This document shows, piece after piece, positions 1 through 32,552 of a DNA stretch of 32,552 bases. The notes beneath the pieces were generated by a model, which worked only from the letters and a program-made list of their open reading frames with translations, was not told the DNA's origin and made no database searches. The position numbers were made by a program, and so were the translations under genes. Numbering within the stretch: the first letter of the stretch is position 1; the number at the start of each line of letters is the position of its first letter. This DNA comes from Candidatus Staskawiczbacteria bacterium (GTDB lineage: Bacteria > Patescibacteriota > Minisyncoccia > Minisyncoccales > Staskawiczbacteraceae): positions 1 through 32,552 of the forward strand of contig CAIMDW010000004.1 in assembly GCA_903839895.1 (NCBI GenBank), read 5' to 3'.

Positions 1-74
1 CCCAATATGTACCAGATAATTTGAATACCCTTGTATATCGGCTTTGTTGTTGGAGAGTTATAAGATGATTCCAT
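1..74 (-). CDS. 5' part of a probable YggT-like membrane protein (runs off the window)
   Basis: Manual translation from ATG at 74 gives MESSYNSPTTKPIYKGIQIIWYILG, open to the window edge. It resembles N-termini of CPR YggT-like proteins (Q-I-I-W-Y-I-L-G). Not in the ORF track. Confidence 0.55.
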   Translation of the reverse strand, partial: MESSYNSPTTKPIYKGIQIIWYIL

Positions 75-110
75 ATTACTTTTATAAATTAATTTTTCCA
101 ATTACCGGCC

Positions 111-172
111 TTAAATTACGAAATGAAAATTTTGATTTAAATTGGTTGTCTCAAAATCATTTCGTAATCTAA
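111..172. repeat. Long AT-rich inverted repeat/hairpin in the leader of the ORF starting at 74
   Basis: ATTACGAAATGA (115-126) is the exact reverse complement of TCATTTCGTAAT (157-168). Inner TTTTGA (130-135) pairs with TCAAAA (151-156), and outer TTA (111-113) pairs with TAA (170-172). Confidence 0.7.
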
Positions 173-178
173 GGGACC

Positions 179-215
179 TACTATATATGACAGCCTGCGC
201 GCAGATTTCTTACAA
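179..215 (-). promoter_or_regulatory. Putative alternative-sigma (ECF-like) promoter, copy 1: TGTAAG-N17-GTCATATATAGTA
   Basis: Matches 3192-3228 with a 15-nt identical block, a variable 10-nt middle and an 11/12 block at identical spacing. Lies directly downstream of a terminator and points at a gene. Confidence 0.6.
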
Positions 216-242
216 CAAAAAACCGCCTCAATTAAAAGGCGG
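216..242 (-). terminator. Intrinsic terminator after the NRAMP gene
   Basis: Stem CCGCCT/AGGCGG with an A-tract on + (U-tract on -), 2 nt past the stop at 245. Confidence 0.75.
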
Positions 243-244
243 CC

Positions 245-1621
245 TTAAAAAACCATCGTCACAATTACTGTAATTCCCACTGCCGCCATAAGTATAGTGG
301 TGATCCAGCCGCATGCAGTGATGACTTTATGATTTTTATTGTCACCCATAACCTTTTTATCAGCGCTCATTTTGACAATGAAGAAAAGCACTATTGGAGC
401 AACCAGGCCATTGCCAACCGCCGACCAGATGAGAGCCTTGATGGGATCAAGGTGAAAATAATTTGCAGCAACAGCCACAATCATTGAAATGATTATGATT
501 CCGTAGAAAGCATACGCTTGCTTGAGTTTTAAGTAGAGCCCTTGCTTCCAACCGAAGCTTTCAGCCGTGGCGTACGCAGTTGAACCGGCCATCGTAGGAA
601 TAGCAAGAAGCCCTGTGCCGATAATTCCCAACGCAAAGAAAAAATATGTAAGTTCTCCGCCAAACGGCTTGATTGCCAAAGCGGCTTGATCGGCGGTTGC
701 AATATTTGTTATGCCATGAGCATAAAGAGTCGCAGCGCAAGCGGTGATAATAAAAAACATAATAAGGTTAGAAAAAAACATGCCAGACCACGTGTCTTTG
801 CGCATATCCTTTATTTCTCTTTTTGTCACATTTTCCTTGCGCAATTGAATAGTCTTTTCTCCTTTCAGTATCTGCTCTTCAACTTCCTGGGATGTTTGCC
901 AAAAGAAAAGATAAGGCGAAATGGTCGTGCCTAAAATAGCGCATAACAAGAAAATTTGGTTGCGATTAAAATTAATAGACGGAATAAATGTATATCTTAA
1001 CACTTCTCCCCAGTCCATATGCACTGAAAAAGCAGTAAAAACATATGCAAAAAGCGCAAGCGTCAGATATTTTAAGATTCTTGAATATTGGGCATAAGTG
1101 GTAAAAATTTGCAAAAGCAGGATAATCAGGCCGAATATGGTAACGCACATTACAAAACCGAAGCTGGGGACAAGAAGCCTCGTGGCAGCCGCCATGGCTC
1201 CCAAGTCAGCGGCAATGTTCAGAGTGTTTGCAAAAAAAAGAAGCAATATGACGCCATAAAGAATTTTTTTTGAATAATTGCGCCGGATGTTTGCAGCCAA
1301 TCCCTGCCCCGTCACTATTCCAATGCGAGCGCACATTTCCTGCACCATCGCCATGAAAGGAAATGTAAACAATGACAGCCAAATAAGCTGGAATCCATAC
1401 TGAGCTCCTGTCTGGGAATATGTGGCTATGCCCGAAGGATCATCGTCCGCCGCGCCAGTTACAAGCCCCGGACCCAAAACATCGATATATTCTTCAGTCA
1501 TTTTGAAAGGCTGTCCTTTCAAAAGCGCTTCTTTTTCCTTTAAAATGACATGGATGGTTCTATCCAAAACTTTAGCAGGGGCTTCGGCAATTTTCTCGGC
1601 TATTTTTTCAGCGTCAATCAT
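245..1621 (-). CDS. NRAMP/SLC11-related divalent metal cation transporter (non-canonical binding site)
   Basis: LGPGLVTGAADDDPSGIATYSQTGAQYG and LGTTISPYLFFWQ motifs, with many hydrophobic segments. Start moved to ATG 1621 (MIDAEK) because the upstream extension overlaps a terminator. Confidence 0.9.
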   Translation of the reverse strand: MIDAEKIAEKIAEAPAKVLDRTIHVILKEKEALLKGQPFKMTEEYIDVLGPGLVTGAADDDPSGIATYSQTGAQYGFQLIWLSLFTFPFMAMVQEMCARIGIVTGQGLAANIRRNYSKKILYGVILLLFFANTLNIAADLGAMAAATRLLVPSFGFVMCVTIFGLIILLLQIFTTYAQYSRILKYLTLALFAYVFTAFSVHMDWGEVLRYTFIPSINFNRNQIFLLCAILGTTISPYLFFWQTSQEVEEQILKGEKTIQLRKENVTKREIKDMRKDTWSGMFFSNLIMFFIITACAATLYAHGITNIATADQAALAIKPFGGELTYFFFALGIIGTGLLAIPTMAGSTAYATAESFGWKQGLYLKLKQAYAFYGIIIISMIVAVAANYFHLDPIKALIWSAVGNGLVAPIVLFFIVKMSADKKVMGDNKNHKVITACGWITTILMAAVGITVIVTMVF

Positions 1622-1653
1622 ATAATTAACTTTAACATGAAACATAGAAGAAG

Positions 1654-1684
1654 CAAAAAACCACCCCAATTAAAAGGTGGTTTT
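1654..1684 (-). terminator. Intrinsic terminator after the DUF2892 gene
   Basis: AAAACCACC/GGTGGTTTT stem. 24 of 27 nt are identical to the terminator at 216-242. Confidence 0.75.
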
Positions 1685-1711
1685 AAGTTAAATAATGCTG
1701 CGACATATTTG

Positions 1712-1912
1712 CTATTTCCTTATTGTTGAGATATTAAATAGTTTGTATGAAGGACAAAAACCAGAGGCTGCTGTGATAATGGCGATAGCACCTAAAATAT
1801 ATAAAATTATACTCAAAATACCAAATGAGTAGTAAGCGACTACTAACAGTATTAAACCGACTACCGTCCTAATAATTCTATCAACTGAACTCTCATTTTG
1901 ATATTTTTTCAT
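1712..1912 (-). CDS. DUF2892 / YgaP-like small two-TM membrane protein
   Basis: N-x4-DRIIR-xx-VG at the start, two hydrophobic segments, and GFCPxYxLFxIST at the end. Confidence 0.85.
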   Translation of the reverse strand: MKKYQNESSVDRIIRTVVGLILLVVAYYSFGILSIILYILGAIAIITAASGFCPSYKLFNISTIRK

Positions 1913-1945
1913 ATTTTACGTCTGACTAACCGTGTTAAATATATT

Positions 1946-2227
1946 TTATTCTGTTAATTTTTCAACTTCTTTTTTTCCTGCCTTTAATTCTCCTAACTGT
2001 TCTTTGTCTAACTTAAACAAAATGGCCTCAAATTCCCCAATATGAGTTTTTTCCTCTTTTGCTATATCCAACAAAATTTTTATGATATTTTCATCTTCAG
2101 TTGTTGCCGCTAACTGCTCATAAAGATTAACGGCGTCTAACTCTGCTATAATCCCCAATCTTAATATCTCTTTATTAACATCTTCTTTTTTTAAATTTTT
2201 AAAATTTATTGGTGTTTGCGAAAGCAT
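1946..2227 (-). CDS. Ferritin-like protein of the encapsulated-ferritin (EncFtn/Flp) type
   Basis: EILRLGIIAELDAVNLYEQLA and LLDIAKEEKTHIGEF: a two-helix half-ferritin with ExxH ferroxidase ligands. Confidence 0.85.
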   Translation of the reverse strand: MLSQTPINFKNLKKEDVNKEILRLGIIAELDAVNLYEQLAATTEDENIIKILLDIAKEEKTHIGEFEAILFKLDKEQLGELKAGKKEVEKLTE

Positions 2228-2273
2228 ATTTTTATTATTTTAGTTTACATCCTAATCCTTCGGCCTTTATTCT

Positions 2274-2420
2274 TTAGCTAATTTTTTTCCCAGTGACAAA
2301 ATGCCAAATAATCGAGATAAGAGCCACGACTAAAAGTATATGAATTAAACCGCCAAGTGGATAGAACAAGACCCCAAGAAGCCAAAGAACTATTAATATA
2401 ACCGCTATTTCTAAAAACAT
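2274..2420 (-). CDS. lmo0937-family (DUF5670-like) 48-aa membrane protein
   Basis: Manual translation: MFLEIAVILIVLWLLGVLFYPLGGLIHILLVVALISIIWHFVTGKKIS*. Carries the LWLLG...GGLIHILLV signature. Below the ORF-track size cutoff. Confidence 0.85.
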   Translation of the reverse strand: MFLEIAVILIVLWLLGVLFYPLGGLIHILLVVALISIIWHFVTGKKIS

Positions 2421-2443
2421 AATTTTTTATTATTTTAATTTTA

Positions 2444-2683
2444 TTATTTTTGTGGAGTAGCCGAAGAGCTTGTAGAACTTGTCGGTGCCGAGGAAGTAAC
2501 AGGGTTAGTAACATTTATGTTCGTGGTGCTAGCTGGATTCTGATTTTTCTGAATCATTGGCAAGCCATATACGAAAAAGAGCACAACCGCTGCAATGATT
2601 ACAATTATTATAACAAGAACTGCTACTAAATTTGACCCCGAGTCATCTGTATTGCCTGAAGGAGTATTAATTACTGTTGTCAT
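2444..2683 (-). CDS. Small single-pass membrane protein with Ser/Thr-rich tail, unknown function
   Basis: 79-aa ORF with one TM helix (LVAVLVIIIVIIAAVVLFFVYGLP). Co-oriented with and tightly packed against its neighbours. Confidence 0.75.
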   Translation of the reverse strand: MTTVINTPSGNTDDSGSNLVAVLVIIIVIIAAVVLFFVYGLPMIQKNQNPASTTNINVTNPVTSSAPTSSTSSSATPQK

Positions 2684-2728
2684 ATTTTTTTATTTTTATT
2701 TAAATTTTTATTATTTTGTCGACCCTGC

Positions 2729-3175
2729 TCATAAACTAGTAGATAACTTAATCAGCCAATCGTGAAACTGCTGTAAAATATTGCCAAAAGGCAAATCGCT
2801 CACTTTAATGTTTACCGGAATGGTTGTTTTTACCGGCACTTGTATCGTCATATCTATGGGCACACTTGCATCTATTGGAATTGCAATATTCACCGGTTGG
2901 CCCGTAACTGGATTTGTCACCGACACATTTACGGTAGTTTTAATTGGAATGGTGGTTTTAATAGGAACACTAAAGGTATTGTCAATTGCCACATTCGCAG
3001 CGAATGGAGTAACGGCAGATTGAGATTGCATTTGCTTGACCATGCCAGCCACCTGCACAGCCTCAGCAGAAATTTGGTTTTTGATATTAAACAAAAAAAC
3101 AAATAATATAACATTTATAACTGACAAAATTAAAATCGCGCCCATAAAAAAATATTTTATTATTTTTGTTTCCAT
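2729..3175 (-). CDS. Membrane-anchored hypothetical protein with Pro-Ile/Val-x-Thr-Thr repeats
   Basis: 148-aa ORF with an N-terminal TM segment and repeats VPIKTTIPIKTT, IPIDASVPIDMT, VPVKTTIPVN. Confidence 0.75.
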   Translation of the reverse strand: METKIIKYFFMGAILILSVINVILFVFLFNIKNQISAEAVQVAGMVKQMQSQSAVTPFAANVAIDNTFSVPIKTTIPIKTTVNVSVTNPVTGQPVNIAIPIDASVPIDMTIQVPVKTTIPVNIKVSDLPFGNILQQFHDWLIKLSTSL

Positions 3176-3191
3176 ATTTTTAATCGGTTTA

Positions 3192-3228
3192 TACTATATA
3201 TGACAGTCTATGCATCGATTCCTTACAA
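3192..3228 (-). promoter_or_regulatory. Putative alternative-sigma (ECF-like) promoter, copy 2
   Basis: Minus strand reads TTGTAAGGAATCGATGCATAGACTGTCATATATAGTA, ending 16 nt before ATG 3175. Matches 179-215. Confidence 0.6.
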
Positions 3229-3230
3229 AC

Positions 3231-3260
3231 AAAAAACCGGCAAGACATCGTCGGTTTTTT
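3231..3260 (-). terminator. Intrinsic terminator after tRNA-Cys/tRNA-Leu
   Basis: AAAAAACCG...CGGTTTTTT inverted repeat just past the tRNA-Leu 3' end. Confidence 0.7.
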
Positions 3261-3268
3261 GTTGTTTG

Positions 3269-3351
3269 TGCCCAGGGCGGGAGTCGAACCCGCATGAACT
3301 TTCGCTCAAAGGATTTTAAGTCCTTCGTGTATACCATTCCACCACCTGGGC
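3269..3351 (-). tRNA. tRNA-Leu(TAA)
   Basis: Acceptor GCCCAGG/CCTGGGC, anticodon arm AAGGA-CT-TAA-AA-TCCTT, long variable arm, T-loop GTTCGACTC. No encoded CCA. Confidence 0.95.
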
Positions 3352-3362
3352 ATATTTGGATG

Positions 3363-3434
3363 AGGCACGGGCGGGAATTGAACCCACGTATAAGGGATTT
3401 GCAGTCCCTTGCATTACCACTTTGCTACCGTGCC
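3363..3434 (-). tRNA. tRNA-Cys(GCA)
   Basis: Acceptor GGCACGG/CCGTGCC, U73, anticodon arm AGGGA-CT-GCA-AA-TCCCT, T-loop GTTCAATTC. Confidence 0.95.
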
Positions 3435-3456
3435 GTTTTTTTATTCTACCAGTTTT

Positions 3457-3813
3457 TTACTCTTTTTCAATCTCGCCTTCGCTTTTTGCCTCGTGCAGCA
3501 ATTTTTCAATTCGGTCGGCCTTGCTGACGGAATTATCCTTTACAAACTTTATTTTTGGAATTGGGCGCATTTTTAAAGTCCTGTTTATCTGGTACTGGAC
3601 GTCATAAACAGATTTATTCAATGCATTTAAAACTCCTTCAGACCTGTTTTCAGGAAACACAGAAATATATGTTTTAGCCTCAATCAAGTTTCCTGTGGCT
3701 TCCACGTGAGTCAAGGTGACCAAAACTTCTGGAGAAAAAGCAAAATCCTTCAGTAATATTTTGCTTATTTCGTGCTCCAATAATGAATTTATTTTTTCAA
3801 TTCTTAGCGCCAT
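3457..3813 (-). CDS. rbfA: Ribosome-binding factor A
   Basis: RIEKINSLLEHEISKIL, VTLTHVEAT, MRPIPKIKFVKD motifs. Directly downstream of infB. Confidence 0.93.
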   Translation of the reverse strand: MALRIEKINSLLEHEISKILLKDFAFSPEVLVTLTHVEATGNLIEAKTYISVFPENRSEGVLNALNKSVYDVQYQINRTLKMRPIPKIKFVKDNSVSKADRIEKLLHEAKSEGEIEKE

Positions 3814-3815
3814 AT

Positions 3816-5327
3816 TTATAATTCGCCTTTTTTACGGCCTTCCACATAAGCCACGATTATGTCTCCTTTTTCTATTTTTATATTTCCCTCGAAAAGTATG
3901 CCTGCTTCGTCGCCTTTTTTAAGCTCGGCAATGTCTTTTTTATCCCTTTGCAGATTTATAATCCTGCCCGTGCCAACTTTTCGGTCATCCCGGAAAACCT
4001 CAAGCTTCAAGCCTTTTTTCATCTGGCCTTCGGTAATTTTTCCGCCCACAATCTGCCTGTTTTTCTCGCCCCAGAAAACCAGCAAAGTCTTCAGTTTTCC
4101 AATGTCGTCGCGAGTCGTTTCAGGCTCCAATATTTTCTCCAAGCTATTCCTGACGTCCTGTATCAATTCATAAATTATGGTAAAAGTTTTTATCCTCAGC
4201 CGCTTATCCAAATCATTCCTCATATATTGCAAAACTGTATTGCCAATTTTTACGCGGAATCCCACAATTATAGCTTTTGACATTTCAGCCAGCTTGGCAT
4301 CGGTTTCATTTATTTCCCCGACTTCAGACTTTAAAATGCGCAAGGTAACCTTGTCTTGCGGCAAATTCTTCAGCATGGCTTCAATGGCTTCCAATGATCC
4401 GTAAACGTCGCCCTTCAAAATAATGTTCAAAGTTTTTTTGCTTGGATCTGAATCTATGACAGTTGAACCAACTTCCCTTTTTGGAATTTCTTTTTTTATT
4501 TCCGCCATCGCTTCTTCGGCCGTTGCATAACTCTTAAATCTTTCGCCCACAGCAGGCACCTTGTCAAAACCCAAAATAATTACGGGCTGAGAAGGGGAGG
4601 CCTCTTTTATCGGCATGCCCTTAAAATCTTCCAAATGCCTTATTTTTGCCAGGGCAATATCTGTGGCGATTATGTCTTTATTCTGCAAAATTCCCTTTTT
4701 AACAATAGCTGTAGCTATTGGGCCTTTTCCGCCGTCCATATATGATTCTATTATCAAGCCTTCGGCAGGCACGCCAAGTTCCGGCTTTAACTCCTGCAAA
4801 TCTGCCACCAATAAAATTACATCCAGTAATTCGTCTATGCCTGTTTTTTCTTTGGCTGAAACCTCCACAGAAGGAATTTCTCCTCCGAAAGATTCCACGA
4901 CAACATCCGATTTAGCCAACTCTCCTTTTATTTTTTCAGGATTTGCATTTGGCAAATCAATTTTATTCAAGACCACGATCATTGGAATTTCTGCCCGTTT
5001 TATAGCCATTATGGCTTCTTTGGTCTGTGGCTGGACTGATTGAGCAGCATCTACTACCAGCAGAGCAATATCAGCCACTTCAGCTCCTCTGGCGCGCATC
5101 GCAGAAAACGCCTCGTGTCCGGGCGTATCAATAAAAGTTATTTTCTTTCCTTTTTCTTCCACTTCGTAGGCCCCAATATGCTGAGTAATTCCGCCCGATT
5201 CTTTGGCTGTAATTTTAAAATCGCGGATGGCTTCCAAAAGCGAAGACTTTCCATGATCTACATGTCCCAAAACCACCACCACCGGCGGCCTGTTTGCAAT
5301 TTCAGTTTTTATATCTTTTTTCATCAT
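3816..5327 (-). CDS. infB: Translation initiation factor IF-2 (short form lacking the N-terminal domains)
   Basis: [49 protein letters not shown] motifs. Confidence 0.97.
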
Positions 5328-5797
5328 GATTTTATCGCTTTCGCTATTGCTTGTTTTTCTTCTTCAGACAAGGTTTGCTCTGCCTTCCCGGCTTTTAAAG
5401 CCTTAGCATAAACCCTGTTTCCTTCCTTTACAAAAAGGCTGGAGAGCACGAACCCATTGTTCTTGTCGTCTAGCATGGCAATCACAAAACTCTGGTTTCC
5501 TCCCATTTCTTTAAAGGGATTGTATCTTATGATTCCTGTTTTTCTTATGGTTGTCAGGGAAATTTCTTCCAAATTTTTGATTTTAGCAAAAGCGTTTTTT
5601 ATCTGCTCGTCCAAATCACTGTTCTTTTCTTTCTGCCGAAGCAAAACTTCCTTAAAATCCTTTGTCTTGGAACCTTTAAAAAACTCATCGGTCTTGCGGT
5701 TTATCTGCCAAAAGCGCCAAACCAAAAAAGAATTAGCCGCAGCCAATAACACAACAATTACACCTAAAAACAAAAAAATTGTTGTCTGTTCCGACAT
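5324..5797 (-). CDS. DUF4446 family protein
   Basis: N-terminal TM and coiled coil, then GIIRYNPFKEMGGNQSFVIAMLD...RVYAK...LSEEEKQAI. Confidence 0.85.
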   Translation of the reverse strand: MSEQTTIFLFLGVIVVLLAAANSFLVWRFWQINRKTDEFFKGSKTKDFKEVLLRQKEKNSDLDEQIKNAFAKIKNLEEISLTTIRKTGIIRYNPFKEMGGNQSFVIAMLDDKNNGFVLSSLFVKEGNRVYAKALKAGKAEQTLSEEEKQAIAKAIKS

Positions 5798-5828
5798 ACA
5801 ATTATATTACAACTAATTTGACAAAACT

Positions 5829-6896
5829 TCAATGATTCTTGTCTAATATGCTCCAAATGGCGGGATCCTCCCAGCCCAGTTGCCAGGCCGAAAATCCGCG
5901 AAAATTATTGGCTTTTGCGATATTCAGCTTAGCCTGAAAACTGTCTTTGTTTTCAAACCAAATCTTATAGTTTTTTGGGCCTGCAAAATAGGTAAGCGAT
6001 GAAACCCCAATTGCCGGGTCAAAATTTAATAAATACTTAAAATTTGCCATTACGCTAGCCACATGCTGATAAGTTCCGTAAGACACTTTTTTACCGGTAT
6101 CCGTATCCCATTTCCAAAAATAAAGGGGAGTACCCAGTGACAATTTTTCTGGCGGAATTTTGCCTTTCACATAGTCTAAAGTTGCATTTACATAGTCTAA
6201 AGACGAAGACGGTCCTTTAGATTTTTGGTTGTCATAAGTCATAAAACTCACAAAATCAGTAGCATTTGCAATCTTCTGGTAGTCATAAGCTCCACTCCAA
6301 TTTTTAAAGTCATCTGAATCTTCAAAATCTACTGTTCTTGGCACCACCGCCACGCTAAAAGTCAGGTTATTCTTTTTAAAAACTAAAGACGTTTTTTGCA
6401 CAAAAGCTGTAAACAAATCCTTGTCCAAATAGCTTATATTTTCAAAATCAAACTGCCAGCCAATAAATTTATTGGCTTTGGCGCTTTTTACCAAATAATT
6501 TATGACTTTGTCCTGACCAGCGGGCGACAAAAGCAAATTATGCATTATTTTCTGGCTAAAATCCGCGTTTATCACCAAAGGCATCACTTTCATCTGGTGG
6601 TCTTTTATGGCTTTAGCCAGTTTCGGCCCAAAAGCTCCGGAAACCGCAAAACCAGAATTCACCGAAAAATACTGCGGAGCCAAAATATCAATTTTATCCC
6701 AATTCTTATTTATGCTCGAGACCGCGCTTTCTGCATTTTTAGGCTCTAAATAAAAAACGCCTTCGGGTTTATAAGTTTTAGAAACTGCTATAGCATTATT
6801 AACAGGCGCTAGTTTTTTTGCAGGCAATTTGTACAAAAAAAATGCTCCAACGCAAGCGAGCAAAAAGGATAACAATAAATATTTTTTAGCGCTCAT
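5829..6896 (-). CDS. Glycoside hydrolase family 18 (YaaH/YdhD-like), exported or membrane-anchored
   Basis: N-terminal hydrophobic signal, GWQFDFENI catalytic motif, FMTYD, KLSLGTPLY, GFSAWQLGWED. Confidence 0.88.
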   Translation of the reverse strand: MSAKKYLLLSFLLACVGAFFLYKLPAKKLAPVNNAIAVSKTYKPEGVFYLEPKNAESAVSSINKNWDKIDILAPQYFSVNSGFAVSGAFGPKLAKAIKDHQMKVMPLVINADFSQKIMHNLLLSPAGQDKVINYLVKSAKANKFIGWQFDFENISYLDKDLFTAFVQKTSLVFKKNNLTFSVAVVPRTVDFEDSDDFKNWSGAYDYQKIANATDFVSFMTYDNQKSKGPSSSLDYVNATLDYVKGKIPPEKLSLGTPLYFWKWDTDTGKKVSYGTYQHVASVMANFKYLLNFDPAIGVSSLTYFAGPKNYKIWFENKDSFQAKLNIAKANNFRGFSAWQLGWEDPAIWSILDKNH

Positions 6897-7848
6897 ATTT
6901 ATATCCTACCATAAAATTTTGTATTACCTTCTTTGTTTCTTTTGCATTTTTGACTTTCATCAGGTTTTCGCGGAGTTCTCTTGCACCTTCGAAATTTTTG
7001 GCGTAGGCATGGAAGTGTTTTTTCATGCTTTCAAAATGCTTGCTGGGACAATTTTTCTCGAATATTTTGGCGTGCTCGGCAATTGCGTTTAACCGTTCTG
7101 ACAGAGTAGGGGAATAGTCGGCGAAAAACCACGGGTCTCCTACAATTGCCCTGCCAATCATTATGCCATCCACGCCCGTTTCTTTTATCAATTTTTTAGC
7201 TTCTGCTAAAGTTTTTACGTCACCATTTCCAATAATCAAAGTTTCTGGCGCAATTTTGTCTCGAAGCTTTACAATCTCCTTTGCCAACTCCCAATGGGCT
7301 TGGCCGGTATAAGCTTCTTTTTTAGTGCGAAAATGCACAGTTAAAGCCGAAATATTTTCTTCTAAAATTGCGGGAATCCATTTGGAAATTTCATTTTTGT
7401 TGTACCCGATGCGAGTTTTTACAGAAACTGGAATTTTACCCGCACCTTTTTTAGCGGCCCTAATTATTTCTTTTGCCAAAGCCGGATTTTTTATCAGCGC
7501 AGCTCCTCCGCCTTTTTTCTCAATATTTGTATCGGGACATCCCATATTTATGTCTATTCCGTCAAAGCCAAGCTCGGCAACCAAAGCCGCCGCTTTTTCA
7601 AATTGCTCAGCCGTACCGCCAAAAAGTTGGGCGACTATTGGGCGCTCTTTTTTATTGAATTTCAAAAGTTCCATATAATACGGTTTTCCGCGCGAAAACA
7701 ATCCTTCAGCTGAAACAAATTCAGTCCAAAAAACGCTGGGCTTGCCGTATTTTAAAAACATCTGGCGAAATGCGTCGTCAGTCACCCCAGACATTGGGGC
7801 AGCAACCATAATCGGTTTTTTTAATTTTTTCCAAAATCCTTCTGCCAT
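6886..7848 (-). CDS. dus: tRNA-dihydrouridine synthase (Dus family)
   Basis: APMSGVTD, TEFVSAEG, IDINMGCP, PVSVKTRIG, IGNGDV, GIMIGRA motifs. Confidence 0.93.
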   Translation of the reverse strand: MAEGFWKKLKKPIMVAAPMSGVTDDAFRQMFLKYGKPSVFWTEFVSAEGLFSRGKPYYMELLKFNKKERPIVAQLFGGTAEQFEKAAALVAELGFDGIDINMGCPDTNIEKKGGGAALIKNPALAKEIIRAAKKGAGKIPVSVKTRIGYNKNEISKWIPAILEENISALTVHFRTKKEAYTGQAHWELAKEIVKLRDKIAPETLIIGNGDVKTLAEAKKLIKETGVDGIMIGRAIVGDPWFFADYSPTLSERLNAIAEHAKIFEKNCPSKHFESMKKHFHAYAKNFEGARELRENLMKVKNAKETKKVIQNFMVGYKYER

Positions 7849-7905
7849 TGCTTGTATTTATAGCCTAAATTTGGATATTTTGCAAAATAACAGGTACAAT
7901 ATGTT

Positions 7906-9390
7906 ATGGAGAATTTATTAAAAAAACATTTCGGGTACAATGCCTTTCGACCGCTCCAAAAAGAAGTCATTGAAAGGGTTTTGCTTGGAGAGGATTCTGT
8001 GGTTTTAATGCCTACAGGAGGAGGCAAGTCGCTATGTTTTCAACTGCCAGCCCTTATCCTTGAAGGCATGGCAATTGTCATTTCTCCGCTTATTTCATTA
8101 ATGAAAGACCAAGTGGATTCGCTTTGTGCAAATGGCATTGCGGCAGATTATATAAACAGCAGCCTTACCCAGTCAGATATTGCAGAAGTTATGGAACGGA
8201 TTAGCGCCGGGAAATTAAAAATTCTTTATATCGCCCCTGAAAGGCTTAGCGTACCGGGTTTTGAAGATTTTTTGCATACTCTATGCATTAGCGTTATTGC
8301 AATTGATGAGGCCCATTGCATTTCCCAGTGGGGACACGACTTCAGGCCAGACTACCGCAATTTGAAAGTGCTGCGCAGAAATTTTCCCAAAATTCCAATT
8401 ATTGCGCTAACAGCCACGGCCACCGAAGAGGTTCGCGAAGATATTGTAAGACAGCTTTCTCTGCAAGACCACAAAATGTTCATTTCCAGCTTTAATCGTC
8501 CCAATTTAAGCTATGAAGTTCTTCCAAAAAAAGATTCTTTCTCTTCAATTCTTAGCCTTGTAAACAGCGATAAAAACGCCAGCGCAATCATTTACTGTTT
8601 TTCGCGCAACGACACCCAAACAATGGTTGATAAATTGAATATGCACGGCTTAAAAGCAGTTGCTTATCACGCGGGATTAAATGCCAAAACTAGGAAAGAA
8701 AACCAGGAAAAATTCATCAAAGACGAAGCCAACATCATGGTGGCCACTATTGCTTTTGGAATGGGAATTGACAAGCCCGATGTGAGGCTGGTCATACACC
8801 ACAGTTTGCCAAAATCAATTGAAGGATATTACCAGGAAACCGGGCGCGCAGGAAGAGACGGATTGCCTTCTCGATGCGTGCTCTTTTTTTCATATGCCGA
8901 CAAATTCAAGCAGGATTATTTCATCAATAATATAAGAGACGACGACGAACGTGAAAAGGCGCAAGAAAATCTTGCCCAAGTGTTGCATTACGGCGACCTG
9001 CACAGCTGCCGGCGCAAATTTTTGCTCAACTATTTTAACGAACATTATCCAGAAACAAACTGCGGAAATTGCGACAAGTGCGTAAAGGAACCTTCATTTA
9101 AAATTATTCCGAAATTGTCATCTATGGTTGGGGGAATAAAAATTGAAAATGATTCGTGCGACAAAATATTGCTCGAAAAGTTAAAAGCGCTAAGAACAAA
9201 AGAAGCGCAGCGTTTGCATGTGCCCCCTTACGTGGTATTTGGCGATAAAACCTTGATTCAAATGGCAAAGCACCTGCCCAAAACAGAAGAAGCCTTCTTA
9301 GAAATCCACGGCGTTGCCAGCAAAAAACTGGAACAATTCGGCGAACAGTTCATGCAACTTATCCGCGAATACATCGACGAAAATATGTAA
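7906..9390 (+). CDS. recQ: RecQ family ATP-dependent DNA helicase with HRDC domain
   Basis: MPTGGGKSLCFQLPA, DEAHCISQWGHDFRPDY, ATIAFGMGIDKPDVR, QETGRAGRDG, Zn motif CRR...CGNCDKC, and HRDC (VPPYVVFGDKTL). Confidence 0.96.
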   Translation: MENLLKKHFGYNAFRPLQKEVIERVLLGEDSVVLMPTGGGKSLCFQLPALILEGMAIVISPLISLMKDQVDSLCANGIAADYINSSLTQSDIAEVMERISAGKLKILYIAPERLSVPGFEDFLHTLCISVIAIDEAHCISQWGHDFRPDYRNLKVLRRNFPKIPIIALTATATEEVREDIVRQLSLQDHKMFISSFNRPNLSYEVLPKKDSFSSILSLVNSDKNASAIIYCFSRNDTQTMVDKLNMHGLKAVAYHAGLNAKTRKENQEKFIKDEANIMVATIAFGMGIDKPDVRLVIHHSLPKSIEGYYQETGRAGRDGLPSRCVLFFSYADKFKQDYFINNIRDDDEREKAQENLAQVLHYGDLHSCRRKFLLNYFNEHYPETNCGNCDKCVKEPSFKIIPKLSSMVGGIKIENDSCDKILLEKLKALRTKEAQRLHVPPYVVFGDKTLIQMAKHLPKTEEAFLEIHGVASKKLEQFGEQFMQLIREYIDENM

Positions 9391-9391
9391 G

Positions 9392-9474
9392 CGGAGGGTG
9401 CAGGACTCGAACCTGCAAGGGGATTTCTCCCTCTGGTTTTCGAAACCAGTGCCTTACCATTAGACTAACCCTCC
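9392..9474 (-). tRNA. tRNA-Ser(CGA)
   Basis: Acceptor GGAGGGT/ACCCTCC, G73, anticodon arm CTGGT-TT-CGA-AA-ACCAG, long variable arm, T-loop GTTCGAGTC. Its 3' end abuts the recQ stop codon. Confidence 0.95.
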
Positions 9475-9503
9475 ATAAAATTATATTAGCACACTTTTAC
9501 CAA

Positions 9504-9526
9504 AAATGCGGCTTTTAGCCGCATTT
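9504..9526. terminator. Hairpin, probable terminator for the 139-aa gene
   Basis: Perfect 10-bp stem AAATGCGGCT-ttt-AGCCGCATTT. Confidence 0.7.
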
Positions 9527-9543
9527 ATTGCGATTTATTTAAC

Positions 9544-9963
9544 TTATTTTGTTTCGTTTTTTATCAGAACTTTATGCCAATCATTATAATCATAAATATC
9601 ATGAGCGATAATTCCTGCCACAACTCCCACGAAAATGCTTGGCAAATAAAAATAATCTATAAACCATACCACTGCCAGGAATATAGCTCCTGTTATCCAA
9701 TGATGCAAATGGATTTTGTAATTCTGCCCGATATTTATATATATGCAATCAACTTTTCCTGATTCTACAAAATATTTTGCAAAAAGTTTGGCGCCCAAAT
9801 ACCCAAGTACCAGGCCCACTCCTAAAAGCAAAGAGTAATACATAGAAGCCATCAATACGAAGGCTGGAAGGAATTTTCTTACTTTTGTTTTATTGTCGCT
9901 TTTTGCTAATTCTAAGTCTATTAACTTGTTGTTTATCTCGTTTAATTCAGCGTTATTTGTCAT
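9544..9963 (-). CDS. Hypothetical membrane protein with HLHHW and HD motifs
   Basis: 139-aa ORF with about three hydrophobic segments and its own promoter and terminator. The exact start is uncertain. Confidence 0.75.
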   Translation of the reverse strand: MTNNAELNEINNKLIDLELAKSDNKTKVRKFLPAFVLMASMYYSLLLGVGLVLGYLGAKLFAKYFVESGKVDCIYINIGQNYKIHLHHWITGAIFLAVVWFIDYFYLPSIFVGVVAGIIAHDIYDYNDWHKVLIKNETK

Positions 9964-10033
9964 AAAAGAATGCCGATTTCCTGATAGAAACCGTTTAGTT
10001 TTACCCCTAACGTTAAATCTAATAATTTAATCT

Positions 10034-10062
10034 ATTTTAGCATTCAAATGCCTCCCTGTCCA
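10034..10062 (-). promoter_or_regulatory. sigma70-type promoter for the 139-aa gene
   Basis: TGGACA-17 nt-TAAAAT with an extended -10 TG. Confidence 0.6.
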
Positions 10063-10086
10063 GCGTTAGCACCCAAACTTATCCCC

Positions 10087-10122
10087 ACCTAAAAAACCGC
10101 CTTTTGAAGCGGTTTTTTAGGT
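10087..10122 (-). terminator. Intrinsic terminator after tRNA-Arg(CCT)
   Basis: Perfect 14-bp inverted repeat ACCTAAAAAACCGC/GCGGTTTTTTAGGT. Confidence 0.8.
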
Positions 10123-10130
10123 AAATTTTG

Positions 10131-10202
10131 TGCCCTCGGGAGGAATCGAACCTCCATTTAAGGTTTAGGAAACCTCCGTCCTATCCGTTGAACGACGAGG
10201 GC
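10131..10202 (-). tRNA. tRNA-Arg(CCT)
   Basis: Acceptor GCCCTCG/CGAGGGC, anticodon arm GAGGT-TT-CCT-AA-ACCTT, T-loop GTTCGATTC. Confidence 0.95.
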
Positions 10203-10244
10203 AAGTTATGCTATGATACCATAATAATCTTAAAAAATAAAGTC

Positions 10245-11249
10245 ATGAAGTCTCCAATTATTGAAATTGCTAAAAAAAGTTGCCCGGCAGTAATTACGGT
10301 AATCGCTTCCAAAGATTTGCCTAGGGCTGAAAATCTTTACGGTTTTCCCTATAGCAAAAAAGAAAAGAAAAGCCAGTTCCAGAAAACTCAAATTGGCGGA
10401 GGATCGGGATTTATTGTTTCTGCCGATGGCTATGTTTTAACTTCAAACCATGTAGTTTCCGACACTATGGCTGACTACACGGTCATTTTAGACTCAAAAC
10501 ACAAATATCCTGCAAAAGTTTTTTCCAGAAACCCAATAAACGACACTGCGGTCTTGAAAATTGATGGTGACAGCTTTCCGTTTTTGGAAATGGCAGACTC
10601 GGACACCATTGAACTCGGCGAAGATGTTTTGGCAATTGGAAACGCTTTGGGCGAGTTTACAGACACTTTGTCAGCGGGCATTGTTTCGGGATTATCCCGA
10701 TTCATTACGGCTTTTGGCGGGCTTGACCACCAGTCTCAAAACCTGCGAGGGCTAATCCAAACCGACGCCGCCATTAACCCTGGAAATTCGGGGGGACCTT
10801 TGGTAAATATGGACGGGAAAGTAATCGGCATAAACACTGCCACAATTTCGGGCGCCCAAAACATCGGCTTTGCAATCCCTATAAATTATGCCTCAAAAGA
10901 TTTGGAAGAAGTCAAAAAATACGGCAAAATTATTATGCCGTTTTTGGGAGTAAAATATGTTTTGATTTCCAAAGAAATGGCCGAAATAAATAAACTTCCG
11001 GTAAACGACGGGGCAGTGGTGGTAAGGGAAGCTTTGGGCGAATCTCCAGTGGTAAAAGGCTCGGCCGCGGACTTGGCGGGAGTGAAAGAATGGGACATAA
11101 TTTTAGAATGCAACAATGAAAAAATCAGCGTCAAAAATCCTCTTGCAGAAATCCTGCAAAAATGCAAAATCGGAGAACAAACAACTCTCAAAATCCTGCG
11201 CGACAAAAAAGAAATAACCCTAAAAATAAAACTGGAAGAGAAAATTTAA
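10245..11249 (+). CDS. htrA: HtrA/DegP-family trypsin-like serine protease with one PDZ domain
   Basis: GGSGFIVS, TSNHVV (His), NDTAVLKI (Asp), IQTDAAINPGNSGGPL (Ser), C-terminal PDZ. Start moved to ATG 10245 because the upstream extension is antisense tRNA. Confidence 0.92.
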   Translation: MKSPIIEIAKKSCPAVITVIASKDLPRAENLYGFPYSKKEKKSQFQKTQIGGGSGFIVSADGYVLTSNHVVSDTMADYTVILDSKHKYPAKVFSRNPINDTAVLKIDGDSFPFLEMADSDTIELGEDVLAIGNALGEFTDTLSAGIVSGLSRFITAFGGLDHQSQNLRGLIQTDAAINPGNSGGPLVNMDGKVIGINTATISGAQNIGFAIPINYASKDLEEVKKYGKIIMPFLGVKYVLISKEMAEINKLPVNDGAVVVREALGESPVVKGSAADLAGVKEWDIILECNNEKISVKNPLAEILQKCKIGEQTTLKILRDKKEITLKIKLEEKI

Positions 11250-11264
11250 TAATTTAATTTAAAC

Positions 11265-11339
11265 AAAAAAACAAGTAAAGTTTTTCTTTTCGGGCTGGCC
11301 GTGGGTTTGGCGGGCGTGAAAAACTTTACTTGTTTTTTT
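11265..11339. repeat. 22-bp perfect inverted repeat with a 31-nt GC-rich spacer between convergent genes
   Basis: AAAAAAACAAGTAAAGTTTTTC (11265-11286) and GAAAAACTTTACTTGTTTTTTT (11318-11339). Confidence 0.85.
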
Positions 11340-11341
11340 AG

Positions 11342-12088
11342 TTAAACCTGTATCTTGGAAAAAAGATAACTGCCCGCTCCAATCAAAACCAAAACTATCA
11401 CCGCTAAAACCGTAAAATCGGTCATTAAGCCAAATTGTGCAACATTCCCAAGGGTACCGCGCAATCCGTCCACTCCATAAGCCAAAGGATCTAGCCTGAC
11501 AATCATTTCAAGGGCTTTTGGCAAGCCGGTCAAAGGAAAAAGAGAGCCCGAAAGGAAAAATATCGGCATCACCAAAAAATTCATAATCAATTGAAACCCG
11601 TGCATGTCTTCCAAAATTGAGGCGATGGCTGTTCCCAAAGCCGTAAAAATCAAGGCAATAAGAACCATGTAAATGAAAGCAATCGGCAGAAGCGCAAAGC
11701 TTGCAAGTTTGAATCCTGCTAAAAAAGAAATTGCAAAAACTATCAAACCCTGCAAAACGGCCACAGTTGCTCCTCCTAAAGTCCGTCCCAGCATTATCTG
11801 CCAGCGAGGAACAGGAGCCACTAAAGTCTCTTTCAAAAACCCAAATTGCCTGTCCCAAATCACGCTTATTCCTGAAAAAATCGCCAAAAACAAAATGCTC
11901 ATGGAAATGATTCCCGGCACCAAAAACTGGATGTAATTTCCTTGGCCGGCTTTTTGGAAAATCGGGCCCAAGCCGAATCCCAAGGCAAGCAAAAACAAAA
12001 TCGGCTGGCCAAGCGACCCGATTATTCTGGACTTCGACCTGAAATATTTGATTATTTCTCTTTTCCAAAGAGTGTAAATTGCGATCAT
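11342..12088 (-). CDS. ABC-2 type exporter permease (DrrB-like)
   Basis: WKREIIKYFR, YIQFLVPGIISM, DRQFGFLKETLVAPV, PIFFLSGSLFP, DPLAYGVDGLR motifs. Confidence 0.93.
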   Translation of the reverse strand: MIAIYTLWKREIIKYFRSKSRIIGSLGQPILFLLALGFGLGPIFQKAGQGNYIQFLVPGIISMSILFLAIFSGISVIWDRQFGFLKETLVAPVPRWQIMLGRTLGGATVAVLQGLIVFAISFLAGFKLASFALLPIAFIYMVLIALIFTALGTAIASILEDMHGFQLIMNFLVMPIFFLSGSLFPLTGLPKALEMIVRLDPLAYGVDGLRGTLGNVAQFGLMTDFTVLAVIVLVLIGAGSYLFSKIQV

Positions 12089-12108
12089 AAATGTGGTTTA
12101 TTATTAAA

Positions 12109-12200
12109 GCGAGGCAATGAACTTTTCGTAGGCTCTGGTCCACTTGCCCGTAGAGGCAAAGGGGGTCACCAGCTCCGGAGAAAAGTTTGTTGCCGAGCGA
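12109..12200. repeat. GC-rich palindromic (REP/MITE-like) element between the ABC ATPase and permease genes
   Basis: Nested stems: 12113-12127/12180-12194 (15 bp including 2 G-T pairs on +), CTGGT/ACCAG, and TTGCC/GGCAA. Confidence 0.6.
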
Positions 12201-12203
12201 AAT

Positions 12204-12995
12204 TTATCTGCGCCAGGCTCTTGCTCGCCCTGACATTGCCTGGTTTTTTACTGTTTCTTCGCGGATTTCGCTTCCTGTAAGCGCCAAAAACGCATCTTCC
12301 AAAGAATCTTTTTTTGTTTGGGCTTTCAATTCGTCAGCAGTTCCCTGGGCAATAATTTTTCCATGGTCAATTATGGCAATACGGTCGGAAACCTTGTCGG
12401 CTTCTTCCATATAATGCGTTGTCAGAAAAACCGTAATCCCTTCTTCCTGGTTCATTTTTTTCAAATATTCCCAAATATGGTTCCTTGTCTGCGGATCTAG
12501 CCCTATTGTCGGCTCATCCAAAAATAAAACCTTCGGGTGATGCAAAAATCCACGGGCAATTTCGAGGCGTCGTTTCATTCCTCCCGAAAAGTGCTTTACC
12601 AAGTCATCCTTCCTGTCCCAAAGTTCCACAAAAGTCATTAATTGCTTGATTCTTTCTTTACGGATTTTCACGGGAACTTTGTAAAGCATCCCATGCATGT
12701 CCATATTTTCGTAGGCTGTAAGATCGTCATCGAGGCTTGGATCCTGAAAAACAATTCCAAAAGAAGCCCGCGCTTGTTCTTGCTGTTTTGTCGGGTCAAA
12801 ACCATTTATCAGTATTGTTCCAGCTGTTGGGGCAGCTAATGTAGTCAACATTTTTATGGTTGTAGTTTTGCCGGCGCCATTCGGACCTAAAAAGGCGAAA
12901 ATTTCGCCCTTTTTTACGTTAAAGCTTATATTGTCTACCGCAGTAAAATCTTTAAACCTTTTTGTAAGGTTTTTTATTTCTATAATATTCTCCAT
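12204..12995 (-). CDS. ABC exporter ATP-binding subunit (DrrA-like)
   Basis: Walker A GPNGAGKTT, signature FSGGMKRR, Walker B LFLDEPT, H-loop TTHY. Confidence 0.95.
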   Translation of the reverse strand: MENIIEIKNLTKRFKDFTAVDNISFNVKKGEIFAFLGPNGAGKTTTIKMLTTLAAPTAGTILINGFDPTKQQEQARASFGIVFQDPSLDDDLTAYENMDMHGMLYKVPVKIRKERIKQLMTFVELWDRKDDLVKHFSGGMKRRLEIARGFLHHPKVLFLDEPTIGLDPQTRNHIWEYLKKMNQEEGITVFLTTHYMEEADKVSDRIAIIDHGKIIAQGTADELKAQTKKDSLEDAFLALTGSEIREETVKNQAMSGRARAWRR

Positions 12996-13018
12996 TTTAT
13001 CAATACGAGATAAAATTA

Positions 13019-13423
13019 TTATTCGGTTGTCTTGCCGTCGAATTCTTCTTCATTTGCAGGATCTTCGGCTTCAGCTTTTGTCGCCCTTACAACTCCGTCT
13101 TGATGATGAGCAGGGGAGTAAATGGTATAAAGCTTCAAATCTTCAGAATCTGAAGTATTTATGACGTTGTGTTGGGCGCCTGCTGGAACAATAACTGCAA
13201 ACCCGTCTTTCACTTCATACTCGTTTCCATCAATAATTACTTTTCCTTGGCCTTTTTCAAAGCGGAAAAACTGGTCGTTGTCTTCGTGAACCTCCATCCC
13301 AATTTCTTCTTTTGGCAGAAGGCTCATCAAAACCAGCTGGCTGTGCTTGCCAGTGTACAAAACTTTCCTAAAATTTTCATTGTTACTTGTATCACTTTCT
13401 ATATTAGAACAAAATCCTTTCAT
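13019..13423 (-). CDS. Cupin domain protein (mannose-6-phosphate isomerase-like)
   Basis: NFRKVLYTG, EIGMEVH...DQFFRFEKGQG, VPAGAQHNVIN, LKLYTIYSPAHH motifs. Confidence 0.9.
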   Translation of the reverse strand: MKGFCSNIESDTSNNENFRKVLYTGKHSQLVLMSLLPKEEIGMEVHEDNDQFFRFEKGQGKVIIDGNEYEVKDGFAVIVPAGAQHNVINTSDSEDLKLYTIYSPAHHQDGVVRATKAEAEDPANEEEFDGKTTE

Positions 13424-13457
13424 GTTTTTATTTTTTAATTATTATATTTTATTCTAC

Positions 13458-13490
13458 CAAAAAACCGCCTTGATTGAAAGCGGTTTTTTG
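13458..13490 (-). terminator. Intrinsic terminator after tRNA-Arg/tRNA-His
   Basis: CAAAAAACCGC/GCGGTTTTTTG inverted repeat. Confidence 0.8.
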
Positions 13491-13496
13491 AAAATG

Positions 13497-13568
13497 GGCG
13501 GCTAACGGGATTTGCACCCGTGATGACGCTGCCACAGAGCGTTGTGTTACTGCTACACCATAGCCGCC
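13497..13568 (-). tRNA. tRNA-His(GTG)
   Basis: Encoded G-1 and C73, acceptor GCGGCTA/TAGCCGC, anticodon arm ACGCT-CT-GTG-GC-AGCGT. The T-loop reads GTGCAAATC. Confidence 0.92.
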
Positions 13569-13571
13569 ATG

Positions 13572-13643
13572 TGCCCCCGGTTGGAATCGAACCAACAACC
13601 AGAACTTAGAAGGTTCTTATTATATCCATTTAACTACGGGGGC
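13572..13643 (-). tRNA. tRNA-Arg(TCT)
   Basis: Acceptor GCCCCCG/CGGGGGC, anticodon arm AGAAC-CT-TCT-AA-GTTCT, T-loop GTTCGATTC. Confidence 0.95.
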
Positions 13644-13676
13644 TTATGTATCAGATATTATCACAAAATTTCCCCT

Positions 13677-13705
13677 TTGACAATATGAAGTTTGTCGGTT
13701 AGAAT
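13677..13705 (+). promoter_or_regulatory. sigma70-type promoter for tRNA-Pro/tRNA-Gly/ZIP
   Basis: TTGACA-17 nt-TAGAAT, 12 nt upstream of tRNA-Pro. Confidence 0.8.
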
Positions 13706-13717
13706 AATCCTATAAAA

Positions 13718-13788
13718 CGGGGCGTCGTATAGTGGTAGTATAAACGCTTTGGGAGCGTTTGGTCTGAGTTCGATTCTCAGCGCCCCGA
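13718..13788 (+). tRNA. tRNA-Pro(TGG)
   Basis: Acceptor CGGGGCG/CGCCCCG, anticodon arm AACGC-TT-TGG-GA-GCGTT, T-loop GTTCGATTC. Confidence 0.95.
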
Positions 13789-13800
13789 CAAAAAAATAAT

Positions 13801-13871
13801 GCGGGTATCGTATATCGGTATTACCTTAGCTTTCCAAGCTAATGAGAGGGGTTCGACTCCCCTTACCCGCT
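13801..13871 (+). tRNA. tRNA-Gly(TCC)
   Basis: Acceptor GCGGGTA/TACCCGC, U73, anticodon arm TTAGC-TT-TCC-AA-GCTAA, T-loop GTTCGACTC. Confidence 0.95.
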
Positions 13872-13880
13872 CACTCAAAA

Positions 13881-14609
13881 ATGCTGACTATAATTTTACT
13901 CTCAATTGCAACATTCATATCCACCTTGCTGGGCGGGCTTTTTGCAGTTAAATACAAAAACAAGCTCCACTATATAATGGCTTTTGCGGCCGGCGTTTTG
14001 CTGGGCGTGGTGGCATTTGATATTTTCCCGGAAATTATTGAGCAAGTTAATTTTTACAAGCTCAGCTCCTTATCTGCCATGATAGCTTTGGTGCTGGGAT
14101 TCTTGATTTTTCATATTTTAGAAAAAAGCATCTTGATTTACCATTGCCACGAAGAAAATTGCGACATCCACAAGCACCCTCAAATTGGCGTAGCTTCAGC
14201 TCTAGCGCTGGCAGGGCACAGCTTTATGGACGGAGTGGGCATTGGCCTAGGTTTTCAAGTCAGCCCCGCAATTGGCATATTAGTGGCCATTGCAGTCATC
14301 TCCCACGACTTTACCGATGGCATGAACACAATAAGCTTAATGCTCACAAACAAAAATACCGACAGAAAATCCAAAATATTCCTGCTTTTAGACGCCGCCG
14401 CCCCAGTCTTGGGAGCAGCCTCAACATTATTTTTCAAAGTTCCTCCCCAATTCTTAGTTCTATACCTAGGATTCTTCGCAGGATTCCTGCTTTACATCGG
14501 CGCCTCCGACATTCTCCCCGAAGCCCACGCCGAACACAGCTCTTACAAACTGATGGGTCTCACCATCTTAGGCACATTATTTATCTTCATCATCACTCGC
14601 TTTATCTAG
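13881..14609 (+). CDS. ZIP (ZupT/GufA-like) metal transporter
   Basis: MAFAAGVLLG, His-rich loop HCHEENCDIHKH, HSFMDG and HDFTDG metal-binding helices, ASDILPEAH. Start moved to ATG 13881, after tRNA-Gly. Confidence 0.92.
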   Translation: MLTIILLSIATFISTLLGGLFAVKYKNKLHYIMAFAAGVLLGVVAFDIFPEIIEQVNFYKLSSLSAMIALVLGFLIFHILEKSILIYHCHEENCDIHKHPQIGVASALALAGHSFMDGVGIGLGFQVSPAIGILVAIAVISHDFTDGMNTISLMLTNKNTDRKSKIFLLLDAAAPVLGAASTLFFKVPPQFLVLYLGFFAGFLLYIGASDILPEAHAEHSSYKLMGLTILGTLFIFIITRFI

Positions 14610-14612
14610 TTT

Positions 14613-14647
14613 TCTTATCTTGATTAAGATAAGATTTAGGATAAAAT
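14613..14647 (+). promoter_or_regulatory. Palindromic operator-like site overlapping a probable promoter
   Basis: TCTTATCTT-gatt-AAGATAAGA (14613-14634) overlaps TTGATT-16 nt-TAAAAT (14620-14647), which ends 6 nt before ATG 14654. Confidence 0.55.
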
Positions 14648-14653
14648 AGAGAT

Positions 14654-15172
14654 ATGAATACTTTAGAAGATTTATACACGTTTGTAGACTTGGCAAAAGC
14701 GAATAGGAAATATCCTGAAAGCACGGCCAATAATTTAAAATCGGCGCTTAAAATATTTGAGAAAGATTTGAATGCTGGGGAAATAAAGTCTTTGCATTTA
14801 ATAGAAACAAATATAGATGGAATATTCCGCACTGTGGTGATAAATAACAAAGACAAAAGCATCGGGTCTTTAAACACTTACAAAGCCCGGCTAATCAGGG
14901 TTATAAATGATTTTAAAAGATACGGCCAAGATCCCGCCAAAATCCAGAACTGGACCGCAAAACCTAGGAATTCCACACCCCTGTCAATTAAAAAAGATAA
15001 ACAGGATAAAGAAAAGATAAACTTATCCGATTCCCACCACACCCCTGTGCATAAAATAGAACTGGCCTTAAACAAAGATTCCATAGCCACGATTATTGTG
15101 CCAAAGGGCATAAATAGGGAAGACATCAAGGCTATAAAAAGCGTTCTCGATTCACTAGTCAGTGACAAATAA
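14654..15172 (+). CDS. Hypothetical soluble protein whose N-terminal helical domain resembles an integrase core-binding (SAM-like) domain
   Basis: 172-aa ORF. YPESTANNLKSALKIF and KSIGSLNTYKARLIRVINDF echo the S-x-x-T-x-x-x-Y helices of SAM-like domains. No catalytic R-H-R-Y domain. Confidence 0.6.
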   Translation: MNTLEDLYTFVDLAKANRKYPESTANNLKSALKIFEKDLNAGEIKSLHLIETNIDGIFRTVVINNKDKSIGSLNTYKARLIRVINDFKRYGQDPAKIQNWTAKPRNSTPLSIKKDKQDKEKINLSDSHHTPVHKIELALNKDSIATIIVPKGINREDIKAIKSVLDSLVSDK

Positions 15173-15179
15173 TTATATC

Positions 15180-15212
15180 AACAAAAAACCGCCACTTGGG
15201 CGGTTTTTTGTT
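15180..15212. terminator. Bidirectional intrinsic terminator between the 172-aa gene and rny
   Basis: Perfect 14-bp stem AACAAAAAACCGCC/GGCGGTTTTTTGTT. Confidence 0.85.
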
Positions 15213-15213
15213 C

Positions 15214-16746
15214 TTACCTTGCGTATTCGATAACGCGGTTTTCGCGGATTACTACCACTTTGATTTCGCCGGGATATTTGAGTTCTTCTTCAATTTCAGC
15301 AGCAATGGATTTTGCCATTTTAATGGCTTGCAAATCGTCCACTCTGTCAGATTTTACGAAAACTCTTATTTCTCTGCCAGCCTGGATGGCGTAAGTTTTC
15401 TCCACGCCTTCAAACTTATTAGCAATGTCTTCTAAGTCCTTCAACCTTTGCAGGTAGTTTTCCATGCTGTCCTTCCTGGCGCCGGGCCTGGAGCTTGATA
15501 TTGCGTCAGCCACAGTGACAATCGTAGCTTCCAGAGTATCAGCAGGGTAATCGCCATGGTGGGCTCTCATAGCCTTTACAATGGCTTCAGACTCGCCGAA
15601 TTTCTCTAAAATCTTAATTCCAATTTCTATGTGCGAACCCTGTATTTGCTGGTCGATAGCTTTTCCAATATCGTGCAAAAGGCCGGCTCTTTTTGCCGCC
15701 TGCGGATTGGCGCCAATTTCTTCAGCAATTGTTTCAGCAATCAAAGCCACTTCCATTGAGTGCAAAAGCACATTTTGGCCATAGCTGGTCCTGTAATAAA
15801 GCCTTCCCAAAATTTGGATCAGTTTTTCGTTCAGCCCAATCACTCCCACATCGTAAGCTGCCTTGTCGCCAGCTTCTTTTATTTTAACCGAAATTTCAGC
15901 CTTTGCCTCTTCATATTTTTCTTCAATTTTTGCAGGCTGAATTCTGCCGTCGGCAATCAATTTATCCAAAGTCACTTTGGCAATTTGCCTTCTGATCGGG
16001 TTAAATCCCGAAATCACTACCGATTCTGGAGTTTCGTCTACAATAAGCTCAACTCCCGTGAGTTTTTCAAATGTCCTGATGTTTCGGCCTTCTTTTCCAA
16101 TTATCCTGCCTTTCAAATCTTCGTTGGCAAGAATAACAGTTGTAGTTGTCAGCTCCTGGCTTTGGGGAACTGCGCATTTTTGAATTGCCAAAGCCACAAT
16201 TTCTTTTGCCCTGCCTTGAAACTTTTCCTGGTTTCCTTCCTCCAATTTTTTCATTCGGTCTAAAATTTCTTTTTCGCTTTGCAATTCCACCAAAGCCAGC
16301 AATTCTTTCTTGGCGTCTTCGCGGGATAGGGAAGACACTTTTTCCAATTTTGTTTCGGCCTGATTCCTCAGCTCCTCCAAATTTTCCTTTATAGTTTTCA
16401 GCTTTTCTCCTTTTACCTGAAGCTCTTTGTCTTTTTCTTCAAAAGAAGTGATTCTCGAAGCCAGCAAGCTTTCCCTTTCCAGCAAAAGCTGCTGCGCTTT
16501 CAAAAACTCTTTTCTTCTTTCATCAACGTCCTTTTGGGTCTTCTCCAAAATTTCTGCAGACTTCTTTTCTGCATTTTTAACCAGCTCTGAAGTCTCTTGT
16601 TTCACATCTACTACTCTTTTTTGCAGCTTAGCCTCCAGCGTGCCAGCCCTTTTCTTGGCTATGCCTTGCCTGATGTAGTACCCCACAACTACGCCGGCCG
16701 ACAAAGACAAAACGGCAAAAATTCCTGCTATTAATGTTTGATCCAT
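15214..16746 (-). CDS. rny: Ribonuclease Y
   Basis: N-terminal TM, coiled coil, KH domain (KGRIIGKEGRNIR), HD domain (LLHDIGKA), ending YPGEIKVVVIRE. Start taken at ATG 16746. Confidence 0.97.
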   Translation of the reverse strand: MDQTLIAGIFAVLSLSAGVVVGYYIRQGIAKKRAGTLEAKLQKRVVDVKQETSELVKNAEKKSAEILEKTQKDVDERRKEFLKAQQLLLERESLLASRITSFEEKDKELQVKGEKLKTIKENLEELRNQAETKLEKVSSLSREDAKKELLALVELQSEKEILDRMKKLEEGNQEKFQGRAKEIVALAIQKCAVPQSQELTTTTVILANEDLKGRIIGKEGRNIRTFEKLTGVELIVDETPESVVISGFNPIRRQIAKVTLDKLIADGRIQPAKIEEKYEEAKAEISVKIKEAGDKAAYDVGVIGLNEKLIQILGRLYYRTSYGQNVLLHSMEVALIAETIAEEIGANPQAAKRAGLLHDIGKAIDQQIQGSHIEIGIKILEKFGESEAIVKAMRAHHGDYPADTLEATIVTVADAISSSRPGARKDSMENYLQRLKDLEDIANKFEGVEKTYAIQAGREIRVFVKSDRVDDLQAIKMAKSIAAEIEEELKYPGEIKVVVIRENRVIEYAR

Positions 16747-16818
16747 AAGTTTTATTTTAATACCAAATAAACTCACCGCTCAGTGAGTACGCATAAGATA
16801 TATTTATTTTCTTTGAGG

Positions 16819-17400
16819 TTACTTTCCGCCGATAACTTCGTCAATCAAGCCGTATTTTTTAGCTTCTTCTGCAGTCAAATAAAAATCCCGGTCGGTATCT
16901 TTTACCACCTTAGCCAAGGGCTGTCCTGTGTGGGAAGAGATAATTTTATTCAACTTTTCTTTCATATGCAAAATCTGCTTTGCAGTGATTTCAATGTCTG
17001 TGGCTTGCCCCTGCATGCCTCCTGCAACCTGGTGCAAAAGTATTTCAGCATTTGGCAAGGAAAACCGCTTTCCTTTGCTTCCTGCCGTCAAAATAACGGC
17101 CGCCATTGAGGCTGTAAGGCCTATACAAATGGTGGAAACGGGGCACTTTAAAAACTGCATTGTGTCATAAATGGCTAATCCGGCTGTAACTGAACCTCCT
17201 GGGCTGTTTATATAAAGCTTTATATCCCTTTTTGAGTCTTTGGAAGCCAGATAAAGCATCTGGGCGATTACCACGTTGGCGTTCATATCTGTAACCGGAC
17301 CCGCAAGAAAAATAATGCGCTCTTCTAAAAGCCTTGAAAATATATCGTATGCGCGCTCACCGCGCTGCGAACGTTCTACAATAGTTGGCACTATTGGCAT
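16819..17400 (-). CDS. clpP: ATP-dependent Clp protease proteolytic subunit
   Basis: [37 protein letters not shown] (Ser), LLHQ (His), [18 protein letters not shown]. Confidence 0.97.
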
Positions 17401-17446
17401 TTACTTGTGTAATTTTTAATTTCTAATTACTAATACGCGTAACTTA

Positions 17447-18724
17447 TTAAGAAAGATTTTCCAGCAATTGGAAGATTTTTTCATTATGAATTACACCTTT
17501 AGTATACTCTTTCAGCTGATTTATGTCAATTTGGGCCAGCTGGTCTTTGGAATAGTTTTTTATCGATTTTTCCACTTCTTCCTGCACTTCTTTGTCGGAA
17601 ACCTCCACCTTTTCCTGCTTGCCTATTTCCCTCAAAACTAAAAAACCTCTCAGCCTCTTTTCGGCTTCTTTCTGGTAGGTTTCTTTCATTTCTTCTTCGG
17701 TCTTTTTAATGGAAGCCAAATACTGCTCGAAGCTTATTTTCAAATTCTGATTTATTCTGTTCTTCAAATCTGCCAGCAAGTTTTCCTTTTCATATTCCAC
17801 CATGGCTTCGGGCGTTTCAAACTTGGCGGACTCTGACACTTTATCCAAAATTTCGCTCCTTACTTTCTGTTTTTCAGCTTCCTTTTTTTCCATTGTTATG
17901 CCTTCTTTCATATTTTCTTTCAAGGCCAGCAAAGTATCGAAAGCTCCCAATTCTTTGGCAAACTCGTCATTTATCTCTGGCAACTCCATTTTTTGCACAG
18001 AAACCATTTTCACTTTGAAAATCCCTTCTTTGCCCGCCAAATCTTTCCTTGGGGAATTGTCCGGGAATTTCACGGCAATTTCTTTTTCGTCGCCCGCCTT
18101 CATGCCCGCAACTCCGTCTTCAAATCCTTGCATGAATCCTCCTTCCCCTAAAATGAATTTATCATCCACGTCTTTGCCTTCGTTTATGTCTTTATTCTGA
18201 TATTTTATTTCCACAAAGTCTTTTTTATCGGCCGCATCATTTTTCAAGGTGAATTTTGCCCTGGTTTTCTGCAAATAATTTATGGAATCTTGCACTTCTT
18301 CTTCGGTAACCGAAATGTCGGGGTACCCTTCGGGTCGTTTGATTTTTTTGACAATTTCCTTGTAATCTGGCAATTCAACTTCAGGCAAAACTGTTATGAC
18401 AGCTTTAAAGACAAAAGGATTTCCTTTGGCAATTTTAACAATGGAAACCTCCGGTTGCCCGACAGCTTCCAATTTGCTTTCACGGATATAATCTGTATAA
18501 ACGTGCTGGACGGCGTGGTCTCCAGCCTCCATAAGCAACGCTTCGGGCTTTATTTTGTCTTCCACCATTTTGGCCGGAGCTTTTCCTTCGCGGAATCCGT
18601 CAACTTTCACATGGTGCTTTAAATGCTCCAAAGCATGCTCTGAATGCTCAGCAAATTCCTCGGCTGTAAGCTCAAAAGTTATTTCTATTTGGCTCTTTGG
18701 CAATTTTTTTTGTTCTGCTTTCAT
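17447..18724 (-). CDS. tig: Trigger factor
   Basis: Ribosome-binding loop GFREGKAP, FKBP-like domain (GFEDGVAGMKAGDEK...LAGKEGIFKV), LPEINDEFAK. Upstream of clpP. Confidence 0.95.
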   Translation of the reverse strand: MKAEQKKLPKSQIEITFELTAEEFAEHSEHALEHLKHHVKVDGFREGKAPAKMVEDKIKPEALLMEAGDHAVQHVYTDYIRESKLEAVGQPEVSIVKIAKGNPFVFKAVITVLPEVELPDYKEIVKKIKRPEGYPDISVTEEEVQDSINYLQKTRAKFTLKNDAADKKDFVEIKYQNKDINEGKDVDDKFILGEGGFMQGFEDGVAGMKAGDEKEIAVKFPDNSPRKDLAGKEGIFKVKMVSVQKMELPEINDEFAKELGAFDTLLALKENMKEGITMEKKEAEKQKVRSEILDKVSESAKFETPEAMVEYEKENLLADLKNRINQNLKISFEQYLASIKKTEEEMKETYQKEAEKRLRGFLVLREIGKQEKVEVSDKEVQEEVEKSIKNYSKDQLAQIDINQLKEYTKGVIHNEKIFQLLENLS

Positions 18725-18752
18725 ATATTTTACTTAATAAAAAACTGCATTC

Positions 18753-18781
18753 AGTTTAGCAGAATTTAACCAAAACTTCAA
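18753..18781 (-). promoter_or_regulatory. sigma70-type promoter for tig-clpP-rny
   Basis: TTGAAG-17 nt-TAAACT with an extended -10 TG. Confidence 0.55.
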
Positions 18782-19966
18782 CTATTTAACGGGAAAAATA
18801 ATCATATAATTAGGGATTACCCCTCCTGTGTTCCTGATTTGCTCCCATTTGATTTGCTGAGGACCTAATTTATTTTCATCATTTGGCGTGGGGAATTCCT
18901 GGCAAGAAGTCCACAATCCCTCAGGATCATCTTTTTGCGGATTAAAATAAATTAGTAAAACCACATAATTTCCGTTTATTATTATTGAAGAAATATTTTC
19001 GCCGGCCAGAGACTGCTCTGTTCTGCTGGTGCAATTTCCATCTTTATCATATTTAACGCACTGCTTTTCGCTTTCTGGAACGTTTGTAAATTTTAAATCT
19101 CCAAGCGCTCGTATATAAAATGATTTGCCAAATCCTGTTTTAATTTCAGAATTTCCAACCTTTAAATATCCTCCGCTGGACTTATTGCATTGCGCAACCA
19201 AATCGTTAACATTACTGCTCAATATATTGTCAAAACATGATTTTCGATAAAAATAAACTCCGTCTCCATTTGGCTCTGGATTAAATTTATAAATTGAGGC
19301 AGAACTGGCAAATGGCGTAATATCTTGGCAATTTGCGTTCGGGTTAATATATTGGCATTTGCCCCAAAAATTCGTTTGTTCAAATAAAGTTGATATGTAA
19401 TAAGTATTATTTTCGACATCTGGTACAATATTAACAGAGTTTATTTGATTTCTTAAATCCTTTCCAAAATCGGCAACGCTGGATGTATAAGGATATGTGT
19501 TTGTCCCAGGGCAAGCATCTTTATAAAAATAAACTCCAGGTGAGCCTATTTTCACGGTCAATGATGTCGGAGGCGGCAGTTTTTCAAGCTTAAAAACATT
19601 CAATTGGGGATTTATCGTAGTTGCAATCAAATAAGTCAAAGTCAAAATCAGAAGTCCGGATATAGCGCTTACGACTCTTTCTTTCGCTTCAGATAAATAA
19701 CTGGAGTTTATCGGTGACAAAAGATATAAAACGCCAGCCCAAGCCAGCCCGATAAAAATCGCAAAGCTTCCCACAATCCAACCAACGTTTAAAATATATG
19801 TGACGAACGCGGGTAATTCTGTGGACGCTGTTACGCTATGCCCTGCGATTTCCGGATACACAGCTTCAAGAGTTACGGCTAAAACTTTATTTATTGCCAA
19901 AAACAAAATTAACAAAGCTGTCAAGCCCGTCTCCAATAAAATATTTTTTCCTTTTTTATTAAGCAT
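18782..19966 (-). CDS. T4SS pilin (VirB2/TrbC-like) domain fused to an ectodomain with beta/gamma-crystallin-like motifs
   Basis: Signal peptide (VLA), two hydrophobic helices around AGVLYLLS...EAKERVVSAISGLLIL...TINPQL, a Pro-rich linker, then NQINSVNIV...LFEQTNFWG. Confidence 0.75.
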   Translation of the reverse strand: MLNKKGKNILLETGLTALLILFLAINKVLAVTLEAVYPEIAGHSVTASTELPAFVTYILNVGWIVGSFAIFIGLAWAGVLYLLSPINSSYLSEAKERVVSAISGLLILTLTYLIATTINPQLNVFKLEKLPPPTSLTVKIGSPGVYFYKDACPGTNTYPYTSSVADFGKDLRNQINSVNIVPDVENNTYYISTLFEQTNFWGKCQYINPNANCQDITPFASSASIYKFNPEPNGDGVYFYRKSCFDNILSSNVNDLVAQCNKSSGGYLKVGNSEIKTGFGKSFYIRALGDLKFTNVPESEKQCVKYDKDGNCTSRTEQSLAGENISSIIINGNYVVLLIYFNPQKDDPEGLWTSCQEFPTPNDENKLGPQQIKWEQIRNTGGVIPNYMIIFPVK

Positions 19967-19968
19967 CA

Positions 19969-21540
19969 CTATTGCTCTGGATACACATAAACCCAGTTTA
20001 ATTTGTCATTTCCGTTTGCAACGAAAGAGCTTACGCCCAACCTTGGCACAGATCCATTTGTTGCCGAATAATCAGCATAGTCAAATGTCTGGCAATATAC
20101 CACGGGCCCGTTTGCTCTTGCGCACATATGATTCTCAACATCGCAAGTATAATCAGTTTGACCTGAATACCAATGACCCATCTGACAATCGCTATTCGTA
20201 TTACAGGTTACTAAAGAATAAAGCGCAACCAAATATTTTCCATTCAACCGCATAGATCCTGGACAATCCTGAAAATTTTCACAACCGTTTACAGAACAAA
20301 GATGAGTAATTGAATTGTATGGTTGGCCGGCAGCAGTATCAGTTTCCACGCATGTGCCTCTATCCATGCAGCTTTGGCCCCAATCCTTATAGCAATTTGA
20401 ATCATCGTTAGCTTCACATCCATAGCCGCGACAAAGTCCAACATATGGGTCGCAAGTTTCACTATGATAGAACAAGCTGGAACGGCAATCAGCATTGGTT
20501 TTACAAGAAGTACTATTATAACATGTGTAATTATTTTCGCATCTCCTATATTGCGCTTTCGACGGATCTAATCCTTTTTGGCATTTCGCATCGGTTGAGC
20601 ATGTATAATCAATGGTTTTGTTTTCTTTGCAAAAAGTCGGCGGGCAAGTAGCCCGTAATTCTTGCGCAACACCCGTTCCATTATAGTCATAACACATTTG
20701 TTCAGCTTTCATAATGTATGATCTATTGTTTGGCATATCTAGAGTTTTCACTATAAGCTCATTTGAAATATTCACTTTTCCGTTATTGAAATTCATATCC
20801 TTCACATTATCCCATGGACCGCTATAAAGGGTAACACCATTTCCAGATGAGGTTTTATTCGAAACGTTCAATCGGATAATAGTGAGTGACGCGCCAGCCG
20901 ATGGCTGACCTTCATAAAATGCGTTACAGCCTTCTTTAATTTGCGGCAGAATGCATTCTCCTCCATTTTGGTAACCCGCATTCCTGTGATAGATAACCCC
21001 ATAATAAATATCATTTGCCGGATCGTTTACGATCTTATAAGAAACCATTTTGCCAGGATATTGCGAAGGCAAATCGCCAGATGAAATAATTGGAGCAGAA
21101 GCATCGCCCTGGCAATTTTCCTGAAGATAAATATAAACACCCGATTTTGCTGACGGCGCAACAATTGATGGAGGATTTGTCAAAGCTTCAAATGGTAATT
21201 TTAATAAATTCGGGTCAATTGTTTTTATGATTGCAAAAGAAGCTAAAGTCAAAACCAGTCCCAAAACAGCGCTTTTCATCCTATCTTTTGCATCATTATG
21301 CGATTCAATATTCGGACTGATAAGCCCTACGGCCCCAATTACGAATGATATCAACGATAAAGCTCCGGCGACAGAAATGGCAAAACCGAAAATATAACTT
21401 ACATATTGGCCCAATGTCGGATTATCAGACAAGCCTGGCAATTTTACTTCCAAAGCCGCTAAAGCCATGCCTCCGCTTAATGATAAAAAGGCCACGCAAA
21501 ATAAAAACAGCAAATATTTCTTTTTATTTTTTTTAATCAT
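19969..21540 (-). CDS. T4SS pilin (VirB2/TrbC-like) domain fused to a Cys-rich ectodomain
   Basis: Signal peptide (ALA), GQYVSYIF...DAKDRMKSAVLGLVL...TIDPNL pilin block, about 27 Cys by hand count with C-x-T-[ND]-x-x-C units. Confidence 0.75.
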   Translation of the reverse strand: MIKKNKKKYLLFLFCVAFLSLSGGMALAALEVKLPGLSDNPTLGQYVSYIFGFAISVAGALSLISFVIGAVGLISPNIESHNDAKDRMKSAVLGLVLTLASFAIIKTIDPNLLKLPFEALTNPPSIVAPSAKSGVYIYLQENCQGDASAPIISSGDLPSQYPGKMVSYKIVNDPANDIYYGVIYHRNAGYQNGGECILPQIKEGCNAFYEGQPSAGASLTIIRLNVSNKTSSGNGVTLYSGPWDNVKDMNFNNGKVNISNELIVKTLDMPNNRSYIMKAEQMCYDYNGTGVAQELRATCPPTFCKENKTIDYTCSTDAKCQKGLDPSKAQYRRCENNYTCYNSTSCKTNADCRSSLFYHSETCDPYVGLCRGYGCEANDDSNCYKDWGQSCMDRGTCVETDTAAGQPYNSITHLCSVNGCENFQDCPGSMRLNGKYLVALYSLVTCNTNSDCQMGHWYSGQTDYTCDVENHMCARANGPVVYCQTFDYADYSATNGSVPRLGVSSFVANGNDKLNWVYVYPEQ

Positions 21541-21571
21541 ATTTTTGATTCTATTGTTTTATTTTACCTTA

Positions 21572-24115
21572 TTATTTCGTTACAGTCTCTTTTTGGCAAC
21601 AAAACCAATTATCTGTAAGATATAAACCAGAAACATTTCCCAGTTTTTGCCCATAGCATCCCGTATAATCCTTGCCATTGAATTTTATTTTCCTTGTGTT
21701 AATCGGAGGCATCAATTCATATAAAACCTTACTGCAACTAGATAGCGTTGTTTCAATTCCATAAATATTATTTTGTAAGCTGCAGCTATTTGTCTGTTTT
21801 CTAGAATAAGTCAGTTCCGCTAAGATTCCAGCAACCGTTTTCTTTATTTCTGCGCCGTTTATACTTGCGCTTGCCCGTATTAGCTGTTGTAAGTAAGTTA
21901 TAATTTGCTGGCATGAATTCTGCTGGTTTGGAATTAATGTGCAACTACACTTCTGCTGGCTATATTGGCAATTAGTAGTGCAAATTAATTGTTCTTTTTC
22001 GTCTAATGCATCCGATTTGCAATAATCCAAAATGACAGGATTATACACTGCATTCCCAATTTTTTTCATTAAGGCAATCAGCGAGTCAATACCATTAGAG
22101 CTGTTTATTGACTGCTCTGCCCAATTAATGGAATCGTCAACTGCTTGACCGAGTGGAATTTCCCTATTTGCAGGGCAATTATAGTTGGCCCCTAGAGGCG
22201 TAGAAGGAAGAGACCCCACGCTTGTACTATTATTCGCCCACCAATTGTCTTCGCAATAAAAAGTCAAAGGATCGTCATTGTATGAATATTGGTTACATTG
22301 AGTTCCAGCCGGGCAACTACAATTAGGGCAGTTTGAGCCTATTACTGTTCCTGTCTGATACGGCTGGCCTCTGTTTGAATAGTTATCAGATCCATTTTTG
22401 CATAGGTAAGAATTATTAAGGCAATAATTTGCATTCCCAGATTCATAATTAGGATCTGCGCTTTGGACACCGCAATATGCAAAAGCTTGCGCCTTTTGGG
22501 TGTTAAATAAGCAATTTGCAGGCTTATCTAACAGGCACTGTGAATCGCTATCGCATTGCTTTGCGCAAGAATCGTATTGTTCCGAGCATTTTGTAGGATC
22601 TAATTTTTCGCAATTTGTTTTGCAATCAGTCTGGCAAGAACTAATGCAATTGCCGAAATTTTGCGAAGCACCCGAACCGTTTACACAAGGCCGGTTGCTA
22701 TAAGCTGTTTGGATGCACTTTTCTTGATTTTCTAAACAAGCCTTGTCCTCTGGCTGGCAAAAACAACTTTTATAAACCTGCATAGCCTGATCTGAAGAAT
22801 CCGGACATGCATCGCTGCATTTTTTAAAGCAAGTAGAATTATCATAATTAAATCCAACGCAATATTTCGATGAATCTATGGGGGATTTGCTTATCGGATT
22901 TATAAATGGCTCCTTTAAAATGATTTTTTGTTCTTTTTTGGTTTGCTGGTAATTTTTTGTAAGATCTATATATGAAGCCGCCAATTTGCATTTATTTAAA
23001 GCGTTTACCGCCTGATTCAACATAAACTCATCTTCGTTGACAGATTTCTTTATCTCGCTTATTTTTATATTAAAATACATCATTTGCTGCAAAAGATTCA
23101 ATTTATTCCAATTGTCTTTATTTATTGTGTTTCCACTTTGAACAAAATTCTCAATATCATCACAGTTTGAATGGCCTCCTGAAATGGGGTTTGGGCACCT
23201 GAATTCATCCAATCCATGATATGTCACGGGTTTTGCATTGCAATTTGCATTTCCGTTGCTATTTTCAAATGTAACATCAACTGGTCCGTGTTCAATTTTA
23301 TCTTTTACTCCTTCAGGGCAACAATCTTTTGGGGTTGTATTAGAACAACCTGGTCCTGTACACGTACTGGTGCATTGATAATTTACATCATTAGAACAGT
23401 TATCTTTTGTAGGCTGATTGCAAATAATTTTTTTGTCGGAACCATTGGCATTCTCGCAAGAACATTGACTCATTAAATTATTTATTTCTTTTGATAAAGC
23501 GGAAACCGCTTTTGCTTTATTTTCGGCTCCCACGACTAATTGAGAAAGACAATCCGACCTGTCGTGATTGGCATATGCAGGACTGATAGGATTTCCTGAT
23601 GCGTCAAAACCGAAACAATAATCCATTGATTTAATCAGAAGGTTTTCTGTTAAAGTCCCAATAGGAATTTCCTTATACGTGGAAATTGGTATGCCATTAT
23701 AAGATGGCTGGCCGCCCAAAGAACCAAAATTTATAAAAGTTAAAATTCCAAATTTGCAGGAGGTAAGGCTGGAATTTATTGTAATTGCAATCAAAGAGGC
23801 TAAAAAACAAAGCAAAAATCCCGAGATACCAGCTTTAACCCATTCTTTAGCATCACTAGTGAATTTACCCCCAAGATAAGCAAGCAAATATTTGATTCCT
23901 CCATATGCAATGACAATCCCGGCAACCACATAAGCTGCATTCACAATGAATCCATAAATATAGCACACATAATCTCCAACATTGGAAGTCTCATTTACAG
24001 AATACCCTAAGATAGTGGGGTATTTAAGTTCTAAAGCTAAAACAAAACTGGCCTTCATTAAAAAGGCAAAAATAATTCCTAAAAAAATGAATATTTTTCG
24101 GGTTTTTTTTGCCAT
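21572..24115 (-). CDS. Giant T4SS pilin-domain protein with a very Cys-rich ectodomain
   Basis: Signal peptide (VLA), GDYVCYIY...YGGIKYL...DAKEWVKAGISGFLL...TINSSL pilin block, about 56 Cys by hand count in 847 aa. Confidence 0.75.
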   Translation of the reverse strand: MAKKTRKIFIFLGIIFAFLMKASFVLALELKYPTILGYSVNETSNVGDYVCYIYGFIVNAAYVVAGIVIAYGGIKYLLAYLGGKFTSDAKEWVKAGISGFLLCFLASLIAITINSSLTSCKFGILTFINFGSLGGQPSYNGIPISTYKEIPIGTLTENLLIKSMDYCFGFDASGNPISPAYANHDRSDCLSQLVVGAENKAKAVSALSKEINNLMSQCSCENANGSDKKIICNQPTKDNCSNDVNYQCTSTCTGPGCSNTTPKDCCPEGVKDKIEHGPVDVTFENSNGNANCNAKPVTYHGLDEFRCPNPISGGHSNCDDIENFVQSGNTINKDNWNKLNLLQQMMYFNIKISEIKKSVNEDEFMLNQAVNALNKCKLAASYIDLTKNYQQTKKEQKIILKEPFINPISKSPIDSSKYCVGFNYDNSTCFKKCSDACPDSSDQAMQVYKSCFCQPEDKACLENQEKCIQTAYSNRPCVNGSGASQNFGNCISSCQTDCKTNCEKLDPTKCSEQYDSCAKQCDSDSQCLLDKPANCLFNTQKAQAFAYCGVQSADPNYESGNANYCLNNSYLCKNGSDNYSNRGQPYQTGTVIGSNCPNCSCPAGTQCNQYSYNDDPLTFYCEDNWWANNSTSVGSLPSTPLGANYNCPANREIPLGQAVDDSINWAEQSINSSNGIDSLIALMKKIGNAVYNPVILDYCKSDALDEKEQLICTTNCQYSQQKCSCTLIPNQQNSCQQIITYLQQLIRASASINGAEIKKTVAGILAELTYSRKQTNSCSLQNNIYGIETTLSSCSKVLYELMPPINTRKIKFNGKDYTGCYGQKLGNVSGLYLTDNWFCCQKETVTK

Positions 24116-24131
24116 TGGCCAGCCAATGAAA

Positions 24132-25940
24132 TTAATTTTGCGCTTGTTCTATTTTCCTTTTCGCTTCGCGTTTTATCGCCACTTCCTGAGGATTTGTCGT
24201 GATAATATTGCTTTCCGTCGGACTGGCGACTACCGCCAGATACACGTGCTTTCTGCCTGCAAAAAATAATCCTTCGCCAACTGCCGCATCAATCAATAAA
24301 TACTTTTCCTGCTCGGTCAGATTAAAAGTTTGCTGGACAGCTTCAATATCAGCAGTAGACTGCTTCATTAAAAATTGCAAAGACGAGTTAGTAATAATTG
24401 CTTTCCCATAAGCTGATCCTGCAAAATCAGCCACGTTCTGGGTGATAGTTGTCACTCCCAGCCAATATTTTCTGCCTCTTTTTGCCAATCCAAAAAGAAA
24501 AGATGCTCCGTCTTCTGTCTGCATCAGCCACCAAGCTTCATCAATAACCAAAATTCTTTTCTTTAAATTAGACCTGACAATATTCCATATATATCGCATA
24601 ATTATATACAAAGCAATCGGCCTCAACGAATCTTCCATATCCCTTATTCCAAAAACCACAAAGCTTTTATCCATTTTAATATTGGACTGCTGGTTGAAAA
24701 AATCCGAAAAAGTTCCTTTGGTGAATTTGCCGATTCTTTTTACCAATGATTCCGTGCCAGTCATACTTTCCAAAACTTCCTGAAAATCCGACATTAAAGG
24801 CGTGTTTTGCGCCCAGGTGGCAGGATCCGATTGCGGAGTAATGTCTCTTATGGCATAAGTCTGCGTAAGCGCTTCGTCTAAAACGCTGTCTTCTTCTGCG
24901 CTTAATCCGCCAAGCATAATGCGCAAAAGCCCAACCAGGTTTATAACGTTAGATCTCAAAACGTCTTCAGGATTGTCATCTGGCCCGGGAAGCGGCAAAT
25001 CAAAAGGGTTCAAATGGTTTGGACTAGTCAAAGAAATTTTCAAAAATGCTCCACCTACGGCATCTGCCAAATATTCATATTCGTTTTCAGGGTCGACAAT
25101 TATACAGTCTACTCCCTGCATCAAATACCTTAAAATTTCCAGCTTGATGGCAAAAGATTTTCCGGCTCCAGATTTGGCAAACACTACCATGTTTGCATTT
25201 TCCAAACTGAACCGGTCAAACAAAACCAAAGAATTATTATGCCTGTTTACGCCGTACAAAATTCCTTCGTTTGAACTCAAGTCAAAACAAATAAATGGAA
25301 AGCAAGTGGAAAGGGGGGCCGTATCCATTGGCGTATGCACTTCAATCAAATCCATTCCATAAGGGCTGGTGGAAATAAATCCTTCCTTCTGCTTGAACAA
25401 AGCCGGTTTTATATAAATTAATCTCGATTCAAAGATAGATCTTAAGGTTAATTCTGTGTCGCGCAATTCTTTTTCGGAATTTTCGTAAACCGTAATATAA
25501 AGCCCCAGGCGGAACATTTTTTCCTGGGCCGTCATTAAATTATCTCGCAAAGTTTCAATGTCTTTGTAGGCTGTTTCCAGTGCAGGATCACGGATTAATC
25601 CTTTTTCTTCCCTTTCCAAAATTTCAGAAGAAACTTCGGTGACTTTTTTCCTTAATTTTTTTAAAATCAGTTCCGAGCTGACAGGATGTATGAAAAACGA
25701 GATATCCATTGGGGTCGACAAATCAATCACGGGAGAAAACCAGCCTGTATTCAAATACCTGGGATATGAAAAAACAAAAAAAGATTTAGCAAATCTTTCC
25801 CCCAGTTTTATATGGTCTTGCAAGACTCCAATATACGGGGGCGCAATTATGTCTTTTACGTCAAAAGACTCTTCCTGGAAAATTTTGTCTGTCAGGTCTT
25901 CTTCCTTTTTTTTACCGAAAATGCTGTTTAAAAATGCCAT
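24132..25940 (-). CDS. virB4: VirB4-like type IV secretion ATPase
   Basis: GILYGVN...LVLFDRF...NANMVVFAKSGAGKS (Walker A), IIVDPENEY, LNPFD, LVIDEAW (Walker B), KRGRKY...ITQ. Confidence 0.92.
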   Translation of the reverse strand: MAFLNSIFGKKKEEDLTDKIFQEESFDVKDIIAPPYIGVLQDHIKLGERFAKSFFVFSYPRYLNTGWFSPVIDLSTPMDISFFIHPVSSELILKKLRKKVTEVSSEILEREEKGLIRDPALETAYKDIETLRDNLMTAQEKMFRLGLYITVYENSEKELRDTELTLRSIFESRLIYIKPALFKQKEGFISTSPYGMDLIEVHTPMDTAPLSTCFPFICFDLSSNEGILYGVNRHNNSLVLFDRFSLENANMVVFAKSGAGKSFAIKLEILRYLMQGVDCIIVDPENEYEYLADAVGGAFLKISLTSPNHLNPFDLPLPGPDDNPEDVLRSNVINLVGLLRIMLGGLSAEEDSVLDEALTQTYAIRDITPQSDPATWAQNTPLMSDFQEVLESMTGTESLVKRIGKFTKGTFSDFFNQQSNIKMDKSFVVFGIRDMEDSLRPIALYIIMRYIWNIVRSNLKKRILVIDEAWWLMQTEDGASFLFGLAKRGRKYWLGVTTITQNVADFAGSAYGKAIITNSSLQFLMKQSTADIEAVQQTFNLTEQEKYLLIDAAVGEGLFFAGRKHVYLAVVASPTESNIITTNPQEVAIKREAKRKIEQAQN

Positions 25941-25944
25941 AATG

Positions 25945-26598
25945 TTATTTTAAGAGTTCGGGCAGAATTTCAGGGTAATATCCCACTTCTGCCTGATCTG
26001 GGTGATGTATAGACCAGAAAAGCTCAATCAATTCGGGCGTGGTCAAAGGAATTGCTTCCAGCCCGCATCTTCGTAATCCGGTTGCCACATATTCCATTCT
26101 CTGCCAAAGCTGGGTTTTGCATCTTTCAAAATCTTCATCTTTCATTGCTTCTTGATTTGCGCCTTTATTGAAAGGATTCAGCTGTTTTCCAGCTCCCTTC
26201 ATTCCTAGCGCTTCTATAATATTGTAAGGGACCACTACATAAAAGCTTTTTGTCATTACCACGTCGCCCACAACCATATTTTTTATGAATTCGCGATAAG
26301 AAGCAGTCTGTTCCCGAAGCAAAGGGTTTGTCTGTTTGTCTTCCAAATCTTTTAAGCTGTCCAAATACGGAGTAATGTTTATATTCCTGGATTGGATTAC
26401 AATCTGGCAGAAGAAATCCAAAGAATTCAAAAAGCTTTGGAAGGCATAAATTACCGCTGTCTGTTCCTCTTCGGATTTCAACGCAAAATTTATGGAAGAA
26501 ACCATTAAAATTCCGCGGACGGAATTGTTTTTCAAAAGCAAAACTCCCTCCCTTATGTCTTTTACTTCCAAAAATTCTTGTGTTGCTGATTCTGGCAT
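25945..26598 (-). CDS. T4SS accessory protein (TraC/VirB4 N-terminal-like domain)
   Basis: TQEFLEVKDIREG...VSSINFALKSEEEQ...FLNSLDF..QIVIQSR...KSFYVVVP. Lies between the prgI-like gene and virB4. Confidence 0.8.
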   Translation of the reverse strand: MPESATQEFLEVKDIREGVLLLKNNSVRGILMVSSINFALKSEEEQTAVIYAFQSFLNSLDFFCQIVIQSRNINITPYLDSLKDLEDKQTNPLLREQTASYREFIKNMVVGDVVMTKSFYVVVPYNIIEALGMKGAGKQLNPFNKGANQEAMKDEDFERCKTQLWQRMEYVATGLRRCGLEAIPLTTPELIELFWSIHHPDQAEVGYYPEILPELLK

Positions 26599-26606
26599 AT
26601 TTAAAA

Positions 26607-27008
26607 TTATTTTGTGTCTATTGCTGTTTTAGTCCTTTTTAAATGGCTTGTCTGCGCCTGCAAGACCGGAGCAGTTTCAATTTTTTTAATTTGCGTGCGG
26701 GATATCGGCTTGAAAGGGTAGGGCGATTCTTTTTTCTTCCAAGTGTAATCTTTGCCATGCAATGAAAATCCTATTGCCCCCAAAATCATATCCAAAATTG
26801 GAGTCCCATTAACTGTTCCAAAAGCTAAAATTGCGGCCCCAATAAAAATTGTCCCGCCGAGTATGAAAAACAGAAACCGGGGGAGTATGAAATACAGAAA
26901 AAAGCAGGCCACTCCTGCTCCCACCAAATAGAAAAATTGCCTAAAGGAAATAAAGAAAGCTATCTTGCTTTCTGATTCGATAAATTGCGGAATAGGGTAT
27001 TGTTCCAT
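26607..27008 (-). CDS. PrgI family (VirB3-like) membrane protein
   Basis: MEQYPIPQFIESESKI...ISFRQFFYL, two TM helices, NG-x-P, then YTWKK. Start taken at ATG 27008. Confidence 0.88.
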   Translation of the reverse strand: MEQYPIPQFIESESKIAFFISFRQFFYLVGAGVACFFLYFILPRFLFFILGGTIFIGAAILAFGTVNGTPILDMILGAIGFSLHGKDYTWKKKESPYPFKPISRTQIKKIETAPVLQAQTSHLKRTKTAIDTK

Positions 27009-27065
27009 ATTTTTATTTATTATATCACGTATAAAAAAGCACAAGCAAGAACACTTCTCAACATA

Positions 27066-27094
27066 TTGACAAGTAGTTTATAATATGGTATATT
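27066..27094 (+). promoter_or_regulatory. sigma70-type promoter for the SPFH gene
   Basis: TTGACA-17 nt-TATATT with an extended -10 TG. SD-like GGGAG at 27151-27155, 8 nt before the ATG. Confidence 0.7.
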
Positions 27095-27163
27095 AAAAGA
27101 ATAAGAACATTAACATACACAGCTCATAGAGCTGTAATAATTTCTGATTCGGGAGATACGACA

Positions 27164-28354
27164 ATGGAATATCTGCTTTACGGATTGCTGTGGCTTGTGG
27201 GAATCATCGCCACGCCATTCGCGGTTTTTTTGGCAGGAAAGTACATTATTTTCTTGTTAGCCAAAGCTAATATCCTCTGGACAACCGTAGAACAAGGATG
27301 GTGCAAAATCGTCCTGAAATACGGCAAATACAGCAAGATAATCAACCCCGGCTTAAGGTGGCTTGGGCTTCCGGGGATAAACTCTCTTTATGCACGCAAA
27401 ATGAAGTTTTTGAAAAGCGTCATTAAAGAAGACGGCACTATTGCGGTGGAAATTCACAAGGATGAGAAAATTACGAGCTTTAAAACCACCAAATACCCCT
27501 ATGCTCTCCCTTTCAAGGACGAAGAGGATTGCCGAGGGTTGCCGCTTTCTGGCGTGCTGACGATTAACGGAAGCATGGCAGATGGCTTCAAGATGTTTTT
27601 CGTTGCCAGCGATTGGTATGCTACTATTGTCCTTTTGGCTCTGAGCTGCTTTCGCGATATCATCACTACAATTTCCTATGAGGAAATTACTGGGCAGTAT
27701 TCAAACCAAAAAGCGGCTACAAATGTTGTTAGGGAAAAGATTGCCGAACTTTTGTGGAAGAAAATGAATTCTCCACGCGAAGGCGACAAACTTTCGGTGG
27801 TTGACGAACTGCTGGAAATCTACGGATTCGAAGTGGATTCTGTGGAATTGGCAAGCATCGACCCGCCCGCCGAGTGGAGAGCCATCACTCTTGCGCCCTA
27901 TAAGGCTCAAAAGGAAAAAGAAGCGGCCGAAGAACAAGCCAAGGCCAGCGCTGCTCTTTTTGGTGACACCAATCTGGCCTTAAAAGACTGGATAATAGAC
28001 CATCCCGATGCTACCCAAGGCCAAATTGAGAACAGGCAAGCAGAATTGGCCCAAAGGGCGTACCTTAAAGCTGGGGGTCAGTACCAGCGAATCGAAGGCC
28101 TAGAGAATGCGCAATATGTCGGTTTCGGCGGCGGAAGAGGCGGCATGGGGTTTCTTGCCGGTGGCAAACAAGGCGGTTCCCGCAAAAGCAAAAGCGGCGA
28201 AAGAGGTTCTGCCAACGACGATCCGAAAGGCTTATTGAAAAAATCTCCAACTGAGCTTTCGGCCGAAGATCTCGCTGAACGTGACGAAATTGTGCGGAAA
28301 AGAGGCCAAAAGAACAAAGGGAAGTGGCGGCAAGAAGACGACGAAGAGGAGTAA
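27164..28354 (+). CDS. Divergent SPFH/Band-7 domain membrane protein with Gly/Arg-rich and charged C-terminal tail
   Basis: N-terminal TM, VEQGWCKIVLKYGKYSKIINPGLRWLGLPG, YGFEVDSVELASIDPP followed by an Ala/Glu-rich helix (AQKEKEAAEEQAKA). Confidence 0.8.
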   Translation: MEYLLYGLLWLVGIIATPFAVFLAGKYIIFLLAKANILWTTVEQGWCKIVLKYGKYSKIINPGLRWLGLPGINSLYARKMKFLKSVIKEDGTIAVEIHKDEKITSFKTTKYPYALPFKDEEDCRGLPLSGVLTINGSMADGFKMFFVASDWYATIVLLALSCFRDIITTISYEEITGQYSNQKAATNVVREKIAELLWKKMNSPREGDKLSVVDELLEIYGFEVDSVELASIDPPAEWRAITLAPYKAQKEKEAAEEQAKASAALFGDTNLALKDWIIDHPDATQGQIENRQAELAQRAYLKAGGQYQRIEGLENAQYVGFGGGRGGMGFLAGGKQGGSRKSKSGERGSANDDPKGLLKKSPTELSAEDLAERDEIVRKRGQKNKGKWRQEDDEEE

Positions 28355-28360
28355 ACAAAA

Positions 28361-28399
28361 GGGCGGCATCGCTAATTGCGATGCCGCCCCATTTTTTTT
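28361..28399 (+). terminator. Strong intrinsic terminator (probably bidirectional)
   Basis: Perfect 12-bp stem GGGCGGCATCGC/GCGATGCCGCCC followed by T8, between convergent genes. Confidence 0.88.
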
Positions 28400-28401
28400 G
28401 C

Positions 28402-28860
28402 TTATCCTATTGGTTCTCTATATCTGTCAGATTTTGATGCTGGAGAAAGTGAAAAATCTTTTTCGGGCAATTTTCTTTTTGGTTTAGGTGTTTCAATTTT
28501 TTTAATTTGATCTTCATTTATTATATCTGGCAATTTATGTACGCCCGGAGATTCTATCTTAACTGCATTATTTTCTTTAAAATTTATCTCTTTTGCGAAC
28601 GGCAAAAACTTTTCTTTTAACTCTGATAAAATTATTTTCGCGTTTTCTTCGTTTGTTTCAAGATATTTTTCCAGCAAAGCCACAAAGCTATCCTCCGCTA
28701 TTTTTTTTGCATAAAGATCTTTGCAGGCGTTTACGACTGTTGTCAGTTTAGATTTTTCTGCAGAACTGTCGTTTTTAATTCCAAATCTTTTAAAAAGATC
28801 CAAAAAGATAGTTGCTCCGCTCGCGCCCTCAGGCAGGTCAAAAATTATTCTTTTTTCCAT
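28402..28860 (-). CDS. Hypothetical soluble protein ending in a D-x-Y-R-E-P-I motif
   Basis: 152-aa ORF, 16 nt downstream of the VirB6-like gene. Helical N-domain, Pro/Lys-rich linker, C-terminus SDRYREPIG. Confidence 0.75.
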   Translation of the reverse strand: MEKRIIFDLPEGASGATIFLDLFKRFGIKNDSSAEKSKLTTVVNACKDLYAKKIAEDSFVALLEKYLETNEENAKIILSELKEKFLPFAKEINFKENNAVKIESPGVHKLPDIINEDQIKKIETPKPKRKLPEKDFSLSPASKSDRYREPIG

Positions 28861-28876
28861 AATTAAAAATTTAATT

Positions 28877-30910
28877 TTATAATCCTGCGGCTATCATTTC
28901 GTTCCTCTTTTCATCCAGTTTATTATATTCTTCAATCGCTTCCATCGGCGTGCCCACTCCAGCATCAGAGGGGTCTAATAATCTCGGATATTTTGTTTTA
29001 AGCTTATTCATTTCATTCATTAATGTGTCCTTGCTAGTAGATATAGCATCAGCTTTAGCTCCCGACGTCATTTCCATTGCCTTTGTCATTTTTTTGACAG
29101 GAGTATATTTTGCAAAATTGCCGGATTTAAGCGTAGGAATGCTGTAATCCCTGATATCTTGGACACTGGCCCTTTCATATCCGTCTTTGGTAACTTCTTC
29201 TTTGGCTGTGTTTAATTGCGTTGAAGTTGCATTTTTTATGCCAACATTAAATTTGCCCCTAAGCTTTTCATTGACTAGATAATCGTTATCGGCGCGCTTG
29301 TTCGGGTCTTTCTTTTCCTCTTGGGACCTGACGCCAGTGGCTCCCAACACTTCCCCGAATTTAATCCTTCCCATCATCCTTTGATTTATTTGGGCCTGCT
29401 CATTTTCAGTCACATTTGTCATGTCAGCTATTTTTACTCCGCCAAATTTCTTTGCGGCATCGGTCAAATCATTATTATCTGAAACAGCTTTTATAGCAGC
29501 GCCGCCACGCAAACCTCGCCCAATCATAGCTTCTTTTTGTATCCTATCTACCGTGTTTATATCGCCTGAAGCTTTAGCTGCAGAATATTGCGTTGATATG
29601 TCTTTTGCCGCTTTATCCACACGCTGGGATTTTGCGGCGGCTGTTGAGCCTTCCTGCTTCCAGCCCATAACTTCTGAAAATCCGCCCAGCCGGTCTTTTG
29701 AAGCCTGAACCGCGTTTGAAACCTTGTTTCCTGTCCATTTATCTGCTGTCTTCAATGCTGCGCTGCTTCCTGCGGCTGCCGCTCCCATGGCAAATCCAAC
29801 TCCGCCGGTCACAGCTCCTCTTACGGCTCCCGCCGCAATGTCGGCGATTCCGCCGGTTTTGCGAATCATTTTATAACCGACTATAAGGAAAATGAATGAA
29901 ACAAACAGGAGAAAAATATTTACGTCACCGGTTGTGTTTCCCGCCACAATTGTTTGAGTAGCTAAATAAATGAAAAACGAACCGAAAACTCCTACAAAAC
30001 TCCATTTCAAAAAATTATCCCACCATTCCGACTGATATTTTTTCAGACGGGAAGAAGGGAACATCCAAAAAGCAAAAGCAATAGGCGAAAGTATATAAAG
30101 TACTGCAAGTATGGCATATCTGGCCGCAAATAAAATGGCCATAATTGCAAAAGTATAAGCCGCATATAATAGAATAACCATGAACATTGCACAGGCAAAT
30201 AAAAATTTACCAGGATCGTTTACAATATTTTCGTTGGCTACCTTCACAGAATCTGGATTATTCCCCGTGCTATTTAGCGAATTTTCCACATAAATATTAA
30301 TAGCGTTAGACAATGAATCAACATTTTGGCTGGTTTTTTCGTTTCCTAACAACCCATTCATGGTTATATTTGAAGCGTCTATGATAACTCCGCAAAATAA
30401 TCCTGAAAAATTGATTAAAAGAGCAACAACAATTATCCTTCCCAGGATTTTTTTTGCGGCATACTCCTGGATCCTTAAAGCTGTGGCAATTCCCACAATC
30501 ACAAAACCCAAAACAACAATCATGTCAGCAAGATCTCTGACTCTTCCCCAAACCAATGAAAAAGTCGGGTCATTGGTAATTGTGCGCTTTACAAAATCAG
30601 AGCTTAATACATATACCAGAGATTTTGAAGCTAGCCAAAAAGCAGCTTGACCGATGCTCATAAGGAAATATCCAAGCCCTAAAACTAAACTGGTTTTAAA
30701 ATCTGCTTGAGCGCCAGACACTGTTTGCCCAACTTTATGCGCTCCCCATAATACCCCACCCAAAGCGACTACCGCCCCCACTAAAAGATAAGTTCCAGAA
30801 ATTGTCAGAGCCAATCCCTTTTCCTTTTTTTCAGGGTCAAAAATCGGCGAGAAAAAATCTTTGATTTTTTCTTTAAACACGTAATATTTTGTGAATAAAT
30901 TTTTGACCAT
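28877..30910 (-). CDS. Extended VirB6/TrbL-like polytopic membrane protein
   Basis: WGRVRDLADM...IIVVALLINFSGLFCGVIIDASN...ARYAILAVLYILSPIAF...EWWDNFLKWSF, then a Gly/Ala-rich segment and a long hydrophilic tail. Confidence 0.82.
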   Translation of the reverse strand: MVKNLFTKYYVFKEKIKDFFSPIFDPEKKEKGLALTISGTYLLVGAVVALGGVLWGAHKVGQTVSGAQADFKTSLVLGLGYFLMSIGQAAFWLASKSLVYVLSSDFVKRTITNDPTFSLVWGRVRDLADMIVVLGFVIVGIATALRIQEYAAKKILGRIIVVALLINFSGLFCGVIIDASNITMNGLLGNEKTSQNVDSLSNAINIYVENSLNSTGNNPDSVKVANENIVNDPGKFLFACAMFMVILLYAAYTFAIMAILFAARYAILAVLYILSPIAFAFWMFPSSRLKKYQSEWWDNFLKWSFVGVFGSFFIYLATQTIVAGNTTGDVNIFLLFVSFIFLIVGYKMIRKTGGIADIAAGAVRGAVTGGVGFAMGAAAAGSSAALKTADKWTGNKVSNAVQASKDRLGGFSEVMGWKQEGSTAAAKSQRVDKAAKDISTQYSAAKASGDINTVDRIQKEAMIGRGLRGGAAIKAVSDNNDLTDAAKKFGGVKIADMTNVTENEQAQINQRMMGRIKFGEVLGATGVRSQEEKKDPNKRADNDYLVNEKLRGKFNVGIKNATSTQLNTAKEEVTKDGYERASVQDIRDYSIPTLKSGNFAKYTPVKKMTKAMEMTSGAKADAISTSKDTLMNEMNKLKTKYPRLLDPSDAGVGTPMEAIEEYNKLDEKRNEMIAAGL

Positions 30911-30922
30911 AAATACTTGTAA

Positions 30923-31501
30923 TTATATTTTTAAAAAATTCGGCAAAAACCGGTTGCTTTTTTTAAGATAACTGTCATAGTCTGAATTTGTTTTCCTAAT
31001 CTGATTTTCTTCAATCATGTAATGGAAATAAAGGCAAATATGGTTTAGACAGGCGAAAAAGAATAACGACGGGCTCAGCAAGCATAGGGCGCTTCCGAAT
31101 GTTATTGAAAAAAATATGTAATATGAAGGATGCCTGACGTATTTATATATGCTATCAAGGCTCTTGTTGTTTTTCGTCGCTATGCAGCTCGGAAAAGATT
31201 CCTCGAAAAAATTCACATAAATATAAAAAATAATGGAAAACAGGCAAAAGAATACTCCTATAAAAACAAAGAATGTGCTTAATGCTGGCAAGTTGCCAGC
31301 ATTATTTTCTATCAGCCTTTCAACTGTAAAAAAAATTGTCAGATAAAAGAAAATATAAAAAGGAATCGTAAGCGGCCACGCTTTATCGTGCTTATCCGGT
31401 ATGGCTTTTTTGATTTTTTTATTTGAGCTGTAAGAATTAAAAATGTAAAATACCCAGGCGATTGAAACAAATAAATATAAATAAGAATTGCTATCCAGCA
31501 T
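30923..31501 (-). CDS. Isoprenylcysteine carboxyl methyltransferase / PEMT-like membrane methyltransferase
   Basis: IYKYVRHPSY...IEENQI...YDSYLKKSNRFLP signature and several TM helices. Confidence 0.85.
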   Translation of the reverse strand: MLDSNSYLYLFVSIAWVFYIFNSYSSNKKIKKAIPDKHDKAWPLTIPFYIFFYLTIFFTVERLIENNAGNLPALSTFFVFIGVFFCLFSIIFYIYVNFFEESFPSCIATKNNKSLDSIYKYVRHPSYYIFFSITFGSALCLLSPSLFFFACLNHICLYFHYMIEENQIRKTNSDYDSYLKKSNRFLPNFLKI

Positions 31502-31621
31502 ATTTATTCATTATAACACGAATTTAGAAACAAGAGTCAATGGATTAACTAACAATAAAAAAGCTCCGAAGGAATTACCCTTATAGAGCATTTGATCTAA
31601 CTAATATTCTATTCGATTAAG

Positions 31622-31930
31622 TCAATGGCTAGCTGGCGTCTTTTTATCATTTGGATTCGCGATTTTTATCGGGATTTTGGCACTCATTATTCGATCGACC
31701 ATTTTTCCCGGTTCATCTGAACCCATCCAGCGCAATGATTGGTCTTGGCTTGTGGCAGATTGTTGTCGCCGCAGAATGGTATCAGGAAATACGAAAGCGA
31801 ATAAAGCAAAGATGATAAGCAGAAGCACCAAAATAAAAAATGGGCCGTTTATCCGTTTTTTTTCCGCCATTTCCTTGAATAATGATTCTTTATCTTTTTC
31901 GGACAATTCTGACAGGGTGATGGTCGACAT
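31622..31930 (-). CDS. Orphan single-pass membrane protein
   Basis: 102-aa ORF with one TM segment. Perfect SD AAGGAGG (31940-31946) 9 nt before the ATG. Confidence 0.75.
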   Translation of the reverse strand: MSTITLSELSEKDKESLFKEMAEKKRINGPFFILVLLLIIFALFAFVFPDTILRRQQSATSQDQSLRWMGSDEPGKMVDRIMSAKIPIKIANPNDKKTPASH

Positions 31931-31993
31931 GTTTTTTATCCTCCTTGGATAATAGGTTTTAAAATATTAGGAAATAAACAGTTCCCAATATGT

Positions 31994-32552
31994 CTAATTT
32001 AACAATACCACTGTAAAATTGGCTGTCAAGGAAATCCAGTCTGAAATGGTTAATGTTTCAGCTCTCTGAGTTGGCTGAATATTGTTTTTTGAAAGCCACG
32101 AGCTGACGGATTTTTTATCCAGACTTAAAGATTTGGCAAGGTTTCCCGCCAGCTGTTTTCGTGGTTGGACAAATCCGGCTTTTACGATTTTAAAAAACAA
32201 ATCTGGCTTAACCTCCGGCTTTTCTTTTTTTGGAATTATTTTTATTATGGCTGAATCAATTTTTGGCGAAGGCCAAAAGCTATTTTTTGAAACGTAGGAA
32301 ATAATTTTTGGGTCTGCATAAAATTGTACAGAAACGGCCAGCAAATTCATATCGGGAACTTTCGAACAGATTCTTTGCGCCACTTCTTTTTGCAGCATCA
32401 AGACAATTTCTTCAGGCTGATTTTTTTCCTCCAAGAATTTTCTGATTAGCGGGGAAGTCAGGTAATAAGGGATATTGGCAACCAGCTTATATTTTTCGGG
32501 AATGTCTTTAAATTTTAAAATATCGCCATTTATCACCTCTATATTATTTAAG
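31994..32552 (-). CDS. rsmA: 16S rRNA adenine dimethyltransferase, 3' part (5' end outside the window)
   Basis: VANIPYYLTSPLI, LMLQKEVAQRI, SFWPSPKIDSAII, RAETLTISDW. The frame stays open to the window end. Confidence 0.95.
   Translation of the reverse strand, partial: LNNIEVINGDILKFKDIPEKYKLVANIPYYLTSPLIRKFLEEKNQPEEIVLMLQKEVAQRICSKVPDMNLLAVSVQFYADPKIISYVSKNSFWPSPKIDSAIIKIIPKKEKPEVKPDLFFKIVKAGFVQPRKQLAGNLAKSLSLDKKSVSSWLSKNNIQPTQRAETLTISDWISLTANFTVVLLN

Follow-up and report, generated by a model that had tools for sequence, protein, structure and literature searches.

Long proteins with a pilin-type N-terminal module and predicted large outer domains follow virB4 in a chromosomal type IV secretion-like locus of a Candidatus Staskawiczbacteria bacterium

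Type IV secretion systems (T4SS) of Patescibacteria are described, in the main texts of two papers, as comprising an MPF-FATA-like VirB4, TrsD, PrgI, VirB6 and VirB2-like pilins, without a relaxase and with ksgA nearby (PMC12102498, PMC10633639). Examples are the genes SEML1_0006-0019 of Southlakia epibionticum and those in the survey by Quinonero-Coronel et al. 2025 (PMC12102498). The pilins described for these systems are small and come in arrays of 2-11 (PMC12102498, PMC10633639), while the essential genes of S. epibionticum include those for peptidase and lysozyme that lie immediately downstream of virB4 (PMC12102498). The same main texts make no mention of long fusions of a pilin module with other domains (PMC12102498, PMC10633639).

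The window analyzed here, meaning the whole stretch of 32,552 nt, belongs to Candidatus Staskawiczbacteria bacterium (GCA_903839895.1, contig CAIMDW010000004.1; genome assembly 86% complete). The locus at 18782..30910 holds eight ORFs on the minus strand, of 677, 152, 145, 217, 602, 847, 523 and 395 aa, and is organized as follows:

28877..30910, minus strand: 677-aa polytopic membrane protein whose long C-terminal half is hydrophilic; VirB6-like via orthology ('extended VirB6')
28402..28860, minus strand: 152-aa soluble protein of no recognised family, closing the upstream transcription unit
28360..28390, bidirectional: terminator-like hairpin (stem and T runs) separating the 152-aa gene from the SPFH gene that converges on it
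27164..28354, plus strand: 396-aa SPFH/Band-7 membrane protein (PF01145), an opposite-strand gene within the locus
26607..27044, minus strand: PrgI/VirB3-like small membrane protein, 145 aa (PF12666), opening the six-gene unit
25945..26598, minus strand: 217-aa TrsD-like protein, a probable free-standing VirB4 N-terminal domain by its model matches
24132..25940, minus strand: VirB4-type ATPase, 602 aa, CD1110/MPF-FATA-like (NF045971), without the N-terminal domain
21572..24115, minus strand: 847-aa protein with signal peptide, pilin-type hairpin and a 56-cysteine, mostly helical ectodomain (hhalign, AF2)
19969..21540, minus strand: 523-aa protein with signal peptide, pilin-type hairpin and a predicted two-domain betagamma-crystallin ectodomain (family PF18895, hhalign, AF2, Foldseek, VIA)
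18782..19969, minus strand: 395-aa paralogue with signal peptide, pilin-type hairpin and a crystallin-type ectodomain with 8 cysteines (HMMs)

The positions and the shared orientation of the T4SS-like genes and the three large genes, as reported in an earlier note made from the sequence, were confirmed as minus-strand ORFs. On the other hand, the SPFH/Band-7 gene on the opposite strand (PF01145, 33.7 bits against a cut-off of 23.6) and a strong bidirectional terminator divide the locus into two transcription units. The terminator hairpin has 12-13 stem pairs, including 10 G-C pairs, and a T run on either strand; it is the strongest terminator-like site within 18500-32000; the best promoter-like site lies at 27066-27094 on the plus strand. 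Our comparison set consists of 80 related loci, 63 of which include 3 kb or more of sequence downstream of virB4; in 11 of the 80, an SPFH homologue occupies the equivalent position and is likewise encoded on the opposite strand.

For the core machine, PrgI/VirB3 (PF12666, E 6.4e-8, 33.5 bits against a cut-off of 27) and VirB4 (NF045971 of the CD1110 family, E 1.6e-106, 357 bits against a cut-off of 325; P-loop_TraG PF19044, E 2.4e-29) bear out the calls made before. The VirB4 alignment begins only at position 163 of the 752 in the NF045971 model, while the 217-aa protein aligns to positions 11-119 of that same model and to 105-213 of NF045975 (E 9.4e-9), so VirB4 appears to be split here into a free TrsD-like N-domain and the ATPase. 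The former description of this 217-aa gene as traC-like holds insofar as it matches TrsD/VirB4 N-terminal models, including TraC_F_IV (E 7e-4), but the match to TrsD NF041427 (E 1.7e-7) stays below the cut-off. The virB6-like call needs a similar qualification: the 677-aa protein, which has a number of hydrophobic stretches within residues 32-351, matches no Pfam or NCBIfam model, VirB6 models included, but its orthologues in related loci match TrbL/VirB6 PF04610 in 9 of 49 cases (best 4e-6) and TrbL_4 in 2 of 49. It is on those nine that the assignment as VirB6-like by orthology depends; the orthologue profile reaches TrwI (7o3v_F) at only E 0.099, over the membrane region. The 152-aa protein gave no family match, has no hydrophobic segments and has a homologue in just 4 of the 80 loci. 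The order RsmA - VirB6-like - PrgI - TrsD - VirB4 recurs among related loci, with homologues of RsmA in 44, of the VirB6-like protein upstream of virB4 in 50, of PrgI in 71 and of TrsD in 76 of 80. VirB4, like every T4SS gene of the genome, is present in a single copy, and the nearest relatives appear to place the locus in the Paceibacteria/Staskawiczbacteria kind.

Compared with the published Patescibacteria T4SS, the likeness includes a monoderm-type VirB4, TrsD, PrgI/VirB3, VirB6, VirB2-like pilin modules near virB4, and a chromosomal location close to ksgA/rsmA without a relaxase or a nearby coupling protein. The core thus corresponds to a system already in the literature (PMC12102498, PMC10633639, as their main texts present it) and the earlier suggestion of an under-described system falls away. 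The difference lies downstream of virB4, where the pilin-module genes, both here and in 59 of 63 relatives, are mostly 300-2095 aa long, and in the short pilins, which are located away from this locus.

All three long proteins start with a signal-peptide-like segment followed by hydrophobic helices at residues ~46-80 and ~90-120, encoded at ~23750-24115 (847 aa), ~21190-21540 (523 aa) and ~19586-19969 (395 aa), and their N-terminal blocks share 31-35% mutual identity (tblastn E 1e-5 to 2e-12). Taken individually, these proteins do not reach the PF18895 cut-off, with 15.5 bits for the 523-aa protein and 14.2 bits as the other score, the 395-aa protein giving no match. At the family level the result is different: PF18895 is matched by 87 of 102 members (best E 4.2e-14) and TrbC by 3 of 102. 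Profile-profile comparison by hhalign aligned the family of the 523-aa protein with the short pilins of the same genome (probability 97.4%, E 9.3e-12), and the 847-aa protein with the long-pilin family A2 (98.5%, E 1.8e-15, residues 6-122), while the 847-aa protein against the short pilins gave a probability of only 40%. HMMs built from A2 match the N-module of the 395-aa protein (E 2e-20, residues 40-125). AF2 places the hairpins at residues 43-108 (523 aa) and 46-113 (847 aa), with block pLDDT mostly ~80-91. The VirB2/TrbC-type two-helix block noticed earlier was thus recovered by pilin profiles, through the family and hhalign, and these matches support the view that the three large proteins bear genuine T4SS_pilin-type N-terminal modules.

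These modules resemble the VirB2/TrbC/TraA pilins (PF04956, PF18895) in their signal peptide and in the short basic loop that joins two hydrophobic helices, and are homologous to them at the profile level. However, such pilins are ~70-120 aa long, whereas the long proteins add 270-730 residues of folded ectodomain, and the hairpins of the long forms group, by sequence, into a subfamily marked by invariant residues that the short pilins lack (E31, R87 and the TINP end, numbered as in the 523-aa protein). Mycoplasma integrative and conjugative elements (ICEs) offer another comparison, as the pilin-like model NF045849 (Mbov_0395) is matched by 52 of 102 long-family members (best E 1.1e-9) and NF045975 (Mbov_0397 VirB4) by the window VirB4 (E 7.6e-86) and the TrsD-like protein, all below cut-offs. 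That pilin-like model has 80 positions and no ectodomain, and the Mycoplasma genes reside on mobile elements. The likeness suggests that the pilin-like module may be part of a monoderm T4SS heritage.

Behind the hairpins, the cysteine content is high, with 56, 27 and 8 cysteines in the 847-, 523- and 395-aa proteins, whereas cysteine makes up 0.69% of the residues in nine housekeeping proteins encoded in the window. The earlier note advised looking for DsbA/DsbB elsewhere in the genome; no homologue of DsbA, DsbB, VKOR or Thioredoxin_4 that could oxidise the 91 cysteines was found in this 86%-complete genome, a point against disulfide-rich outer domains. The 847-aa protein is modeled as a mostly helical, confident fold (pLDDT 86, pTM 0.79), and its ectodomain has 140 homologues, two of them labelled 'pilin' by NCBI, but gave no Foldseek match at E<=1e-3, and its best VIA match (Z 8.0) is a generic helical bundle. 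For the 523-aa protein (pLDDT 77.7), the top Foldseek matches of the ectodomain are microbial betagamma-crystallins (3hzb, E 5.6e-4, TMt 0.71); VIA aligned 165 of 170 residues with gammaD-crystallin (Z 11.6, rmsd 3.1 A), and single microbial crystallin domains gave Z 9.3 and rmsd 1.9 A. The 395-aa ectodomain shares this domain (A2-derived HMM, E 1e-32, residues 134-395). Structural kin would thus include Protein S, clostrillin, flavollin and DdCAD-1, in contrast to which the second crystallin domain of the 523-aa protein bears cysteine-rich insertions, and no window protein matches Pfam Crystall. A betagamma-crystallin fold fused to a pilin hairpin was not found in the literature searched.

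Long forms of this kind are the rule downstream of virB4. Pilin-module ORFs were present there in 59 of the 63 eligible loci, and among 98 complete ones only 2 are at most 150 aa, while 85 exceed 300 aa (median 501 aa, maximum 2095), lengths that may be somewhat too high as the naive caller takes the first start codon after a stop. Over all 80 loci, no more than 3 of the 120 pilin-module ORFs have a length of 160 aa or less. Among further long virB4 neighbours, PF18895 is matched at E<=1e-4 in 45 of 63. The domains carried behind the hairpin by relatives include a full Peptidase_M23 (E 5e-32 in one locus), Peptidase_C39_2, lamin-tail and Crystall, as well as partial M23 (in 6 of 28 proteins scanned), M10, SpaA-like, InlB B-repeat and fn3. 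In the closest loci the trio of protein types is conserved, but their N-modules are just 27-54% and their ectodomains 24-49% identical (43-49% for 395-aa ectodomain orthologues), against 79-90% for VirB4, 71-83% for TrsD and 64-70% for RsmA. The three long proteins hence diverge, by sequence, much faster than VirB4, in agreement with the ectodomain variability that the earlier note proposed to check. Such divergence could result from surface exposure, but it also fits relaxed constraint.

In Gram-positive T4SS, membrane-anchored wall hydrolases in the VirB1 role are encoded after virB4, for instance PrgK, TraG of pIP501 and CD419. The genes discussed here resemble them in lying directly after virB4 and in the M23 domain carried on the pilin module of relatives. 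They differ in that the anchor is a pilin hairpin instead of a single helix, and in that the 847-aa protein is missing the ~260-residue segment in which some orthologues match M23 and gave no match to a hydrolase in the family-model search. In VirB2/TraA both ends of the hairpin are outside the cell and the loop is cytoplasmic, the C-terminus lying on the outer side of the membrane and the pilus; because this topology is known, the cysteine-rich parts of the long proteins would, by analogy, be extracellular.

On balance, we lean towards a joint reading in which the locus would be the genome's single copy of a chromosomal, non-conjugative T4SS typical of Patescibacteria, and the hairpin a module that anchors outer domains in the membrane and docks them at this machine. 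The first unit would supply the VirB6-like channel protein and the 152-aa protein, and the second PrgI/VirB3, the free TrsD-like VirB4 N-domain, the VirB4 ATPase and the three long proteins. Each of the latter would consist of a Sec signal peptide, a VirB2-type hairpin (two helices joined by a short basic loop) and a large, disulfide-rich extracellular domain. Rather than ordinary pilins, they would be surface proteins that the hairpin most likely anchors in the membrane or docks to the machine, and any filament would more probably be made of the six short pilins whose genes lie on other contigs. What the data show is the gene content, the homology of the hairpins, the ectodomain folds, a conserved arrangement and fast divergence. 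The tie between the long proteins and the T4SS is one of neighbourhood and homology, and their topology, their docking and a part in cell contact or in remodelling the wall are inferred.

It is also possible, if rather tentative, that the T4SS extracts the three proteins VirB2-like, as minor or tip pilins that are built in few copies into the end of a filament of short pilins or scattered over its length; they would then carry their ectodomains to the host surface and do the job of VirB5 or PilY1-type tip adhesins. Retention of a complete conserved hairpin, instead of a single anchor helix, in proteins of up to 2095 aa favours this, as it could mean pilin-like handling and exit from the membrane, and so do the outward C-terminus known from F and T pili, the presence of short pilins beside a single T4SS, and M23 or C39 domains that could target a host wall. 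Recurrence of the trio points the same way, together with a predicted contact between the 847- and 395-aa ectodomains, which scored 0.60 (runs 0.77, 0.55 and 0.60; at least 50% contact agreement; partner pLDDT at least 77) against 0.00 for the best of three controls. In calibration, 58 of 80 solved complexes attained the mark, as did 2 of 110 mismatched pairs; of those passing with 0.60 or lower there were just 7 of the 80, together with both mismatches. This contact, and with it a possible assembly of the trio, which counts for the anchoring reading as well, is weakly supported. On the other hand, the long-form residues are missing from the short pilins, domains of 30-200 kDa would probably fit poorly into a tight helical lattice, and wall hydrolases right after virB4 in monoderm systems mostly have the wall of the cell itself as their target (PMC12102498, main text). 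Type IV pili (T4P) likewise have large minor pilins and tip adhesins, such as PilY1-associated complexes and the large PilA of Myxococcus, that join a pilin-type module to a large variable outer domain, but their fold and assembly machine are unrelated (T4P, not T4SS), and the likeness is one of analogy.

That the giant fusions are the sole pilins, polymerising into a pilus or membrane array that displays variable domains, as the earlier note held, is improbable. No short pilin occurs in the window and near virB4 such short ORFs are rare. However, the genome encodes six short T4SS_pilin genes of 95-120 aa on other contigs (C45, with four in tandem, C23 and C37), four above the PF18895 cut-off and one of these also above that of TrbC (PF04956), and in a 61-genome sample of the phylum 139 of the best 150 PF18895 matches fall in open frames below 300 aa. 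The claim that all pilins are giant is contradicted by these six genes.

An ICE whose relaxase, coupling protein and integrase lie just beyond the window is more improbable still. In its favour, the VirB4 and pilin-like module are similar to their counterparts in ICEs of Mycoplasma and clostridia (NF045975, NF045971, NF045849), VirD4-like ATPases, which the earlier note advised seeking elsewhere, are encoded away from the locus on contigs C13 and C5, and the genome is incomplete. Against it, RsmA (PF00398, 2e-31) and trigger factor (Tig) flank the locus, the remaining window genes are housekeeping ones (IF-2, RbfA, Dus, RecQ, HtrA, RNase Y, ClpP, Tig), the rsmA-adjacent position is shared by 44 of 80 loci over many genera, and GC content is even throughout the window. 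The family-model search found no relaxase, integrase or T4CP in the window, and in the genome no PF03432 relaxase and a single integrase, on another contig; relaxases occur in few Patescibacteria according to the main text of the published survey (PMC12102498). The chromosomal, housekeeping setting and the non-ICE interpretation given earlier are well founded. Finally, it is very unlikely that these are ordinary secreted membrane proteins resembling pilins by chance, a notion invited by the simple two-helix fold and the individually sub-threshold scores, but opposed by the alignment to the genome's own pilins, by the PF18895 matches of the family and of further virB4 neighbours, and by the fixed position after virB4.

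Returning to anchored and docked outer domains, the conserved arrangement of pilin-anchored, cysteine-rich surface proteins downstream of virB4 was not found described in the literature searched, and it is these long pilin-module fusions, and not the already published core machine, that are the part worth keeping. Display of adhesins would be too narrow a reading, because the hairpin of relatives also carries M23 and C39-like peptidase domains. The outer domains, here two betagamma-crystallin pairs and one large helical domain, and in relatives peptidoglycan hydrolases or adhesin repeats, would be held at the outer face of the machine, where they may meet both the cell wall and the surface of the host.

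The T4SS-like locus lies on the window, contig C4 of a genome of 593 kb (45 contigs, completeness estimated at about 86%) and consists of the following features, listed in the order of transcription of the minus-strand genes:

28877-30910, minus strand: 677-aa polytopic membrane protein, VirB6-like, first in transcription order
28402-28860, minus strand: 152-aa protein, second in transcription order
28360-28390: strong bidirectional terminator, separating the SPFH/Band-7 gene from the gene of the 152-aa protein
27164-28354, plus strand: 396-aa SPFH/Band-7 protein, opposite-strand gene inside the locus
26607-27044, minus strand: 145-aa PrgI (PF12666, above the Pfam cut-off)
25945-26598, minus strand: 217-aa TrsD-like protein, covering VirB4 N-terminal model positions
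24132-25940, minus strand: 602-aa VirB4 (NF045971, PF19044)
21572-24115, minus strand: 847-aa large protein, pilin-type hairpin and helical ectodomain in the predicted model
19969-21540, minus strand: 523-aa large protein, pilin-type hairpin and crystallin-type ectodomain in the predicted model
18782-19969, minus strand: 395-aa large protein, crystallin-type domain by HMM

The earlier note, made from the sequence alone, had the minus-strand genes present in this order, but had overlooked the SPFH/Band-7 gene on the plus strand. Since this gene and the terminator split the locus, it comprises two transcription units, the second of which extends over six genes from PrgI to the 395-aa gene, with coordinates that leave gaps of at most 31 bases or overlap. 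One flank carries RsmA, an ICMT-like methyltransferase and a 102-aa ORF, the other trigger factor, ClpP, RNase Y and others; these surroundings are of housekeeping type, and the GC content is even over the whole window. For comparison, 80 related loci were fetched via VirB4 (48-90% identity), among others from Staskawicz-, Nealson-, Zambryski-, Pacei- and Moranbacteria. The ICMT/PEMT-like membrane methyltransferase gene (30923-31501, minus strand) precedes the VirB6-like gene in the same orientation at a distance of 12 bases, and only 2 of the 80 loci have a homologue in that position. The SPFH/Band-7 gene, located between the VirB6-like unit and prgI, has a homologue placed and oriented alike in 11 of the 80 (L012, L013, L017, L023, L024, L026, L046, L051, L053, L066 and L091), and it is conceivable that its product serves as a scaffold for a T4SS membrane patch.

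In the core of the machine, VirB4 is of monoderm type: it matches the CD1110 family model NF045971 with 357 bits against a cut-off of 325, starting from model position 163, and PF19044 at E 2.4e-29. The 217-aa protein covers positions 11-119 of NF045971, so the N-terminal domain of VirB4 is encoded by a separate gene; it also matches TrsD (NF041427) at E 1.7e-7, which is below the cut-off of that model. The order RsmA - VirB6-like - PrgI - TrsD - VirB4 recurs in the 80 related loci, the first four being found in 44, 50, 71 and 76 of them, respectively, the PrgI/VirB3 and TrsD-like genes being the ones that adjoin virB4. The 677-aa protein has no family match of its own in Pfam or NCBIfam, and a PF04610 search of its genome was likewise empty. 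Among its orthologues, 9 of 49 match PF04610 (TrbL/VirB6) and 2 of 49 TrbL_4, while the orthologue profile reaches TrwI at E 0.099, and by way of these orthologues the protein can, with reservation, be regarded as VirB6-like. In several relatives, VirB4 measures about 1260 aa, with an intein bearing a LAGLIDADG endonuclease placed directly ahead of the P-loop domain; Pfam confirmed Intein_splicing and LAGLIDADG_3 in the two proteins scanned (L026:7250-11062 and L084:7262-11059), the VirB4 proteins of L050, L058, L062 and L067 are counted here by their length, and VirB4 of the window is without an intein.

Each T4SS gene is present as a single copy in the assembly. As the earlier note had stated, neither relaxase nor integrase nor VirD4 was detected in the window, which thus misses the relaxase, coupling protein and integrase of an integrative conjugative element. 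PF03432, the relaxase family searched, was not found in the 86%-complete genome. The sole integrase is on contig C22, and VirD4-like ATPases were located elsewhere in the genome, on contigs C13 (824 aa) and C5 (487 aa, with a 610-aa neighbour that is also VirD4-like by sequence likeness). In the C5 region at about 15300-25650 (L010, L011), downstream of each of the two VirD4/TrwB-like ATPase genes, of 610 and 487 aa, come one or two proteins of 551-573 aa with paired Cys-x2-Cys motifs at their start, and the region looks like a duplicated cassette. With the published Patescibacteria T4SS the window shares the gene set, the chromosomal setting, the proximity to rsmA/ksgA and the absence of a relaxase. 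As the gene set and the rsmA/ksgA neighbourhood are already described in the available text of several papers (PMC12102498, PMC10633639, PMC12857230, PMC11665869), the machine itself is a known one, and the window represents a further member rather than the under-described system announced in the earlier note.

The genes downstream of virB4 are a different matter. Each of the three large proteins starts with a signal-peptide-like segment and two hydrophobic helices, as seen from hydropathy, and a conserved Ala-Leu-Glu is a candidate for the cleavage site. AlphaFold2 (AF2) models place these helices at 43-73/78-108 in the 523-aa protein and at 46-81/89-113 in the 847-aa protein, with pLDDT in the block mostly about 80-91. 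The hairpin with a basic loop, a feature of the VirB2/TrbC/T4SS_pilin family, is present in the large proteins. Taken singly, they gave 15.5 bits, 14.2 bits and no match with the T4SS_pilin model PF18895, all under the cut-off, and since Pfam and NCBIfam yielded only sub-threshold matches for the large proteins alone, homologues were needed to establish the link to pilins. A phmmer search of the full library with the 523-aa protein returned 4176 cluster representatives at E≤1e-3, 80 of them at E≤1e-30, and the best 150 of the 4176 matches have a median length of 450 aa. An alignment of the long family was made from the 523-aa and 395-aa proteins and 100 homologues picked from the best 150 listed; 87 of its 102 members match PF18895 (best E 4.2e-14) and 3 match TrbC/VirB2. 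Compared by hhalign with the six short pilins of the same genome, the long family aligns over 86 columns with 97.4% probability and E 9.3e-12, so that the N-terminal blocks prove to be pilin-type, as originally proposed. The 847-aa protein reached 98.5% against the long family and just 40% against the short pilins. The two-helix hairpin resembles many unrelated hairpins (ranks 3-10 in the VIA structure comparison), and a fold match to VirB2 would therefore not discriminate; the long-family profile, run against PDB sequences, gave nothing meaningful (a lectin at E 0.25).

Pilins of the VirB2 type measure about 70-120 aa and consist of the hairpin alone, whereas the large proteins, at 395, 523 and 847 aa, add folded ectodomains to it. 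Moreover, the long forms have invariant residues of their own in the hairpin module. The Mycoplasma ICE model 'Mbov_0395 pilin-like' (NF045849) is matched by 52 of the 102 aligned long proteins, which suggests that the module is of monoderm T4SS heritage and arrived together with the monoderm-type machine instead of being taken over from diderm systems, a question left standing in the available text of a 2025 survey (PMC12102498).

Pilins of ordinary size are encoded in the same genome as well, all far from the sole T4SS locus:

C45 6772-8210 (L001:1402-2840): four tandem short T4SS_pilin genes, 99-111 aa, beside gyrA at the contig end
C23 2649-3011: single short T4SS_pilin gene
C37 10-297: single short T4SS_pilin gene

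The tandem pilins are 26-32% identical to the first of the four. Four of the six short genes score above the PF18895 cut-off and one also above that of TrbC. The claim that all pilins of this system are giant fusions does not hold in view of these six genes, and the search for short pilins elsewhere, advised in the earlier note, had a positive outcome.

Long pilin-module genes are the rule in the related loci. ORFs with the module follow virB4 in 59 of the 63 loci having at least 3 kb downstream, and none was found in the remaining eligible loci L030, L061, L068 and L069. The 98 complete ORFs have a median of 501 aa and a maximum of 2095 aa (2 of up to 150 aa, 11 of 151-300 aa, 55 of 301-600 aa and 30 longer), and in 95 the module begins no later than residue 100, although ORFs were called naively and starts may be too early. 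The 120 pilin-module ORFs from all 80 loci carry the 847-type ectodomain in 13 cases and the crystallin type in 30, with 74 other long and 3 short forms. Domains were scanned in 63 of the 74 other long forms (the ones left out were incomplete, duplicate or previously scanned), and 45 of these 63 match PF18895 at E≤1e-4. Extra domains include a full M23 peptidase (L080, E 5e-32), a C39-like peptidase, lamin-tail, Crystall and lustrin-type cysteine repeats, and in further homologues scanned, SpaA-like, InlB B-repeat and fn3 domains are on the same module. PF18895 was found in 59 of 61 sampled genomes of the phylum, and among the best 150 matches in these, 11 are in open frames of at least 300 aa.

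In regard to the ectodomains of the window proteins, the 523-aa model (pLDDT 77.7) shows two beta domains, with pLDDT >90 in most of the crystallin domain and low-confidence cysteine-rich insertions in the second domain. The two domains align with the whole of gamma-crystallin 4jgf_B in VIA (165 of its 170 residues at Z 11.6 and rmsd 3.1 A) and with 3hzb in Foldseek (E 5.6e-4, TMt 0.71), single microbial betagamma-crystallin domains aligning as well. The crystallin-type domain is common to the 395-aa protein (HMM E 1e-32), and a paired Greek-key betagamma-crystallin fold is predicted for both ectodomains. No window protein matches Pfam Crystall (PF00030), for which a relative, L054, gave 23.1 bits, below the cut-off of 25. 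The model of the 847-aa protein (pLDDT 86, pTM 0.79) is mostly helical. Its ectodomain has no Foldseek match at E≤1e-3 and no usable match in the ESM Atlas, and the best hit of a wide VIA search, a designed helical bundle at Z 8.0, is within noise for helical models; as the whole 847-residue chain was modelled in one piece, the lack of a match does not demonstrate a novel fold.

The 847-aa ectodomain has 140 homologues, typically of 950-1400 aa, two of which (1099 and 1216 aa) bear the NCBI name 'pilin'. Among the 120 homologues listed, 5 match M23 peptidases and 1 matches M10. The segment of about 260 residues that bears the M23 match in L023 and in the homologue P0183 is missing from the window protein, for which Pfam gave no hydrolase family at E≤0.1 and which lacks a catalytic hydrolase domain. 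A conserved 'HDRxDC' was considered as the M23 HxxxD motif and dropped, as most family members are without an M23 match; a regular expression for M23 HxH found 1 of 98 sequences and was too strict, and Pfam matches were used instead. Cysteines number 8, 27 and 56 in the large proteins (91 in total), amounting to 2.0-6.6% compared with 0.69% for nine housekeeping proteins that the window encodes. The thiol oxidases DSBA, DsbB and Thioredoxin_4 gave no match and VKOR one match at E 0.13, so that DsbA/DsbB, which the earlier note had hoped to place elsewhere, were not recovered; since the genome is 86% complete, their absence is not established. For the 847-aa and 395-aa ectodomains, complex prediction gave a score of 0.60 (best control 0.00), with at least 50% of contacts in agreement between runs and partner pLDDT of at least 77. 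Of 80 solved complexes, 58 passed the mark applied, as did 2 of 110 mismatched pairs, and passing scores of 0.60 or less belong to 7 of those 80 and to both mismatches. The prediction lends weak support to a contact between the two ectodomains and hints that the conserved trio may assemble.

Across the 12 closest loci, identity amounts to 79-90% for VirB4, 71-83% for TrsD, 58-77% for PrgI and 64-70% for RsmA, compared with 28-43% for the VirB6-like protein and, in the three large proteins, 27-54% for the hairpin module and 24-49% for the ectodomain. The ectodomains are thus variable among relatives, as had been anticipated, and judged from these identities the fastest change is in the putatively exposed parts. 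A single study of lake water has four metagenome runs (X1-X4) in which the stretch is present as short contigs of low depth, and no RNA run was listed as containing it. The 40 differences listed, beside which there are 201 more, are all at 24390-25680, inside virB4, and where listed pieces cover the three large genes they agree fully with the window; the virB4 differences are probably due to contigs of co-occurring relatives that align solely on the conserved ATPase.

In VirB2 and TraA, the two ends of the hairpin lie outside and its basic loop in the cytoplasm, and if this topology is applied to the large proteins, their C-terminal domains would be extracellular. The hairpin would then act as an anchor and docking handle placing accessory surface proteins at the machine, while any filament would be built by the short pilins and not by the large proteins. 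We lean towards this explanation, if only slightly, because wall hydrolases, peptidases, adhesin repeats and crystallin pairs all occur on the module, because its genes hold the site at which monoderm T4SSs encode a membrane-anchored hydrolase, and because of its own invariant residues. As the main alternative, which we consider less likely, the large proteins could be minor or tip pilins lifted out of the membrane. They share the hairpin and the profile link with VirB2/TrbC/T4SS_pilin pilins, but differ from them by the added ectodomains. We consider it improbable that the hairpin is a general 'export handle' in Paceibacteria, by which the T4SS would extract tagged proteins and mount them at the tip of a short-pilin pilus, the fast-evolving trio (the 847-aa helical and the two crystallin types, with M23/C39 enzymes or adhesin repeats in other lineages) picking the host and opening its wall. 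If so, the monoderm T4SS would gain a pilus with a modular tip, and the host-contact parts of a machine essential in one tested Patescibacterium would be named.

According to the available text of PMC11665869, the only species tested so far cannot grow epibiotically without its Patescibacteria T4SS, the function of which is called completely unknown, and T4SS-pilin domains are among the highly expressed unknown extracellular proteins of Patescibacteria in that of PMC10936435. A preprint on a 'novel pilus system' (PMC13278184) concerns, in its available text, unrelated Ig-like donor-strand pilins. The literature as available, including the main text of PMC12102498, gives no account of long VirB2-module fusions or their modular ectodomains, and Table S3 of the latter may list them among VirB2 hits. 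Pipelines and HMM surveys name such proteins 'pilin' at any length, and pilin counts may consequently mix two kinds of protein. What appears new here is that long pilin-module proteins are standard post-virB4 genes of the Paceibacteria branch: in 59 of 63 loci and in the window, the genes right after the ATPase encode large, presumably pilin-anchored surface proteins instead of small pilins. With outer domains that are swappable and evolve fast, these proteins are specific candidates for a part in recognising the host and remodelling walls, and thereby address the question of which parts of the T4SS meet the host.
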